In this document: positions 1-64,000 of the stretch, piece after piece
Position numbering within the stretch: the first letter of the stretch is position 1
Layout: every line of letters begins with the position of its first letter
From: Iphione sp. A-MEVVRFRX5
Taxonomy: Eukaryota
Direction of reading: 5' to 3'
Length of the DNA: 64,000 bases
NCBI GenBank assembly: GCA_976226885.1
Contig: OZ320313.1
Coordinates: 156,364,001-156,428,000 of the forward strand
The notes under the pieces: generated by a model
The model's input: the letters and a program-made list of their open reading frames with translations, nothing else
Told to the model about the DNA's origin: nothing
The model's database searches: none
Made by a program: the position numbers and the translations under genes

Positions 1-1078
1 CTAGACAGATTTTTACACAGGATTGCTATAGAGCACTGTGAATATACAGTAGCAAATCAGATTTAAGACCACAGATAGGAATACATAACTTGCCCACTAA
101 CCATGATGTGCCTGCATTATACATGTGCAATATATATGACGAACTACGTGTATTTAGACCTCCTAATTGAGCGTCGCTCGATCTGAGTTGCTACTGCATA
201 CTGCTAGTCTCAAATTACTCTCAAATATGGTTGAAATGTTATCAGTCTTATGGCTTATATGCGCGCGTATGTATTTAAGAAACTTGCAAAATACTCATGT
301 TTAATTATACCTTGGTAAGAATGCTGACTTAATGGAACATTTACTGGGATAACCTGTCTATGACCTGCGCCTAAGCGTGCCAAGAAATATAAAGGGCAGA
401 TACTGCAGGTCGCGTGCTAGTGGTAGTAGTGCACTGGAAGCTCACTTTTTGTCAGGTATGAGCTTCAGGCAGGGTCCGAATTCTAAAACTTCGTTTTGGT
501 CACGCACCATTCCATGCAAGACAAATGTCAATCTAACGTTGCAATGTCGTGTTACTGTTGTATGTTAGATACCTATTATCGAGTTAAATGTCTCCTCGGT
601 TCTCTAAAGTCATCTTTTAAGCAGGTCAAACACCAACTATGAACAATGTTGTTGCCAATATCGGACGCCTCAATTTTCGGCCTTTACAGCCTAACGATCC
701 TCTAGCGTACAGCTTAGGGGAGGTTTGGATATTAAGCCATATATGTTTTTAAATAGATACATATGCATCCAAAATGTCTATTAAGGTCTGTAACATGATG
801 AATAACAAACACTCGCATATTAGATATTCTATGCATATGCATGGCGAGTTTCCGATTACGCACACTAAAGGCCTGACAAATGATTTTAATGGATAATTTT
901 CGCTCGCAGAAAGGTTAATATGTACAAAAGTTATAATTCACTGTTTTGGAACATTGCCTTGTGAGTCATTGCGGCTACTATAAATTTCCAGCAGATAACT
1001 GTTTTCGAATAGAAATATCTTAGCTGCTGTGTTAACACCATTCACTTAAGATAACATAATGTATGAGTCATGACTTAC

Positions 1079-1614
1079 CTATGAGTGGTACAAACTCTGA
1101 AGTAGCCGGCATGCTCTCGGCTATAAGGAGCATGAAGACGGAAAAGGCGAGAAGGACGGTGATGCCAAGTGTTATCTTCTCCCCTGAATCAGGCGGCAGC
1201 CAGAACCCAAGCAGGCTAAGGATTGTCAACCACAGGCAGGGGAAGATGATGTTGAACAGATAGTAGAGAGTACGACGCCGCATGACGATGGTGAATGTGA
1301 CGTCTGGATAGGGCTCCGAGCAGCATGGATAGAACACCTCATTTCGAAGTACTTTGATCCCGAGTAGCTCCCATTCACCACTATAGACATAGTTCTGGAG
1401 GTCCACCCTGGCTGACCTGTTAGTTACATCCACCTGGAAGCCGTCATATGTCCATGAGCCGAACTTCATCTTACATTTCTGATCGTCAAATGGGAAGTAG
1501 GTAATATCAATCTTGCACGAACTTCGCAGTTTGGCAGGAGGCGGCCAAAATACATTGCCTTCATTGGACACCATGGCTTTGCTTTGCATGAAGCCTTCCG
1601 TGAAATCATCCGCA
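1079..1614 (-). CDS. Nicotinic acetylcholine receptor alpha-type subunit, large exon (rest of ligand-binding domain, Cys-loop, loop C, TM1-TM2, start of TM3 region)
   Basis: Translates (S)ADDFTEGF...CKIDITYFPFDDQKC (Cys-loop)...WTYDG...YPCCSEPYPD (vicinal Cys of alpha subunits)...RRRTLYY...PPDSGEKITLGITVLLAF...VPLIG. Acceptor caacAG|T at 1616-1615; donor G|GTAAGT at 1078. Downstream exons lie off the left edge. Confidence 0.97.
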
Positions 1615-2017
1615 CTGTTGATCAGTTGGCCACCAGGAAAAGGCGAACCGCGCAGAACGGACCAAAAACACAAGAAGTAAAACACATAAGAAATCAGAAC
1701 TCAACACAGATTGATGACAGGAATCCACGCAAGAGGCATCAGACCTGAAGCAATTTGGGATAAGCGATTTTGAAAGACAATGCATTAGAATTCCCTCTGG
1801 CAATGTAAGAATACTGGACATTTTGTAACAAGAAGATTGCTTCATAATCCAGGAAGTACAGCCCGGTTTATCAGACATCCTTGTAATTATTCTACTTAAT
1901 ATTTTGAAATCGCCGACTTAATAAGCAATAAAACTACTTTCTGAAAGTCGGGTCTTGTTACTTTGCTGTATTCTGTTGCATCATCCAAAACACATTGTAT
2001 TGCAAAGACAGAATCAC

Positions 2018-2127
2018 CTATTGTATAAAACTATATCTGGTAACCATATCCGTTGGCACGGTATGCGAAGCACATGTAATCCATTGAATTCTTTGGGGTC
2101 CCATTTCAACCTTTCGTCTACCCATTC
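2018..2127 (-). CDS. nAChR exon (110 nt), EWVDERLKWDPKEFNGLHVLRIPCQRIWLPDIVLYN(S)
   Basis: Manual translation. Contains the W.PDIVLYN motif; CAG| acceptor and AG|GT phase-2 donor match the phase of exon 1079-1614; 110 nt is the conserved nAChR exon size. Confidence 0.96.
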
Positions 2128-3933
2128 CTGGAAGACAAAGCAAATATGCACAACCTTGGGTGATTACCTTGGCAAAGTGGAGCTGTTTGCATTAGTATAA
2201 AGATCTTTAATGACTATGAATATTTAGAGCCTAGTCTGGTTTACAGTCGTGATGAAGTAACAAAAAGACCAATAATTGTCTGCCGTCTTCGTTCTATCAT
2301 GTGAAGGTTGAGCTTGGCTATACTAATAAGCCAGAGCGTGAGCCGCTATTGAGTAGGCAGAGCCCAAGCGTGTGAGCAATTTAAGAGTAATTCGATTCAA
2401 CGGAGTTAATTGTGGCGGTCTGTTGGCTCAGCTGACGACCACCACTGGGGCTTAGGTGAGATGGCGAGCTAATGCAGATATGAGCAGCTCACGAAAGGGG
2501 CGCTCGATAGTCTCAGACGTCTGGCCAGATACAAGACAGACCCGTCAGTTGGCTGTTCTAGATGGTGGGTTTGATGTGGGTTCTCTTTGCGGGATTGGGT
2601 TGCGTTGAAGCTGATTGGAACTGGGCAAAGTTTGAATGAAAGTGTCCATTTTTTCCCGGTTTGTGGTAGATCAGTGTGGTTTAATCATACCCAAGATAGC
2701 CTACTATAAGGTCAAGTGTGAAACATGCTGAGAGTCAGAGGGTTGGCTAGGTTAAATTTGGTCTGTGAGTGGACACAGGGGGACGGATGGTATGACGCTG
2801 ATGGACATGACTACGAGTGTGGTTGAGCCACTCCATTGCGGGACCTTTTTGCCTTGTGTACAGTCAGTGTTGTTTGTAAAACTAGTGTATGGGGGTTAGT
2901 TGGTAGTGATAGAGGAAGATAAGGATAATAGCGGTAATAAAGATATCAAATAAAAACTACTCTACCCCATGTATCGTGGACATGGCCTTTGTAGAATTGG
3001 TGGGCAAAGGTTGGTAAGGGACTGCCCTTTGTACAGCGGTGGGTGTTATTTGATGAGTGAAGGAGTAGCACTTTAATTCGGAAAGCGACCCTCCTAAGCT
3101 GGAGAAGTGGTCGGGGATTTGATGGTCAGGGGGAGGACGATGGCGACTAATGGCCCCTCACAAAGGGCGATTTTGAGGAAATATTCCTCATACATATCTA
3201 CTATGGGAAGGAGAGTTTGGGACGGGGAAGCTATTTGGTAGGACTGAAGGGTGAAGGGTAGCAGGGATGATGCTAGTGCAGATTGGCAAGTTCGACCCGG
3301 CTGGGCTATACGTCGTTTGCTAGAGCGGGCGAAAGGCGCGTGAGCCGGCGCCCTCAGTTATCAGCTTCCAACCAACAACAATTACCTATTTTCACAGCCA
3401 TGGCTGCTTGTCTCCGGATATTAAACTGGCCCTAGCCACTGGCCGGCTGCTAGGCGAGCTAGGCCTGATACCCTCTAACAGGCGCTGAATGTGAGATTCA
3501 TATCTGACCTCGGAGGCATTCGGGGGTAATTGTAAAACCCCACTTGGTGCTGCCCTCTTTCCAGCCATGCCATTCAGCGACTAACAACCTGGCTATAATA
3601 TGCCGGCCGACTTGCATTAAATTATACAAACATAACACAAATCTGCCATTGCAGGACAAAACAATGTGGAGTTAGGAGCAGAGGATGCATAATCCGGACT
3701 GAATGTAAAACCCCATCGTCCTGGGAGGATTTAGTGCTGACTAAGCCGGAGCTATAGTAGTAAAGGAAATTGTTCTCTACAGCTGCCTTTGTTTAGCCGT
3801 AATATATTGATAGCATATCGGAAGACGGGGTAGTATTGTACCAGAGATAAACGAGAAGGAGGAAATAAATATTAGACTTTATGCATTCAAGCGCATTACG
3901 GTGGATGTATTCAATTGAATTGTTGGTACGCAC

Positions 3934-3978
3934 CTGTTCCAGCCAAACGTTAGTCGTTAACACTTGATTCACCTCGTC
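3934..3978 (-). CDS. nAChR exon (45 nt), DEVNQVLTTNVWLEQ
   Basis: Manual translation. Acceptor attttattttAG|, donor CAG|GTGCG, phase 0/0; conserved 45-nt nAChR exon. Confidence 0.96.
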
Positions 3979-4445
3979 CTAAAATAAAATGTTTTAACAC
4001 TTAATACTGCCTCTATATTCAATGGAATCCATATTATGTGAATACAATAGCACCTGTTACTATCATTATCAGTTCCGTTATTCACAATCCTGCTCACATG
4101 GCTCCGATAAGAAAAGTGATCGATGATGTGTAGAATATTCACTATTGAAAGTTGGTATGCTTCAATTACACGTCAAATCAAACAGCACAAGGTAACAATA
4201 TCCTAGATACTAACTACTTGACATTACATACATATGTGTGTGCACGACAACATACTACCACTTTACAAAAGCACATCGAATCTACACAAATGGAACACGC
4301 GTGCATACTTGAAGCACAATATTTACAAATGCCCCGGTACAATGACGTCTGTATGGGCCGGGAGGGGGAGGCTGTTCGTCAACTGGGTATTGGCGTCAGA
4401 TGAACTTATTCAAAAAGCAGAACATATCAGCAGTGTCCTACATAC

Positions 4446-4621
4446 CATATCAGCTATTTGCGTCAGAGTGAAACCAAACTGAACAGTGACTTTGTTGGAG
4501 GCATTGTAAACGGGCCTGGCCGCCGTGTCGTAGTTGTAAAGGATCTGCCGCAAGAGGCGCTGCTCATCGGGCAGCTCAATCCTGCGCCGGGGCCCGCCTT
4601 CAGTCTCGCCACCATCACCGC
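4446..4621 (-). CDS. nAChR N-terminal exon, proximal variant: (G)GDGGETEGGPRRRIELPDEQRLLRQILYNYDTAARPVYNASNKVTVQFGFTLTQIADM
   Basis: DEQRL...NYD..RPV...F.LTQI.DM is the standard nAChR helix-1/beta-1 segment. Donor ATG|GTATG at 4445. The 5' boundary is inferred from the pyrimidine tract ttgtttacgctttacaactcAG (phase 1) and is less certain. Confidence 0.9.
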
Positions 4622-6289
4622 CTGAGTTGTAAAGCGTAAACAAATGAGCGGCTCCCCATACCACGTGTGAGCTACCCGAGATAGCCTGCTGACCTGAGAT
4701 CACTGGGCAACCTGCCTACACTGGTGGTACGCTGGATAAGAAGTATGGGTACGCACCTCGTGTTGATAGGTTGATGCGATAGGAGCACGCTGGTTAAGGA
4801 AGAACACAGGTGGACAACTCGGGGTAGGATTACTTGTAAGGGATGAGCAGGGATCGGAATCAGTATAATGGTGGATGAGTAAGGTACGATTAGCTTTGAA
4901 AATATTCAGACTATTTGGTAGGATTGTCTCCGTGGAACCCTAGAAATAAAGCCTGCAATGTATTAATGATTGATGGGAGCAAATGCAGGAGAAGATGATG
5001 ATGTGGATGAGTTCAGGGTGCCTGTATATGGTGGGTTGCTCTAGCATATAATTCGCATTGAAAATGATAAGGTCCATTTGCTGAAATCATCCCTGCTGAA
5101 TTCTAGATATAAAGTCTACATAAGGATGAAAAAAAGAGGAATGTAAATGACCAATGGGTATGTGTATTATCCGCACATCCCTAATCCTTCATTATTACAA
5201 GGGATTACAATTTGTTCTTTACTGAGTAGACCCGAAGCTACCTGCATTTGCAATAAACACAAGCGTCAGAGTATATAATTTTTACACAATGCAAAAATTA
5301 GACTGTCACCTCTGGATTCTTTAGATGTAATATTTTTCACATAGTTGTTCTTTGGGTAACTTTTAACAATCGTTGCCTGATGTGCTTTTTCTTACAATAA
5401 CCTGTTCCAAATCTACTGAGTTCGTTGATAGTGATGATAGTGAACAAATTTTGTATTTGTCTTTCTGTTTGCGTCAGTGTAATGTTCTATAGAGGACAAT
5501 TTCAGAACACTACACGCGAGTTAAGTGCAAGTCTCACAAGTAGAGTATCGCTCAAAGCCTTACGAAAAGTAGCCGCACTGTGGTGGACATGTATCTGATA
5601 TGTAGAAGGGCGAAGTAATCTTGGTTCTAATACGGAAATGTCCCAGTAGATGAAAAAAGACATAAGGCAAACACGTTTCTGCGGAAGGGCATGTAAATGA
5701 AACCGCCAAAGTCTGATAGATGCACGTTTTGTGGACATTAGGAGCAGATTAGCATAGCTGAAAGTGAAATTATAGCCCACATTAATACGTTTATCAGGAA
5801 GACTAGCGAGAAATACACGAGATCTACAACGATCCATACCAGGTATCTGCTTCCGAGTAAAAAGGATCTGTTTGAGTAATCTGGAACACCCCTTGAAAAG
5901 GAATTATTTCAACAGTATAAGCTCATACAGTGGAAGGGGATATGTCTTGTCGGTATTTATGACATGTTGTCAGGGCAGTGGGAATGTCGGGGTGTTTCTG
6001 AATAATTCACATCAAACTCATGTATCGTGGCTGTTTCTCGTCAGCACAACCTGAAACAGCATTGCGTCGAGCACAGTCAAGCATTTAAAACAGGAGCATG
6101 CAAACCCTCACACGGAGTGCTATACAACACACAAGCAAAGCGACATGCTTTTCACGGTTGTGGTGGTTCTATTGACTCACGGGCCTTTGTTACGGGAACG
6201 GTAAAGCTCGCCACCAGCCTATAAACCTACAGTGTCATGCAAAAAGGTTTGAGGAAGGGATCTGGGAAGACCTGCAGGGACTAACTTAC

Positions 6290-6426
6290 CATATCGGAGA
6301 TTTGAGTGAGCGTTAAGCCAAATTTGACTGTTACAACATGGGAGGCGTTAAAGACTGGTCTGGAAGCCGGCTCGTAATTGATGAGGAGCTTGGTCATGAG
6401 CCGCTGCTCGTCCGGCACGCAGCACT
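6290..6426 (-). CDS. nAChR N-terminal exon, distal variant: (E)CCVPDEQRLMTKLLINYEPASRPVFNASHVVTVKFGLTLTQISDM
   Basis: Not in the ORF track; manual translation. Clear paralog of 4446-4621, with no stops, donor ATG|GTAAGT at 6289 and acceptor ctaactcttgtAG (phase 1). Confidence 0.9.
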
Positions 6427-7520
6427 CTACAAGAGTTAGTGGGTTAATCCTGGGACACATCTCACAACTCCACCAGTCACCCTTTTACAGATTTTAACAG
6501 TCTATTGGGCTAATGCTCAGTCGTCCTGAGAGACGTCCAGGTGTGACTGTCATGTTAAAACCCCGTTCGTCAAATTGGCGTCCAGGCAAATTGCCATGTT
6601 TGATGGAGATGAGTTGAAGGGGCCGGGTAAAACACTTGTTTTAACCGTTTTGTTGTTAAAGGAATATCAAATAATGATGTAGTCTTGATTCAATCAGCGA
6701 TTCAAACGTAAAAGCAAGAACATGGAGTAATATACCTAGTCAATTCGAATTGGTTAGTTGGTTTAAGGAGACATTTTAAAAATGGGAGGAAAACTATAAT
6801 GTTCACGTTTTGGACTCATGTCAAAAATATCAGATTGGTTTCTCAGACCGGGGTATTATCATTTTCAGTAATCGGGTGTCGTACTATTACAGAGATGATG
6901 AATACCAGGTTGCAGTATTAGGGTAGTAAAAAGAGACGACACCGTTGATTGGTTAAGATCTATGCCGGAGAGATAGGCCATTAGCTTATAGTTTACTGCC
7001 ATGAATACGACCATAAAATCTTTAGCAATCAAGGTAATTCCAATCAGGCATGGCGTTAGTGCTATGGGTGCTGTGAGATCGGACAGATACTTCGGATCGA
7101 TAACGGAAGGCTTCCAAGAATTAAAGAGGACACACAGGTTCTGTTTCTTTAGACCTTAACCTAATGATAAAAAATTGAATGGGACAGGCAGCATTAGAAA
7201 GGATTAACCTTTAACATATTCGTGTAAATAATTGTTACAATCTTAGTTACACTATTATGAACCTAGAGTTCATCAAAAGATCAACTAGTATAATCTATAG
7301 CAGTAAACTATGATACTAGATATTATATACACATAATATATATAAATATTTATATGCATACGTGTAACACATGTAAAGTGAAGCTTTATACACGAACCTG
7401 TTTACGAAATGTAAACTTCAGACATTTTAGAACTGGTAGTATGAGGATCCTGAAACCTTTTGGGGATCTAGGGATCGTTATAGGAGCACAAGGTGGCACA
7501 AGCAAGAAAGCAAGCCTTAC

Positions 7521-7607
7521 CATTCTCCAAATTTAATCTCGATCTTTTCCCACCTCCCTGCTGTTGTTTATTTATCAGGTGTTTCTGCTGGTTCAGCCGG
7601 CCTCCCC
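7521..7607 (-). CDS. Candidate 87-nt phase-1/1 nAChR upstream exon, (G)GGRLNQQKHLINKQQQGGGKRSRLNLEN
   Basis: Acceptor gtctcttgttgcttgccctcAG, donor AATG|GTAAGG, open frame, phase-compatible with both N-terminal exons. No homology evidence. Confidence 0.4.
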
Positions 7608-9209
7608 CTGAGGGCAAGCAACAAGAGACGCGTGAAGTGATAGGACAGAGACGCTGCCCCACGCGGGGCTTGAGGCACCACCGCTCAGTGTGTATATTTC
7701 ATGCTTGTCCTGCATGCTCCATTCCATCCCTATTTATTAGCAGTAACGGTAGTTATTTGAACAAGATGCCAGAGGCTTACTTGGATGTACAGGCTGGATT
7801 TTCTGGACACTCCCTGTCAAAAACTATTTTGTTAATCGCTTAGGATTATCCTATTATCTTACATGTGTTAGCTTACAAAGTTGGTTACAGCACATCAATT
7901 TATATCAATATACATGTAGGTGGAACCGTATTATATAATAGCAAATGCAGGCGAATGTATGTGTTAATAAAACGATACTATTAAGAGCTACAATTTACAA
8001 CATTAAAACTAACAGGGGTACAAAATTAAGAAACAGAGAAAACTGTATTATCTACATTCTACACATCGCTCTAGAGCATTGACCTCCACGACAGAATGGC
8101 TCGAAAAAAAAATCTACTTCCAGTTCCGTATTAACCGACGCATGCCGGAAATGACCCACTCCCGAACCTGTTTACCTATTGTGGAGTTGGCTCCATCAGA
8201 ATTAGTCCCTGGCGGCCAACGAGAGCGCGCCTGGTGTTAATGCCGGATCTTGCTCTAAGGTGGTAGGAAATGCTGGCCCTGGTCTTAATCGTATATAGAA
8301 ATCAAGAGAGACCTACTATAGCTACTACTGGCTTTCGATGAAAGTAATGAGGGCAGAACCTAATGCGTACAGAATAGTTTACAAACAGCCAATAGCAACA
8401 TGCACATATGTGGAAGTTACAGTGGAAGTTGTGCAAAGCGTCGGGAGACTTAAGTCTGTGGAAGCAAAAAAAAAAGAAACCGGCGTTTCCTTCTTAAAAT
8501 AAGTAAAACAATATATGATTCTCACATACTGAAAAGACGGAAGGCGAAAGGAATCGATTACACAATATGAATTCTACAAACAAAAATAAGCAAAAGTGGT
8601 CAATGATAACGTCACGTTCTCTCTCCTTCACGCCCACTAGCGCTCTCCTTCTTGATAATCCATTCTCTTTCACTCTTTGAACGATGAAATGCCCTACCTG
8701 GAGAGCGGATCTAATGAGACATAATGACTACAACGACAGAGGGAGCTGTTTCAGACGACAGCAGTGTAAACGTTACACGTGTAAAGGGAATGACCATACC
8801 CTTGCCTCTCCTCCTGTAAACGCCGGCTGCCGAGGGAGGGAGAGAAAGCCATAACACAATGAGTCACTCAGTTCTGGCTTTTATAAGCAAACCTTTGATG
8901 TGTATCACCCAAGATAGCGTGCAATCGAGAAGAGTCGGGCTGCGGATCCGATTGGGTTGGAGTCCCGGCGCTGGTTAGTTAGGCAGTGCGCCAAGATTGC
9001 CGGTGGGTGGCACTAATGGTCCCAACGCATTATTATCAAAGTGAGAAAGGCCCTGTCTTGAAAGACCGGAAAGACCCATGGGGGAGAACGACGGGTATTT
9101 CCATGGAGAAATGTTGACAGTTTAATGGCCGTGAAAGCTAGAGCTTTCATAGGGCCAGAGGCTTTTAATTCCACGGGGATGAAAGCTGGGTCTTTACCGG
9201 ACTGATTAC

Positions 9210-9265
9210 CGTGTTTCCGTGCAAGAACGCAAATTATCATGAGGAAGAACACCTGTGCTGTCCTG
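9210..9265 (-). CDS. Weak candidate exon encoding a signal-peptide-like hydrophobic stretch, RTAQVFFLMIICVLARKH
   Basis: Long pyrimidine tract plus CCAG|CAG acceptor; phase-1 donor CACG|GTAATC. No in-frame upstream ATG in the genomic sequence. Confidence 0.2.
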
Positions 9266-10535
9266 CTGGAAAGGTGAAAGTGTAATAGGTAGGACAAGTT
9301 GCTTTTTCCGAGGAAAAATCTCCGTTAAAGGTCAATTCATCACGTGAAAGACATGTTATTTTGATAAGAATAGGGACGGTAAACTTTCATCGATAGGCCA
9401 GCTAGTCTGATGTTGGATAAACACGAGCGATTCTTTTCTCTGCAAAATGCTCTACCAGAAAACAAAACTTAGACTGGCTTGATATTCAATGGCACCCCAC
9501 CCGGCTGAGCTGCGTAACTGAACAGGTTTTTACGCATAATTTGATAAATTGTAAGAAAGGAACATCGTTGTCGGCGAGTTTACTTTCTGTTGTGATACTT
9601 TAGAGTCATCGATTATAAAAACTAAGAATTAGTTCATTTTGAGGTATTTAATGATCTAATTAGGATTCAAATCCGATTAATTTGTAAATAACGTCTAATG
9701 AAACGTGGGCGAATAGATTTAATCACCATGCGTGTTATTTACGTAAATTATAGGAATTAAATAAATGATTAGAATGTCAGTCGTTCGCTGGTATTTCTGA
9801 ATGAAATTAATAATGCATCCCGAAATGTCTAGATGGAGTTCAGACATGGAATAAAGTCATTTAGTGAATTAAAACATTCCGATGTCTTGAATAAACATCC
9901 AATACTTGCACAGTTAATCTCTTGATTTTACATGAAAAATACATATAATTAAATCAAAGCTTTTTCAATTCTTAATATCACAAACAACGAGTAAAGGACT
10001 ATTATCACATGATAGTTGTATTTTACAAATGAACCGTATGAACTAATACTTGACGAAGGCGTTTCTACCCCCAAATCATAAGGGTCTGTAGACTGTATGG
10101 AAAGATTAATTTGTTAACAAGAGCCACTCAGAACACTTGGCAGAGGGATTACTCACTGGCTTTGGCTGCCGTGCAAACAGCGATTGCGACCATGCCAGTG
10201 TACATCATAAACAGAATCCTCCGTGACAGGTACATTCTTCAGGCGTGGTGGTCGAACCTGCAAAAGGCAAAAGGAACAGTTCGAACGGTTCGGCCAAACT
10301 TTCCACATTTGAAAAAAAACATGTCGCAGGATTCCTTCAGATTAATGCCATTTAGAGTGATTTAAAGCCTGGTTTCAACCTTGGGAACTTGAATACTTTA
10401 CATTCTTGGTGAGCTAGTGACCAGAATTCTGATTGACGTGTACTACGAATCTTTTATTTAAAACATGGCTTTATAAAGGTTGTTATATAAACGGGCGCGA
10501 AATATACAATGCAGCAGCAGTTACTATAACGGTTA

Positions 10536-10895
10536 GGTCAAAAGAATTAGGTGTGTTTCTGGTAACCCACCCTAGTAAAACCTTACCCTACCAAAACATT
10601 TTTTGTCCTCAAAGGGTTTCCAAGGTTAAATATCCTTATATACTTGTTTTTGCAGCACATATTTTTAGTAAATTCAGCAGAAAAACAGCAAAGTCCATGG
10701 AATTTCAGCAAAGAACTGTGAAACTCATGCAAATTGGTCAAAATTCTTCATAATATCTTTATTATTGTTGAAAAACAGAAGAAGAAAGTGGAAAAGAATT
10801 ATTAAAAAGAAAAGATACACCCCTCCCTACGTAGGTTTTTGACTGTCGTTACCAAACACATACATGCATTTTTTTTTTTTTTTGGGGGGGGGGCC
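10536..10895. mobile_element. MITE / non-autonomous DNA transposon, family copy 1 (~360 bp)
   Basis: Imperfect TIRs (gtgtttctggtaac near both ends), flanks TTA|GG...CC|TTA. Reverse-complement homolog at 23846-24189; ends shared with 34043-35841. Confidence 0.75.
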
Positions 10896-11830
10896 TTATT
10901 TCGAAATCTGTGTGGCTGCAAATTCCTTTCACTTTCATGTATGTATACAGTGGTCCCCCCTATCTGACATTTTTGGTTCCTTAAAATTTTGGCAGATATG
11001 TGAGATTTGTCAGATTTGAAAACATTTTTAATTGATTTTTCACATTTGATTCCTGGAAACTCCATCGGAAAAGCAGTATTGTCGGTTAAGAGGCTGTTGG
11101 TTAAGGGGGGATCACATGTAAATACATATATGTTTTACTGATTTATTCCTCAGATGTACCCTATTTATCCATGCTCCTATTACTTATAATAATACAGTAG
11201 ATACCGGGTTAAAGACCAAAATGATATCGCCGATGTTTAAATATTGATTAGTCTCTTCTATATACCCTTGGCAATTTCTAAACACTGCCCCGAAACATCA
11301 ATGGCACTCTTGCTCGATCGGATATTTACGCCCTTTGCTGTATATAGTTTGAGAAATTCATATCAAGAAGGGTTGACAAAATCTGGTGATGAGCTTCGTC
11401 GTATGGGTAATATCGAAACCCTATCTGTGTTTCCATTAATTTGCTGTAATGTACGTTATTGATCTTGCGCTCTACGCTGAGAGTGTAATATGTGTAATGT
11501 ATGTACATAAGCCGACTAGGCCTCTATACAGACGTGTAACATGTTTCTCAAGAATTCAAAGGTGTGCGTTCCTTACGAGAAGAAGGCAAATAAAACGCCG
11601 AGAGAAAACCCATAGCGACTTGATTCTGAGTACAAAGGGACCATCGAGTGGTTCCTACCTTTAAGTACCCTTCCTCCTTACATCTTTCTTGCTCCCCTAG
11701 TGCCACGATCGATGCCTGTGTGCTAGTTGTTGCCGCCTCATCTGGAGCCCCAATCGATCGCTTTGTTCACCCGATCCGTCCCCTGCTTAATTGAAAGATC
11801 GACTGCTTTTTGACCCCACCTTCCACGGCC

Positions 11831-11843
11831 GCGCCTCTAGCGG
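11831..11843 (-). promoter_or_regulatory. Weak CTCF-like motif CCGCTAGAGGCGC
   Basis: One G shorter than the CCGCTAGAGGGCGC-type core; same orientation as the motifs at 22179 and 26762. Confidence 0.2.
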
Positions 11844-14069
11844 CGTCCCACTACGGTAAATAGCCAGCACGAACGGCCAAAGTTGCTGGTTCCAGCATGA
11901 ATATGGCGGTAATCTTCAGGTCTTTCCCCAATGTCAGTTCATGAACTACTTTCATTGAGAGGGCTTTTTTTCTGAAGGAGGCATAGCTAACCCGAGAATA
12001 TTCAATACGCTCGAATAAAAAAAAACAAAACATCATCTATGGATACCACAAACATGGTATGAAAAGAAAACATCACTTTTCTTCTTATTTGGCGGTTGGT
12101 AGACGGATGTTTAGATAATGAGTTGTTATTCTATCCAATTAATCAGGACGGTATGACGGGATCGTACTGTCATCCTAATCGCATGAATGTATCTATTGAC
12201 CACAGCCATTTCCATGTAACACGTTAAGTCCTTGTAATCCCGGCGATGGTGGCATGGATGTTATCGAACATGCAGGCAGTAAGCAAAAGCAGAATAACGT
12301 CGGGATAGATTTTGCTGTGGCTTACAGAATGGGGAATTGTATATGCGGGCATGTGAATGAATGGATGTGTCTTTAGGCACTGATCAATATTTCAAAAAGT
12401 AACACTTAAACATGTTAGTAATGAATAGTGTAGCACTGCACATGTTCTAGGTATTAAATACTCTGCAAGTTATACATTGAATCACGTTCGCCTTTCTGCC
12501 TGTTCTGTTGAAGTTTTCATGCCATCTATAAATGGGGAGGTTTCCCCACACATGAAAGACTCGACTGATATCGGAAGATCCATAGACTTAGCCTTTTAAT
12601 GCTGAGCGTGTTGGTCACAGCAGAAGTGTCATATGCATTTGCCTCGGGTGGCAACTGTAGGCTTCAGTGGGTAAGCTGAGGTTAGTGTAAGTCTGGAGGT
12701 CACAGACGGCCAGCCACTCACCAATCACCTTATGTGGATGAAGGGCCATTCTTTGATCATGTTTCCATCCGTTCCCCACTAAGAGGACTTTACCAACTGC
12801 TCTTGCCTTTTTTTTTCTAACTTTCCCTTCCATCAAAAGCCAGACGTCAGGCACAATTGCGGATTATGTCTGTGTAGTTATATCCGTGTCACAGGGACCA
12901 CTATCTGGCCTATTAGAAGCGGTGAAAAACTGTTCTCTACTATGCTGACAAATGGTTATTGCTGACAAACATCTCATAGAAAAGATTTAGTTGCCATTCA
13001 TACTTCACTTTACAGTCATCCATCATTTTGTTTAGATCTGTTCGACAGCTTTTCTGGCATAGTATTTACACGCTGCTGCCATAATGCCGTCGTCCACGAT
13101 GCATATTTGAACTCTCATGCTTCAAACCGAACTCTTTTTGTATTAAGAAAACCAAGTTCAGACGTACATTTGTCAAACAGATTATACGTTGACGCGTGGA
13201 CATGATTTCTAGACAGAGCGCATTGATTAAATTTGTAGTTGCTAATTTAAGAGTAGACCACGAACTAACCTCAGAAATGCTTTTAACGACATGACGTTTG
13301 AACATCTAGAGAGATGGAATCTACGATTACAGTGTGTTTTACTCTACGGCAGCACGCTTTTAATGAATGAATCTGGATTCTATCCAGGAAGATTTATGCA
13401 GCCACTCAAGCCTTCAGCTTAAAGGATAAGTACTTTTCCTAGAACCAGAAAGGTCATTCTAAGAACACTCGGGGTGCCGGGTACAGTGTTGACAATTCAA
13501 TACGTAGTCCGAGGTACAGTCCAGGCGTGGCTGATTACGACTTCTACATGACATAGATAACCATTTAAAAGTTCGAAGGTGCGGCAAATAACCATCAAAC
13601 CTCCCCTTGATCCTCTCCTGTATTGAAACAGCTTTAAATGTTTAAGACAAGTGGTCATCATACACTAACCTAGTCATTGATTTTCGCCATCAATAAATAT
13701 GAAGATATATATGGTAGAATGGGCCTCTGTTTATAACTGTGTCATTTCAAGAGCAGTGGGGGAAACGCTGAATTATCAGCATTATCACTGTTATAATCTA
13801 TAATGTGATATATAAGATAATCCGGTAAAAACGACAGTTGGAATACGACCTGTAGATTTTAAGTAACCACCCACTAGACAGCTCAAAATAAGCATTGTTT
13901 TGATACGCGGATAAGTGTATTAATAAAAAGAACATGGAAAAGCAGGAAATTAGGTGCAATTCCTAGTAATATTCATGGGTTGCTTAGAAACGCATGTAGG
14001 TGGAAGCAGTTTATTAGATGGAAATAAACCTCTCCTCGTATTGAGTAGTCATGAACGTTATGCCTCAGC

Positions 14070-14560
14070 AATTTTAATTCACAGTCTTGTTCTTTGCTAT
14101 GGAAACATGTTATCACGTATTTGTGAGTCAGGTATGATATCCAGAAAGAAGACTAAACAAAGTATGTAGTAAGAGCAAGATCAAATTAAACACCAAAATG
14201 AGAAGAATTTTGAACATCAAATGGTTCCATCATGTTTCATTGAAAGCAATCAAGAAACACACATACTAAACAGATCCATCTGAAATACTGAAAAAAAAGA
14301 AGGCTAACATGGTTTGGATATGTGATCAGGATGGAAAGAGATAGAAGCACCAAACAGTATATGGAGTGGCAACCTCAAGGTAAAATTAGGAGAGGCAGAC
14401 TGAAAATATCATGGAAGGAAGGACAATGACTTGAAAGAAATTGAAACATTATATGAAGAAGCAAAGAAATTAGCTCGACAGAAAGAGATGGTTTTCTTGG
14501 GTAGCTGCCTTGTGTGCTTCCTAACATGAGAAGAATTAAAGATTAAGTTAAAGGTAAGGT
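14070..14560 (+). mobile_element. Degenerate 3' end of an RTE-like LINE
   Basis: Frameshifted pieces VLCYG..., MRRILNIKWFHHVS..., KRRLTWFGYVIRM...KQYMEWQPQGKIRRGR...SW and ...LPCV resemble the RTE ORF C-terminus (VLLYG.ETW / LRRIL.I.W / RRLRW.GH / W.P.GKR.RGRP..TW). Confidence 0.7.
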
Positions 14561-14811
14561 ATAACATCCTTCCACTATACACCTAGATGGATATTTATTA
14601 AAGAAGAATCGATTTTTTCGTAAAGCACAGTGCCCATCCTTTTCTCTGTTCCTATATGAGAAGGTGTGCAAATATATCACAAAGCCAAACCAACACATAC
14701 AGCTTCAGAGGATTTAAACGTATGAACATGTCATTCTAGGGGTGTCTACAGAGACCTCAGTATGGTAAGATGAAATATGCTTTGGAGGTGACTGAACTAT
14801 GGTTAATTGGT

Positions 14812-15259
14812 TGCACTCCTCAAACCCACTATAACTCAGGACTTTACTCCCCAAACTCTTTGTAACTGGGGATTTTACTCCTAAAGCTCACCACAGCTCA
14901 GGATTTTACTCCTTACAGTCACCACAAATCTGGTATTTACTCCTCGAACTCACCACAACTCAGCTTTTACTCCTCAAACTCATTACAAATCTCTCTCCTC
15001 TGTGGTATGTGTTTGTATGTGCATGTATATATTAGGAAATTTACTAGAAGTCAGATTTTTACCCACAAACCCACTACAACTCACGGTTTTACTCCTCAAA
15101 CTGACTACAATGGAGGATTTTATTCCTCAAATTCATCAGCATCAAGTATTTTACTCCTCAATTTCACCACGACTCAGGATTTTACTCCTCAAACGTACTG
15201 GTACTCAGATCTTTATTTTCAAACTCGCCAGAACTTTACTCCTAAATCTCATTACAAAT

Positions 15260-15260
<1 letters not shown>
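14812..15260. repeat. ~30-bp minisatellite (ttttactcctcaaactcaccacaactcagga-like), in two blocks
   Basis: Recurring ttttactcct at ~30-nt spacing, interrupted at ~14993-15055; both blocks end in ctcattacaaat + tctctcctct. Confidence 0.9.
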
Positions 15261-15305
<45 letters not shown>

Positions 15306-15333
15306 GTCTCTCTCTCTCTCTCTCTCTCTCTCT
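15261..15333. repeat. (CT)n microsatellite
   Basis: Read directly from the sequence. Confidence 0.98.
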
Positions 15334-18300
15334 ATGCTGTGTGTTTGTGTATTCGTGTGTGTGCCATGCTTTAAGTGAGATACACACCTTGAAGAGTAAG
15401 TACTTGATACATTCCCCAAGCAGGGATACACTCGGCTGTGCCTCGTGCTAATTCCTGCTGTGAGAATATATTATGTACAGCGCTCTACTCGGTACGTACA
15501 TGTTGATTAATTGTACACACAACACTGTTATTTCGTAACGTTCAACAATTAAGCACAACTTTGCTTTATGAGGCCACTACATGTATTTAAGTTTGAGACA
15601 CTATATTGAATTTCGAACTTCAAGGAGAATGATGCTTTTAAAAACGGTCTGATTTGGTCCATACGGTTTACTTTTCGGTTATCATTTGCCCATTGCACTC
15701 GTGAGAATTCCAATAAATTTATATGCCTGTGTAGATCAAGAAAATATCAGTGCCCTCCTGAATACTTCATTCTTTCCATATATCGCTTCACTGCGACTTG
15801 ATTCAAGGGCGACAACCTGCCTGAAGGCCCAATAACGTACATAAGGTAGCGATGTACAGCACCTCTGAATAAAGCAAAACATAGAATACCTCAAGTACAG
15901 CATCACAGTTTCGTTCCCGAAGGGTTCAGTAGTGGGCGGGACTTTTTTGACACGATGTGGGTGTAGCACAGCTCGTATTTACGAAAGAGGACGCGAGAAC
16001 CACTGCACTCACCCACGAGGCGACTGCTATGCCATACATTATGTAAAGCCCACAGGAAAGTATAGATATGCGTTTTTTCGTTGCTTTGATGTGCTCTGAG
16101 CTAACGGAAAAGATGACTACAACTAGAAGCCTATTACTGCAAACGAATAAAAGATATAGAGCTTTATGCCGTGCAATATGTGAATACACACACAGAAATA
16201 TCGCCTTTGTCATCATGAAGGGATGCACTGAGCGGCGATGGAATCGAAAAACTATGAAACATTTTGAAAGTTTCCATTTTGTATTAGTCTCATCCCCACC
16301 GTACGTCCTCCTTACACATAAAACATCTGATGATAACGCATTCTAAAGCACGAGTTACTCAGGCATAGCTGCAGTTTTTTTTTTACCAGTAAACGAAAGC
16401 CCAACATTCGATGCCTTAATGAGGGGGACTTCGCCAGGTATGGTGACCTTGGACGCTCCACCTTCTCCGAGTGGCCATCCATTATTTACCGCCACTGTAG
16501 TCGTGGGGATCACGGCTCGCCGCGAACTCAATTCATAAGGAGACACTTCAGCCTGGAAACCCTGAATTAACCCTTTTGGCTTGCACCAGTCACAATAACC
16601 GGGACACTGTTTGCCCATTTATTAAAGCGCCTGGGGCTGGGCTGCAAGGACTAGCTGTACGTGTTTGTGGAGTAGACGGTATGAAGACAGACATCTGAGA
16701 TTTGCCTTTTTTTAAGTTGTTCTGTGATGCAGAATATCAAAAGCGAGCCTATCTGATTTTTTTGGTGTGTTTTTTTATCGGCCGCCCTCTTCATACTAGC
16801 CCTAGATATTTGACATAGGTTTTTTTACTGGCCACTTTATGCGCGGCTCGGAATATGTTCACTCACACATCCTTTCATATGATTTTAGGCACACAAAGAG
16901 CAAGGTTTGAATAAAGTCTAGTCTAATGGAAAATTTTCTGAGTGAATAAGCGGACTGTGGATATCTGACAGTTTCTATAATATATATTATACCTGTAAGG
17001 CTGCTAATTGAGGCTGTTGCGATAGAGGATTTTATGTACTACTTTTGTTCCTCTAAATCATATGGTATACCTCATGTAAAATACGCATTTGGTTGTTTGT
17101 GTCAAGCCCTATCATCCAGACTCTTAATTGCCGTTTCATGGGACTAACGATTAAGGCTGTGGAGGCCCCACTATAGTTAGCAAGGTTACTAACTCAAAAC
17201 GTATACGGAAGCATTGCTCAAAAGGTCAGATCTTGCCACTATTAGCCAGCAACCCATGTGGTGTGCAGCCTCTGGAGGGAATCGCCCCCCGCCCCCACTT
17301 CCCCTCACTCATGACTTTCATCACGTTCATCGTCTCGACGTCCGGGCGTCCATTCCGCCCCTTTCCAAATTGCAATGCAGAAGGCGCGGCGCACACCGGA
17401 TGACAGCATGGCCAGCCGCAGGCGGCAGCATGCCTAATTAATGGCCGCGAGATTGGCCAGCCGAGCCTTTTGATTGCACATGATTAATCAGCCTCACGCG
17501 CCGCGAGAAACAAGTGCTTTCTCCCGGCGCGGATGGCCACTATGGACGACGATGACGGCGGCGACGGCGGCGGTGACGGTGGGAATGGCCGTCCCGCGAA
17601 CGTTTGGCCCGCATCAAGGGAGACGAAATCCCATCATTGGATGTAAAGCCCTGAGATGGTACCTTGCGAAATGGGTATTTCTATGTACATGTATAATCCC
17701 GCACCAATGAACGTGGTACGGGCCGATTGATTTTGAACGCTATCCTTGTGTAGATAAGGTGTTGGCTATTTGGGCACTGATAAAGGTGGTCCGAATAAAA
17801 TGACCTCTTATTCGGGATTGCCTGTTAGGATATGACCTTTTTTTGCATGTTACCCCCCCCTCCAAGTTTGACAAAGCATTCAATGGGATCTCGTGAATAC
17901 CTACGTATTGCTTAATATTCTGCCGATGCATTATTTCCAGAACTGTCGACTCAGCTATTTCCATTCGTCCCTAGTCACGAGGCTGCTGCTGCTAGTGAAA
18001 TCCCACCCGGCGGCCCCGCACCGCTGGGACTAGCACTTGTTGACATTTTCCAGCGGTCGTAAATGGCGATGCCAACGCGTCAAGTCTCCTTGGAACCCAC
18101 GGTGCTTCGCTCATCATGCGGGCCCCAATTCGCCGCACCGATACATGAGAATGCTCCTATATGAGAAGCGATATGGGCCTGGTGTGCGCCGACCGCTGAC
18201 CACCTCTGTCAGTTGATTTTAAGCAGGTTACGCCGAGCAGCCCCCCCCGGCCCCCGTCAAAGTGGAAAGTGAAAAAAATCTTCCCAACATCGTCTTTAAT

Positions 18301-18800
18301 GAACCTTTAACTGGCACCTTATCCGCAGGAAAGCGAAGAGCAGGGCGAACTGCACCTAACGCCTGTCCTGTGATCGGATTGGTGGACCTTGAGGCAGGTT
18401 CGCACCGACTGCCTTTGGAATAGGCTATTGGCTGTCGACGGCGGACTGATGGCTACAGGGTCCAGGACGCCAAGGCACGTCGGTGTGAATGTATGTTTGT
18501 GTGTCGCCCGCCGTGCCGGTGTAATTGGCTCCATTTGGGAGCCCCAAGCCGCCGCGTATCGTTTACTGTTTGTCTGCTCTCCGGCAGGGAGTCAAGCGAA
18601 GCAAAGTAAGAGACACGTACCAGTCGTCCCCACGACGAACCAAGCATCCACAGAGGTCCCAACGGGGCGTCGGAGCCGGACCAAAACTACTCGGACTGCG
18701 TGCTAATGTCCTCCATCAGAGTGAAGCCTCTTAAGCATGGGGATAAGATTTCCTCAGTAGATGTGTCATGTTTTATTACGATGGAAATCATCAAAAGACT

Positions 18801-19021
18801 GTTCAGCATCCTATCTGTACAGTTACCTTTTCACGATGAGGACGTCCCAGTAGTTTGATTCTTAAGATTCGGCTTTTGAAATTGACACGGTCAAGGTATT
18901 GCAAATTATATGTTCAGCTTCATATCTGTACAATTACCTTTTCTACATGAGGACGTCATAGCTTGGTTCTTAATATTCAGCTTTTGAAATGGATATGATC
19001 ATGGTATTGCAAATTACATGT
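18801..19021. repeat. Diverged ~111-bp tandem duplication
   Basis: gttcagc.tc.tatctgtaca.ttaccttt...atgaggacgtc...ggtattgcaaatta.atg occurs at 18801 and again at 18912. Confidence 0.85.
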
Positions 19022-22000
19022 GATTTAAGGCCTTTGAACATAGGTCGGCTGCAGGCGAACATTTGACCTCATTGCACGAAGCAAGAAAGTACAGGACGTT
19101 TTCCCTGGTTCAAATTATCAAAAAGGAAACCGAGGCGATCGCCTTCCATTTACATGAAAGGACCTACTTTTAATGCTGACAATCAAACCTCAGTTGCGAG
19201 GGCCATCAGGAAGTTTCAATAAATTTATTTCGGTTGGCCACATGTGTTTTATTGTGGTAAGATACTTGATGACTACACAGCATGAAACGGAACTTTTTAT
19301 TATTTGCCCTATTTATTTTAGTAAGTGTGATAAATTGGCTACCGGATTTATCAAATTAATTCACAAACGTCAGCAAACTTAACATAAAAAATCATTTAAC
19401 TTCTCTAACCACAGTCCTGTTTCAGAAACCATCAGTTTTATCCAATCCCTGACTGGTCACATGATTCATTAACTACAGAATAAATCCTTTACAGGCAGCC
19501 ACTCATACGCGAGATTGCATCAGAACAATGGTTCTCCGGCTCTATGCTTCCCTACTACACGTTCTCTGTCTGCTACAGACAGCACAAGATACTGCCTTTG
19601 GATCAATCAGTGAAAAGCAGCAATCAGATCAAAAAGCCTGTCTTTCCCTACGCAGGTTCGCCTTAGTCCCAGTATATAGTTGGGGAGTAGTGGGAAACTT
19701 TCTAGTTTTCTTCGTATGTCTGTAAATATTTTGTTTACCCACGTTAAAATTTGATGACATGTAATTTAACTACATAAGACAGCGTATCTACCATACAGTG
19801 GTGTCACACTGTTTCACAATGGATCAACAAATGTTAGAAGCTCACTTTAGGGAGAGCAGGCGAAATTATAGCCTACTGTGCCTTATAGATAATGTGACGT
19901 TACTTATCCGCAAACGTTCCCCTGGAAAATAGTTCAATGAATAATAAAAATGCAAAATTGATTGACACTTTGACAGTTTATGAGTAGGTACAAGCAGTAT
20001 CTCAGTCAAATATACAAGACTTGATTTTAAGTTCATGTTAGCAATATCCCAACAGTTGATCCTAGTAACGAAATATACTCGTAAAACGGCATCTGCTCAA
20101 TATGAGCGTATCAGGATAACTTATACGAGAGGATTTGAGAAGTAATTTAAGCAGTTATGATGTTCATGTCAAAGGAACGGTATAAGAATCCTTATATGAA
20201 TATTGCAGCCCATGGTCCCAGCTGTCAATCACGGTAGATTAAGATTTGAATGCCTCATAGTTAGCTCTGTGCGTTAGTGTCTGCTCCTTCGCTGAATGTA
20301 GCTAACCTATGCATATGCCATAGGTTTGGTTAAAAATCTGATGTTCTACATTGAAACCTCAAGTCCTAGTTTCTAAGGTGTTGGTGTGAATAATAAAAAA
20401 ATCTACTTTTGTAAATATGAAAATAATAGCTCGAACAGAACCCCACTACAAGAAATCTACACTTATTTCACATGTTACATTTATATGAAGTTATTAGTTA
20501 TTTCTGTAATGTCCAGTCTCGATGCAGTCTGGTAATGCATGTAGAGTCAGAACATGATAGCTAGAGAAATATCCAGGAAGGGTGATAGTCGAGAGACATA
20601 AGGCCCAAGATGCTGCCTACACCAGCGGCATACCGAACAATTATGGGGTCTATTCATGGATAACGTGTCCCATGCTGATCAAACTGATCCCTGTAATCAG
20701 CCTGTAGACCAAGAGCCCTCCTGGATCAGGTACACGTAAATGGTCTCGTAATGTATTTAATAATAACGTACCTGGCAAATTCTGCAGAGGAGAATACAGC
20801 CAATACCCTTCACATATTAACCATGTTGTGTACTACTCACAGCTAGGTGGCAGACCGACCTGCGTGGAGAGGGGGTCAATTTTTAGGGCGAGGATTGTCT
20901 TTGTTCATCGTGGTCAGAAAGTGCATGTCCTAAGGAGTGCTGGAAGCTTTGCCCAATGTTTGACATATCGTAGGCCTCTTGTTCAGGTTTCACATTCGGA
21001 CTTACTTCGGCACCCTATGCTCTGCGTTTCAGGTTGCCACGAAAGGCTAGTCAACATTGCTTCCAATGAATCTGATTAAGAATGGTGTAGCGTATACCTG
21101 ACTATGGACATGGGTGCGGAGGTTTTACTACTCCACAAGCTCCTTCGGAAGCTGTGATCTGGGTCTTCCATATATCAATCTGTTAAAGTAATCGTCCCGA
21201 TGAAGTTACTTTTGCTTGGATATATCGGATGGATAGTGATTATTCCGGCAATACACAGAAATGTTGAGATGGAAAATATTGATGTAATAATTGATGGAAT
21301 TCATGTTTCATGAAATCATCTTAAAAGTTTTAATCAATAAATAAAACATCATTTCTGACTTTCCTCAATCAAAAGGAAAGCAATGCACGCTGTACATATC
21401 GTTAAAAATGCCACTCTACTTTCAACATTGACCTCCCCACATTGCTGACATGAAACCTAAACCTTTGAAGTAGCGTTTTCTACAGTGTCTGGAGCAAGCT
21501 AGCTATGTCCATTTCGCTCTGGTCTGGTTTGCTGCGTGAGGTCTTGGTCCATGAGAAACCACAACGCGGGGTCTCAGTCAATGGGGGGGGGGGGATGCTT
21601 ACCGTCTTGTCCTAGTCCCGAGAGCTTGCTAGAGCATATAGACACATCTATCCGTGCCTTTAAAAAGAACTAAATCTACGCCTAGGAACATCTTTTCCAT
21701 CACCTCAGGGTCATCCCACCCACTTCCCGTGTTGTGTGCACCCTCGACCTGCTCCTCGAAAGGTGCTATGTGGAGTCTTGTGTTCTGCCGAAACCTCCAT
21801 AGAGAGTTTCACCGACATTGAAATACGGGGGAAGGGGGGAGGGACACTGATATGGAGACGGGTGGCAGTGTGAGTGAAGTAGCTGTGGGAGAGATAAATC
21901 GCCTGTATCTGACATTAGGAGTATGACGAACCGCCGGGCTGCCTGCTTACACCTGGGCCCTTGAATCAGTGCCAGGCAGCAACAGCAACCGGTCATCTAG

Positions 22001-22178
22001 CAGAAATACAAGACATCTCACAGTGCGGGTTGCGGACAGCCAAGCCAAGTACCTCATCCCTATAAGTCGTTTAATGCTGACTCTTTTCGTTCGTATAAGC
22101 AAGCGCCATGGCGGATGGCACTCTGACCCCCGCCGTCTATCACAGCCTTGTGTTCATCGATCTGCAGACAGGATTTAA

Positions 22179-22196
22179 CGCCCCCTGGTGACGTCA
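22179..22196 (-). promoter_or_regulatory. CTCF-like core CACCAGGGGGCG overlapping a CRE palindrome TGACGTCA
   Basis: Plus strand cgccccctggtgacgtca; motif match only. Confidence 0.35.
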
Positions 22197-23845
22197 AGGG
22201 CCTTTCAAATGGTGATTGATACTTGGTTTTCGTTGGTTTTACGGAGGGCGGAACTCCTTTTATCGCCACCGGAGCCCAGCGGACTTGCAGAGAAAGGAAC
22301 AGCAGAATGATTCTTGTCCCTGCCACTAGGTGCTCTTAGCCGCCTTTTCACTGCGCGCCAACGGGAATGGTCCACGCGTCAAGGAGAAACAAGAAATAGG
22401 CTCCCTTTTAAAGTGAGGAGAAAAGTAGCATTCGCTGCGATCACTGTTAAAAGCTTGAGAAGCATGTCCATTGGTGACCCGTGTCACAGACGGATGGGGA
22501 AGTATTCTTTTTACAGCAATCGGAACTTTCACAAGAATATTTGAGAAATTCAAGTGCGAAAGTTGTGTTTGATAAGAAATAGGTAGAACCAGGATTCAAA
22601 TATTGCAGGGATTACTGAAAATAAGTAGCATTTCAATATATATTCGAAAAATTCACCTTATCTCCTATGGCTCTTAAGTAAATTAACGTCTATGATCCCC
22701 TATAAGTATGCGTGTAACTCTAGCTGTGTACAAGTCTGCAAATCGGCGAAAATGTGAGGATGGACAGAGTATTTCCAGGATGGCGTATACATGTATACAG
22801 TTGTTTAAAAATAAATGAGAAGGAGACATTTTGCTGGCGTCAATTTCTCATCACATGCACGTGGTCCTAGGGAACAAATGGTTTTCACCATGTACTTATA
22901 CATTTGTATTCTAGGGGTCGTGCTAAATTATAACAATAAGCGCCTGTCTACTCTTTTAATGCACTTTTCACGCGCATAGATCAGTCACAGAGGGCGTGAG
23001 TGGTTCAGGCATGCAGAGGTGCATTACTTTATATTAATTAAGGGCATACGGATATGAAACATAATTTCAACGGGTGATGTGGGAAGCTCAGTTTGATGAC
23101 TTCACCTTGTTCTGAAACCAATGCAGAAAACCTTATATAATAATCGATTTGAAAAATCACTATATTTTCGCTATAACATGAATCGATTTGAAATTATGAT
23201 ATTGTATATGATTTTGAAATGCCTCCGATTACACATTTATATAATATACATGAATCGTGTGTGTATAATACACAGAACCGGATAGGAGAACCCCAGAAAA
23301 CAACAAAAATCTACGTGTTGCTTTTTACAATGCAGAAATAAAGCAGGACCTCACGGCTTAGTTCGAATTCATGGGATGTCCCATTAAGGGGATGTTTGAA
23401 GTCCTAAAGGGCACCACGTAGAGCTTGTAAGATGCTATGGAAGTCCAAAGTGTACCCAAAGCTGCTGATGCTGTTGGAGCCCAAAGTCTAAGGGTGTCCC
23501 CTGTCTATGATGTCCCCAGCTGTGAGTTTCTTCTGCATACTCCTAGACTTACCTAGACATCGTTTAACCATGACCGACTGAGGCGGGGATGGCCCTCTCC
23601 ACTTTAAAAGTCATCCACACAGCATAGTACTGCCCGCTAAGGCCTCTCGGTTTAGCTCCTGCAATATACAGAAACATGCTCTCTGAGTACTCGTGACACC
23701 GTAAATGTGAGTTCAGTTAAAAGGCGAGCAAATCACAGATCAAAGGAGCAAATGAATGTATGCAATCCTTTAGCCATGGTGTACATGTACATGTAGATGT
23801 TAACCCCTCCCAGACCCCATAACATAGAGCTTGTTGAATAGTTAT

Positions 23846-24189
23846 GGCCAAAGAAAAAATTATGCGTGTTTCTGGTAACGACCAGCCAAAAACCTAGGTA
23901 TTGAGGGGGTATTTTTTTTTAAATTTTCCACTTTCTTCCTCTGGTTTTCAATAATAATAAAGATAATATGAAGAATTTTGACCAATTTGCATGAGTTTTA
24001 CAGTTCTTTGCTGAATTTCCATGGATTTTGTTGTTTTTCTACTGAAACTACCAAAGATATGTGCAGTGAAAACACATATCTAAGGAAATTCAGCCTTGAA
24101 AGCTATTTTGGGCCAAAAAACTTTTAGGTAGGGTGAGGTTTTACTAGGTAGGTGTGGATGGCCAGAAACACACCTATTTTTGGGGGGCC
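23846..24189. mobile_element. MITE family copy 2 (inverted relative to copy 1)
   Basis: Reverse complement aligns with 10536-10895 along its length (e.g. ttgaccaatttgcatgagttt.acagttctttgctgaa.ttccatgga). Confidence 0.75.
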
Positions 24190-26761
24190 TGACTGTAGGT
24201 TTTATATATCATGTTTAGTAATAAGGTTTAATACAAGAGATATTAATAGTATTATATACCATGTGAAAGCTCTTGAATTGCATGTTATTTTAGAAACATT
24301 GTCATTTTATATTTTGGGCAGCCATGGCAACAAGATAGGACTGAACGTATGATATGATTTAGAAAAAGTATCCATAATTTACCCTAATTTATATCAGTGG
24401 CAGACAAACATTAAAGAATATTGCTCCTAGAAGAACTTGATCATTAATAAAGTGTTCAGCAGGTGATTTCCAGTATTCTGATACCTATTTTGTCTCTGTA
24501 AGTGATCTCAAACACATTTTATCATGACCTGTAAGTATACGTCTCATTGAAAAGTAGTATGTCACCATGTGCATTAGCATCATTGATGTGTCATGGGATA
24601 TATAAAAAGTGAACATAATCATAATTGCTTAAAGTCAACTAGTAAAATATGACTCCCAACAAAGCAAACAATAAATTTCCTCATCCTTCTCATGGAAGAA
24701 AATTGACAAAAGAGTGTCTTCATTACTTGAACATTAAATGTGCTTATTAGAAAGTATTATGGAATCACTACATAGAATTTTGTCGGAATAAAGATTTTAT
24801 GGGGCATCATTAGTTGCACTTTTAGTAGTGTTCCATCTGATGATTCATTGAATGCAGCTGATAACCTGTAGGGATAAACCCTTTTGTGTTTCACAAGAAT
24901 ATTTTAATAATATAACAAATAATTCAACTATTGAAAGTTTCAAAACGATCATTCTTTACTGTACGATCCGTCAGTATGTAATGTGGAGCTACAATAGGTT
25001 CGACTATCATCTATATTTATATTTGTAGGGTTACTAGATCCATAACCTATATTATTGCCTATCAAGACGTGAGACTATTACAACAACCAGTATATTTCAT
25101 TGATCGTTTGAATCTCAGCAATTCACTTGTGCATAAAAACTACGAAATGCAACCTTCCATGGGACGTTTGTCTAACGGAAACAATAATCTGTTCGAACAG
25201 CTTCGAATCTTCGCTCACTATCCACGTGAACATTATTTAGATAAGAAACGATGTTCAAATGCCACAAATATTCTAAATATATATTATTATGATGTTTCCA
25301 TTTTGGTGAAAAGCAATGAGTATAACATATGTGACTTTCTTACAATCCATGATTTCGATAAAGACAATGGGTTCCCATGCACGGCAGACACAAGCAGACA
25401 CAAAACTTTGCCTAAAAGGATGAATTAAAGTAATATGATCAAATTACGTCATTCGATCTCTGAGCCCTTTTGAAGTTTGCGTGAAAAATGTAAAATTACA
25501 GATCATGACAGATTGTCCTCTTGACCACATATAAAACGTAGGTGTCAGGATATCGCAAATCACCTGCTTAACACTTTCTTGAATGTTTTCTTCCAGAAAC
25601 AACAGTTGTCAATGTTCCCCTCCCAATAATACAAATGAGTAGCACTTTAATGTAAATTTGTTAAATCATGTCGAACTTTTAATCATGTCTCGTTGCCATA
25701 GCAACCCGATTAATGTGATAGTATTTCGAAATAATGTGCTATTCATTGGCTATCACATCAATTATTATAACAATGCAAACCATCTCCTGTAAACCCAGCA
25801 GCTCAACGTTGTATATATGAGATATGAGCATTATTTGTGTACATGTCGCCAAGCAACTTGTTGCCATGTTACTAGGTACCTAACTGCTGGTCTGTCCGCT
25901 TTTTCTGGCAAAAGAAGGCCGCAATATAATTGCGTTTTATCCAGGTACACCAAAACATTGACAGTTAGAGGCGATTTCGGAAGCCTGCATTATCGTATCC
26001 TAACATGAAGTTGCGATCCAGTATATCGTCAAATACCGTCTCTTGTATAAATTGATTCTGTTGTTTGCAGTAATTAGGTGTACCTAATCACCATGTTTCC
26101 AAGAGATAAATAAATATTAAGATCGATTATGCTTCCGGAGGCAACTTATGATTGTGTTCATTTATTTACATGATTGAGACACATCGGTTTTTTTCTGTTA
26201 GGATGGTACTGTGTTTTCTCAATAATAACCATTCTAAGATTCTAACTCAGAAGAAAAGACGTAAAGTAAAAAGTACCGTTGAGTTTTATATTTTCAATTA
26301 AATGAAACACAGGTTTTCTTTGCTCGGTGCGGGCAGAAAGGGACAGTTTAGAAAGTGGTAACTCATACTCATCATAGCTCAAGGTGGTCTCAATCGTCAC
26401 TAAAAGTTCACTTTATGACGAAGTGTTTAGCTTGAACAGCTTATTAATTAGACGGCGATGCGCCGTCTTAAGATCCACATTAATTTCTCATTTTCACTAA
26501 ACGAGGCAGGCAAGGCGCCCGAAGAACTATCCTTTGACTATCGGAGCTTAATAGGCGAGGCCAGAACCGAAGGCAGCTTGTCAAAGCAGGCCGCTAAAAT
26601 ATGACAAACTCTCCTGCCGCACGTTTCCGACAGCTTCACGTAGTGCTCCCCCTCTTTCCCCCGCCTTTTTTCTCTCTCCCCGAAGTCCATGTTCATTCTA
26701 CCTGCCCGTTTTTTTGAGTCCTGGAGGAACAGTTGCACAACCGACGTCGAGGCTATCAGGA

Positions 26762-26774
26762 GCGCCCCCTGGCG
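26762..26774 (-). promoter_or_regulatory. CTCF-like core CGCCAGGGGGCGC
   Basis: Plus strand gcgccccctggcg, followed by two tggcgtca motifs; motif match only. Confidence 0.35.
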
Positions 26775-29287
26775 TCAGTGGCGTCAACTAGCGCTGTCTG
26801 ACTAATTAAAGGCGCACATCCAACACGGTTCAATGGCTTTCATCCTGTCACACTCCGTGCATAAAGGGGGACGATTTTAAGGGCCTGTACGTCTTTTTCT
26901 CTCAAAAGGCAACCGGTCTCGGGCGAACTTGCGTTTTTTGTGTGTAATACTGATGAGATGGTTATCTACTAAATTCCGCTTGAGTTATTCGGTGCTGGAA
27001 GCAGAGCCAATTTAGTATTTCTAGTGATAATACAAGCCAGTAAGGTCACTGATTGAACAAGTACAGAAACGTGGTACAAGATTATACGCGCAATACGCTC
27101 TGTGCTTTTGTAAATATTTAGAGCCCAATGAAATAGCGACTACATGTATAGGAATACATGGCAATGTAAAGGGCGGACAAAATGATAAGATTTTACGAAC
27201 GAGCACATGGAACACGTTATAGAATTAATCAACAACGGATCCTTTCACGGGTCCTGGAAGCGTCCATTAAAGTTGGTTTCCACAACTCTTAGAAGGGGAG
27301 ATTCCATGGGTGCATGTCGCCCTGTTTCTCTCCCTCTCATTCTCCCTCTCTTCCGGCCTCTCCCTCTCTCTATGCCTTTGTTCCTAAATCTGTCTCTCAT
27401 AAATGTCTCATGGACATCGTGTTAAATCTGTATAAACTGTGCAGTTTTGATGTGGATCTCTTGGGAGTCTTGCTAAATCTGTGTAAATTGTTATTTTGTA
27501 CATATCCCTTAGATTTCATGCCAAATCTGTGAATTTTAATGCAAATCATATGCAAATTGAGCTGATTTGACATATCTTGTTCCATGTTTTATGATACAGT
27601 ACTGCGCATTCCTTCGATCGAATTTACTGCTTCTGAGTTACTACTGGTTTGTGTTGGTGCACGACTGTCACGAAATCTATAATCATTGCTTGGTATGAAA
27701 ATCACACCATGCACCCACATGCACCCTTACAAATAGTATCGACTCACTTGGCATGGGCCTAGTTCATTCTGATCATATGGAAAGTCGCCACACGTACGTG
27801 CTTAGTTTTATGTCTATGCATGGGCTTACAGACCACCATAGTGCTGTAACCACACATAATCGCTAATTGTTTGATGGAAGCCTGTCCCAAGACATATTAA
27901 TTCGTTATTTTCCAATGCATCACAGATGTGATACTATCGTGGTACTAGGGGATAATTATTCACAAGTGACCATAAGGTAGAGGTAAGTGATGTGTTTGAA
28001 TAAGAACCGACTAACGTCTTGATAGGCAGAGTACATTGAAGATATGCTGACCGCCAACAATGTGTAGATACGATACACAAAACTGTATGTATTCTCGAAT
28101 ATATTTTTGGAACAGAATCCCAGGATCAACGTAACGAAATCCCGCTGTATATAAAATATATTTAAAGAGTACAGTACATTTCTGTAAGAAGAACCCCATA
28201 GAAATCACAAACATTATTTTCAAAATAGTACCCCGAAAGGTAGGGGCAAGACGAGAGAGCAATGTATCTCTTCGTATTACATAGTTCTAGCTGGGGGCTT
28301 TCTTTCTCTATTGAACTATTCCTTTTGGTACAACATATGTAGTCTTTACAATCATCCTGTGCTGCCTTCACGAACAACAAAACGGCAAACAAGGGTAGAG
28401 AGTGTACAGTAAAAACATCTCGTCGTATAAAAAGTGAGATGTACTACTGCAGTGAGGAGCCATATTTTCCCCATATGCGCAGTAGGGTTCGTTTTTTGTA
28501 CATTGACCCGGTGTTCTTGAGAAGGCTTTTATCTAAAAGACACTCTTCATCGATCGTTGTCTGTAAATCTGAATATTACCAATGTTACAATCGCCCGAAT
28601 CACCCCACAGGGCTGGTGTATTTCCTATCTGTTTGTCGATCTATCTATCTATCTATCTAACTCGTTTGGATGAAGAAATTATATTCACAGCCGTCTTTCC
28701 GGCCTGTAGAAGATGACAAACTTGCAATAAGCGTAATTCTATAAAATACTACTCTAAGGGTTTCCAACCCCAACTTTTGGCCGTACTATATTCCACAGGA
28801 TAACTGCGCCTTTCCATTTGATTGCTTCCAACTGATAAACATACAGTGCATTTTCATCTGGGATCGCCCAAGTCAAGTGGAACGCCATTTCTTCTCGCCA
28901 AAACATAAGCCGAGCTGCCAAAAAATCAGAACTTGTTAGATTTCAAGGATATGTCGCCGGCAGGCATCGATCGCCCAGCTGGGAGGCGTCCATAATAGGC
29001 CAATTTGTTGCTCATGAGTCGAATATCAACAATCGGGGCTAAACAAGAAGCGTTGTTGCGGTAATGAGGGGCCGTGATTAGGGTTAGATGATCGAACTCG
29101 GCCTCCGCGAGCAGCTCCTCAAATTAGATTATGGGGTAATTACAAAGAAATGAGCATTTTAATGGAGCTAGTGATTACTTATTCACGCTGCCCATTAAAG
29201 ATGCATAGCGTTGGGAAATCACCTAGCTTCTGGCAACCACTGAAAGCATTCCAAAATGACACATGACAGAAGGGAGGGGAAGAGAAC

Positions 29288-29290
<3 letters not shown>

Positions 29291-29332
<42 letters not shown>
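29291..29332. repeat. (GA)n microsatellite
   Basis: Read directly from the sequence. Confidence 0.98.
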
Positions 29333-29337
<5 letters not shown>

Positions 29338-32300
29338 CCAAGGATGTGCTGGCACGTCAGAAGAAAGAAAATATCTCATTTGACATATTTTTTTCCTCGA
29401 TCGAGAATTGACTCGATCAGCAGAGGCTAAATTAATGGAATTTCCATTCGGGATGCGATCACTAAAATAACGCTATCGATAAAAACCTTAAACTTCTAGG
29501 ATCCATTATCATTTGTGGGGAAAACTATGTTGTCAGTTTCTTTCCTTCAAAGTTACTTTCTATTTGTGATAACGGCAAAGGGCCTGTACAACTAATGTGG
29601 ATGCATTTAGCGGTCGTATAAGAAAGAATTCCTTTTCTGTTGGCGAGACGTGAACAGCACGAGTTTTTAAAATTTACATGTGATCCGTCAGGATGGGTAA
29701 ACCCAATAGGTTTTGCAGATTCATTCTCAGATGGAGGTCTTCAATTCTACGGAGAGGATTTTTGATTTCTTTAGGCCGAAAATCCTTATATTTACGAAAA
29801 AGAAATGTTTGATACGATAGAGAATTCACTGTATATATATATAGTACAACTGTGCCGAACGATATCATTAATTATGTCCATGACAATATTAGGACATCCT
29901 TCATACATTTCCGTTCTGCAATTGCCATTAGATGACCAGTCAGAATATATGAAGTAATCTATTAACCGTGACAAGAGACAGGAAAATTTGCTCAGCATTG
30001 GCCACCCATGCAGTTTCCAGCCGGAGTGGCGATGGCTCAAGCCCGCACTTCAGCAGCTCCGGAGATTCTTGGCTCCTATGGCCCTCCTGTCAGCACCCTC
30101 CTGCTTGGAGGGGGCAAGCGTGGGCCCAGTGGCCCAGTAAACGCTGCAATCAGTGACATCCTGGAGACGACCCCTGCTGAGTGGCTATCTCCCTCAAGAA
30201 GCACTAGTGCTCCAATCGGCGCGCTGGCAAACTCCCCTCTCAGCAAAGAGCGAATCTAATGGTATGTGTGTCTGTGTGTGTAGTAGTGTCTACGTCTCTC
30301 AGAGTGTCTTCCACCTATTGCCTCTCTTGCCTGCCCACCTACTTCCGACGCTATTTGTCTAGCTAGGAATACCTCTCCCCAGACGCCACTACACAAGAGT
30401 GTTATGGACGTAGTTGTCTGTAGTTGTCGTTTTTGTAAACTATGCATATTACTCTTTACTGCTTGACAGAATTTTACTATGTTATGACAAGCATCGGTTT
30501 CATGCCCGGCAAATACACGTGTTTGTCTTCAATCTCTTCCAGATGAACCTTTCGCTGTAAAAAAGAGAAGGACCGGGATTTACTTCTATTTGTTACTGAG
30601 GCAGATTGCCGACGAAATGACATTTAAAAAAACGGGATAATTATGCTCATTGTCATCACTTTGGGGATGTTTGGTTTCTGGATGTTGAAGACAAAACTCA
30701 TGTTCTCCAAGAGTAATACCATTTAAAATTTGCATGTTCAAGAGTGTTCATGTAAAATATACGAATTTTGAATGCAACAATTTAGTTATCAAATATTCGT
30801 GAATGATGAGCTTAATGTTTCTGTAAGATGGCACGACTGATTACATATATCCTAAAGTGTACGATGAAAAATGCATTTCAATGTATATAAATTGGGACAT
30901 GCAACCCCTACAAATATATTTTTAGAGGAGACTCTGGCAAGTAAGTGTTTGTTAGTTGTTTCGGAAATTAGTGAAAATCTGACTGTAGCAGAAAAGCCTT
31001 TCTCGTTGCGACATATGCCAGGAGACTGATCTGTTGCGGGTGATTGCTTTAAATGTATCATTGGCCACATCATATCAGCACTCATGAGGAATAAGGTCCT
31101 TATAGTCAGGAGAGGGCGGTTTGTGTGACCCTGTCCGACAATGACATTCTCCCTTTTCACTTATCGTCGACCCGTACCAAATGGAATCGCCCAGAAATGA
31201 TAGCTGCCTCCTCCAGTGCGACCTCCAGTCCATGGCGAAAATTCCACCTCTTGATCAGCTGCAGGACGGTTGATGGGAGATCTTCTGATGGTGAATGAGT
31301 GGTGGGTTGCTGGGTTTGGGGCGTAAGGAGGGGAGTGGGGGATAAAGCAGTGTGGGCGATGGGTAAGGTCGGCGCAGTTGGTCGAGTGGGCGCAATGGGA
31401 ATGTGTATATTTGTGTGTGTGTATGTGTGTGTGCGTGTGTGTGGCCGGGGGGGAGAGAAGAGTGCTCCTCCACTCAGTGGTCTGGCCATCCACCTCCAAC
31501 TCCGGAGAATACCCCAGGCAAATAAGTTCCAAGATCCAAGCCCTGGAGGTCCTAAATCAGGCCGGAGTGGCCGACGCCTTTGTGTCTCTGACCGCTGAAT
31601 CAGACGGCAGTCCAGCCGTAAATAGAGCCGGCCTCAACAGTCGGACGAGCCCTTTCGGTGACGTCTCCAGGACGCAGATGGAAGGATGGAGACGCGCGCT
31701 GGGGTAACAACCTAATAACAAAGTCCACACAATGGTTCGCATCCTCCATTTTCTGTTTCCCGCCTTACAGTCAGCGTGATAGCTCCGTGGTCAAACGGGT
31801 TAGCTGGGTGACAATGTGAAAAGGCCTTTCCAGTCCGACTGTTATCATAGAAAAGAGGCACGTGTGTTAGACTGGGAAATGTGGACTGGCCGTGGATAAG
31901 TTGTGGCGCTCGAAACATTACTTTGGCTTTATTACTTCGTCAGGCATCTGTATGGCAAGCTGCAAAGAAGCAGGAAACAAAGGTTTTATGCCTCGGGGAG
32001 CGGTATTGCAATGGATTTGCCGTACTGCCGCCTTGTACAGAGCCTCATTGGAAAGCACAAATAAGTGCCTATCTTCCTGTCAAGTCCGTTCCTCTCTATT
32101 CGTTTGATATGGCTTTTCCATAGTTTTGTGTTTCCGTTCTCCCATTCTTTTCTTCTGTCTTAATTTGTATTCCTCTTATATGCAGAGGTTTTTCGCTGGA
32201 ACATACAGGTTTAAAAACCTGTCCTTAATCCAAAGGAGTGACCATTGTGAACAATGAGGCACTGGTGATTTATAAAATCACTGTTGAAATTTCGAATAAC

Positions 32301-34042
32301 AGTTCTGACAGTCGTGGTTGTTAATGCTGGTAACTACCAGTAAGAGAAATTATAGCATTAAGAAAGTCGAAAATGCGTCTGAAGTAGACCTAAATGAAGT
32401 TACTCTAGCTAAGGTACTGAGGTCCAGTGAGTGGAATGAAGTCATCGCGACCAGGTCAGCAAGCCGTAGACCCACTATGCCTCTCTCGGTGTTAGTGGTC
32501 AATAAAGCTAGTCACCACCTCTATCCACTTCATCACAAGGCTGTCTATCGAGCCTTGCCATATATGGTTGTCACGACAGTGGTTCATGGACATTTCGTGC
32601 GTTACATGTATTTACTGCGCAGATTGATGGACATATGCTGAGAGCGTCTATGAGAGATTCAACCTGGCTGTCTGTTTATAATGACGGTTAGAAATTCAAT
32701 GTCTTCTGTAGCCGATGAATCCTTTGATGTTGTGATTTTCGTTTCGCACTTTGAATAAACCTAGCGAATCGTTCCTATCAAACAGGCTAGGTTTCAAATT
32801 TAACTCACTTGATTTTCTAACGATACAAAATTAGAATACTGAAGATATGTGGTAAACTCCCAGTGTGACCTCTTCACACCTTTATATGCTTGGGATGCTT
32901 TCATTTTCTCCAACTGCCTAGATCAATATAAATATTAGCAATGTTGCTGCCCCCACACCAGCCATATGTAAGACGACTGGATCTTTATACTTCTCCGTTT
33001 CTCTGAATGTCTGCAGGTCTAGAAACCCGACCTTCATTTGTATTAAGCAAGTTTTCACCGGAACGATTAAATCTTATTAGTGTGTAGGTGTATAGAATCC
33101 CAGACGCAATGACTCTATAAAGGCGAGTGCAAAACGTGAAATGTTTGATGCAAATCTGATTAGATGATATGTGAAGAAGCGACATAGTCGGACTCGAAAT
33201 TCCTCAACCAAAGCCGATTACTCTAGTGGATAAGAGTCCATTTCCGTCTTTCTATTTCGCTTCTTGTCTGTTCGTCTATCGGAAGCCTGTGGTATTAGAG
33301 AAATACGCTTCCTTTATGACAAAATCGTCCAGTGGCTTCAAAGAATCCCTCTAAAAAGTTGCTTGATGATTACACTTGAGTGTCTGCATCCATGGCCTTT
33401 AACGATATTAATGAACATACCCAAAACATACGGTATGTTTACTGGCAGAAGCAACAGCATTTTGAATATACCTCCAGCAGTGTGAAACACATGACACATC
33501 TGACAAATCAGCATGTTGGTAGTAGAACTGTATACATTATGTTACCACTACGGATGTACAAACCGGTATCAAAGGGCCATAGAAACTACGGGTAGAGTAC
33601 TATTAGATATCATGCTGGCCGGCATCTGGCAACGAGGGACTGTCTTTGTTATGTTTCCGCATCACTTAAACAAAATTATGTAACAGTTATCCTGGGTTAT
33701 TGAAAGAACGAAAAAGACACAAATAGTGGTGCCATCACGGTACCATTAAACCTATCATTAATGGAAAGAGCAGGAAAGCGAATCCTTATGCCGCGGCTGC
33801 TCGTCAAGGCAAAATCGATCCCTGTGCACTGATTGGCCGTTTTATTGACCTCCTGGTTCCCGTGCCACACCTCCAACCAGAGCCTCTGAAGTCTGAGCGA
33901 GGAGAAAACCTGTCGCTTGTCTAATACTTTCCCTAAACTACCACAGGTTCCCCTAAAAGGGAGTAAATTCCCGTCTACGTGCCCTGTCTGCTTTTTGATA
34001 TAACTGTGCTACAATACTAACTAGATAAAACTACATGGCTTA

Positions 34043-35841
34043 GGCAAAACAAAAAATTGGGCGGGTTTCTGGTTACACTGACTCCAAAACCTAGGTAGGG
34101 AGGGGGAATCTTTTTTGCCATTTTTTTACTTCCCTTCTGTGATTTTCAACAATAATAAAGACAATATGAAGAAGGCCTTGTATGGGTCAGTTTTAATACT
34201 GCATGCCTTGTATACAGACTTAGAGGCCTTTTCTATGTGTGCAGATCAAAAAAGCATATGTGGGGCCAAACTGCATGGAGTCTCCACACAACACAACAGG
34301 TTTTGGGTAGGCTTTTCCATGTGTACAGGTTATCTGCACTGGAATGTATATGTATATATATGTAGTTTATATATAATGTATAAGCCTAGTTATGATGTTA
34401 AATTATGTATCTAATTTGTATACCCTTTGCATAAAATGCACAATGTGATATACCTCACTTAAAAAAAACACAATTTCTACCACTTTGCCGTACTTTACAC
34501 AAAAACAATTTCCATGGATATGCTTCACTTTCCACAAAAAACACACAATTTCTAAAGATATGTGTCATTTTCCACAAAATTCATCTCTATTCTATTTTAC
34601 TCTTTCCTATTTTCTGCTATGGGGTTTGCACATCTCCAGTCTGCAGCAGGGTGTGGGTGACCAGATTACTACTGATCAGGGGTTGAGACCCACATGTGGG
34701 GCAGGAATGTCCACATGTAAACACTTCTCCAAACAGATTTGTGCCTTTCTGCCTTCAAGCTTGCACAATAGTAGTAAATATCACATCAGCCAATGGAAGA
34801 GCCATCACACATGGTTTCCATGGGGTCCTGACAGGTCAAAATTTTGTTTTATTTTATTCTACTATGTCTATTCTCCACTATGGGGTCTGCACATCTCCAG
34901 TCCAAAACATGCTGTGGGTGGACTGGATCATCACCAATTGGGAGTCTGCACCTGTGTGCAGGGCAGGAATGTCCACACACATAGAAAGAGCCCTGAAAAC
35001 TTCACAAAAGATTTCTCCTTTCTGCATTTGAGCCAGCACAATAGTAATAAATGTAATATTGCCAAATGGAAAAACCATCACAGGGGGTTTCTATGGGACA
35101 CTGACAAATAGGCCAAAAAGAATCACTTGTACTCTATGCAAAAAATTCATGTTGCTTTACTAAATTTCCGGATTTAAAGTTTATTTTATATTGGCCTTGC
35201 ATATTTCCCTCCTCCTCTATCCTTTACCTAAATTGTGAATTTCCTGAGACAGCCATGAGAGTGTATATTTTGGGGAACTATGAATCATACCAGGACTGTT
35301 TCTTATACAGTGCTTGTAGCATGTTTTCCTGTATGTGCCACCGTGGTTTTGGATTGGAAAGGTTCTAATTTTTCATGGCCATGCATACATACTTGTACAG
35401 CAGTATAGGAAAAGTGGGATTGAATGGCCTTCTAAGCTATGTTTCATGTAAAAACAAAATATTTCCTCGTTTTCTCACACCTGTTCAGCAGCTTTGCCAT
35501 TTTTCTACAAATTTGCATAGATTTCTCTGATTTCCAGTGAAAATTTCATGAGTTTTGTCATTTTTCAGCCAAAATAGCATGAACTGTTCTTTTCGCTACC
35601 AAATTCTAAATGAAATTCATTGTTTCTTCCATTTGTAAAATAATTTGCCCGATTTTACTGATTTTACATGGATTTTGTTGCTTTTCTTTTGAATTTACCC
35701 AAAACACGCACTGTGAAATCATGTGTCTAAAAAAATTCAGCCTTTAGGAACTCTCTGCGGCAAACAAATTTTAGGTAGGGTAAAGTGTTATTGGGTAGGG
35801 ATGGGTTACCAGAAACACGCCTATTCTTTGGGTGTGGGACC
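34043..35841. mobile_element. ~1.8-kb non-autonomous DNA transposon, long member of the MITE family
   Basis: The left ~130 bp and right ~300 bp match the two ends of the 23846-24189 copy. Flanks TTA|GG...CC|TTA fit a PIF/Harbinger-type TWA TSD; a Kolobok-type TTAA is not excluded. No transposase ORF. Confidence 0.7.
34590..35100. repeat. Diverged ~255-bp internal tandem duplication
   Basis: ctatgggg...gcacatctccagtc...tgggtgac...ggcaggaatgtccaca...gcacaatagta.taaat...aatggaa.a.ccatcaca occurs twice. Confidence 0.85.
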
Positions 35842-38800
35842 TTAACAGAGTGAGGAACAGAAAACAAGAACAATTTGCTTGAAGGAAAACCTATCATTTA
35901 AGATAGCCAACTGAAGAACCTTCCTAACCCTTTAAATTGAAAAGTAGATAGGTACAGAGCGAGGTAGAAATGTTATGCATAATGTTTGCCTAATACCTTG
36001 AAGTGAGCACTTGCTATCGTAATACAACATTATCGATACAAGTCCTTATAAAAACCTTCTGAGTTATCTTTCCTTAAATGCAGTACGCTTGCTCTCAATG
36101 AAAGAGCGAAAACAGGTTTCTGCGATATGTGAAAGAGCCATATTTTCTGCAACATTAACTCTTGGTGTGCCACGTCCCTTTGAAACCTGCAGAACATGCC
36201 CTTTCTCTCAGAGAGACTTTGGATGTTTGTCTATTTTCTTATATTTTCCGTCTTATAATATCAAACAACATTTAGCTACCATGAGAGGTAAATTTATGAG
36301 GATTGCGGACCATTTATGTTCAGCCATGCACTAGGTCGTTGCATGCGTCATGGAATATTCTACTTAATGGATACCGGGTTAGAAAATGTTACATTCTGAA
36401 TAGTGTATTTGGTAGACGAGCTAGTTGCAAAAAGAAATATAACCCTGACCTAAACGTACCTTTAAAACGTAATGCAGCTTACACGAAAAGACAAGGTCTG
36501 ACACAAGCACTAACACTAGTACGGTACTATTTGAACGGTCTTTTCTTTTACATGACTCTCACATTTAGGGGGCATTTCTTGCCCTACCCACATACTTATC
36601 ATAAGCACTGACACGTACAAGCATTTAAATCGAGAGGGAAGTAGAGCGTGGTTGGATAGAATCGCTAGGATTACAGCTGCTCCCAATTTGCCCATCTCGA
36701 ATTTTAAAATGATATTTTTCGATAATTTGCCCCTCCTATACACAGGTTACAAGATTTACAATTGCATTAGGCCCACCAGGGCAGCTCCATTTATTACGAG
36801 CTTCTTGAAGCGAACGATCATGAATGAAATTACTGAGTGCATAATTGTACTCGTTTAAAAAAGTGATGACATATAAATGATCATATTAGACCAGCAGCTG
36901 CAGTTGTGGAGAGGTTTACTTAGGCGTTCGCCTTTTATGCGTATTTATATCGAATCAAGCATTTTAACGTTGCACGTTTGCCTCTGTCTTCTAGCTCATG
37001 AACAAACACTACTTCATTACTCGGGATAACTAAAAATACAAGATAAATATGCAAGAGAAGCGCAGTTGGACTTTGTACCTAATTGGAACAGCTGCATTCC
37101 AGTAGCTTGACGATGCTACGTTCCTCCGGCGGTGACCGACAAGATCACCACCCTGTCTGACCAGAAGCTGACCTCAGTGGAAAAGGTGGTCCCGCTACTG
37201 ACCCTTACTAATGTTACCTTAAGATCTGGACAAGCGCGCAGCACCGAATACCTTCAAATGTCTTACTGTCAGATCCGTCTGTGTTTTCGAAATCGCAACG
37301 TAACATATTAAGTGAGCTATACTGTGTGTCCAAGAATTCATGATGTGAGAAAATATATTAACATCATGCACGCTGAAATAATCATGATTTCTTCATAGAA
37401 ATAAAACGCAACGCGTCGGTGGCATAACTGGAAAAGTACGACGTGAAACATTGAAGGTCATTCGTAATAAACACATTCAAATAAATGCCTGATTCCCTGT
37501 CCTTTTAGGAGAACGTAGACATTAAGGATCGACATTTCGAAAAAAGAATGGGAAATTCGTTTGGGAGCCATTGTTGAATCCCTGACAGACCACAACAGAA
37601 CATCTTTACGAATTAGGAATGACCATCAAATTACCCCTTACTGATGGCAATGTCCGAATTATATCCTCAGTAATCGCCTCATACATTAACAATAGGACGG
37701 TAATTGCCTAATTAATGTTTTCTCTGCAGATGGATGAAAATGGTCTTAATGATGATGCGAATCGTGTTTGAATAATATCGTCATTACTGTCAACTGGAAA
37801 AAGATTAATGAATATAGTGATAATTAATAGATTCCAGTAATATAATATAAAGCTGCATATGGTATGTGCATATACTTCATCCGTTCCATGATTAGTTAAC
37901 ATGCCACACATGCCGAGGTTTCGATCGTTTCCCATTTGGATGGATACAAGAATGCTAAATATAATTGTCATGCGGAAATCCTTCTCATTATTGCCTACTG
38001 TTTTCTTTGCACCTGACCTTTTCCTGGTCGAGGTGCGGGGTTGGCCGTGTCACCGCCTATACCACCTTATCCAGGCATTAGGAAGCATTATGCCCAACAT
38101 CCGGGGCTTCCACCTCGGCAAAGTAATGCCCCCGGGCGAAGTCTGGCAAAGCGCGCATGCGATAACCACACGGGGCTTCCTGTCTGAGACCGGGGCGTAA
38201 TGGCTCTGAGCCAATGACTTGGTGTGTGTTCGGAAGATGGTTGGGGAACAGAGTGAGAAATAAGAAAGATAGAAAAATACGGATAGCTACGAGGGGAAAA
38301 GAGACCACGCGGCGGCATGAAAAGTGAGGGGGAAATAGTTTAAGAAGACGGAAGTTAGGGTCTGAGGGCCAGTCGTTACCGTGCTGTTTGAGAACCTTGT
38401 CCTTATATAAGATTTATTAGTCATACATGGCGACCATGTTTGATAAGTTTTCACTCCCAGATGTGAGCCTGAATAGTGAATATAACCTTCTTAATCTTTC
38501 CAAAAGAACACTGGGATCACAACAATGACTTTCCGAGGCCTTTTTCCGTTCTCTGTACGTGAGGTTCAGAGTAAAATTCTGTTAAATATTCGTTGTATCA
38601 TTAAGGATGGTTTTAGACACGATGTATATTTTTTGCATACAGATTGTGAACCCCAAGAACAATTATTGTAGCAGGTGTCGCAAATAGGACCTGTAGACGA
38701 CCGTCTGTTTTGAAGAAAAAACATTCATTGTTACAATCGTTGTTTAGAGACTCGGTACCTATTGTCGATCTAAGAAGCCTCCTCTATTAAATATATGACT

Positions 38801-38853
38801 GGCAACATGGAAAATTATGTAGTCATACACACTGCGAAGTTTATATCCAAGTG

Positions 38854-38915
38854 TCGAGGTTTGAATTCAACACCGCCTTCCTCATCGAGGTTTGATTTCA
38901 ACACCGCCTTCCTCA
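38854..38915. repeat. 31-bp tandem duplication
   Basis: tcgaggtttga(a/t)ttcaacaccgccttcctca x2. Confidence 0.95.
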
Positions 38916-41900
38916 CTCTCGTTACTACTTTTTTTCCACAAAGGCATGTGGAAAGTCAGTGGTGTGATCCAGGTCTGTTCCAAAGAGAAAGGGACGTAGT
39001 CACTTTCCCAGAACGCCAAATTAAAACGCTTTATCGTCAAACTCGCAAACTCCAAGCTAAAAGCAACATCTTTCCAAGAAAGGGCAGATGTAAGCGCCAG
39101 CCCCACAGCGATACCATCTGACGGCCATTGGAGAAGGCCTTTAAAGGGCGATGGCCTGTAGAACTACATGACCTGCTGCTCGCCGTGCTAGTGACGAGCA
39201 GCAAATATTCATAGAGTCAATATTCCAGCCCTCATCCCCACAGATGAGCAGCTCAGCGGGCTCGCAAACCTGGTGGACGGACCCACCGAGAGTTGGCTTT
39301 AAGGCCTCGCTTACCATTGGAAGTCCAAGCGGCGGACATACAGAAACCCTGCTTCTCTAACTGGCAGCTAGCATAACGCCCGCCCATCGAAATTACGAAG
39401 CATACGTGCCCACCATCTCCACTGCTGCACCAAAGCCGGATCCTCACAGTACCTATCTACAAACACCTCTCTACAAATAGTTCTCTCTACCTAGCATCAC
39501 CCCCACCAACTACCATTTAACTTCCCTCACTAACCCCCCCCCCCTCTCCCACCAGACACGCATACACACTCCAAGTATCATCATCCAATAAAACCATCAC
39601 ACGCGAGTACACCACCTAGCAGACCTCACTTGGGCAACTAACCATCTGGTGCACCAACATTAATAATTCTCCAGTTACTAACAAAGCTATCAAAGCAAAG
39701 GAGTGTGTTCAGTGAGTTTTGGAGAGATCCCTACATGGTGGAGTAGCTGAACATGTAATGTAATTATTTGGTCATAGGAATCGATTTTGACCTCCTGTGA
39801 ACTGTATAGTTAGTACATTTCGTGTTCAATCACCCTTTCGTTCTGACAGTTACTATTCCAAAACGGTTAAGGAGAATTATGACAGAATTGCAGTGCTGGA
39901 AAACAACGGTGAAATCCTTGAAATCGGCGTCGCTTGGGTATTATTTACTGTATAACCACCCTTTATGTAAACGGAGTGACGATCTTTAAAATATTCCAAT
40001 CACAAACTGCCCGCTGAAAACCTTATAATCCAGTCTCTTTGTTTATCTTAATTCAGCCCGGTTATACAATCTGCATGTAGAGTCTTGCGAAGGGAACAAA
40101 CACCACTACCTCCTGCAGCCATCGCGAAACACAAATATACAGGCCAACACCAACAACCAAAGGGTTGCGATAGTACGGCTGGCGGCCATTATCTGCTCCA
40201 CACCAACAATCTCAAACATACATCAAGGACTGAGAGGGCCCAACCATCCCACCAACGACCGCCACACAGACATGGGCGGAGGCTGGGTTGGGGGGGGCCT
40301 CACAATGGCAATGACAGTGAAGATCATAAGTCCCGAATACAAAGAACAGACACATTGTTCACGCGTATACTTCGGTCCCACAACCCAACTCTGGCACTGG
40401 GTAAGCCGAAATTTGTGAAGGCGGAACGAACACACACGAATACATAGAGTTGGCAGGTTAGTTTCACTGCGGGGCATCCACTTTAAGTCGGCTTTTGTAG
40501 ACTGTACCTGCTAGTTTTCTCGAGGAAAACAGCGGAATGAATATTTGCTACTCACCACTAAACGTTTACAGTATCAGAGAGATGGTTTGCACACACTTGT
40601 ATGATATTTTATAAAACACACATTCGTGGCTGGAATAGCGTGATACTTATCTACTATTACATGCATAATAAATAGGCAATCGTACTTTCCGCAAATGAAT
40701 CATAGAGAAGCCCAAACATGCGAATCCCTGTGCACAATTGATATTGAAGAGCACGGTGCCTTCTCTTCGTGGAAAAGACGTCAGGATATGATTTGTTTAT
40801 GACAGGTTGCGCACCAATGCGGGAACTGCGGGAGAATATTTGCTGTTATAATATGTTCTAGCACCATGGTATGTCTAACAACATGATTGCCTCCGCTGGA
40901 GTGGCGGCTCTACTCTTCGGATTGGATGTGTTGCAGTTTCTCTAACATGAACAAAGTACATTCACCTCTCCTCTTAGATCCATATATTTGTTGAATATTT
41001 ATTACATGTTCGCAAGCTTGAATATCAATGAAACCGTAGCCATATTTTGTACACTGTAGATTATATAATTTAGAAGAAATAGTAAACTCGACAAATACAA
41101 TCAGCATCATGTACACGTGGATGAAGCTATATTAAATCATCTATATAGCCTCCAAGACTACGGGCGTTGATTGACTTAGAACCAGCAACGAAATTTATTA
41201 TCCTCCGGTAGAATTTAGACACAGGAACACATTATTGTACAACCTACAAGGTGGTTCCTTTTTCAGAGCTCTGTCTACCACATGATAAATCATGCTGAAG
41301 CTGAAGGTCTCGCCTTTGAGCTGCCCGCGGAGCCTGAGGCGGACGACTCTGACCTGAGGAAGGATAGAATGTGGGTACTTGAGAGGAAATGAAACCTGCC
41401 CGACCAGAATATGCCACTGCTGAGCATCGCGGCCATTGCCGCCAACTCGCCACGCGCCCCCCCCCCCGCCTCCGACTTGCCTTCCCTTCCCTGCTACTCG
41501 TCAGCTTGGGTGCACGTTGTGGATGGGGAGGTGCAGGCTTGACCATGCCTGAAGACACCCGATGTGATGCTATCTACAGGAGGCATGGAGGTGTCATAGA
41601 CGACGACCTGAGGCTAGCCCAGGCGGAAGGCTCTGTAGAAGGTGATGAGTGAGGAAAATCCCACAGTCTGATGATGCTTTTATATCAAGATGCAAGTATA
41701 TTGCAGTGGCGATGGACGACAGCGACCACCACACCAGATAGCATGTACTAGGAAGGAAGAAAAGGGAATAAACCTCGCCAGTTAACACTCTCCTCTAATG
41801 TGCTCGTGAACCATCGTATCGGACACTTACTTGACGGTTTCAACTGTGCCAGCCCTCCCCCCACCCACCCCCGCATTACACACATAGACTCTTTAGTAAT

Positions 41901-44384
41901 CAGTCACTGCAAGCACTTTGGTATGAAGAAAAGTTAAAGGGGAAATGTGACTCAACATGGATTTCACTCTGACAGAGAACCCAGTGAACCGTTTCACCCA
42001 CTTCATCATATCTGACCGCGAACGGACTACGACAGCAGAATCTTCAATGAGAAATGGCACAGCTGATTAATCGTTCCTAATTAATGAGGCAATGATAATT
42101 GGATGATCGCCTTCTTCTTCTTTGTTTTCGGCCGTTCTTTAGACTCGCTTTTTTACTACAAGGCTTTCTGTAGTGGGACAGGCTTTTTCCAGTGTAGATG
42201 CAGGTGGAGGGGGGGGGGGCGGAGAACTCGGCTCTACTACAAGGACGCTGCCGATAAGTATGGCAATTGACGATCAGTCAGATTTTCTAAAGCCTTAAAC
42301 TGAACTATACTGATGCGCTAAGAACGGCATTACTTAAGTACCGTCAGAAGAACCTTTTTCCCCTGTCTCGGTAGACTAATTATCGCTGGAAGCACATTGA
42401 TTTCCTTTAACGCAATTGCTTTTTATTCATCCCGGCTATACCTGCTTTAAACCACTATTGAGGATTCACATCTGTGTTAAGTGATTCCAGTATAGGCTCC
42501 TGCATTATGAAAATGTCATCAGGTTACCACAGAGGCAGAAACCATGTTGTTCTTTTTAGTGTGCATGCCACCTGTGATTCTTTTTGTTCAATTTGTCGTC
42601 ATCGGAGGCACATATAATATATTGAACAAACTGAAAGTGGGGAATAATATATTATTCTGGCATTTCGCCTGTCACCTTCAGGAAATGTCTCTTGGTTTAT
42701 TGGTAATGGCACCATCGCTACCGCTCTCAGACACTGTAATCAAGGGAAGAAGCAACGGACAGGATAATTGGTCACTTGAGAGGAATCCTGCGGTCTTGCT
42801 TCATCATTTTTAAGGACACTTGTTTACGTCGTGCTGACCAAGTAGGGAATACCCTGCGGCCTGCTTTGGATGCATGGATGATTAGACAAGGCACGGCGAT
42901 ATGTAGTTGGGAAGGATGAAGACGAAAAAAGATCATAACTAGGAACATCAAAGAGGAAGGGATAGAAGGAGTGAGATGATCTGCAGAGAGATACCTTTTA
43001 AACGCTAATATAACAATATATTAAAGACAGAGTAAATATAAAGGTGAACAATATCTCTCCAGGAAATGCTTTTAACAGGAAACCACAGCTTTCTGAAAAA
43101 AAGGACAAGTACAGAAGAAGTTTTCCGTAAATTAAGATCATCATCCTAACACATACAGAGGCAGAATGCTACATTTGATTCTGGGCGATTCCGGGCCTTT
43201 CTAGGAGGCGTACTGGAAACTCCATATCCATACGGATAACAGAAATATATGTCACAGACCATAATGTTGAGTTCTACATACATGTGGCAAGTTGAGCAAA
43301 AATTTCCTTGTCTCTCTTCTAAGCTTGTGCAAAATGAATTATCCATCCAGCAGAGAGACGAATGTAACATTTGATGGTTTATATTTAGGCAGATTTCACA
43401 AGCAGCATGCAGTACCTAGCCCGCATCGTTTCGCATATTTGCTGACACCTCTGTCGAATGTCGTCTATTGTCCTATTGTACAGGTGTCGAATCTTTTTTT
43501 CTAACTGCATTTGAGGGTGGACCGATGATTGTCTGTGCGGACGGAATATTTTTGTCCTCTTTGTATTGCCTGCCATGGACACTGTGCAATCAAATTATAA
43601 TGACCCGCCCGCCGGAATACAATATCATCGGGTAAATTTTTTTCACATACAAAGGACGTTTCTTGCGTTATTTCCACTGCAAAATAATGATTGTCGCTAG
43701 CGTAGGAGTGAGAGGATAACAGCCACATTAGCGCGATGGAGGTGATTACTCGTGGACTGGGTAACATAAAATTTGTTGCCCATTTGTACGGGCGATGTAA
43801 ACGTACATGCAGGCCGTAGCAGTTGGCTAGTGCATTTAAAAGGCTCGCATTTTGTCATTCATCATCATGGCACACTTTACGAGCCAAGTTGCGAACAATA
43901 TAGCGAGGATATTTGGGCTGGACAAATGTTTATGCCACATGGGAAAGAAAGAACATTTCAACCTGTTGCGTTGATTTGGAGACGTCTAGGTAAGAGTCAG
44001 TTAAAAGAATACAGGTAGACAATCTAGTAGCATGAATGTTTCGCCGCGTTCAAGAGTCCATGCTGCCAAACCTGCCAACATAGCTTCATTGACATTATTT
44101 CAAATTTGTTTTCATAGGATGGAGAGCACAGGTGTTGGCTTTAACTGTTAAAATAATCTAAATCTATTGTAGAATGTGTGTCAGTGGGAATCTGAAGTAA
44201 TCATAAATTGTACCCGAAATACTGGTTGTTACCCTCCCTCTTTTAAAATGGATGCCGGAAGCAGGTTGCCCAGTGCTCCACTTCCTTCCCTCTAGACTGG
44301 TACCCGGTACTCACGCTCTTCCCTCAGTAGACTGGTACCTATACCCTCCCGACCGAGAGAGTGTGTGTATGTGTGTGCTAACCC

Positions 44385-44516
44385 NNNNNNNNNNNNNNNN
44401 NNNNNNNNNNNNNNNNNNNNNNNNNNNNNNNNNNNNNNNNNNNNNNNNNNNNNNNNNNNNNNNNNNNNNNNNNNNNNNNNNNNNNNNNNNNNNNNNNNNN
44501 NNNNNNNNNNNNNNNN
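44385..44516. other. Assembly gap (132 N)
   Basis: Run of n. Confidence 1.
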
Positions 44517-44677
44517 GTTGGGATCCCATCAAGTCTGTATCAACTACCAGTGCAAGCGCCGAAGGCGCTTGTATCCCTCAAACAGAGGGACTTAAAAAGG
44601 AAATTAAACGAATCAAAATAACAACGTTAGTTTCGTAACAATCATCCAATTTGTGAAAAAATACGTTCATTCAGAAC

Positions 44678-44750
44678 AATACCTTTGAATTTCTTTCTTT
44701 TCTCTCTGCCGAGAATACCTTTGAGTTTTTTCTTTTCTCTCTGCCGAGAA
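44678..44750. repeat. 36-bp tandem duplication
   Basis: aatacctttga...cttttctctctgccgag x2. Confidence 0.9.
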
Positions 44751-47700
44751 GGTATCGGACATATTAATGAGGTCTATCATCTCAAGTTCATAAAGTGTTG
44801 AGTGATGAGGAGAGGTTCCGCTCAAAAGCGTGTAAAGAGAATTGAAGAATTAAAAATTATGATTGATTGCGCTTTTCGTAGCATCCTCTCCTTTCCCTGT
44901 CCACAAAATAGGTGGTGGATTCGACGTGGTCAAGTAAGATGTATAAACGCTCAAAAGATACATTATTTCGATTTGTTTGAAAGGATTTATTGCAATATCT
45001 TTTCCTATTGAACGGTTTCTTTCACTTTACTCTACGGTGTTGTGTTGGTTCGGATACCACTGTACCTTCTGAGAATCAATGGTGCCAATAGCCGGTCACA
45101 TTTAACACTGGGAATTAATTAAGGCAGCATTGCGTGACCATCTACCTTCGGGGGATAAAGGTAGGGGGTGGGGGTAAGCCCGCTGACCTCGAAGCCAGAA
45201 AATGGCTTCCCTTTATCGAGGTTCTTCCGTCATCCTCACCAACCAACCTCCGATCTCCACCAGACCACGTCTGGTTAGCTATCAGCCAGTCTATCTCTCG
45301 GAGGCACGGCATTCATGGCATCAGGTTCTGGAAGTCTGGAGACGGTATCGCCTGCGGAATTGGGCTTGTAGCCGGGAAATTGCCATCGTATCTCGTCCTC
45401 TGAGGTAGCACTGCGTCTGGCGTGGGATTGCAACCCATCGCTCATGACTCGTCAGTCAACCATGACGCCAGATCCGGGTCTACATGGGTGGACAAAGTGA
45501 ATTCTTTTCTATGCGACACACGGCATAAAACAGTGCTCCTCCACTCAATGTTATGGTTCCTTTTTATGTGGACAGGAGAGCGATCTTGATCGACTGCAAA
45601 TTCAAGTGAATTTTCCGCGCTGCGTCCATAGAGCCTTATAGGCGGGATTCACTCTACTTGGTGAATGCATTCCATCTATTTCGAAATCTAATGAAAGTGA
45701 ATTGCTATTCCTTCCACAGTGGGGAGCCAACCACAGCACTACCACGTTGTCTACCTCATCCTGATTTTTTAAACCACGTAACCAACCAAAACTTCTACAT
45801 CATCACGAACACAGCCATCTGAATAGAAATCAAACAGCCATTCCCTACATGTTAATACATGACGTTATTAAGTTAAGGTTCCCGATTATGCGAGTAAACG
45901 AGGCTTACAAGAAAGTTGGTTTATCAAATTACAGTCTATATACCACAGATAGGACTGAGTAGCCTGATCGTCAATTAAATTGGGAAGACCCATAGTATAA
46001 CATTATCCGGCCGGTCCTTTCAAAGCCTGTCACGCGATATCGACTGGTAGGAAGACCACGTACGTGGAGAGCCAGTTTTAGATTTTAGTGGTGAGGAAGC
46101 ATGGACATTGATATGTAATTCTATCTATACATTAAAGAAATTATAATAGCTTTGATGGGAAAATGTATATAAATTGATAGAGGTCTTTACTACCTAGAAT
46201 CTTCTGAGAGCAGTCCTGCTTGAATTTATGCGCTTGTTCAGTACTAACACTATAGCGTGTTGTTCACTGGATCTATAAAGAATCCTTGATCTTTTCTGGA
46301 TAGAGAAGTCTATATTTTGTTTTAATGTTTCTTCGATGACGTCAATAAAATCAGCAACCAAACCGTTATATCTCTAAGACTACTACGCATATCTATGGTA
46401 AAAGTTATCGATTAACATTCAAGAGCCGTAAAGTTACTGCGTCGATTTAAAGTAAAAAAAATCCTCTTTATATTAAGGAACCACGCTCTCAGTTTTAGTG
46501 AATGGATTTGCGTTTTAATCTCCTTACTAGCGTCCTGTCTGCTTATTATGCATTGGGTGATTTCAATTGTTGCAGACTGACGTGGTGCATTAGCGCAACA
46601 CTGGTTCCTCCATTAAAGCAAAGGCGGTCGCGTCCAGCTGCCATAATAAAGCCCGTATGCCGTCTCTTGATTATTGTCCATAGTCCGGTCGGTGGCGAGC
46701 GGAATGTTCAAGTTTGGGCTCCCCGATAAGGCCCCTAATAGAGCCCTTGTCTATGGTTTAATGGGGCGGAAGGCGGTGGATCTACGTCGGGTGGAGTGGG
46801 CGTTATCCCTGATGGCAAGTCGTTGTGCGCCGAGCACAAACTATTGAGGTGATACAGGAAGGAGCTATGCAACGACCAACGTCACTTCAAGCGAGGCCTG
46901 TCCGTCTCCCACCGGCTCCGGGAACAGGCAGGTGCCTGTGTGCCTTCTTGATTGAAGTCGTGAAAGCCATGCGAACTGTCCTGCATCTCTAACCTATTGC
47001 CCGTCAATAACATCCATCAACTGCTGTACACACAGCGCAACGCAGTCAGCGATAGACGTGCTCTGTCTCCAATTGCCTTTCAAGCGCAACCAGCGGTTTC
47101 ATTCCGAATGAAATGCTTTCTTTATTGCACTCATGGGGATGGGATATAGAACGGAATTCCACCTTCGGGGAATGATATAGCAGGCTTTAATTCGTTTCGC
47201 TCCGCCACAATGATCAATTCATGCCGAGGCACCCTTTGTTGTCAACGAGCGGCAGCATTTCCCGTACATTCGGAGCTATCGTTGATTCTCTCTCCCCCCC
47301 TCAATTACATTAACTGATGTTCAATGGTCGCAATTTTTTTCTCTCCATTACTATGTCCTTAAAAATGTTAGGTTTCTCTTTCAACGATCCTTGTTTGTTA
47401 TATCATCCTATCTTAACCTATATCTAGGTAACTGTGTGACTTCCGACCGAAAATGCTCAACATATCAACAAGTGCTTCAGTAGATAATATTATTCGAAGA
47501 CTTCTTTCGTTAAAGCAGGATTTTATTCTTCACCAAGGATGTGTTATGGCGATAAATAATCCTACATGAAGTATGTTCTTACTTTCTCTGCAAATACTGA
47601 GTGCTCAGTACTTCCAGGTTTTAATAAAGTTGCTCAGATGTATAAAGTAAGCGATGACATTTTTAAACATCTTTTCATCAGATTCATCAGAAGTATAGCT

Positions 47701-48075
47701 CTGTCAATTGATAACCCAGTGTATAAGTAAAGTGCTATTGCTGCGTCTTGAAACTATTCTTTTTTAACAGTACAAGTACCAAATTCGTCAGAATACCAAA
47801 GAATAACGGTTTATTTCCTTTAAATGGAGCATCAAATACGCCAAATGTCGCATTGTGAGTTCTTGTCCGTGGAAAACTGTTGATCACAGAATTCAAAGAC
47901 TGAAACCTGAACACAAAACCATTAAGCAAACGATGTGACCTTTAGTTGTGCCAAGGTTTGAGTACCTGCTGCTGGATATCTCAGCACACCTTTGTGGTCG
48001 TCCCATCAGCTGTGCGATTCTAATTTGGCTCTAATCCTAAGAATGTTGTTTTTCTACCCATCTAGTAATGAATAG

Positions 48076-48336
48076 TGTAGCGTTTCCCATTACGTAATAA
48101 AGACATGACCAAGGTTGTGAACAATGAAGGTTTATTCCAGAGATGTGAACACTACGGCGACTCAGCCTAGACTGACTCCCTCCTCCCTAGCAGCCCCTTA
48201 TATACCCTACCCAGGGGCAGGGGGGGGGTGGTGGGGAGTGCAGCACTCCGCACCCCCGGCGCGTCCTAGTGCAGCACTCCGCATGCAGCACTCAGCACCG
48301 GGGTTGCCTCCTGGTGCCGCACTCCGCAGCACCACA
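48076..48336 (-). repeat. Element 1 3' LTR
   Basis: Appears identical by eye to 56925-57185. On the minus strand: TATATAAG (48204-48197), AATAAA (48136-48131), and four TGC[AC]GCACTC[CA]GCA copies (as read on the plus strand) in U3. Confidence 0.99.
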
Positions 48337-48348
48337 CTGCCCCCTCCC
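48337..48348 (-). other. Polypurine tract GGGAGGGGGCAG
   Basis: Directly abuts the TG of the 3' LTR. Confidence 0.9.
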
Positions 48349-48445
48349 GAAACGAAACTTTGTCCCCAAAGTTCTAACATACTTCAACATCGGAACAGTC
48401 CAACCGTAACCTGGAACAGTCAACAAGGCACAGGTGATCCACAGC

Positions 48446-51163
48446 TCATCGTAGGGACACTGTCCACACCTCCTTCAGGTTGGCGACAACACAGTCGCCG
48501 TCGCGGGACTGGTCCCAGGTGGTCAACCTGCGCATGGCAGTGCCCCTAGTGAGGTTCTCAAACCTCCGTGCGTGCCAGCGCATTAGCTCGGCTGAGCCTA
48601 GCTGATCCGGTCCCCTCGGCCGGAAACGAATACTCTGGTTGAGGGTCAGCTTCACCTGATTTCCCCCCAACGCCTGGACTTCCGATCTCCCTGATGCTCG
48701 TACGATCTCCCAGCCCTCGGGAGGTGCGGACTGGCAAGAGACGAAGCGTACTCCGGTTTCTTCTGGCGAGGGGGGGGAGATGTCCTGGTAAGACCAATAT
48801 TGCGTGGGGGACCGAACGCCCGACGGCAGCCACGGCTGTCCAGCCCCTCGTCCCAGGCCCGGCGACGACAAGGGGAGTACTCGCGCCGTAGGGGATATGG
48901 CTCCTCGCGCCAGGTTCGGAAGGGACGCCCGTCTCTGCAAACGGGGGCCTGGGGGTGTCCAGCGTGGGGGCGCGTCCCCGGAGGGACCGGGCCGTAGGGG
49001 GCGGTCGACGAGGGCCTCCACGTTCACACTGTGCACCCGTAGCGGTCCTCGGGGCGGTGGCACCGCGCCGGCCCCAGGGACAACTGGCGGTGCCAGCTCC
49101 ACGTTGAAATCCCTGGGAGGAGGCTCGTGGTCGGGCGCCACCCCGGGTCCTTCCTCGTCGGTATGGGGTGGCCTTGGAGAGCCGGGGGCCGGCTCGAGTT
49201 GCCCCGTCTCATCCTCACGGTCAACAGGTGGCGGCACTCCCGGTCGCTCTCCAGCTACACCTGGTCGTGGCGGCTCGACGACATTGGTGTCCACGTTCCC
49301 TTCGCCAGTCCCCAGTCCGGCCGTGGTAGACGGGTTCGCTGCGGGGGGTGTGCGTAGAGGGGCCACCGGACCGACTTCCTCCGATGGTGCCGGTGATGCA
49401 CTTCCGGTCCCCTTCTCCTCCCGGTCCGGAGCCCTGGGTGGGGGACCCGCTGGACGTGCCGGCGGACCCGTTGCGGAGGGGCCAAGTGAAGAGGAAGTAG
49501 GCCCGGCCTCCTCCTGGTGGACTGCCAAGGGTCTGCCGACCCCCACCCCTGCGTCGCTGGAGACGTCCTGAGGCTCGGTATCCTCCTCAATCGGCGTGAG
49601 CCCGCGGCCCAGCCCCCCCGGTGGGGTCAACGCGGAAGTACCGCCCTGGTCCGACGGCGAGGTGGTCGGTCGGTCCGCTGGAAGCCTTGGAGGCGGCGGG
49701 GTGGATGTGTCGTCCCGACCTGACGTACTGTGCTGGGAGAGGCTGGCCAGGGTAACTGCGGCCTCCTCCTCTAAGTCTGGAAGTTCATCGGAACTGATGT
49801 CATCGACCCAGAAGGAGGTGCCCAGGGTCTCGGCAAACACTCTCCTTATGGGGCTGATGTCAAGCGCATCGCCCTTCTTGGTGGAAGACCCTGGTGTCGA
49901 GGGGGAGGGCGCTGCCGTATCTCCTCCGGGGGTTATCTCGCCTTCCATGGGGCGGGTCTCGCTCCCCGGTCGCTTCCGGGGGAGGGGAGGGGAGTCCTCC
50001 GGCGAATCTGAGATGACCACCGGTTGGGACGGCGAGGCCTCCTTCGACCAGCCTGGTCCAAGGCGGCGGTCTAGCTCTTCCTCTGTGTCAGTGGCCGACC
50101 CACGACCCAGCTTGAGCGGCGGCTGCCCTGGCCGCGACGACTTAGATGGGGGAGCCTTCCCCTTTCCTTTTCCGTGCGACTTCGTCGTGGCGGGTCCCTT
50201 GCCCTTACTTGCCCCGGCACGGCCTTGATGACGTGTTGCTGCTCGTCCTCTGCCCGGCGAATATACGGCATAGGGGGGTTGGGCCGTCGGTCCAGGGGAG
50301 GGGTGCGCCGGGGTGGCCTGTTCCTCCTCGTCTTCTTCGACCCTCGACTGGGGGGGGGTGAACAGCTGCCGCCCTCCAGACCCCTGGTCAGCTGGTAGGT
50401 TGATCCCCTTTGGGGTTGGGACCAGGGGGAGGGCCCGCGCGCACGTGGTCGGACGTTCCTTAGGGGCCCTGGCGTAGGTCCGTGGCCGCATCCTCTCTGG
50501 CGGTGAGGCAGACCCTCCGCTGGTTCCGGCCCGGCTGCCTGGCGATGGTCCGGCCTCGGAGGTTGATCCATGCGCCGGCGTCTCGGACTGAGAATCCGCC
50601 GACCCGGCTGACGCGGAAGTAGGCGGCCCCTTGCTGCCCGCGGAGCTGCTGGGGGTTGCTGGGGCAGAGCGGTCGGTGCCGAGTCGGCGACGTGCCCGGC
50701 GGGCTGGTGGGCGCGATGGTCGAGGGGGTGCTTCCTCTCCCGACTCGGCGTCCTCGTCCGAGGACTCAACGACCTCTGCCCTGAGATCCTTGGTTCTTGC
50801 GGTGGCCTCGCGACGGCGCCGCCTGGCCAGCTCTGTCAGCTTGTCTGCAGGGCACTCGATGGCGACCCCACGGGTGGGGTTGAACCCCGAGAATCGCACA
50901 TAACCGATGTCCACTGTCTGTGTCATCTGGAGGGATCGGTGTACCCCCAGAAGGTGCCGTTTCCAGTCCGTTCGTCTGCGGAAGGCGGTGTTCTTGCAGG
51001 TTTGGACGGGGCAAATCCAGCCGAACCCCTTAGGGCTGTGCACTTGCTCCATATGGCGTCGTAAATTTTGCCTCTGCTGGAAACCAGTATCGCACAGATG
51101 ACATGCGAATGGAGCTGTGGCAAGGGGTACTTCCCCGGAGGCAGATGGGGTCTGGTCGGTCAT
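48446..51163 (-). CDS. ORF3-like module (905 aa from MTDQT): two C2H2 fingers, ~700-aa Pro/Ser/Gly/Ala-rich region, ~120-aa ordered C-terminus; in frame with pol
   Basis: FACHLCDTGFQQRQNLRRHMEQVH and CPVQTCKNTAFRRRTDWKRHLLGVH at 51109-50939. The ATG is preceded by the acceptor ttgcttgtttgtcccctgcAG|GA. Confidence 0.8.
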   Translation of the reverse strand: MTDQTPSASGEVPLATAPFACHLCDTGFQQRQNLRRHMEQVHSPKGFGWICPVQTCKNTAFRRRTDWKRHLLGVHRSLQMTQTVDIGYVRFSGFNPTRGVAIECPADKLTELARRRRREATARTKDLRAEVVESSDEDAESGEEAPPRPSRPPARRARRRLGTDRSAPATPSSSAGSKGPPTSASAGSADSQSETPAHGSTSEAGPSPGSRAGTSGGSASPPERMRPRTYARAPKERPTTCARALPLVPTPKGINLPADQGSGGRQLFTPPQSRVEEDEEEQATPAHPSPGPTAQPPYAVYSPGRGRAATRHQGRAGASKGKGPATTKSHGKGKGKAPPSKSSRPGQPPLKLGRGSATDTEEELDRRLGPGWSKEASPSQPVVISDSPEDSPPLPRKRPGSETRPMEGEITPGGDTAAPSPSTPGSSTKKGDALDISPIRRVFAETLGTSFWVDDISSDELPDLEEEAAVTLASLSQHSTSGRDDTSTPPPPRLPADRPTTSPSDQGGTSALTPPGGLGRGLTPIEEDTEPQDVSSDAGVGVGRPLAVHQEEAGPTSSSLGPSATGPPARPAGPPPRAPDREEKGTGSASPAPSEEVGPVAPLRTPPAANPSTTAGLGTGEGNVDTNVVEPPRPGVAGERPGVPPPVDREDETGQLEPAPGSPRPPHTDEEGPGVAPDHEPPPRDFNVELAPPVVPGAGAVPPPRGPLRVHSVNVEALVDRPLRPGPSGDAPPRWTPPGPRLQRRASLPNLARGAISPTARVLPLSSPGLGRGAGQPWLPSGVRSPTQYWSYQDISPPSPEETGVRFVSCQSAPPEGWEIVRASGRSEVQALGGNQVKLTLNQSIRFRPRGPDQLGSAELMRWHARRFENLTRGTAMRRLTTWDQSRDGDCVVANLKEVWTVSLR

Positions 51164-54100
51164 TCCTGCAGGGGACAAACAAGCAACAGTATAAGTCGGG
51201 GCTTCATACAAAGCAGGTGCGGCATGAACGATTGAACTCCGCAGCGGCGTAGCAAGTGCCGCTGCGGCTTTAAGGTGGCGCTGCGGCGGGTCACTACCAG
51301 AACTCCGCTGCACTTTTTTACCATGTACTAAATGCGGCGAATTATCACTCAACTGTCGCTGTTGCGGCCCCCTATCGTGCGGCGAATCAGAACTCCGCTG
51401 CACTCGTGGCGAACTATCGCTAATACTCCGCTGCCGATGTTTACTTGCTGCTGCGGCGTGCGATCCCCGATTATCGCCCAATTGCCAAGGCGGCCTAGAG
51501 GTGAAATCATGCCTTACCTCCGCTGTAAGTTTTCCTGCGCAACGTAGGGGTGGTGCTGCGACTAATCTTGTTGTTTTCGCTCTTGCCGATTCGTGCCAGA
51601 TGGAGTTGACGATGAAACTTGGTGTAACTGCTGCGGCGGCCTTTTCACGCTGCGCACTCCATGGGTTGTCAGGGACGCTGGGCCGAGCGTCTCGGTCGAC
51701 CGCGGCGCCCCCTATCATGAGTGCGGAGTTCCCCCACGTGTTGCGGAGTTTTGACTTTGACTCCACAGCGGCGGTTGCCCCTACTCTGGCCTCCGCAGCG
51801 GCCGATTTTGACTTCTCCGTGGCCACTGTTGCGACGTCCTCGGTTATCGCCGGCTTGAGGCGATCTGCATGCACAACCTTCCTTCGCGCACCTCTCCCTA
51901 TTCGATAGACAACTGCGGACAGTCTCTCCTCCACCTGCCACGGACCTTCCCACCAGCTCTGGAACTTGGGAGATACGCCCTTTTTTTTTAGTGGGGTGAA
52001 AAGCCACACTTTCTGTCCCACCACGTACTCCTGGGGGCGCACCTTCTGGTTATACCAGTCCTGCCACAACTCCGCTGCCTTATTCAGCTTGCAAGCGACC
52101 CACTGGTGGGCTTCCCGGACTTCTCCTTCCACCTGCTGCGCATACTCGCCTCTTTCCATGGTTGGTCCTTCAGGGTACCCGTAACGGAGCTCGGCTGGGG
52201 TAGCAACCTCCCGATGCAGGGTCAGCCAGTTAGGGGACACGCCCGTGGTGCTGTGGGGGGTGGCCCGATATGTAGCCATGACGAAGGGGAGGGCCAAGTC
52301 CCAGTCGGCCTGCCTCTCTTCTCCCAGGGTGGCTAGCATGCTGGCGAGCGTCCTATTGAAACGCTCCACCACTCCGTCGGCTTGGGGGTGGTATGGTGTG
52401 GTCCTGGATTTCTCGATCCCCAGCAATCGTAGCACCTCCGCGAAGAGTTCGGCTTCAAAATTCCGCCCCTGGTCGGAGTGCAAGGCTCTAGGAGGCCCGA
52501 AACAGCACACCACTTCCCTGACAATCACTTCGGCGGTTGCCCGAGCTGTGATTTCCGCCAGTGGGAACGCTTCTGTCCATTTAGAAAAGTGGTCCGCCAC
52601 TACTAGAATGTAATGGTGTCCCCGCTCCGTGCGCGGGAGTGGCCCTAGGACGTCGGCTGCTACCAGTTCCCAAGGCTCGCTGACTTTCCGGTACTGTAGC
52701 GGTGCCCTCTTGTTGCGGTATGGCCCCTTCCTACGCTGGCACGCCTGACAAGCTTGTGTCCAGCGCAGGACGTCCCGCCGGAGTCCAGGCCAGAACCACT
52801 TAGTCCTAAGAGCGGCTCCGGTCTTCTCCGCTCCCAGGTGGCCACTCAACACCCCTTCATGAGCCTCTTGCCAAACCTGTTTCCGTAGACTCCTCGGCAC
52901 GTATGCCTGATACACCAGTCGCGAGGGCTCTTCCTGCCAACACCGCATCAACACCCCACGCCGGAGGCTTAACCGTCTCGCCTCAGCGCGCAGCTGGCGC
53001 TCTTCCCAGGACAACCCGGGTTCGAGTCCGGGGATTTCTCTACCTTCCTCGAGTGCATCTATGATGGCGGCTATGGGCTCCTCCTCCCGCTGGGCGTCCC
53101 GCAGCTGCGGTCGATCTCCAGTTGGGTCCACGGTCACCATGGCCGTGAGCTCCCGCACCGGTTCTTCCCCCTCCTCGTTACGGTGGCACTGTTTACAGCG
53201 CTGGCGAGATAGCCCGTCTGCATTGCCATGTTTCTTTCCGGGTCGGTGGACGATTAGCAGGTCATAGCAGAATATTTCCTCCAGCCACCGCGCCAGCTGC
53301 CCCTGGGGCTCACGGAAATTGCACAGCCAGCGCAAGGAGTCGTGGTCAGTGCGTATCTCCACAGTGTGCCCTCCCACATAACAGCGGAACTTCCGTAATG
53401 CGAACACCACTGCCAACAATTCTCGACGAGTGACACAATAGTTCTTTTCAGGGCGCGTGAGGGTCCGGCTGGCGTACGCCAACACCCTCTCCTGTCCCTC
53501 TTGCTCCTGGGACAGCACCGCACCGATGCCCATATCCGACGCGTCCGTGTCGATCAAGAGTCGTCCTTCTGGTTTCGGGAACCCCAGGATGGGTGCCGTC
53601 ACCAGCCGTTCCTTCAACTCCTCGAAGGCCAATTGGCACTGCTCTGACCACGCGAACTCGGCGTGCCGATCGGCCAGTGCGTGTAGTGGTGCTGCTATCC
53701 TCGCGAAGCCCTCCACGAAATTTCGGTAATACGAGCAGAGGCCCAGGAACCCGCGCAGCTCCTCTTGGCAACGAGGCACAGCCCATTCCGCCACCGCCGC
53801 TATCTTGGCCGGGTCTACTCCGACCCCCGCGGCGGACACCCGGTGCCCGAGGTAAGCCACCTCCCGTCGGAACAGCTGGCACTTCGAAGCTTTCACATGC
53901 AACCCGGCCTGCCGGAGCCGCTGGAACACCATTCCTAGGCGCTGGCACATCTGCTGCACCGAGTTACCCAGCACGATAACGTCGTCGAGGTAGACGAGAC
54001 ACTCCATGCCGACAAGCCCTCGCAACACTGACTCCATCAACCTTTCGAATGTGGACGGGGCATTGCACAGTCCAAAAGGCATAACTCTAAACTGGTAAAG

Positions 54101-55531
54101 CCCTCTGGGTGTGCACACTGCGGTCTTCTCTGCATCGCGTGGATCCATGCGTACCTGCCAGTATCCACTGGCCAAATCCAAAGCTGAGAAAAACCGGCTT
54201 CCTTGCAAGGCGTCAAGGGTGTCGTCGATTCTGGGGATAGGATAAGCGTCCTTCTTCGTCACCGCATTCAACCGTCGGTAATCCACGCAGAACCTGGTCC
54301 CCCCATCCTTCTTCCTCACTAGGACCAGGGGCGAGGCCCACGGGCTAGTAGAGGGCTCTAGGACTCCGCGTTCTACCATGGAATCTACCTCCTGCTCGAG
54401 CTCTGCCCGCTTCTGTGGAGGGAGACGCCGCACCCGCTGACGAATGGGCGGGTGCCCCTGGGTGTTTATCCGGTGTTGCACATCAGGAGCACAACCGAGG
54501 GGCCCACTGGGGGTTTGGAACACCCCCTTGTACTCTTCCAGCAAAACACGTACCATCCGCCGTTCCTCTGTGGAGAGGTCGTCTGGAAGGCTCTCCAGCA
54601 GTTGTCCCACCGCCTCCGACTGCTCACCCTCAACGGTTGAGTTGGCTCCAACCTGAATAGGGTCCACCTCCTCCACCGGATGGGCCCGCCCCACGTGGGT
54701 TCCGCCGTGGATGTACGCCTCTTGTGCACCCGGGTTCCATACTGGCACCAGCAGCTTCCGCTCAGTGGGACACACCACTGCCTGTGCTACCCGGAGACCT
54801 GAGCATTCTTCGAACCATAGATTACCCTCGGTCAGCACCCCCGCGGGTTCTCCGAGTGTCGGTGCCCAGGCGGCCGTCACCCAGCCTAACTGTCCCGCTG
54901 CGATGCGGTGGTCCCCTCGGGCCGCCAGCAATACGGCGCCGTCCCCCACAGGGGCAGCCAGAGTTACCTGCGCCCGCACGGTATCCACTGTCGCTTCCCA
55001 GGCGTCCAGCCAGTCAAGTCCCAGGATCGCCAGCACCTCCATGTCGACCACTCGAGCCCTGACGGGTACCCATGTGTCCCCGAAGTGTACTTGACTGGCG
55101 ACCGTCCCTCTCACAAGTAACGGGGCCCCATCCACGCCGAACACCCGGGCGTCTATGGGGCCCAAGGCCACACCCTGCAGATTGTCGAAGACTCGGCTTG
55201 AGAGTAGTGAGGCTGATGCTCCCGTGTCCACCAGCCAGTCAAAAGTGCAGCCACCCATCCTTCCGGACAGTAGCAACCCACTGCACCCTTGACGTCGGCG
55301 TCCCTGAAGGACCACACCGCCCGTGGTGGCCCCTGCTAGCGCTCGCAGGTGTTCAGGCGGTGGCGAACCGCTGCGGGCTGGGACCTCTACTCTTGGTGAC
55401 TCTACCGCCCGCCCCTCTAGGCTCGGGCGGGCGGTCCCCCGTTTCCCGGCTCCGCGGTGGGCGCGGCGGCGGCATTGGCGCTCGGGGGTGCAGTACCAGC
55501 CTCCGCCGCCAACCGTGCTGGACACTCCCAC
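48446..55531 (-). CDS. pol: Pol polyprotein (protease, RT, RNase H, integrase) with a C-terminal extension of over 1100 aa
   Basis: VDTGAS protease (~55220); YLDD (53981-53992); DTDASD RNase H (~53540); H-X6-H...CQAC and D..D..E integrase; EGPW...HADRLKP end (~51851); then open to the stop at 48446. Confidence 0.98.
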   Translation of the reverse strand: MGVSSTVGGGGWYCTPERQCRRRAHRGAGKRGTARPSLEGRAVESPRVEVPARSGSPPPEHLRALAGATTGGVVLQGRRRQGCSGLLLSGRMGGCTFDWLVDTGASASLLSSRVFDNLQGVALGPIDARVFGVDGAPLLVRGTVASQVHFGDTWVPVRARVVDMEVLAILGLDWLDAWEATVDTVRAQVTLAAPVGDGAVLLAARGDHRIAAGQLGWVTAAWAPTLGEPAGVLTEGNLWFEECSGLRVAQAVVCPTERKLLVPVWNPGAQEAYIHGGTHVGRAHPVEEVDPIQVGANSTVEGEQSEAVGQLLESLPDDLSTEERRMVRVLLEEYKGVFQTPSGPLGCAPDVQHRINTQGHPPIRQRVRRLPPQKRAELEQEVDSMVERGVLEPSTSPWASPLVLVRKKDGGTRFCVDYRRLNAVTKKDAYPIPRIDDTLDALQGSRFFSALDLASGYWQVRMDPRDAEKTAVCTPRGLYQFRVMPFGLCNAPSTFERLMESVLRGLVGMECLVYLDDVIVLGNSVQQMCQRLGMVFQRLRQAGLHVKASKCQLFRREVAYLGHRVSAAGVGVDPAKIAAVAEWAVPRCQEELRGFLGLCSYYRNFVEGFARIAAPLHALADRHAEFAWSEQCQLAFEELKERLVTAPILGFPKPEGRLLIDTDASDMGIGAVLSQEQEGQERVLAYASRTLTRPEKNYCVTRRELLAVVFALRKFRCYVGGHTVEIRTDHDSLRWLCNFREPQGQLARWLEEIFCYDLLIVHRPGKKHGNADGLSRQRCKQCHRNEEGEEPVRELTAMVTVDPTGDRPQLRDAQREEEPIAAIIDALEEGREIPGLEPGLSWEERQLRAEARRLSLRRGVLMRCWQEEPSRLVYQAYVPRSLRKQVWQEAHEGVLSGHLGAEKTGAALRTKWFWPGLRRDVLRWTQACQACQRRKGPYRNKRAPLQYRKVSEPWELVAADVLGPLPRTERGHHYILVVADHFSKWTEAFPLAEITARATAEVIVREVVCCFGPPRALHSDQGRNFEAELFAEVLRLLGIEKSRTTPYHPQADGVVERFNRTLASMLATLGEERQADWDLALPFVMATYRATPHSTTGVSPNWLTLHREVATPAELRYGYPEGPTMERGEYAQQVEGEVREAHQWVACKLNKAAELWQDWYNQKVRPQEYVVGQKVWLFTPLKKKGVSPKFQSWWEGPWQVEERLSAVVYRIGRGARRKVVHADRLKPAITEDVATVATEKSKSAAAEARVGATAAVESKSKLRNTWGNSALMIGGAAVDRDARPSVPDNPWSAQREKAAAAVTPSFIVNSIWHESARAKTTRLVAAPPLRCAGKLTAEVRHDFTSRPPWQLGDNRGSHAAAASKHRQRSISDSSPRVQRSSDSPHDRGPQQRQLSDNSPHLVHGKKVQRSSGSDPPQRHLKAAAALATPLRSSIVHAAPALYEAPTYTVACLSPAGMTDQTPSASGEVPLATAPFACHLCDTGFQQRQNLRRHMEQVHSPKGFGWICPVQTCKNTAFRRRTDWKRHLLGVHRSLQMTQTVDIGYVRFSGFNPTRGVAIECPADKLTELARRRRREATARTKDLRAEVVESSDEDAESGEEAPPRPSRPPARRARRRLGTDRSAPATPSSSAGSKGPPTSASAGSADSQSETPAHGSTSEAGPSPGSRAGTSGGSASPPERMRPRTYARAPKERPTTCARALPLVPTPKGINLPADQGSGGRQLFTPPQSRVEEDEEEQATPAHPSPGPTAQPPYAVYSPGRGRAATRHQGRAGASKGKGPATTKSHGKGKGKAPPSKSSRPGQPPLKLGRGSATDTEEELDRRLGPGWSKEASPSQPVVISDSPEDSPPLPRKRPGSETRPMEGEITPGGDTAAPSPSTPGSSTKKGDALDISPIRRVFAETLGTSFWVDDISSDELPDLEEEAAVTLASLSQHSTSGRDDTSTPPPPRLPADRPTTSPSDQGGTSALTPPGGLGRGLTPIEEDTEPQDVSSDAGVGVGRPLAVHQEEAGPTSSSLGPSATGPPARPAGPPPRAPDREEKGTGSASPAPSEEVGPVAPLRTPPAANPSTTAGLGTGEGNVDTNVVEPPRPGVAGERPGVPPPVDREDETGQLEPAPGSPRPPHTDEEGPGVAPDHEPPPRDFNVELAPPVVPGAGAVPPPRGPLRVHSVNVEALVDRPLRPGPSGDAPPRWTPPGPRLQRRASLPNLARGAISPTARVLPLSSPGLGRGAGQPWLPSGVRSPTQYWSYQDISPPSPEETGVRFVSCQSAPPEGWEIVRASGRSEVQALGGNQVKLTLNQSIRFRPRGPDQLGSAELMRWHARRFENLTRGTAMRRLTTWDQSRDGDCVVANLKEVWTVSLR
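55404..55447 (-). promoter_or_regulatory. -1 ribosomal frameshift signal: G GGA AAC, 5-nt spacer, 11-bp hairpin
   Basis: Heptamer at 55447-55441 is in the gag frame, and -1 puts it in the pol frame (GKRGTARP). Stem ACCGCCCGCCC/GGGCGGGCGGT with a 10-nt loop. The same heptamer is used by PEG10. Confidence 0.9.
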
Positions 55532-56829
55532 TTGAAATGTCCCTGTTCATGGCAGTAGAAACAGGCTCCTTCTGAGGTTCGGCGACGGTTCCGGCGACCA
55601 GCCGCGGCCGGGGGCTGTTCTACTAGCTTGAGAAGCAACTGCTCCACGCACTCCCATGCGGCTGGAGCCGGTGCCGGTGCGGAGCGACTAGCGGCCACAG
55701 ACTCCCCTTCCTCCGCGCGCACGGCGTGGACCCTAGTGGCTGACCCTGACCCGGAACGCTCCTTCTCCGCACGGTGGAAGGATTCTGCCAGCAACGCCTC
55801 CAACACCGCGGATTGAAACGAGCGGGCCTTAGCCTGGACCACCCAGCGCCGGCTCCGTTCCTCTCTCAGAGCCGACACGAAGGCATCCCGGCACATGCGG
55901 TCCAGCCAGGGTCCCTCGGCCTCCGGGTAGGCTTGTCGTACCAAACGTTTGACGTCTTCAGCTAGATTCTGAGCATCTTCATCCTTCCCCTGCCGCCGCT
56001 GTTTGAGCTCTTGCTCATAAAAGGTGGCACGGTCGGCCGATTGGAAGCGATTCCTCAACGCCTCCACAATTCGATCATAAGCGCCCTCGGCTGCGACATC
56101 AATTCCGGCGGTGCGGAGAGCTGACTGTGCCGACTTGCGCAGGCAGACACTCAGTTGCAGCGCTTGTTCCACCCGGTCCCACCGGTTGGCTTGGGCCACG
56201 AGACCAAAGTGGTGCAAGTACTCGGCGAGGGGCACGGACCCATCAAATGCCTCCGGCTTTACATGGAACTTTCGCGCTGGGGTGACAGATGTAGGGGCTG
56301 CCGCTGACCGCAGCGCCTCTTGGAGGCCGGATACCAGGCTTCGCACCAGCTGGCCGCGTTCATCATCTGCCTCGGCTCGAATGGAACTGGGGAGCGTCGT
56401 CGCTGAGCGGGGGGTACTGCCGGCACTACTGGATGGTCCTGTCCCCGTCTGTGGCCCGTCCGGGTGGGGTGGCGGCGTCGCAGGTGGTGGGGTAACGTTC
56501 CGTGGCACACCCTCCTGCCCTGCAGAGGGGGGCGCGGCGGCGCCCCGCGGCTCGGTGGACACTGGTGAAGCTCCCCTGGGGGTAGACTGTGGCGTATCCT
56601 TAGGCCGTGCGGGGTGCGGCTGCGGCTGTGCGGGGTGCGGCTGCGGCTGCGGCTGTGCGGGGTGCGGCTGCGGCTGTGCGGGGTGCAGCTGCGGCTGCGG
56701 CTGCGGCTGTGCGGGGTGCGGCTGCGGCTGTGCGGGGTGCGGCTGCGGCTGCGGAGTGCGGCCCAGTTGGACTTCGTCGTCTGAGCTGGCAGGCTCCTCA
56801 CTGTCCCACTGATCGGAGTCTCCGGACAC
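55417..56829 (-). CDS. gag: Gag (capsid-like domain plus CCHC zinc knuckle); listed start is GTG
   Basis: KPEAFDG...YLHHF...W motif, CFYCHEQGHFKWEC knuckle, N-terminal PQPHPAQ repeats. Confidence 0.95.
   Translation of the reverse strand: MSGDSDQWDSEEPASSDDEVQLGRTPQPQPHPAQPQPHPAQPQPQPQLHPAQPQPHPAQPQPQPHPAQPQPHPARPKDTPQSTPRGASPVSTEPRGAAAPPSAGQEGVPRNVTPPPATPPPHPDGPQTGTGPSSSAGSTPRSATTLPSSIRAEADDERGQLVRSLVSGLQEALRSAAAPTSVTPARKFHVKPEAFDGSVPLAEYLHHFGLVAQANRWDRVEQALQLSVCLRKSAQSALRTAGIDVAAEGAYDRIVEALRNRFQSADRATFYEQELKQRRQGKDEDAQNLAEDVKRLVRQAYPEAEGPWLDRMCRDAFVSALREERSRRWVVQAKARSFQSAVLEALLAESFHRAEKERSGSGSATRVHAVRAEEGESVAASRSAPAPAPAAWECVEQLLLKLVEQPPAAAGRRNRRRTSEGACFYCHEQGHFKWECPARLAAEAGTAPPSANAAAAPTAEPGNGGPPARA
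56606..56762. repeat. Frame-preserving GC-rich tandem repeat in gag (21-nt unit plus 6-nt subunits)
   Basis: tgtgcggggtgcggc(tgcggc)n; encodes PQPHPAQ in the gag frame and SRSRTPH in the overlapping frame. Confidence 0.95.
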
Positions 56830-56905
56830 ATCAGGCGCCCCTGCCGGCCATCACCCGCGTCCCCTTCCTGTTGGCTGACCTCGGCCATGTCCAGCGGCGG
56901 GCGAG

Positions 56906-56923
56906 ATCCCACCGCTGCCACCA
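56906..56923 (-). other. Primer-binding site TGGTGGCAGCGGTGGGAT (tRNA-Leu)
   Basis: 1 nt from the 5' LTR; complementary to the eukaryotic tRNA-Leu(AAG/TAG) 3' end ATCCCACCGCTGCCA-CCA. Confidence 0.9.
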
Positions 56924-56924
56924 A

Positions 56925-57185
56925 TGTAGCGTTTCCCATTACGTAATAAAGACATGACCAAGGTTGTGAACAATGAAGGTTTATTCCAGAGATGTGAACA
57001 CTACGGCGACTCAGCCTAGACTGACTCCCTCCTCCCTAGCAGCCCCTTATATACCCTACCCAGGGGCAGGGGGGGGGTGGTGGGGAGTGCAGCACTCCGC
57101 ACCCCCGGCGCGTCCTAGTGCAGCACTCCGCATGCAGCACTCAGCACCGGGGTTGCCTCCTGGTGCCGCACTCCGCAGCACCACA
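56925..57185 (-). repeat. Element 1 5' LTR
   Basis: Direct repeat of 48076-48336. Confidence 0.99.
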
Positions 57186-59689
57186 ATAGTACAGAACCTG
57201 ACCCTACTTTCCCTTCAGTAGGTTCCCCAGGCCATAGTACTATTTGGCTAGTTGATAAATTTTTAAATAAATTAGAGACTTCTTGCAAAATGTAAGCGTC
57301 AGAATGTTTGCTATTATCTCATCTCTTCACAGAGTTTATATGTACTGGTATACTACATTTCTTTGTAAATGTGTGTTGGAATAAAACATTTTATCTTTAC
57401 AAGATTCTACTTGTGCTATAACAATACTCAAACATTATTGAAAAGGTAGCCCTAAATACATCACATTTACGAGTATTTCATCAGTATATTGTTAAGATCG
57501 TGTCACGATTATTATATGATCCTCTCTGCTTAAGAAAAAAAATTGATTTTCTCTATGAATCATTATGAAATCTTTGTATGTAAGGGGAGAGAAATGAACA
57601 AATGATTATCTCTGGAAATGCATACGCAGGGCCTCATGTACAGCTGTATGTTTTTCATAATCGTTGTCTGACGTTTTGCTTTTTTTCTAAGCTTGCGTTT
57701 CTTTGGATTGTAATACCATTCTAAATTTTAAAACCAGGTCAGTTCTTGTTTTTACAGTGCTGCACTTGATGTGTTGTACACATAGTTTTGCAGCTAGATT
57801 CATATATTGTCAAGTAAGCGGGTGAAAGGCATTTGGACCTTTCACACATATTGTTTTATTTATCTGCAGCGTTTCCTTTTGTGGACTGACTCAAACATAA
57901 TAGCGCACAGTAGCTTCATGTTCTGCTGTTTCCCCACAGGCTTTGTTACTGTGTCCCTTATCTAGAGCTTTCGACTCGTCCTTTTCTTTCTATTTTGTCT
58001 GTATCTGTTGTATTGTATTTATGAGAATACTTTTTTCTGTTATCAATTTTTGTTCTCGCGTTATTCTCTTGCTTCTAAAACTTCTTCATGTGAGCTGCGA
58101 CTTTAAGCTTAATCTCCTCTTCTCTTTTCTAAAAATCTATCCAATGGATATTTCACCGAAAACAATAAAATGTTTTGCTTGGAATACAATATGGCAGGCT
58201 TTGCTCCGATCAAAATGAATAGTTTCATGACGAAGTTGGGGGGAAAACATAAAATATTCTCTTGTAACGGTGTTTTCAATTGCTCCGTGATTGGTCTTCA
58301 AGTTCACATTTATAGATCTTTTACTGTTCGTGATTAGGTTCCAGTTATGAATGCTACTGTTGAGCAATTCAAAAATGTAAAATGTTTATATCTCGTTTTT
58401 AACAATAAACATAAGGGAACAAAGATAATGATCACTGTTGTTGTAACAAAAATTGTTTTGGAAACGATATAACTCTCCTCTAGGTGTCATTCATAATGCA
58501 TGTACAAGGATTTCGACGCAGAGGTCTGATGATTCAGCAATTACGTCGTCTGAAATGGAGAATACACAGTAGCTACGATTATGTCACCTGTAGGAGTAAC
58601 AATACTTTATAGTACCCTGCAGTGAATGTTTGCAGCAAGCAAGATGTGGAACACACAGACTCGAATGCATGAGCCACTTGTACCTAATGATGAACAGCTT
58701 TGCCGACGCACTTGAAGGAAGGCCCTTCAAACTACTTGAGGTACAGATGTAATCATATATACATAACTGTATGTTTGGAAACGCTAGATCGTTTAGGAAC
58801 ATTATAGAGGCCGAAGCAGCAAAATGATAGCTGCAATCGTGAAGTTAACATGTGTTTGACTGGCTTCAGTGAAGCTGCCGACGTTCTCTGCAAAACTGAA
58901 AGGGAGCACCATGCATACATACATTAAGAATGTCTGAGATTTTTTGTATATATATCAGGCCAGTATTTTGCCAGTGGGCATGTCTACAGTCAAAAGGAGA
59001 TTTCTGCTATTGGAGATTGTAGAAGAGCCTGTCCGTCCATACTGAATAATATTTTTTTTTTCGCAATAGTGACGAGTCCAAAGAACAGATCTTAAAATTT
59101 CCGTACCGTCGTCTGTTTGGGGCCTCGTGATACGTCTATTGGCTCTACAATGTTTGCCACAGCGTAACCAGCTTCAATGTAGGAGATGGACACTCTAACA
59201 TCCTCCAAAAAGGATCAACACAGAGTTTCCCATTTGCCAGAGGTAGCAGCCTCCTGTACAGTATATATTGGGTCCTAAATAATGCATATACTTCTAATTC
59301 ATACTGAGAACACTGTGACTTCATCGACTATATTACGGCCTATAAGGATCCCATGGAGATGAGTTATTGAGGTATCCAGAGTGCCATTCATAGAACTGAC
59401 ACATATACATGGTTAATGAATCAGTTAAGGTCACCACGTTAAGCAAGACCATGTCCAACATTTATTCGGGAGAATATTTAGCTCAGCTTATTTAGAGTAA
59501 TGTGCAACTGGTTGTCGGGATATATTCTGACGAATTGAGGTATTTCTATTCACATTCCCCTGGATTGGGAGATTGGGGAAGCATGGGCTCTCAGAATGTA
59601 GTCTATATGTCGTCAGTTGAATTAAAGTTAAATCCCTAGATAAGTGTTTTCTTTTTCTTAGGCTGGTATAATCCCATATACCATGGTAT

Positions 59690-60124
59690 TGTAACGTGAC
59701 TAACGTAGAGAGAAATGACAAGTCAACGGACCGAGCAAAAATAATCTTGAGAAAAAGTAGAATATAAGTTTCACTCCAATATACACTAATTCGTTGTGCA
59801 TGGAATGGTCTCTCTCGTATGTGCAAAGAGAAAGGGTCTGTTTATTCCAGAAAACATGGGTTTATATATGACAGTGTTACATAAGAGTTGCTAAAAATAG
59901 GATGTCTAGACACCTGCATATGCGCAGCAAATAAACAGTCCGCGAAGTACCCCAACTACGCAGCACCACAATCCGTGAGATACCTCTACTACGCAATACC
60001 TCTATTGGTCCGGAAGTCGTCACGGATCGCACCCTATCCCGGATCGCGGATTCCGTTGCGGACTATTCTCACGGACCGACCTTCTCTCTAGCACTATACA
60101 CTCTTATGACATGCCTACGTTACA
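59690..60124 (-). repeat. Element 2 3' LTR (435 bp)
   Basis: Terminal inverted repeat TGTAACGT...ACGTTACA. On the minus strand: CCAAT (60008-60004), TATATAAA (59868-59861), AATAAA (59846-59841). Confidence 0.85.
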
Positions 60125-60138
60125 TTCTCCCCTTCTTT
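60125..60138 (-). other. Polypurine tract AAAGAAGGGGAGAA
   Basis: Immediately precedes TGTAAC of the LTR. Confidence 0.85.
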
Positions 60139-60868
60139 AAGAGGGAAACTTATTCGCTTTTTACTGAAATATCTTAAATTATGAGTATTACTTTTTATCT
60201 TATTCTCTATATAAATGATTTTTCGGGTACGAGATGTACTTCTCGTCTAAAAAAGTTTTTCTTTGGACTATTCGAAGTCCTTACGGATTATCTATAATCT
60301 TATCTTTCTTTCTGTTTCGATTACTGGAAAGGTGAAACAAGATTCTATAGATAAAATTCGATATACTTTATTCTTTCTCCTTAAGGGAGTTAAAATATAT
60401 TTTTCTTTTCTTTTGAACACATGGCATCTCAACATACATCAATACAATCTTCACGGATCATGTCAAGAAAATAAAAGATATGGAAACGGATCGACCTTTC
60501 ACGAACTCGTTACTTAGTGGTCTGGTAAAACTGAAATTCGAAATAATGTCTTTTTGTATCATCACAGTTCGTCTTTTACCTTGAAAAAGGCATTCATAAA
60601 TAGTAATATCAAAAATATGCGAGCAATATTCATAGTAAAATCATCATGCGCTTCCGGTTTAGTTCTTTTTCGCGCGGAAAGTCATTTCCGGTTCAGTTCT
60701 TGCGCTACTGTCACGTTGTTGGACTATACTTTTTGGGACGATAAATTATGGATTAAGATCTCTGAAAAGGAATTACAAACAGCATTTGGCATTCACAAAT
60801 AATCAAGGACGGCATTAGGCATGAATGGACTAGAAATTATCACTACTTTAGTCCTTCTCAACTGGATT

Positions 60869-62422
60869 TCACTCGCGGGGCGCCCAAGTGCCCCACGTAT
60901 GCGTGTCGAGGACGGGGTGCGTCTCCTCCCGGATCCTCGCCTGCAACGTGTTGTCTTGCCGTCGTCTGGTGTCTCGAGCAAGGACCAGCTGACCCTCTAT
61001 GTTCGTGGGCGACATCCCTTGAAACGCAGCTTGGACTTGAAGAGTGGAGATCTGGTCGACAGTAATGTTGTGCCTCTGGAACTCAGAATTGTCGCGCCAG
61101 AATTCAGGGTTGGAGGGCTTTCTTGCACCGGGCAGTATCAGGTAGGGCCGGTCCCGCAACGGACCGAACGGATCGCCAGGTGCCAGCACTCCATCCTTTA
61201 TGGCCTCCATCGTTGCTGCCGACAGAGACACCAGATACTTTTGCTCAGGTGTGAGCACGTCCCAGTTGACTGGCGGCCATGTGATGTCGACCCTCAGAGG
61301 TACCGGATTCTGAGGAGCCGTCCTGGCCGTTCCACTAAATGGGTATACCGTCCCATCAGCTACTTCAGTCAGCCACCGGTTGAAAGCCGAACCGGACTCG
61401 TTGTCTGGTCGAGGTCGCTCTGGTGGTGGAATCGCCTTCTGTCCCGTCTTTTCTTTCTTCTTGCCCTTGCTTGCTATCACCTTGCCGCCTACGGATTTCC
61501 TCGCAGTGTTCCTCGGTGGTTGCGGCTGCTGAGGAGGCTGGAACTGCACGTCCTCCTCAATCTGTTTGTCCCGTCTGCGTAGCATCCGTTTCCCGCTGGC
61601 TTGATCTTGCTGCTCCAGTCTCTGCTCGTCAGAACTGGTAGTCTGCTCGACATGATCGTCCTCTGTAGCCGTTCCCGTCTCGTCTCGATCTTGCTTTTTC
61701 CCAGCCTCGATCCCCTCTTCCAAGATACCAGAAGAGATCTCGACTAGAGTTTTAGGAGCGTCCGCAATCAGCTTCTCCACTTCCTCGTCCATGGATGGGG
61801 TAGTGCTTATCATGCTGATATCACTAATACCGCTAATGTTCAAATGTTCAGGCAAATCCGTCACACACTCTTCTGTCGGCTTTTGAAGTTTCTTGACCGG
61901 CAGATCAATCGATTCCTCTGGTAATCGACGTTTCTTGGGTGGGAGTGTGGGTTCTGGGGTGACTTCAGTGGAACTCGGCCGTGACGGTTCCTCAGCCTTG
62001 CTCCCGGACGACCCCGGATCACCAGCTACTTCAGGGGATACCATCACTGCACGCCCTTTCAGTGAGACGATCTCCCCTCCTCGCTGTCTCCAAGCACGGA
62101 CCAGGTTCCGCGCTTCGATGGCTGGCTCAGACTCGCTGTCAAAATCATCCGGAATGTCCCAGCGAAAGTTGTTAAGCGCGAAGAGGTGGTGAAACTTCTT
62201 CGCGAGGAAGTAATTCTGGCTTGCATGCCGGCTTCGTACATGATCCGTCCAGGATTTTAACTCGTGAGCGCACTTCTTGCCTGGACACCACGGACAGATC
62301 ATCTTCAGTAATCGTCCACTCTTAGTCATCCCGTGCACTTTAGCTTGATGCTTGTTAAGGGCGCTCTGCCCTTTTACTGTGAGTTGACACTGATCACATG
62401 TGAGGAGCGGAGGATTTGCCAT
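60869..62422 (-). CDS. 517-aa tandem C2H2 zinc-finger protein (ORF3-like): two fingers, acidic/basic disordered middle, ordered C-terminal domain
   Basis: CDQC-x12-H-x4-H and CPWC-x14-H-x4-H at 62398-62225; ATG start; basic patches (PPKKRR, KGKKKEK) that could act as NLS. Confidence 0.85.
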   Translation of the reverse strand: MANPPLLTCDQCQLTVKGQSALNKHQAKVHGMTKSGRLLKMICPWCPGKKCAHELKSWTDHVRSRHASQNYFLAKKFHHLFALNNFRWDIPDDFDSESEPAIEARNLVRAWRQRGGEIVSLKGRAVMVSPEVAGDPGSSGSKAEEPSRPSSTEVTPEPTLPPKKRRLPEESIDLPVKKLQKPTEECVTDLPEHLNISGISDISMISTTPSMDEEVEKLIADAPKTLVEISSGILEEGIEAGKKQDRDETGTATEDDHVEQTTSSDEQRLEQQDQASGKRMLRRRDKQIEEDVQFQPPQQPQPPRNTARKSVGGKVIASKGKKKEKTGQKAIPPPERPRPDNESGSAFNRWLTEVADGTVYPFSGTARTAPQNPVPLRVDITWPPVNWDVLTPEQKYLVSLSAATMEAIKDGVLAPGDPFGPLRDRPYLILPGARKPSNPEFWRDNSEFQRHNITVDQISTLQVQAAFQGMSPTNIEGQLVLARDTRRRQDNTLQARIREETHPVLDTHTWGTWAPRE

Positions 62423-62644
62423 CTTGTCTGCTTGCCTGTCTTCGAAGAACAGACTGAGACACCGAGGATGACGAAATAATATACTGTGCCGTGACGTATG
62501 CCGGGACGGATCACGCGAGATGGTCCCGGCGCGGGCAATTCAAACTTTTGCCGCGGCGCCCCCCATGCCGGGTAACATTATGCAACTTCAGGTAACACCC
62601 TTATCGTGTCAAGTTTCATTGCACATTTCGGATCCCAGAATTCA

Positions 62645-62652
62645 TATAAAAG
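62645..62652 (+). promoter_or_regulatory. TATA box TATAAAAG of the antisense gene
   Basis: Consensus match ~150 nt upstream of the GTGAGT donor at 62799. Confidence 0.55.
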
Positions 62653-62796
62653 GGTCCGTATTCAATTCTTCGCCATATCTCCTCGTTTTGCTGCCAAAGG
62701 AACTGTTGCCGCTGCCTTTGCAGTCTTCAAAGTTTACTTGTATTTCTTCTCGCGGACACGCCCATCTCCACGACGGACCGCGCCAGCTACCTTAGG

Positions 62797-63825
62797 ATGT
62801 GAGTATGGTTTTTCTTCTCGTTTCCTATTTCTTTTTCAGGTTTTTATATATGAGTGATACCTGTTCATTTTATCCTGTAATTTCTTCTTCAAATTTAGAC
62901 TTATTTCCGTCCGTTTTTTTTTTTTTGTAGGGCTTCTCCTCTTCGAAGCATTATTGCTACCCTGACAGACTCAGGTATCATAGTCTGCTATAGGGGTCCC
63001 ACTTTACAGATGCATCGTCTATTGGGCCCAGAAATCCAAGTGAACTGGGTGGATGCCGGAATGTCCATTTCAGCACGAACACACAGATCAGGTGTTCCAG
63101 ATCGGAGTCCACCCCTCACGTTCACGATTCCTGAGATGACAGTCCGTCCCATTCGACGCGAGGGTGCCTTGATGGTTACAGTAGTGGGAAGGCGAGGTTT
63201 ACCTGAGGCCAGGCAGACGTATCTTCTGGCTCCAGAAGATATTGTGCTCGAGGGGAGGGTATATACCCTCTCTCTCCACTGTTGCCTGCTGCCGCCTATT
63301 CATGTCATTGACCACAACAACAATACTCCACCTCCTTCTCCCAACGAGAATGAGGCTGTAGCTGCTAATGCAGGAGTGGTTTCAGCAGTTCCACCCCCTC
63401 GGAGAATTCAACTCCACGACAACGGATCCTTTATCATATGGGTTCCGACCATGTATGATAATCTGGGGAGGGAGATGTTGTCGCTGCCCCCTCCTAATGA
63501 AAATTCCGTTTTCACTATTCTTCATCCGGCGGACCCTCAGGCTCAGCCAGGGGCCCCAGGGGAGGATGATATTGTTAATATGGACCTAATGTCTCCACAA
63601 GACTGCTTCGACAGGGTTCATCCGGACGGACCAGAAGCATACAATGCCCTTCTTACTCTGGCCAATGCGCTGCCACCGTCACCCTCAGCTGTTCTGGACG
63701 CATCTCTAGAGACGATTCCTGAGGTTGAATTCCACGGTCCGGCGCCAACCGTCACCATAGATCCTGAAGACCCACTTGAGGCTGTGGAGTCTTCAGTTCC
63801 ATCGTCTACTGGCTTGACAAGGTAG
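62797..63825 (+). CDS. Spliced antisense gene of unknown function, join(62797..62798,62931..63825), 298 aa
   Basis: Donor AT|GTGAGT, 132-nt intron, T-run acceptor ttttttttgtAG|G. Splicing gives aggATGG. The frame is open from 62932 into the 271-aa ORF 63010-63825. Confidence 0.7.
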
Positions 63826-64000
63826 AATTCTGCAGAGGGTGATCAGACCTCTTTTCTTTTCTGCTTTATCAAATTCTTCATCCAACGTGGTAACGTTTCA
63901 CCTCTATATTCAAAAATTCGATTCCTGTGCACTAATACCTTCTGTCCGGATTTAGTCTTCTGTAATATATGTCTTCCTAGATCCAATTGTTTAACATGTA

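What the first reader, a model, noticed from the sequence alone, without database searches (positions are those of the whole stretch)
4446..6426. nAChR gene with two duplicated, mutually exclusive N-terminal exons
Seen: two paralogous exons (PDEQRLLRQILYNYDTAARPVYNAS...LTQIADM and PDEQRLMTKLLINYEPASRPVFNAS...LTQISDM) lie 1.7 kb apart. Both are intact, with phase-1 acceptors and phase-0 ATG|GT donors. I found only one copy of each downstream exon and none between them. Joining both would shift the frame, so they should be used one at a time, by mutually exclusive splicing or alternative promoters. Established: mutually exclusive exons are known in insect nAChRs (Dalpha6 exons 3a/3b and 8a/b/c, Dalpha4 3a/3b). 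Inference: one gene yields two receptors differing in the N-terminal helix and beta-1 region, which affects assembly and subunit interfaces.
Basis: partly seen in the sequence, partly recalled or inferred. Interest (0 to 1): 0.7.

Follow-up and report, generated by a model that had tools for sequence, protein, structure and literature searches.

The report
Alternative N-terminal exons, worm nicotinic receptor
An alpha7-like nicotinic acetylcholine receptor gene of a probably annelid genome has two interchangeable copies of the exon for its N-terminal helix; selection has kept both intact in related genomes, so the gene very likely makes two receptor versions, a known kind of isoform switch at a site not described before.

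Summary
On the minus strand lies an alpha7-like nAChR alpha-subunit gene with two paralogous versions of exon 2: 2a at 6426-6290 and 2b at 4621-4446. They are 28/43 aa identical. Single exons 3, 4 and 5 follow.

- **Splicing logic:** both copies have canonical splice sites and the same phases (1 in, 0 out). Reading 2a into 2b hits a stop inside 2b. Skipping both hits a stop in exon 3. Only one-at-a-time use gives a receptor.
- **Conservation:** three related genomes (L015, L016, L001) carry the same 2a/2b pair. Their introns no longer align, yet pN/pS is 0.01-0.08 for each exon. Neither copy is a relic.
- **Upstream exons:** I found one conserved signal-peptide exon (10235-10157) and two conserved phase-1 linker cassettes (27 nt and 87 nt) upstream. 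I found no second signal-peptide exon between 2a and 2b. That favours true mutually exclusive splicing here.
- **Other phyla:** RefSeq orthologues in molluscs, a nemertean and a brachiopod have isoform pairs that swap this module, each with its own signal peptide.

No RNA run was listed, so usage is inferred. I found no paper on it. The scan has noted other duplicated nAChR exons in this genome, but not this pair.

The parts
10157..10235 (-). Exon 1 coding part. It holds the ATG and a 26-residue signal peptide ending AKA, and its donor is in phase 1 (CCA|gtgagt).
   Evidence: It is a conserved block in otherwise unalignable sequence: 80% nt identity to L015 and 76% to L016. ATG, open frame, length (79 nt) and GTRAGT donor are kept in all three genomes. 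It was first picked up by a signal-peptide and donor scan.
8800..8826 (-). Candidate 27-nt micro-exon A, phase 1 to 1, encoding a basic linker (GVYRRRGK).
   Evidence: It is bounded by cag| and |gtatg in both the window and L015. There are 3 synonymous and 0 non-synonymous differences. It was not found in L016.
7521..7607 (-). Candidate 87-nt cassette exon B, phase 1 to 1, encoding a polar and basic linker.
   Evidence: It is bounded by an AG acceptor and a gtaag donor. It has the same length and an open frame in the window, L015 and L016. pN/pS is 0.6-0.8, so the sequence is only weakly constrained.
6290..6426 (-). Exon 2a, 137 nt, phase 1 to 0. It encodes a Cys-Cys pair, then the N-terminal helix, the NAS glycosylation motif and strand beta1.
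   Evidence: Orthologues lie in L015, L016 and L001 at 91-98% aa identity, with conserved branch site, acceptor and gtaagt donor. pN/pS is 0.02-0.07.
4622..6289 (-). The 1668-nt intron between 2a and 2b.
   Evidence: It has no nAChR-like exon, no block conserved with L015, L016 or L001, no signal-peptide-like ATG exon and no notable inverted repeat.
4446..4621 (-). Exon 2b, 176 nt, phase 1 to 0. It encodes a 15-residue Gly/acidic/basic linker, then the same helix, NAS and beta1 module.
   Evidence: Orthologues lie in L015, L016 and L001 at 86-93% aa identity, with phase-1 acceptors and a conserved gtatgt donor. pN/pS is 0.01-0.08. Read in the frame left by 2a, it has a TGA at 4465-4463.
3934..3978 (-). 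Exon 3, 45 nt, phase 0 to 0, single copy (loop D strand).
   Evidence: It is 100% identical at protein level in L001, L002, L003, L015 and L016. If entered from a phase-1 donor it reads into a TAA.
2018..2127 (-). Exon 4, 110 nt, single copy.
1079..1614 (-). Exon 5, 536 nt. It holds the Cys-loop, loop C with the vicinal Cys pair, M1 and M2. The last exon (end of M3, the intracellular loop and M4) lies outside the window at L013 8997-8452.

Best explanation
This is one intact alpha7-like nAChR alpha-subunit gene. Its exon 2 was duplicated in tandem long ago, and both versions are still coding exons.

A transcript takes the signal-peptide exon (10235-10157). It may also take one or both of two small phase-1 linker cassettes. 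It then takes either 2a or 2b, and then the common exon 3.

Exclusivity is enforced at least by the reading frame. Both versions enter in phase 1 and leave in phase 0. Taking both, or neither, therefore runs into a premature stop, and such a transcript should be removed by nonsense-mediated decay.

The two products differ in three respects:
- The stretch before the helix: a Cys-Cys pair in 2a, a 15-residue charged linker in 2b.
- 15 of 43 residues of the N-terminal helix, the following loop and strand beta1.
- Nothing in the binding loops, the pore or anything downstream.

**Shown:** the anatomy, the phases, the frame logic, the selection on both copies, and the single conserved signal-peptide exon.

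**Inferred:** that both are spliced in this species, that they share exon 1, that NMD acts, and any effect on assembly or partner choice.
For: - **Homology and splice sites:**
- **Frame logic:** the 2a-to-2b reading hits TGA inside 2b in the window and early stops in L001. Skipping both gives TAA in exon 3.
- **Conservation:** the same pair, in the same order and phases, is in L015, L016 and L001. Introns do not align. Synonymous differences are near saturation (pS 0.4-0.9) while pN is 0.01-0.06 for each exon in all six pairs. A binomial test against neutral expectation gives p from 3e-9 to 8e-13.
- **Different donors kept:** the donor types differ and are kept in all four genomes, gtaagt for 2a and gtatgt for 2b.
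- **Shared first exon:** one conserved signal-peptide exon with a phase-1 donor fits both acceptors. Nothing is conserved between 2a and 2b, and no signal-peptide-like ATG exon lies there.
- **One gene only:** there is one set of downstream exons.
- **Other phyla:** RefSeq isoform pairs in Lineus, Haliotis, Octopus, Lingula, Patella, Mytilus and Biomphalaria each use one module joined to the same exon 3.
Against: - There is no transcript evidence for this species. No RNA run was listed and no reads were laid.
- In every RefSeq orthologue examined, each module has its own signal peptide, which means alternative first exons and not a shared exon 1. A poorly conserved first exon for 2b could have escaped my scans.
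- No competing RNA pairing or other active exclusion signal was found. Exclusivity rests on frame and NMD alone.
- One related genome (L003) shows only one exon 2 within 6 kb upstream, so the pair is not universal.
- The two linker cassettes are supported by conservation only.
Confidence: 0.6

Rival explanations
1. The switch works by alternative promoters or first exons. 2b, or 2a, has its own undetected signal-peptide exon, so the choice is made at transcription start, as the RefSeq models of other lophotrochozoans imply. Splicing then simply follows.
For: - RefSeq isoform pairs in seven genera have a different signal peptide in front of each module.
- In bivalve-like contigs the upstream copy is fused to a signal peptide and the second copy follows after about 40-60 nt. 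A second first exon is needed there.
Against: - In the window and L001 both 2a and 2b are internal exons with phase-1 acceptors and no in-frame ATG upstream.
- Only one signal-peptide exon is conserved among the window, L015 and L016.
- Relaxed scans find no candidate in the window's or L016's 2a-2b intron.
Confidence: 0.27
2. One copy is an unused relic of a tandem duplication, and only the other is ever spliced.
For: - There is no RNA evidence in this species.
- One related genome (L003) manages with a single exon 2.
Against: - Each copy keeps an open frame, splice sites and phase in four genomes.
- pN/pS is 0.01-0.08 while flanking introns are unalignable.
- A relic would have decayed like the introns.
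Confidence: 0.04
3. Exon 2a belongs to another gene, or to a truncated upstream paralogue, and not to this transcription unit.
For: nAChR genes are many in this genome (85 exon-5-like matches), and some lie in tandem.
Against: - No other exon 3, 4 or 5 lies in the window or in the 20 kb downstream.
- The next paralogue is about 177 kb away and has its own exon 2.
- The order exon 1, 2a, 2b, exon 3 is kept in L015 and L016.
Confidence: 0.02

Closest known systems
Insect nAChR alpha6 mutually exclusive exons 3a/3b and 8a/8b/8c (Jin et al. 2007, PMC1919356)
   Same: Both are tandemly duplicated exons inside a nicotinic receptor gene. Both are old and conserved, and one is used at a time to make subunit isoforms.
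   Different: The exons differ. In insects they are the 45-nt loop D exon and the M2 region. Here it is exon 2, which encodes the N-terminal helix and beta1, and exon 3 is single. The insect exon 3 copies are both 45 nt, so taking both keeps the frame, and silkworm cDNAs containing both are reported in that paper. Here taking both breaks the frame. The insect case has RT-PCR proof, and this one has none.
RefSeq isoform pairs of the orthologous 'alpha-10-like' gene. Examples: Lineus longissimus XP_064619929.1 / XP_064619930.1, Haliotis rubra XP_046574361.1 / XP_046574362.1, Octopus sinensis XP_029633438.1 / XP_029633439.1, Lingula anatina XP_013393011.1 / XP_013393012.1, Mytilus edulis XP_071171440.1 / XP_071171441.1
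   Same: It is the same gene family (about 80% identity over exon 5). The same module is swapped (helix, NAS motif, beta1, ending in DM). It joins the same exon 3. One form has a short pre-helix stretch and the other a long basic one.
   Different: In those models each module has its own signal peptide. In the window's clade both copies are internal exons behind one conserved signal-peptide exon. One-to-one orthology of 2a and 2b across phyla is not resolved on 43 columns. These are automatic annotations, and I found no paper that discusses them.
Human CHRNA7 and its partial duplicate CHRFAM7A (dup-alpha7)
   Same: An alpha7-type subunit whose N-terminal part is replaced by other sequence while binding loops, pore and C-terminus stay. 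A PDB entry title names this chimera (9qto). That it alters assembly and function is my own recollection.
   Different: The human case is a separate fusion gene that replaces exons 1-4 with unrelated sequence. It is not an alternative homologous exon within one gene.
Other duplicated exons in nAChR genes of this same genome, noted earlier by this scan (s1-356240, s1-351966, s1-356245)
   Same: The genome, gene family and kind of feature are the same.
   Different: They are other genes, about 40 Mb away, and other exons (loop D, loop A, M1). I did not test those notes.

Membership tests
Nicotinic acetylcholine receptor alpha subunit, alpha7-like | Neur_chan_LBD followed by the Neur_chan_memb domain | tested here: met
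   Pfam on exons 2a, 2b, 4 and 5 gives PF02931 (E 7e-34 on exon 5) and PF02932 (E 4e-22). The best PDB matches are alpha7 chains, E 6e-64. The M3-M4 exon was found at L013 8997-8452.
Nicotinic acetylcholine receptor alpha subunit, alpha7-like | A Cys-loop (two Cys 13 residues apart) and a vicinal Cys pair in loop C, which is the alpha signature | tested here: met
   The exon 5 translation shows C-x13-C (CKIDITYFPFDDQKC) and YPCC.
Mutually exclusive exon pair from tandem exon duplication | Adjacent homologous exons in one gene that encode the same structural segment | tested here: met
   They are 28/43 identical, E 1e-22. Both cover Pfam positions 1-40 of the domain. They lie 1668 nt apart with nothing coding between them.
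Mutually exclusive exon pair from tandem exon duplication | Both copies have usable splice sites and identical entry and exit phases | tested here: met
   Both have AG acceptors in phase 1 and GT donors in phase 0, in the window and in L015, L016 and L001.
Mutually exclusive exon pair from tandem exon duplication | Including both or neither is not viable | tested here: met
   The lengths 137 and 176 nt are not multiples of 3. There is a TGA inside 2b when it is read after 2a, and a TAA in exon 3 when both are skipped.
Mutually exclusive exon pair from tandem exon duplication | Both copies maintained by purifying selection | tested here: met
   pN/pS is 0.01-0.08 for each exon in six pairwise comparisons.
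Mutually exclusive exon pair from tandem exon duplication | Transcripts contain one copy or the other, and not both | not testable with these tools
   No RNA run was listed and read laying was not usable. The only indirect support is RefSeq isoform pairs in other phyla.
Mutually exclusive exon pair from tandem exon duplication | Both copies are spliced from the same upstream exon. This separates the pattern from alternative first exons. | tested here: inconclusive
   One conserved signal-peptide exon fits both acceptors, and no other was found. RefSeq orthologues, however, use separate signal peptides.
Insect alpha6-type exon 3a/3b switch | The duplicated exon is the 45-nt loop D exon | tested here: not met
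   Exon 3 is single in the window. The duplicated exon is exon 2.

The most novel reading that the evidence does not exclude
In this annelid-type lineage, an ancient lophotrochozoan pair of alternative 5' modules (each a signal peptide plus a helix exon) has been rebuilt into a strict internal mutually exclusive pair behind a single signal-peptide exon. Two further optional phase-1 linker cassettes (27 nt and 87 nt) lie upstream. One gene could then make up to eight N-termini. The 2a form carries a conserved extracellular Cys-Cys pair, which might set partner choice or covalent linkage of subunits.
Probability: 0.3. Interest if true: 0.55.

Novelty: new member of a known kind. Interest (0 to 1): 0.42.

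Why it matters
The N-terminal helix of alpha7-type subunits is needed for receptor biogenesis (my recollection of mutagenesis work, not checked here). It sits at the top of the extracellular domain, away from the agonist site.

An alternative helix that selection has kept in four related genomes, with N-terminal module swaps annotated across several phyla, points to a role other than ligand binding. Assembly, chaperone dependence, partner choice or clustering are the obvious candidates. The two forms could be tested side by side in oocytes.

It also adds a third site (exon 2) to the known nAChR exon switches. It offers a possible case of an alternative-promoter pair and a mutually exclusive pair being two states of the same ancient duplication.

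For annotation, gene models of this family should carry both forms and never both exons together, as one Octopus vulgaris model does.

Tried and rejected
- **RNA evidence:** The look-up of sequencing runs on window:1001-7000 (kind rna) listed no run.
- **Spliced contigs in the protein collection:** hits to the 2b open frame all read on into the intron (…DM then V), so they are genomic ORFs and not transcripts.
- **Competing RNA pairing (docking or selector type):** there is no notable inverted repeat in window 3979-7000, and nothing shared with L001.
- **Rfam on 1-12000:** no match.
- **Spliceosome incompatibility (U2/U12) and steric hindrance:** I rejected both by reading. All sites are GT-AG of U2 type and the intron is 1668 nt.
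- **The 'cag|G ATT' acceptor:** it is shared by both copies in the DNA alignment. I considered it and rejected it. It is in phase 2 with a poor pyrimidine tract, whereas the phase-1 acceptors are the ones kept in L015, L016, L001 and L003.
- **A signal-peptide exon between 2a and 2b:** none in the window or L016, and only weak, unconserved candidates in L015 and L001.
- **Orthologous loci with long introns:** L004, L005, L006/L011, L008 and L009 did not reach exon 2 within the 10 kb flank.
- **Cross-phylum orthology:** I grouped copies as short/upstream against long/downstream types. The tree on 43 columns is poorly resolved, and the AU test rejects my grouping as one clade (p 0.003), so I make no one-to-one claim outside the annelid-type clade.
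- **Joined spliced model:** none was searched or folded. Exons were searched one by one by reference.
- **N stretches and human-like sequence:** none met.

Full report
**What is there**

The finding lies on the minus strand. Reading 6700-3800 in that orientation shows two exon-like blocks with canonical splice sites.
- 2a is 6426-6290. Its acceptor is ttgtag|AG, preceded by cactaac, and its donor is ATG|gtaagt.
- 2b is 4621-4446. Its acceptor is aactcag|GC and its donor is ATG|gtatgt.

Their translations are 28/43 identical and 38/43 similar, E 1e-22. Each passes the Pfam gathering score on positions 1-40 of Neur_chan_LBD. Each aligns to residues about 4-41 of mature alpha7, which cover the N-terminal helix, the loop with the NAS glycosylation motif, and strand beta1.

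Downstream come single exons:
- exon 3 at 3978-3934 (45 nt)
- exon 4 at 2127-2018 (110 nt)
- exon 5 at 1614-1079, which holds the Cys-loop, YPCC in loop C, M1 and M2

Exon 5 matches alpha7 structures at E 6e-64. The last exon (M3 end, loop, M4) lies just left of the window at L013 8997-8452.

A permissive tblastn of every exon against the window and 20 kb downstream finds no second exon 3, 4 or 5. The genome is 1.18 Gb and has at least 85 exon-5-like matches. The next paralogue lies about 177 kb away and has its own exon 2. The two exon-2 copies are each other's best match genome-wide.

**Frame logic**

Both copies enter in phase 1 and leave in phase 0. Exon 3 is phase 0 to 0.
- Read in the frame that 2a leaves, 2b runs into TGA at 4465-4463. 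The same reading in L001 stops early.
- If both are skipped, a phase-1 donor joined to exon 3 reads TAA inside exon 3.

So exactly one copy per transcript gives a receptor.

I did these checks by reference, exon by exon. I searched and folded no joined spliced model, and that step is left out.

**Comparative evidence**

No RNA run was listed for the locus, so I turned to related genomes. A word search with exon 5 found unnamed genomic ORFs at 85-94% identity, and I fetched their contigs.

Three genomes carry the same pair in the same order:

| Locus | Exon 5 aa identity | 2a | 2b |
|---|---|---|---|
| L015 | 98% | 9040-9174 | 10235-10369 |
| L016 | 98% | 9339-9473 | 10112-10243 |
| L001 | 94% | 607-741 | 2516-2650 |

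Between these genomes and the window only exons align, and introns do not.

By Nei-Gojobori counting on the 43 shared codons:
- 2a shows 13-27 synonymous against 1-6 non-synonymous differences.
- 2b shows 19.5-24 synonymous against 1-5.5 non-synonymous differences.
- pN/pS is 0.01-0.08 in all six pairs.
- A binomial test against neutral expectation gives p from 3e-9 to 8e-13.

Other features are also kept:
- the branch motif and acceptor of 2a
- the phase-1 acceptors of 2b
- the two different donor types, gtaagt for 2a and gtatgt for 2b
- in 2a, a Cys-Cys pair just before the helix

Neither copy is decaying.

A fourth genome (L010, the upstream part of L002) has two tandem phase-1 copies about 500 nt apart. 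L003 has only one copy within 6 kb, and it mixes features of both.

**Upstream exons**

A scan for an ATG, a hydrophobic core and a phase-1 donor picked 10235-10157. This proved to be one of the few conserved blocks upstream of 2a. It is 80% identical to L015 and 76% to L016, and ATG, length (79 nt), frame and GTRAGT donor are kept. It encodes a 26-residue signal peptide ending AKA. Its phase-1 donor fits both acceptors.

Two more conserved blocks have exon borders and are phase 1 to 1:
- a 27-nt micro-exon at 8826-8800, found in the window and L015, with synonymous changes only
- an 87-nt cassette at 7607-7521, found in all three genomes, with the same length and an open frame but weakly constrained sequence

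Both encode basic or polar linker. They are candidates only.

Nothing is conserved between 2a and 2b. Even a relaxed scan finds no signal-peptide-like exon in that intron in the window or L016.

**Other phyla**

A search from the Elysia orthologue's exon-5 region returned full-length named orthologues. Their 90% clusters hold RefSeq isoform pairs. In Lineus, Haliotis, Octopus, Lingula, Patella, Mytilus and Biomphalaria the isoforms differ in exactly this module and share exon 3 onwards.
- One form has a short pre-helix stretch.
- The other has a long basic one, as with 2a and 2b.
- There, however, each module has its own signal peptide.

Bivalve-like contigs show the first copy fused to a signal peptide and the second copy about 40 nt downstream.

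On 43 columns the annelid-type 2a clade (88/90, with L010's upstream copy) and 2b clade (92/83) are supported. Deeper orthology is not resolved, and my cross-phylum grouping is rejected (AU p 0.003). The swap of this module is therefore widespread in Lophotrochozoa, but I cannot say that it is one event.

**Mechanism**

The best-supported reading is one-at-a-time use of 2a or 2b.
- In this clade both are internal exons behind one conserved signal-peptide exon. I therefore favour true mutually exclusive splicing, with frame plus NMD as the enforcing rule (0.6).
- Alternative first exons remain the main rival (about 0.27), because that is what the RefSeq models of other phyla show.
- I found no docking or selector pairing and no Rfam element.
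- The splice sites are of U2 type and the intron is long, so spliceosome incompatibility and steric hindrance do not apply.

**Known or new**

Mutually exclusive exons in nAChR genes are established for insect alpha6 exons 3 and 8 (PMC1919356). The survey of lophotrochozoan nAChR expansion does not treat alternative splicing (PMC6896357). Four literature searches found no description of an exon-2 switch.

Automatic RefSeq annotation already carries the isoforms in other phyla. Earlier notes of this scan report other duplicated nAChR exons elsewhere in this genome. I did not test those notes, and they concern other genes. This pair was not among them.

Those notes call the genome annelid-type. 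My nearest named orthologues are a gastropod (Batillaria, 84%) and an annelid (Lamellibrachia, 82%) for exon 5, and Lingula and the annelid Dimorphilus for 2b. That is compatible with an annelid origin, but I did not establish it.

**Verdict**

The feature is real and conserved. It is a new member of a known kind, of moderate interest, and awaits RNA confirmation.

Noticed in passing
L002 7086-8890: The intron after exon 4 of the orthologue holds a long array of units about 43 bp long. Each unit repeats the last 12 codons of exon 4 (KIWLPDIVLYNR-like), some with stops. It is a minisatellite born from the exon's 3' end.
   Followed up: no
window 48000-57000: A block of GC 0.61-0.64 sits in a window that is otherwise about 0.42.
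   Followed up: no
window 11742-11816 and 10236-10263: A short block 1.5 kb upstream of exon 1 is conserved with L015 (29 nt at 93%). An acceptor-like ttgcag|GT lies about 24 nt before the ATG and is conserved in L015 and L016. Together they suggest a non-coding 5' exon further upstream.
   Followed up: partly
L014 982-1365: In an AT-rich, bivalve-like metagenome contig, a signal peptide is fused directly to the first exon-2 copy. The second copy's acceptor lies only 40 nt after the first copy's donor, which is probably too short to be spliced as an intron.
   Followed up: partly
P0236 (Octopus vulgaris CAI9719256.1): This gene model contains both N-terminal modules in tandem, joined by read-through. 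It is probably a mis-annotation of the alternative pair. It does show the genomic order, short-linker copy first.
   Followed up: no
P0148 (Mya arenaria X2), P0268 (Mercenaria mercenaria X2): These RefSeq isoforms lack the 45-nt exon 3 (loop D strand) and keep the frame, so this may be a second optional exon in bivalve orthologues.
   Followed up: no
window 6419-6424 and the same place in L015, L016, L001: Exon 2a begins with a conserved Cys-Cys pair just before the helix. It is absent from 2b and from the orthologues of other phyla that I looked at. Its role is unknown.
   Followed up: partly

Follow-up and report, generated by a model that had tools for sequence, protein, structure and literature searches.

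A Ty3/Gypsy clade with a zinc-finger ORF3 fused in frame to integrase, and a candidate circuit for its self-regulation

Organization of the element and its ORF3

The window, that is, the whole stretch of 64,000 nucleotides analysed here, belongs to a 1.18 Gb animal genome assembly and carries on its minus strand an element of 9110 nt (48076-57185; all positions are those of the window and all features discussed below lie on this strand). It is bounded by two LTRs of 261 nt (5' LTR, 56925-57185; 3' LTR, 48076-48336), which begin with TG, end with CA and are 100% identical to each other, and is flanked by a 4-bp target-site duplication, CTAT (57186-57189, with the second copy at 48072-48075). 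The U3 of the 5' LTR contains four TGCGG sites (57177, 57170, 57132 and 57101), and the same LTR has a TATA box at 57053 and an AATAAA signal at 56985. A primer-binding site, presumably matching the 3' end of tRNA-Leu, is found within the gag reading frame (56906-56923), and a polypurine tract precedes the 3' LTR (48337-48348). The gag gene (55417-56955) begins at an ATG within U5 at 56955 and encodes a CCHC knuckle near its end. It is followed by pol (51851-55546), in which Pfam detects a protease, a reverse transcriptase (RT), an RNase H and an integrase with a C-terminal p58-type domain. A -1 frameshift would connect the two frames at the slippery site GGGAAAC (55441-55447), which is followed by a GC hairpin, an arrangement kept in 11 of 11 representatives. 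The Pfam matches after gag lie in the Gypsy order (protease, RT, RNase H, integrase), and this order, together with the LTRs, target-site duplication, primer-binding site and polypurine tract, identifies the element as a Ty3/Gypsy LTR retrotransposon. Given that its LTRs are identical while its gag carries an in-frame stop (56851-56853), the window copy is young and probably not autonomous.

The pol frame does not terminate after the integrase. A single open frame of 2366 aa (48446-55546) continues from the HADRLKP that ends the integrase at 51851, through a linker of 229 codons (51164-51850), into ORF3, a module of 905 aa (48446-51163) that starts with MTDQT at 51163. The first-pass annotation of this DNA had described the integrase end, the linker and the start and size of ORF3, and we find them as it reported; the span that it assigned to the fusion (48446-51850) covers the linker and ORF3 only, but the fusion to pol itself is borne out. 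Its figure of about 2800 aa for a frameshifted Gag-Pol likewise agrees with the approximately 2830 aa that Gag-Pol-ORF3 would have.

Towards its N-terminus ORF3 contains a finger module (50762-51115) that is predicted to fold as one unit (pLDDT 91), combining two C2H2 fingers with a β-hairpin and a long basic helix. Both fingers, at 51038-51103 and 50939-51013, have the HX4H form, as had been noticed at this very place, and are predicted to be of the β-β-α type; the Pfam zf-C2H2 model recovers finger 1 with an e-value of 4e-4, which is below its curated cut-off. The two are joined by a SPKGFGW-type linker as against the canonical TGEKP-type, and superposition of the predicted pair on DNA-bound tandem fingers of the canonical kind is poor (rmsd ~8 Å in Foldseek), suggesting a non-canonical geometry. 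The best fold match of the module reached a Z-score of 3.9, the best 150 matches of a finger profile search comprised only poly-zinc-finger proteins, and a search of the Atlas returned only generic C2H2 clusters, at under 0.9. The fingers are followed by a low-complexity region (48794-50761) rich in Pro, Gly, Ser and Ala with acidic and basic patches, a composition that would be typical of transcription factors. The C-terminus (48449-48793), previously claimed to be an ordered domain, is indeed predicted to adopt an α/β fold (pLDDT 87 for another natural copy); the window copy lacks 10 residues found in the other 20 aligned rows. Its best fold match is a phage tail-completion protein (Z 8.4, rmsd 3.4 Å, 101 residues), with a Foldseek e-value above 0.001, and we treat this resemblance as a common α/β arrangement. 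No Pfam family corresponds to this domain, a profile search among longer proteins retrieved no match to it, and no usable match was found in the Atlas. Searches with ORF3 residues 1-130 recovered no sequence homologs, and no relative of ORF3 with a solved structure was found by sequence. ORF3 has no Pfam match to an envelope glycoprotein and no stretch of 50 residues with more than 15 hydrophobic ones, and the Pol-ORF3 protein has no chromodomain match in Pfam at E≤0.1. The element is neither an env-bearing Gypsy nor a chromovirus.

Conservation of the fusion

When the linker was shuffled 3000 times with its dinucleotides preserved, no shuffled version was free of stops (mean 7.3 stops), and the remaining two frames of the linker contain 10 and 17 stops. 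We followed up the earlier proposal to check whether the linker stays open in family copies with a close set of 38 stretches, 37 of them scorable for the linker, and found it open and in frame in 27; these open linkers are of 17 different lengths, all multiples of 3. Among close copies with a stop-free upstream pol, 18 of 19 also have an open linker. In the 10 broken linkers the breaks are scattered along the linker, and 9 of these copies have stops in pol too. Beyond the close set, a genome search with the finger region placed 46 of 150 scored hits (out of 2820 candidates) in stop-free frames of at least 2100 aa, and 28 distant elements, 74-87% identical in RT and 41-60% in the finger region, bear the fusion; since these were picked for long open frames, they show its presence and not its frequency. 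A read-through specific to one copy is thus rejected by the open linkers in the close copies and in distant families. In an RT tree the 11 fused representatives form a single branch with support of 100/99.

Selection has acted unevenly along the fused frame. Across 13 pairs, dN/dS is 0.00-0.12 in the fingers and 0.00-0.09 in the C-terminal domain, so that both ends of ORF3 (0.12 or less) are constrained to the same degree as RT; it rises to 0.20-0.25 in the low-complexity middle, and the linker shows 0.35-0.79 in 12 pairs and 0.15 in one near-identical pair. Judged by these sequences, the fusion is a clade-wide trait under selection. Within the linker, a peptide island of the form (V/I)VN(S/A)xxH (51593-51613) is retained in 12 of the 12 close copies compared, its codons varying at the third position, which indicates that the linker is probably translated. 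This island, a candidate protease site, resembles the element's own VHAV Gag junction and protease sites of the Ty3 type; among 22 copies, 12 have a match to a strict pattern of this kind in their linker.

A persistently open linker under weak protein constraint would also suit an alternative in which the fingers act chiefly as part of the integrase fusion, gripping the element's own cDNA or host chromatin in intasome assembly, nuclear import or target choice, with the free form being secondary. In many families a TGCGG-like site is located near the end of U3, with U3 sites 9-20 nt away from the LTR terminus, and this speaks for the same possibility, as does a separate clade of public Gypsy proteins: 5 of the best 120 Pol relatives (of 616; 40-46% identical in integrase), namely P0164, P0166, P0167, P0182 and P0190, carry different zinc fingers, with C2HC+C2H2 tails, in frame after the integrase and with an internal Met just before them, as here. 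These Pols differ from the element in belonging to a separate RT branch, in their shorter tails and in having no match to the profiles built here, but they show that integrase-finger fusions are not unique to this genome. Against this alternative, integration by the element appears ordinary. Target duplications match in 41 of 49 cases and follow the pattern (A/G/C)TA(T) in AT-rich DNA (55 elements), whereas TGCGG is found at 0.56/kb in 34 kb flanking 55 insertions, as compared to 0.94/kb in positions 1-48000 of the window, and at no fixed distance from the insertion point. The insertion-site bias that the first-pass annotation had suggested looking for therefore amounts to an ordinary 4-bp AT-rich preference with no enrichment of the element's motif, and gives no support to the integrase-tethered reader that the same annotation had proposed to steer insertion. 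The lower density of TGCGG in the flanks led us to reject sequence-directed targeting by the motif. A role centered on integrase also leaves the untranslated-region signature and the cluster of motifs in the linker (see below) unexplained, and we consider it unlikely.

Shared repeats, a predicted linker intron and a putative internal start

The U3 regions of these families are made up of short family-specific repeats around a TGCGG core, and the linker of the window copy contains 12 TGCGG sites, counting both strands. With the motif chosen after inspection of U3, 7 of 9 families show enrichment of TGCGG (p<0.05) in U3 and 7 of 9 in the linker, as compared to 0 of 9 in pol. GCGGAG occurs 8 times in the linker of the window copy, as against 1.0 in synonymous shuffles. 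More generally, the 6/7-mers derived from U3 are most enriched in the linker of the same family (label permutation p=0.0006), as compared to p=0.65 and 0.045 (k=7) for pol, though all these p-values are optimistic given that the families are related. A neighboring element, whose finger ORF is free, shows enrichment of U3 words in pol but none upstream of the ATG of that ORF; such enrichment is thus not unique to linkers.

On the protein side, all eight zinc ligands are invariant in 22 aligned rows, and the helix positions -1, 3 and 6 of finger 2 are R, D and R, with one damaged copy differing at position 1; the zinc-finger recognition code would read this finger as GCG. One lineage, in which finger 1 has the sequence ELEGMYE and the usual contact residues are lost, shows no enrichment of TGCGG in U3 or linker. 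This joint loss represents a single event, and the lineage retains the finger 2 residues yet has TGCA-type repeats. For finger 1 the code calls for A in the middle of the triplet, where C is found in the majority of distant families (GCA, GCT). That the fingers bind TGCGG-type repeats is a tentative prediction, which we would rate slightly short of an even chance. Its counterpart is that host factors read the repeats, while ORF3 has some other accessory function: it might, for example, bind RNA or proteins, counteract silencing or repress the element by feedback. U3 regions often contain GC-rich repeats, the two fingers are predicted to be non-canonical as a pair and fit the recognition code in part, and no function is assigned to the C-terminal domain, all of which leave room for this view; the invariant R/D/R contacts of finger 2 and the loss of the finger-1 residues and the motif together in one lineage count against it, and it appears to us improbable.

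The splice acceptor reported 2 nt before the ORF3 ATG is present, and ranks first among 705 AG dinucleotides when scored with splice matrices, which were used throughout. The best-scoring donor between the primer-binding site and the fingers, GAG/GTAAGG at 51517, lies inside the linker, and with the acceptor delimits a predicted intron of 352 nt (51166-51517; GAG/GTAAGG ... CCCCTGCAG/G, the slashes marking the splice sites) with a phase-0 donor and a phase-1 acceptor. In 15 of 18 copies the homologous linker donor has the highest score among approximately 300-370 GT sites, and in all 18 it is within the top 3. The same combination of phases, giving an intron of 3n+1 nt, was seen in 51 of 55 copies (71 stretches less 16 with broken or undefined linkers); the four exceptions comprise one mutated acceptor, one equally scoring alternative site and two basal copies, the basal family concerned (L140/L141) having no matching intron. 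Branch-point-like motifs occur in several families, and the acceptor of distant families is located 250-485 nt above the fingers. We think it likely that this intron is actually spliced. The donor at 56879 favored by the first-pass annotation fares differently: just 18 of 38 copies retain its GT, it does not appear among the donors with the highest scores, and the ATG at 56888 that would precede it is out of frame with gag and is not the gag start, the real one being that within U5. With the conserved donor placed in the linker, the MAEE peptide ending at a stop and the env-like splice from near gag are rejected. Of the dual expression that had been proposed, conservation in copies and families backs a Pol fusion and a free protein made from a spliced RNA, and the near-gag origin of that RNA falls away.

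The predicted spliced RNA resembles a short mRNA that is started separately. Among 12 representatives, which were picked by hand and are related to each other, the ORF3 frame holds the first ATG downstream of the acceptor in 12 of 12. The 100-nt segments that precede their donors (1200 nt in total) contain 0 ATG as against 7.4-13.6 expected, and exon 2 contains 0 out-of-frame ATG in 1602 nt as against 6.0-12.9 expected; their introns contain 42 ATG. This rule is broken by the window copy, with an ATG 145 nt upstream of its donor, and by single copies that carry out-of-frame ATGs in exon 2. All 8 representatives of the close group have a GGCG(C/T)C motif (51704-51709) positioned 189-192 nt upstream of the donor, and in 4 copies of one related family the only TATA box in the body of the element lies 187-211 nt above the donor. 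These features make an internal start site in the linker probable, if less so than splicing itself, and the linker would then include an internal promoter and a 5' UTR; a single stretch of 0.7 kb appears to serve as protein linker, promoter, UTR and intron at once. The least likely of the alternatives considered here dispenses with an internal promoter and has an alternatively retained intron in an LTR-driven RNA, which yields a short integrase (through a shift of frame to a stop close by) and, by reinitiation or a further upstream splice, ORF3 when spliced, and the fusion when unspliced. The 3n+1 intron fits it, as do two features of the close group, a shifted frame that usually stops on the ORF3 ATG (ATGA, TGATG, TAATG) and a weak acceptor located 17-20 nt upstream of the donor. 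Against it, neither a strong donor near the 5' end nor an upstream acceptor is conserved in the copies scored, one junction pattern, covering the window's subfamily only, gave 0 exact matches to an intron-less copy, and a local start fits the ATG depletion and the TATA box better. The shifted frame of distant families ends 5-39 or 138 codons past the junction and away from the ATG, which leads us to reject stop-start reinitiation as a general mechanism.

A possible self-regulatory circuit and its analogs

The fusion and its conservation, the paired donor and acceptor, the lack of ATGs in the exon parts and the repeats common to LTR and linker are read from the sequences directly, and on them we base the following proposal. 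A Gypsy clade would encode a zinc-finger protein in frame with its integrase, an internal promoter in the linker would start a separate mRNA, and removal of the 5'-UTR intron from this mRNA would give the free zinc-finger protein. This protein would bind the TGCGG-type repeats common to the LTR and the linker and would thereby regulate the element's own two promoters, more plausibly by activation than by repression. The Pol fusion would most likely load a few copies into the virus-like particle, where the element's protease might release ORF3. We put the probability of the proposal as a whole, a fused and a free form of a self-regulating zinc-finger protein, at about 0.45.

The element shares with other Ty3/Gypsy elements bearing an ORF3 the LTRs, primer-binding site, polypurine tract, gag, -1 frameshift, the protease-RT-RNase H-integrase order and a post-pol ORF with an acceptor before its ATG, but its ORF3 encodes zinc fingers, is in the pol frame and is served by a donor in the linker rather than near the 5' end. 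In errantiviruses ORF3 is env. The Gypsy ORF3s of bdelloid rotifers are GDSL and DEDDy (PMC5408684). In foamy viruses, an internal promoter is reported to express the 3' accessory gene Tas, whose product binds and activates both the LTR and the internal promoter (PMC13220597, PMC4929722, PMC8670036). By analogy, the element most likely works like this circuit of the Retroviridae; the similarity is in working only and implies no homology, with binding and activation being predictions in the present case. To our knowledge, Tas is not known as a Pol fusion or as a C2H2 protein. The Oikopleura elements Tor3b/4b, of the Gypsy type, are described as expressing an unspliced env mRNA whose internal promoter lies within or downstream of pol (PMC4402516). 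Here too an internal promoter would serve ORF3, but with a 5'-UTR intron and a Pol-fused zinc-finger ORF in place of the unspliced Env mRNA. Chromoviruses have a chromodomain downstream of the C-terminal region of integrase in one frame. The element resembles such integrase-reader fusions in its extra domain, but this is ~900 aa long, has its own ATG and intron, contains no chromodomain and showed no target bias in the insertion flanks.

Our literature search found no description of this architecture, its scope being such that Repbase Reports, subscription journals and supplements may hold an annotation, and C2H2 or zinc-finger ORFs, where sought, are not mentioned in the accessible parts of PMC6431247, PMC3670739, PMC8556966, PMC5408684 and PMC4402516. 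A bolder reading is that the clade independently evolved a circuit of the complex-retrovirus type, with a self-encoded C2H2 factor made from an internal spliced transcript, family-specific repeats read by it in its own LTR and internal promoter, and an activator carried in the particle as a Pol fusion to accompany each new copy, and that this represents a widespread and undescribed strategy in invertebrates, to which related finger modules of other Gypsy lineages would point; we hold this to be conceivable, though on balance doubtful. LTR retrotransposons are thought to depend on host transcription factors, and it is complex retroviruses that typically encode DNA-binding regulators of their own. 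If the proposal is true, a Gypsy clade would possess its own sequence-specific factor, varying along with the LTR repeats over many young families in one genome. Such a clade would allow transposon autoregulation and the co-evolution of fingers and their sites to be studied in a natural setting, and would bear on the exchange of parts between transposons and animal zinc-finger genes.

Gag start and repeats of the window element

The gag frame of the window element, a Ty3/Gypsy element on the minus strand, starts within the U5 region of the 5' LTR, 3' of the poly(A) signal (window 56925-56955), and continues across the LTR end and the PBS with the peptide pattern MSxLR(N/S)G...IGGSGG. The in-frame Met is found in 66 of the 66 printed copies of the fused clade, in which ORF3 is joined to Pol through an open linker; Ty1 has a similar layout. 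We also noted Pro/Gln/His tandem repeats in gag (56588-56764; units of 12-27 nt), which differ in number among copies and are overlapped by a 258-codon Arg/Ser-rich frame (56259-57035), likewise open in several close copies.

Finger ORFs and C-terminal domains of related elements

Another Gypsy element, whose 435-nt LTRs are identical to each other, lies at 59690-64000 of the window and extends beyond it (L184, L185). Compared with the window element, its RT is 63% identical, its finger pair is weakly similar (hhalign probability 48%) and the C-terminus is unrelated. Its Pol stops near 63845 and is followed by an antisense 308-aa ORF (62899-63825, plus strand) and a separate two-finger ORF (ATG at 62422, minus strand), with TATA-like boxes between the divergent ORFs. 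Elsewhere in the window, 8 copies of a 31-nt unit form a tandem array (14810-15199).

Among public Pol proteins from other hosts, P0164, P0166, P0167, P0182 and P0190 carry C2HC+C2H2 tails fused to integrase and have an internal Met. One public Pol (P0265) bears a PHD domain, and three bear a chromodomain.

Divergent lineages of the genome

The basal family (L140/L141, L160/L161) retains the Pol-ORF3 fusion with the shortest linker, in which the conserved intron was looked for and not found; its C-terminal domain is divergent and its 3' UTR is about 680 nt.

ORF3 parts are tandemly duplicated internally in one copy, L049 (G000:C15, about 50.38 Mb).

In a further lineage (L168-L172, L175) the RT is close to that of the window's group, yet finger 1 is without the usual contact residues, the LTR is longer and the U3 repeats are TGCA-type. 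Given this proximity of the RT but difference in finger 1, LTR and U3 repeats, it is suggested that the 3' module and LTR of this lineage were exchanged or diverged rapidly.

Follow-up and report, generated by a model that had tools for sequence, protein, structure and literature searches.

A divergent gene cassette with a selected C2H2 zinc-finger gene in a recently inserted Ty3/Gypsy retrotransposon family of Iphione sp.

The analysed window, a stretch of 64,000 nucleotides from the genome of Iphione sp. A-MEVVRFRX5, includes the 3' part of an LTR retrotransposon, termed element 2, that carries the divergent genes ORF3 and ORF4 between pol and the 3' LTR. The identification of ORF4, which encodes a zinc-finger protein, as a real and selected accessory gene of an LTR element is supported by the comparison of its genomic copies. 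With respect to its function, the sequence features lead us to propose, at a probability of roughly 45%, that ORF4 may be a cell-cycle-driven nuclear activator or anti-silencer of its own element. The features on which the analysis is based are compiled in Table 1.

Table 1. Features of element 2, its accessory genes and element 1 (positions refer to the window, residues to the ORF4 protein)
Feature	Position	Strand	Description
Element 1	48076..57185	-	identical repeats of 261 bp; gag; pol, continued in frame by a tail of two fingers, disordered region and C-terminal domain
Element 2 target-site duplication	59686..59689	-	4 bp
Element 2 3' LTR	59690..60124	-	435 bp, TG...CA ends
Element 2 polypurine tract (PPT)	60125..60138	-	
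ORF4	60869..62422	-	517-aa protein
ORF4, N-terminal part	residues 1-115		two C2H2 fingers plus helix
ORF4, middle part			disordered; basic cluster at 163-166; conserved acidic-hydrophobic motif at about 194-221
ORF4, C-terminal domain	residues 346-517		helical
Palindrome	62531..62554	-	E2F-like/CHR-like: GC-rich arm, TTTGAA, GC-rich arm
TATA box	62645..62651	+	faces ORF3; aligned in families A and B
ORF3 intron (predicted)	62799..62930	+	132 nt, GT-AG; splits start codon AT / G
ORF3 coding exon	62931..63825	+	297 codons after split start; frame 62932-63825
Element 2 pol 3' end	63843..64000	-	integrase C-terminus; gag, pol and 5' LTR continue past the window

Element 2 and the zinc-finger gene ORF4

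Element 2 is a complete Ty3/Gypsy LTR retrotransposon of 9,418 bp, the 5' part of which is located in the neighbouring genome stretches. A matching 5' LTR, for which a search beyond the window had been proposed in an earlier sequence-only reading of this DNA, is present there and 100% identical to the 3' LTR, so that ORF4 is bracketed by the two repeats. The element carries a PBS, which from its reading we take to be that of tRNA-Leu, as well as gag and an overlapping pol of 1,100 aa with the order protease-RT-RNase H-integrase, whose best match among solved structures was Ty3 (Ty3 Gag-Pol, E 1.6e-119). A 23-mer within ORF4 yielded 971 exact matches in the genome and its reversed control none, and the family of element 2, designated family A, comprises about a thousand copies in the host animal genome. 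The LTR pairs of the 34 copies with both LTRs (34 of 40) are 98.1-100% alike, which indicates that several family A subfamilies inserted recently. Consideration of ORF4 as a host gene or an unrelated insertion was ruled out by the matching LTRs, the target duplication and the 971 matches of the 23-mer. At the other end of the element, another open frame, 327 codons long, overlaps with the beginning of gag (L021:8602-9585); most copies of family A retain it, and a similar form exists in the sister family B described below.

The sequence-only reading had described a stand-alone ORF of 517 aa upstream of a PPT and 3' LTR, the spacing of finger 1 (C9-x2-C12-x12-H25-x4-H30 in ORF4) and AG dinucleotides at 62455 and 62437, all of which are present. 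Its placement of ORF4 upstream of the PPT and LTR was likewise correct, but the gene does not directly follow pol, as the antisense gene ORF3, which had been overlooked, intervenes. Finger 2 has the spacing C43-x2-C46-x14-H61-x4-H66, and the eight ligand residues of the two fingers show no variation or a conservation of at least 90% among 19 relatives, all of which also contain basic clusters. The C2H2 ligands are accompanied by a beta-beta-alpha fold in the predicted structure; the finger matches are weak, being below the cut-off in Pfam and at an E-value of about 0.5 in Foldseek. Moreover, the helix of finger 2 is acidic and has a Trp at a core position, unlike typical DNA-reading fingers.

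The dN/dS analysis suggested in the earlier reading showed purifying selection on ORF4. Variants common to at least two of 40 copies, which were chosen by the 23-mer and compared, unpolarised, with the window copy, gave pN/pS values of 0.17 for gag, 0.07 for pol, 0.15 for ORF4 and 0.06 for ORF3, in comparison with 0.37-0.58 for the singleton variants of the same copies. By region, ORF4 had values of 0.07 (fingers), 0.21 (middle part) and 0.11 (C-terminal domain). A 259-aa frame on the opposite strand of ORF4 was rejected as a shadow, with one synonymous versus 19 other changes.

Database searches yielded few relatives of ORF4. In a full HMMER scan, one hit was a real relative and another a generic finger protein. 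Among 1.84 billion representatives, ORF4 has a sole outside relative, a 450-aa protein encoded on an 8.6-kb contig, with similarity to the fingers as well as to the C-terminal domain. The word-index protein search, in which 8,000 candidates of near length were scored, was empty, and the C-terminal domain found neither a match in Atlas nor a significant one in the fold search (best Z 3.5). Fold searches with the ORF4 domains returned weak matches to C2H2 structures and a set of tied helical hits, histone folds among them (Z 3.0-3.5), and these hits were set aside.

The suggestion that ORF4 had replaced env was not borne out, as the gene has no env features, a poorly kept splice acceptor and apparently its own promoter. 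Both a signal peptide and a membrane helix are absent from the protein, and its maximal 19-residue hydropathy is 0.97, compared with 3.04 for a true env protein encoded by another family of this genome. An acceptor-like splice site upstream of ORF4 was found in four of 49 family B copies, and family A contains one weak AG acceptor (11 of 15 pyrimidines), with which expression of ORF4 by splicing from the LTR is compatible. A genuine env-like ORF of 708 aa (Pfam Baculo_F, E 5e-12) was observed in another Gypsy family (L254:6663-8786).

The antisense gene ORF3 and the shared spacer

The frame of ORF3, which sits between pol and ORF4, does not begin with an ATG; the upstream exon ends with AT and the coding exon starts with G, and splicing is predicted to create the start codon. 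This arrangement was detected in 54 of 55 family A copies (60 examined) and in 50 of 51 family B copies (52 examined), with an intron that is variable in its body and constant at its ends. Since the start codon is predicted to arise only through splicing, ORF3 would be missed by standard annotation. The N-terminal half of the deduced protein is beta-rich and the protein falls in no known family, the versions of families A and B being 36% identical. An outside relative with 70% identity is located on two short ENA contigs, and none was found in the viral and metagenome contigs searched. A beta-propeller-like lead (Atlas, 0.92) was not confirmed by Pfam or PDB, and the single-sequence structure model was unusable (pLDDT 37).

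ORF3 and ORF4 diverge from one internal spacer with a TATA box and a palindrome. Judged from the sequence, the TATA box likely belongs to ORF3, and the palindrome is the likely promoter core of ORF4. The palindrome occurs once in element 2 and is common to families A and B, the remaining parts of their spacers being unalignable. By tolerant matching it was detected in all 49 family B promoters at a distance of 63-80 nt upstream of the ORF4 start codon, and it was not found in element 1 or in 28 loci of other families, mostly of the element-1 clade. Its core is present in the variants TTTGAA, TTTAAA, TTCGAA, TTGGAA and TTCAAA; the first three of these are described as the commonest functional CHRs and TTCAAA as an inverse CHR (PMC4176359), and TTGGAA, found in some alleles, is not among the CHRs listed. 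CDE/CHR and E2F/CLE cell-cycle promoters are reported to be bound by DREAM/MuvB (PMC4176359; PMC5716687). As in the CDE/CHR promoters described there, a GC-rich E2F/CDE-like arm adjoins TTTGAA, TTTAAA or TTCGAA near the presumed start, which gives a layout of the CDE/CHR type. The site differs from the mammalian reference sites in being palindromic, in its location within a retrotransposon and in the spacing between the GC arm and TTTGAA, which is ambiguous and not clearly the canonical 4 nt.

A natural deletion bears on the assignment of the palindrome. In 26 of the 30 best copies of one ORF4 allele the TATA box and exon 1 of ORF3 are lost, and ORF3 is broken by stops and frameshifts in 25 of 29 compared copies, whereas the palindrome is kept in all 30 and ORF4 shows dN/dS values of 0.06-0.16, which are biased downward by the choice of these copies according to ORF4 score. 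The haplotype with the dead ORF3 is present in at least 40 copies at 98% identity or more. Loss of ORF3 with retention of the palindrome and ORF4 indicates that ORF3 is dispensable in cis and that the palindrome most likely serves ORF4; together with the occurrence of the palindrome in both families, the deletion thus counts for an internal promoter of ORF4. Additionally, an ETS-like motif, CCGGAA, was noticed downstream of the palindrome in family B and twice in the 3' UTR of family A (positions 60640-60700 of the window).

Allele exchange in family B and the relation to element 1

The use of the 450-aa outside relative as a query exposed a sister family, designated family B, with at least 134 copies, a pol that is 72% identical to that of family A and the same divergent cassette of ORF3 and ORF4. 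Among the 52 of 134 copies that were examined, 29 contain near-full-length ORF3 and ORF4 genes (one with an internal stop), and their ORF4 genes form nine classes that are 40-62% identical to each other, with pS values of about 0.8, corresponding to saturated synonymous sites, and pN values of about 0.3. The integrase, ORF3 and UTR/LTR regions are 93-95% alike both within and between these classes, and different classes ride on backbones that are 99% identical. In permutation tests the ORF4 class had no predictive power for integrase (p 0.15) or ORF3 (p 0.36) and predicted the promoter (p 0.0005) and, slightly, the UTR/LTR (p 0.001). In none of 406 pairs did the N- and C-terminal domains conflict on class, and all nine allele representatives have the same finger-1 helix, N-K-Y-N-x-x-R-H. 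The divergence, the class-concordant domains and the shared backbones show that the ORF4 alleles of family B are old, constrained and recently exchanged as a unit. Allele swapping was not seen in family A, as 20 of 20 copies picked through ORF3 carry one allele, which is 26-32% identical to the full-length alleles of family B. Some family B copies (L125:5790-6277) contain two palindromes that flank a stub of the start of another allele, likely a scar of allele exchange.

In the sequence-only reading, ORF4 and the tail of element 1 had been assigned to one family of zinc-finger genes. The underlying observations held in part. The same layout of two fingers, disordered middle and ordered end recurs in many families, and ORF4 is indeed free in the element-2 clade, in contrast to the tail in frame with pol in the element-1 clade. 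For finger 2 the agreement extends to the two-finger layout but not to the spacing (C-x4-C-x13-H in element 1 versus C-x2-C-x14-H in ORF4). No alignment was obtained between the C-terminal domains of elements 1 and 2 (hhalign probability 2%, HMM scores below 5 bits), in agreement with the earlier observation by eye. The finger pairs align with a probability of 95.5, and in one direction their profile score of 50.0 compares with 37.4-49.4 for 20 host-finger profiles; the finger profile of element 1, in turn, scores host fingers higher (58-74 versus 50.0). As the finger score is hardly above that of host fingers and the C-terminal domains are unmatched, the assignment to one gene family is unproven, and from these sequence comparisons common ancestry of ORF4 and the element 1 tail is possible.

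The element-1 clade is represented by at least 150 matches, down to 42% identity among the matches listed, many of which contain pol and the finger tail in one open frame of 2,400-2,740 aa. Its families are 42-55% identical in the finger region, and the pol proteins of the two clades are 45% identical. In a tree of RT-RNase H-integrase with 14 rows, which sampled families of this genome only, with two outgroups and flagged long branches, both clades were sisters in relation to two other families (support 96/97). Members of the element-1 clade (window 48446-55546, minus strand; L039-L058, L256-L262) have an in-frame linker of 280-620 aa between integrase and finger tail, and finger 1 is usually preceded by a Met at a distance of about 20-38 aa. 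A good splice acceptor is located immediately upstream of that Met in element 1, the window copy of which is short of about 10 residues of the C-terminal domain that are found in close relatives.

Further elements were observed in the same genome. A young Gypsy family (L253:2298-7406; at least 20 near-identical hits) has a pol frame of 1,703 aa that ends in a long tail rich in proline with a small C-terminal domain. A repeated non-LTR unit (L263:4485-9973; L264, L266, L269, L270) contains a frame of roughly 1,290 aa in which three C2H2 fingers and a weak match to endonuclease VII were detected, and a further ORF with a single finger follows; as a guess, the unit is possibly a Polinton-like element. 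Positions 1068-1700 of the window (minus strand) contain an exon that may encode part of a Cys-loop nicotinic acetylcholine receptor subunit.

Proposed role of ORF4 and comparison with known systems

The role of a transactivator or anti-silencing factor, which had been suggested in the sequence-only reading, is retained here as the best proposal. In the proposed mechanism, ORF4 would be transcribed from the internal E2F/CHR-like site and not from the LTR, and cycling cells (germline, stem cells, embryo) would produce it despite a quiet LTR. The basic cluster would bring the protein into the nucleus, DNA would be bound chiefly via finger 1, and the conserved acidic motif together with the C-terminal domain may recruit a host chromatin or transcription factor, leading to more full-length transcription. 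Family B would exchange its old, divergent ORF4 versions through recombination at the promoter and 3' UTR, which are conserved, the most likely reason being that a rare version may escape sequence-specific or protein-specific host defence. The basic clusters, the missing membrane helix and the predicted C2H2 fold were counted for a nuclear regulator, and the atypical finger 2 and the number of only two fingers, which suggest little DNA specificity, against an activator. A virus-like early cassette that would comprise an E2F/DREAM switch, a zinc-finger anti-silencer with a pool of ancient, interchangeable alleles under frequency-dependent selection against host defence, and a dispensable antisense gene with a spliced start appears somewhat unlikely as a whole.

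The retention of a similar tail in frame with integrase across the families of the element-1 clade, along with the sister relationship of the two clades, would also suit a cofactor of integration, with a role in tethering the integration complex to chromatin or in the choice of target sites, the pol fusion of the element-1 clade being the covalent version. Such a role is unlikely, however, considering the promoter-like site of ORF4, the Met that most fused forms retain ahead of finger 1, the unproven homology of ORF4 and the tail, and the flanks of nine copies, a small sample that revealed A/T richness and no further common target motif. An action on RNA or a small-RNA pathway (export, stability or blocking of piRNA silencing) instead of DNA would agree with the atypical finger 2 and with an allele diversity that extends over both ordered domains at a constant finger-1 helix, as might be expected from a protein-level conflict. 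This reading is weakened by Asn at +3 and Arg at +6 of finger 1 in family B, which are typical base-contact residues of the C2H2 code, as well as by the failure of ORF4 to match any RNA-binding domain, and we regard it as distinctly unlikely. The anatomy of an activator is equally that of a self-limiting repressor that damps the element to spare the host, and an antisense partner transcript could restrain the element as well (discussed in PMC7264820). Nevertheless, lineages amplify with ORF4 under selection, including the haplotype with the dead ORF3, and a trans-acting repressor should be easily lost by cheaters, which makes this role very unlikely.

The step of allele exchange has its own alternative, compatible with the promoter, nuclear and recruitment steps, namely that the nine alleles are neutral relics of old families in which template switching put a sweeping backbone in place of the original ones, without selection for diversity. 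The conservation of promoter and 3' UTR provides points for crossover, the permutation tests tie the promoter and, to a weak degree, the UTR/LTR to the allele, and family A has a single allele. On the other hand, repeated double crossovers around one gene would be required, different alleles are found on nearly identical backbones, and the one allele examined did not reveal an older backbone of origin (last 70-90 bases of pol). We consider neutral relics possible, with the odds leaning against them, and retain escape from host defence as the favoured explanation of the exchange.

Foamy virus Tas/Bel1 and other retroviral transactivators are encoded by regulatory genes near the 3' end with an internal promoter, and by analogy ORF4 would most likely work like a transactivator of the Tas/Bel1 type. 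Element 2 is unlike these systems in its lack of env, its Ty3/Gypsy pol and its divergent partner gene, and sequence similarity to Tas/Bel1 was not found. Extra sense and antisense ORFs between pol and the 3' LTR have been described in plant and fungal Ty3/Gypsy elements, for example in maize Grande (gene23), RIRE2, Retand and Boty, and gene23 of Grande is antisense, has its own promoter and encodes a nuclear protein (PMC7264820). According to that account, the cassette of element 2 shares with these additional ORFs the slot between pol and LTR, the pol-like conservation and the missing database relatives. It differs from them in its animal host, in two divergent genes on one spacer with a sense C2H2 gene, and in the intron-split start codon, the E2F/CHR-like site and the allele swapping. 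The cassette is a variant of the known additional-ORF arrangement, and no report of it was found in the literature searched outside Repbase and the subscription journals.

VANC is a tested anti-silencer of the VANDAL DNA transposons of Arabidopsis (PMC6719617; PMC5735166). In terms of these reports, ORF4 resembles VANC as a transposon-encoded accessory protein that is diversified among relatives and proposed to favour its own family. The resemblance is one of proposed role rather than of homology, and ORF4 belongs to a retrotransposon. Furthermore, the specificity of VANC is reported to co-evolve with tandem-repeat targets, whereas the finger-1 helix of ORF4 is constant and the backbone is shared independently of the allele; the promoter and, weakly, the UTR/LTR co-vary with the allele as linkage alone would give. 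Among animals, LTR elements of bdelloid rotifers contain varied and exchangeable third ORFs other than env (PMC5408684) and thus provide a parallel for swappable third ORFs. In the summary of that report the rotifer ORFs are assigned to env, GDSL esterase or DEDDy nuclease, without a zinc-finger regulator or a divergent cassette. The terms 'additional ORF' and 'zinc finger' do not occur in the main text of a survey of mollusc LTR elements (PMC6238403).

Well-supported silencing suppressors encoded by transposons come mainly from plants, as described for VANC (PMC6719617). If the proposed role is true, ORF4 would be a candidate anti-silencer of an animal LTR element in a family that is still amplifying. 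Natural experiments are at hand in the form of nine alleles on one backbone and a subfamily without the partner gene, which make testable both the cell-cycle timing of element activity and the swapping of accessory genes to escape host defence.

Follow-up and report, generated by a model that had tools for sequence, protein, structure and literature searches.

Antisense accessory genes of LTR retrotransposons have puzzled students of plant elements for more than 25 years, and they are still without an assigned function. As far as the accounts cited here go, the class termed aORF-3R comprises antisense ORFs located between pol and the 3′ LTR and includes maize Grande gene23, rice RIRE2, Silene Retand/TRP28 and Botrytis Boty brtn (PMC7264820, PMC11963269). 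The env start codon of Drosophila gypsy/springer is described as being assembled by splicing, with AT contributed by the 5′ exon and G by the 3′ exon (PMC2585583, PMC12992720). HTLV-1 HBZ and APH-2/3/4 are spliced antisense accessory genes whose promoter, in the account followed here, is TATA-less and lies in the 3′ LTR (PMC10186651), and the mussel Steamer-like element MchSLE-1 is reported to carry a 67-aa antisense ORF with a Kozak-context start, driven by the 3′ LTR with an IRES (PMC10974842). With regard to protein composition, lysine deserts are reported as enriched in ubiquitin-proteasome proteins and present in some viral proteins; according to the same account they are linked to ubiquitylation avoidance in proteins of the ubiquitin system and, speculatively, in viral proteins (PMC10169902).

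The gene described here was found in a 64-kb stretch of Iphione DNA (hereafter the window), inside a 9,418-bp Ty3/Gypsy LTR retrotransposon (element 2) which occupies the minus strand, the gene itself being encoded on the plus strand.

Element 2, its copies and the zinc-finger neighbour

The features that delimit element 2, together with its sense genes, are as follows.

59686-59689, no strand: target-site duplication GTAT, 4 bp, which recurs beyond the other LTR
59690-60124, minus strand: 3′ LTR, 435 bp, TG...CA
60125-60140, minus strand: polypurine tract
60869-62422, minus strand: sense accessory ORF of 517 aa with two C2H2-like motifs at the N-terminus
62491-62644, no strand: conserved non-coding block, predicted shared (divergent) promoter, mean identity 0.81 compared to 0.61 in the intron
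63843-64000, minus strand: pol, 3′ terminal part (integrase end), meeting the antisense gene tail-to-tail; pol and gag run past the window
G000:C1:156432673-156433107, minus strand: 5′ LTR, outside the window

Read on the minus strand, the order is LTR, gag, pol, antisense gene, sense 517-aa ORF, a 740-bp 3′ region and LTR. The two LTRs, each of 435 bp with TG...CA ends, are 100% identical to each other, and matching LTRs, the target-site duplication, a primer-binding site (PBS) as well as a polypurine tract all lie around the antisense gene. The PBS matches a tRNA-Leu gene in three of the four loci scanned. The pol domains follow the Ty3/Gypsy order of protease, RT, RNase H and integrase, the zinc knuckle of gag was matched by a profile below the curated cut-off, and the element has no env. 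The stops of pol and of the antisense gene are 17 nt apart. In the AT-rich 3′ region there is a GC-rich patch (60640-60700) with what we take to be E2F-like and ETS-like words.

Exact genome-wide probe matches numbered 1,531 for the splice donor and 1,506 for the acceptor, corresponding to about 1,500 copies of the element. Older copies were collected as two sets. The first (n = 20) was chosen by likeness to a homologous protein, so intact ORFs could be favoured in it, and its LTR pairs are 94.5-99% identical where both were found. The second was chosen by DNA likeness and contains 19 distinct copies, 18 of which were used, one being dropped as it exits the element early. The splice-site alignment of 39 older copies joins the 20 and the 19 after removal of one duplicate. 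All the copies are related, so the counts given below are not counts of independent events. The copies include a sister subfamily; no more distant subfamily was found in the genome search.

Several observations concern the element as a whole. In copy L067 (G000:C4:25708460-25718459) a 1.7-kb deletion took the zinc-finger gene and the TATA box, leaving the antisense ORF intact. In an element-wide comparison, dS is 0.7-1.3 in both accessory genes and about 0.4 in gag and pol, which hints either that the accessory block was exchanged between the subfamilies or that gag-pol is under extra constraint. Third-position variation in the last 60 codons of pol (63846-64000 and beyond) is 0.10-0.28 compared to the 0.4-0.7 typical across most of pol, which suggests an overlapping signal or recombination. 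The window also contains a second young Gypsy element (48076-57185) with identical 261-bp LTRs and a tRNA-Leu-type PBS as in element 2; its pol frame extends about 1,100 residues beyond the integrase and contains a C2H2 finger, which is thus fused to pol in that element and encoded by a separate gene in element 2. At 14810-15199 there is a 31-nt tandem unit present eight times in two blocks.

The zinc-finger ORF matched Pfam zinc-finger profiles with an E of 0.057, below the curated cut-off, and its dN/dS is 0.09-0.15 in the 20 older copies; no homologue of its first 140 residues was found among proteins of 284-905 aa. A plus-strand ORF at 60821-61582 turned out to be a shadow of this gene, with a dN/dS of 1.17. 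About 250 bp separate the zinc-finger ATG from the predicted antisense start, and the accessory genes, head-to-head in this way, both point outwards from a conserved block that they share. The word CGGAY, which was chosen post hoc, occurs nine times in the LTR against a shuffle mean of 1.5 (none of 300 shuffles reached nine) and five times in the internal promoter and exon 1 (a count reached by nine of 300 shuffles). Five of the LTR occurrences (59690-60124) are located on one strand within 55 bp of U3 and are kept in 17-18 of the 20 older copies. CGGAY is a candidate binding site of the element's zinc-finger protein.

The antisense gene and its predicted split start codon

An earlier note on this DNA, made from the sequence alone, had proposed a spliced antisense gene inside element 2, and all of its coordinates were found to be correct in the sequence. 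The gene model is as follows.

62645-62652, plus strand: TATA box of the antisense gene, TATAAAAG; TATAAA is kept in 38 of the 39 older copies and deleted in the remaining one
62675-62798, plus strand: predicted exon 1 (5′ UTR), beginning 30 nt past the T of the TATA box and ending with AT at 62797-62798
62799-62930, plus strand: predicted phase-2 intron, 132 nt, GTGAGT...T-run...TAG
62837-62839, plus strand: conserved inner CAG after a pyrimidine run, a possible second acceptor
62931-63825, plus strand: coding region of exon 2, consisting of the G of the start codon, 297 codons and the stop TAG (63823-63825)

The gene is very probably transcribed from 62675 and spliced from 62798 to 62931. 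The predicted internal TATA promoter lies 2.5 kb from the LTR, and the CA at the predicted transcription start, 30 nt after the TATA box, is kept in 37 of the 39 older copies. The intron has 29% GC compared to 53% and 52% in its flanks. The proposed length of 298 aa holds, as one residue from the split codon is followed by 26 codons ahead of the ATG at 63010 and by 271 more up to the TAG. So does the strong Kozak context on splicing, with A at −3 (kept in 38 of the 39 older copies) and G at +4. Two smaller points of the note stand only in part. The in-frame stop at 62647 is present, but it belongs to the TATA box, upstream of where transcription is predicted to start (62675), and would therefore be absent from the mRNA; and no ATG precedes the start between 62645 and 62797, but unspliced RNA does have an ATG made of the AT and the G of the intronic GT, with TGA or TAA directly after it. 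A coding role of exon 1 was ruled out by a dN/dS of 0.53 and frame-breaking length differences.

The conservation of the splice signals points to splicing. AT, GT, YAG and the following G are each present in all 39 older copies; the donor is GTRAGT in 36 of them (GTGAGT in 26, GTAAGT in 10), and the acceptor is CAG in 32 and TAG in seven. The interior of the intron, by comparison, has just five invariant positions out of 123, and it is between 108 and 136 nt long, with lengths in all three frames. Among the young copies, the T-run alone shifts the intron length between 130 and 139 nt, exon 2 being constant at 297 codons. The pattern of ATGTRAGT, pyrimidine run and YAGG occurs a single time on both strands of the 64-kb window, i.e. 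beyond chance. An inner pyrimidine run with CAG, 28-41 nt into the intron, is retained in 36 of the 39 older copies despite the drift of the remaining intron; its frame relative to exon 2 differs among copies, and its use as an acceptor would yield out-of-frame products in many of them. At the other end of the ORF, the last codon and the stop (63820-63828) resemble a splice donor, reading AAG|GTAGAA in the window and AAG|GTGAGA in most of the sister subfamily. P0001 and P0002, the two relatives of the protein from outside, end in Arg as well, and one copy has a silent change abolishing the GT. A second intron at the ORF end is possible judging from these sequences.

It was also claimed that the intron survives retrotransposition, and this agrees with the complete absence of intron-less joins genome-wide, compared to 1,531 matches of the unspliced donor probe. 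This is the expected outcome, since the intron lies on the strand opposite the genomic RNA; given the established LTR life cycle, an antisense intron is not a splice substrate in that RNA and every new copy retains it. An RNA-copied element can thus keep an ordinary intron-containing gene by reversed orientation. The idea of splicing-gated translation as a special device was overstated: a phase-2 intron with a GTRAGT donor places a stop directly behind the split codon, any phase-2 intron gates the start in the same way, and gypsy env provides a precedent. In practical terms, ORF-based annotation would overlook the true start of the gene.

Purifying selection on the antisense ORF is as strong as on pol. 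In the 20 older copies the dN/dS of exon 2 is 0.05, compared to 0.08 for pol and 0.23 for gag, and the most constrained stretch is that of the 26 codons before Met 63010, with a value of 0.02. Variants shared by at least three of the 20 copies fall on codon positions 1, 2 and 3 of the ORF 24, 16 and 189 times, respectively; in the 26 codons before the Met 15 of them are synonymous and one is non-synonymous. In the 18 copies picked by DNA likeness pN/pS is 0.11 for the whole ORF and 0.04 for the same 26 codons. The other reading frames gave ratios of 2 to 5, and the mirror frame on the sense strand gave 0.11 with 224 stop-containing codon pairs as against 6. Of the 20 older copies, 13 have the full-length ORF, and it has 297 codons at 29 of the 30 young loci, including the window, the remaining locus not having been located by the probe. 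The proposal of a second, antisense accessory gene has thus held up on dN/dS, splice-site conservation and location between matching LTRs: the gene is real and under strong purifying selection, and going by its conserved signals it is probably spliced.

The lysine-free protein and its possible role

The note had recognised no family for the product, and none was found here: 17 members of the antisense protein gave no Pfam match at E up to 5, and PDB sequences yielded no match with an E of up to 10. The outside relatives amount to one cluster of two sequences, P0001 and P0002, with 70% identity. A search of 1.84 billion representatives, the only one to cover longer or fused forms, returned a single match, and no relatives were found among shorter proteins, metagenome contigs or viral contigs. 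The AlphaFold2 models of the whole protein and of residues 1-130 are poor, with pLDDT values of 32 and 34. The predicted layout consists of a beta-rich part (residues 1-125, with strands in residues 6-99), a Pro-rich linker, a short beta segment, an acidic helical segment (residues 201-262, 11 D/E in 62) and an acidic Pro-rich tail. The note had described the N-terminal third as hydrophobic and beta-like; the protein is indeed beta-like but not strongly hydrophobic, its top 19-residue Kyte-Doolittle mean being 1.16. No membrane segment, signal peptide, DNA-binding domain, leucine zipper or basic nuclear signal was found in the protein; the ligase-binding motifs looked for, BC-box, PPxY and PTAP among them, are likewise absent. 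The idea that the two beta-rich parts repeat each other was dropped, since 925 of 1,000 shuffles reached as high a score.

The protein contains no lysine among 297 residues, while having 18 Arg and 14 Asn, and all 14 AAx codons of its ORF encode Asn. From positional base composition 7.5 lysines would be expected (P about 5e-4, a guide only, as the absence was noticed post hoc). P0001 and P0002 likewise lack lysine; in each of the three other proteins of the element the lysine count is between 34 and 77. In the 18 of the 20 older copies without a net frameshift, the AAR:AAY ratio is 1:213 in frame compared to 154:55 and 117:112 in the other two frames, so lysine is missing specifically in the ORF's own frame. 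The exclusion is not complete, with 10 lysines found in 5,330 codons of the sister subfamily and three positions having it in two copies each.

The reading which we rank first, at a little under an even chance, is that the gene has its own internal promoter and one splice forming the start codon, and that its lysine-free product would serve as a ubiquitin-resistant adaptor acting in trans on host factors. An integrated copy would use the internal TATA promoter for a short plus-strand mRNA, a single splice would complete its start codon by joining AT and G, and a poly(A) signal located about 520 nt into pol, the first that is conserved, could end the mRNA. Strong selection on a gene outside gag-pol would require a benefit to the producing copies or their close kin, from which we infer that the protein acts in trans. 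As to how it might do so, a tentative suggestion by analogy is that a folded beta-rich N-terminal domain would bind a host target and the acidic Pro-rich remainder would recruit a partner, the avoidance of lysine reflecting either activity of the protein near ubiquitin or SUMO ligases or a need for a long lifetime; such an adaptor would help the element spread. The reported tie of lysine deserts to ubiquitylation avoidance is the reason for the first rank. Since no family and no solved relative were found and both folds are poor, it is composition and analogy that point to an adaptor. A partner of the zinc-finger protein is ranked second and a nuclear-transport helper third.

A partner or brake of the zinc-finger protein, expressed from one divergent promoter so that the two proteins would jointly tune LTR transcription, is rather unlikely, although it would fit the spliced gene just as described. 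Tas and Bet of foamy viruses are a model for such a pair, which may also be likened to HBZ against Tax. The head-to-head layout with starts about 250 bp apart and a conserved block between them is consistent with it, as are the acidic helical segment and the enrichment of CGGAY in the LTR and, to a lesser degree, in the internal promoter and exon 1. The antisense protein, however, has no DNA-binding domain, leucine zipper or basic nuclear signal, and CGGAY, besides being chosen post hoc, is found throughout the element with a frequency of about 9 per kb and is kept in the promoter no better than several other CpG words.

A broader proposal, which we consider improbable, would combine both accessory genes: element 2 might be an envelope-less animal retrotransposon with a complex-retrovirus programme run from one internal two-way promoter, comprising a zinc-finger switch of its own LTR on one strand and, on the opposite one, a spliced protein with a new fold and no lysine, which would hijack the host ubiquitin system in order to remove a silencing factor. 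If true, it would explain the burst to about 1,500 copies.

The third-ranked reading, that the N-terminal domain represents a captured piece of a Nup133/ELYS/WD40-type beta-propeller and helps to move nucleic acid of the element into or out of the nucleus, is decidedly unlikely. It originates from a comparison of language-model features, in which Nup133-N came first both for the whole protein (0.92; 189 of 256 features in common) and for residues 1-125 (0.88), and all ten best named matches belonged to one clan; the strands predicted in residues 6-99 also agree with it. The recognition score of 1444, however, is under the tool's threshold of 2300, below which high scores are weak evidence, and the Pfam, PDB and 1.84-billion-representative searches described above, with their single match, speak against it. 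Besides, about 125 residues are too few for a whole beta-propeller.

It is very unlikely that the main product is the antisense RNA, silencing the element by pairing with the end of pol and leaving the protein secondary. Self-silencing by antisense RNA has been raised, in the account cited, for plant elements and Drosophila micropia (PMC7264820). In the element studied here all 20 copies keep the first plus-strand AATAAA, some 520 nt within pol, and synonymous variation in the last 60 pol codons is reduced, both of which would suit such pairing; but third positions of the antisense ORF vary freely and amino acids do not, which is a mark of selection on the protein. Antisense RNA may be an added role rather than the main one.

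There is only a slight chance that the ORF is unspliced, Met 63010, an intronic ATG or a non-AUG codon serving as its start, and that the splice-like motifs are kept for some other reason. An in-frame intronic ATG occurs in 12 of 40 copies (in 10 of these, all from the sister subfamily, it stands 30 nt ahead of exon 2), so that in those copies unspliced RNA could be translated from it, and P0001 retains the internal Met. The other 28 of the 40 copies, the window included, have no upstream in-frame ATG, and Met 63010 is present in just 19 of the 39 older copies and absent from 20; as the whole sister subfamily has Leu at this position, the start must be upstream. The 26 codons before the Met, 19 of which are conserved in P0002 along with two conservative changes, would on this reading be left without a reason to be the most constrained part, and the donor and acceptor vary solely within the splice consensus in an intron that has otherwise drifted.

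That the ORF is a nested insertion, a shadow of a sense ORF or a chance occurrence has practically nothing to recommend it, as no point in its favour was found, the gene occupies the same place in both subfamilies and about 1,500 copies, and the mirror frame is rich in stops.

Comparison with known systems

Among openly accessible main articles, none turned up that describes a protein gene both antisense and spliced in a Ty3/Gypsy element of an animal. Every ingredient stressed by the earlier note nevertheless has a precedent, so neither the split start nor the antisense gene as such is new. The Iphione case matters in that the family is very young and very abundant, the transcript is precisely predicted and the protein has a testable biochemical signature, the absence of lysine.

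The closest class is aORF-3R. As far as the accounts of that class go, the Iphione gene resembles its members in being antisense, in being flanked by pol and the 3′ LTR within a Ty3/Gypsy element, in being present in most copies and in being conserved like pol. An upstream promoter of its own is described as shown for Grande and is predicted for the Iphione gene. Unlike the members of aORF-3R, the Iphione gene has a predicted intron through its start codon, stands head-to-head with a sense zinc-finger gene and encodes a lysine-free protein; unlike in Retand/TRP28, no Transposase_28 or other Pfam domain was found in this protein.

With gypsy env, as described, the gene has in common an AT|G start across a splice in a Ty3/Gypsy element, the Iphione start being recognised by its conservation in 39 of 39 copies. 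Going by the same descriptions, env is translated from a sense subgenomic RNA which originates in the 5′ LTR and competes with genomic RNA, and it encodes an envelope protein, whereas the Iphione gene is a separate antisense unit whose protein has neither a signal peptide nor a membrane segment.

The analogy with HBZ drawn in the note is good for orientation and splicing but not for the promoter, reported as TATA-less and located in the 3′ LTR for HBZ and predicted to be an internal TATA promoter here. HBZ is moreover described as having a bZIP and belonging to a true retrovirus with env, while Pfam detected no bZIP in the Iphione protein and no sequence likeness was found between HBZ or APH and the latter. 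MchSLE-1, in the account available, and the Iphione element both present an antisense ORF with a Kozak-context start in an animal LTR retrotransposon.

Like the reported lysine-desert proteins, the Iphione protein has a long conserved stretch without lysine and is partly disordered; those proteins are described as mostly host members of the ubiquitin system, and the likeness is one of composition. Compared to all these systems, what the Iphione gene adds is an animal as its likely host, a zinc-finger gene as its head-to-head partner and a product that is an orphan and free of lysine.
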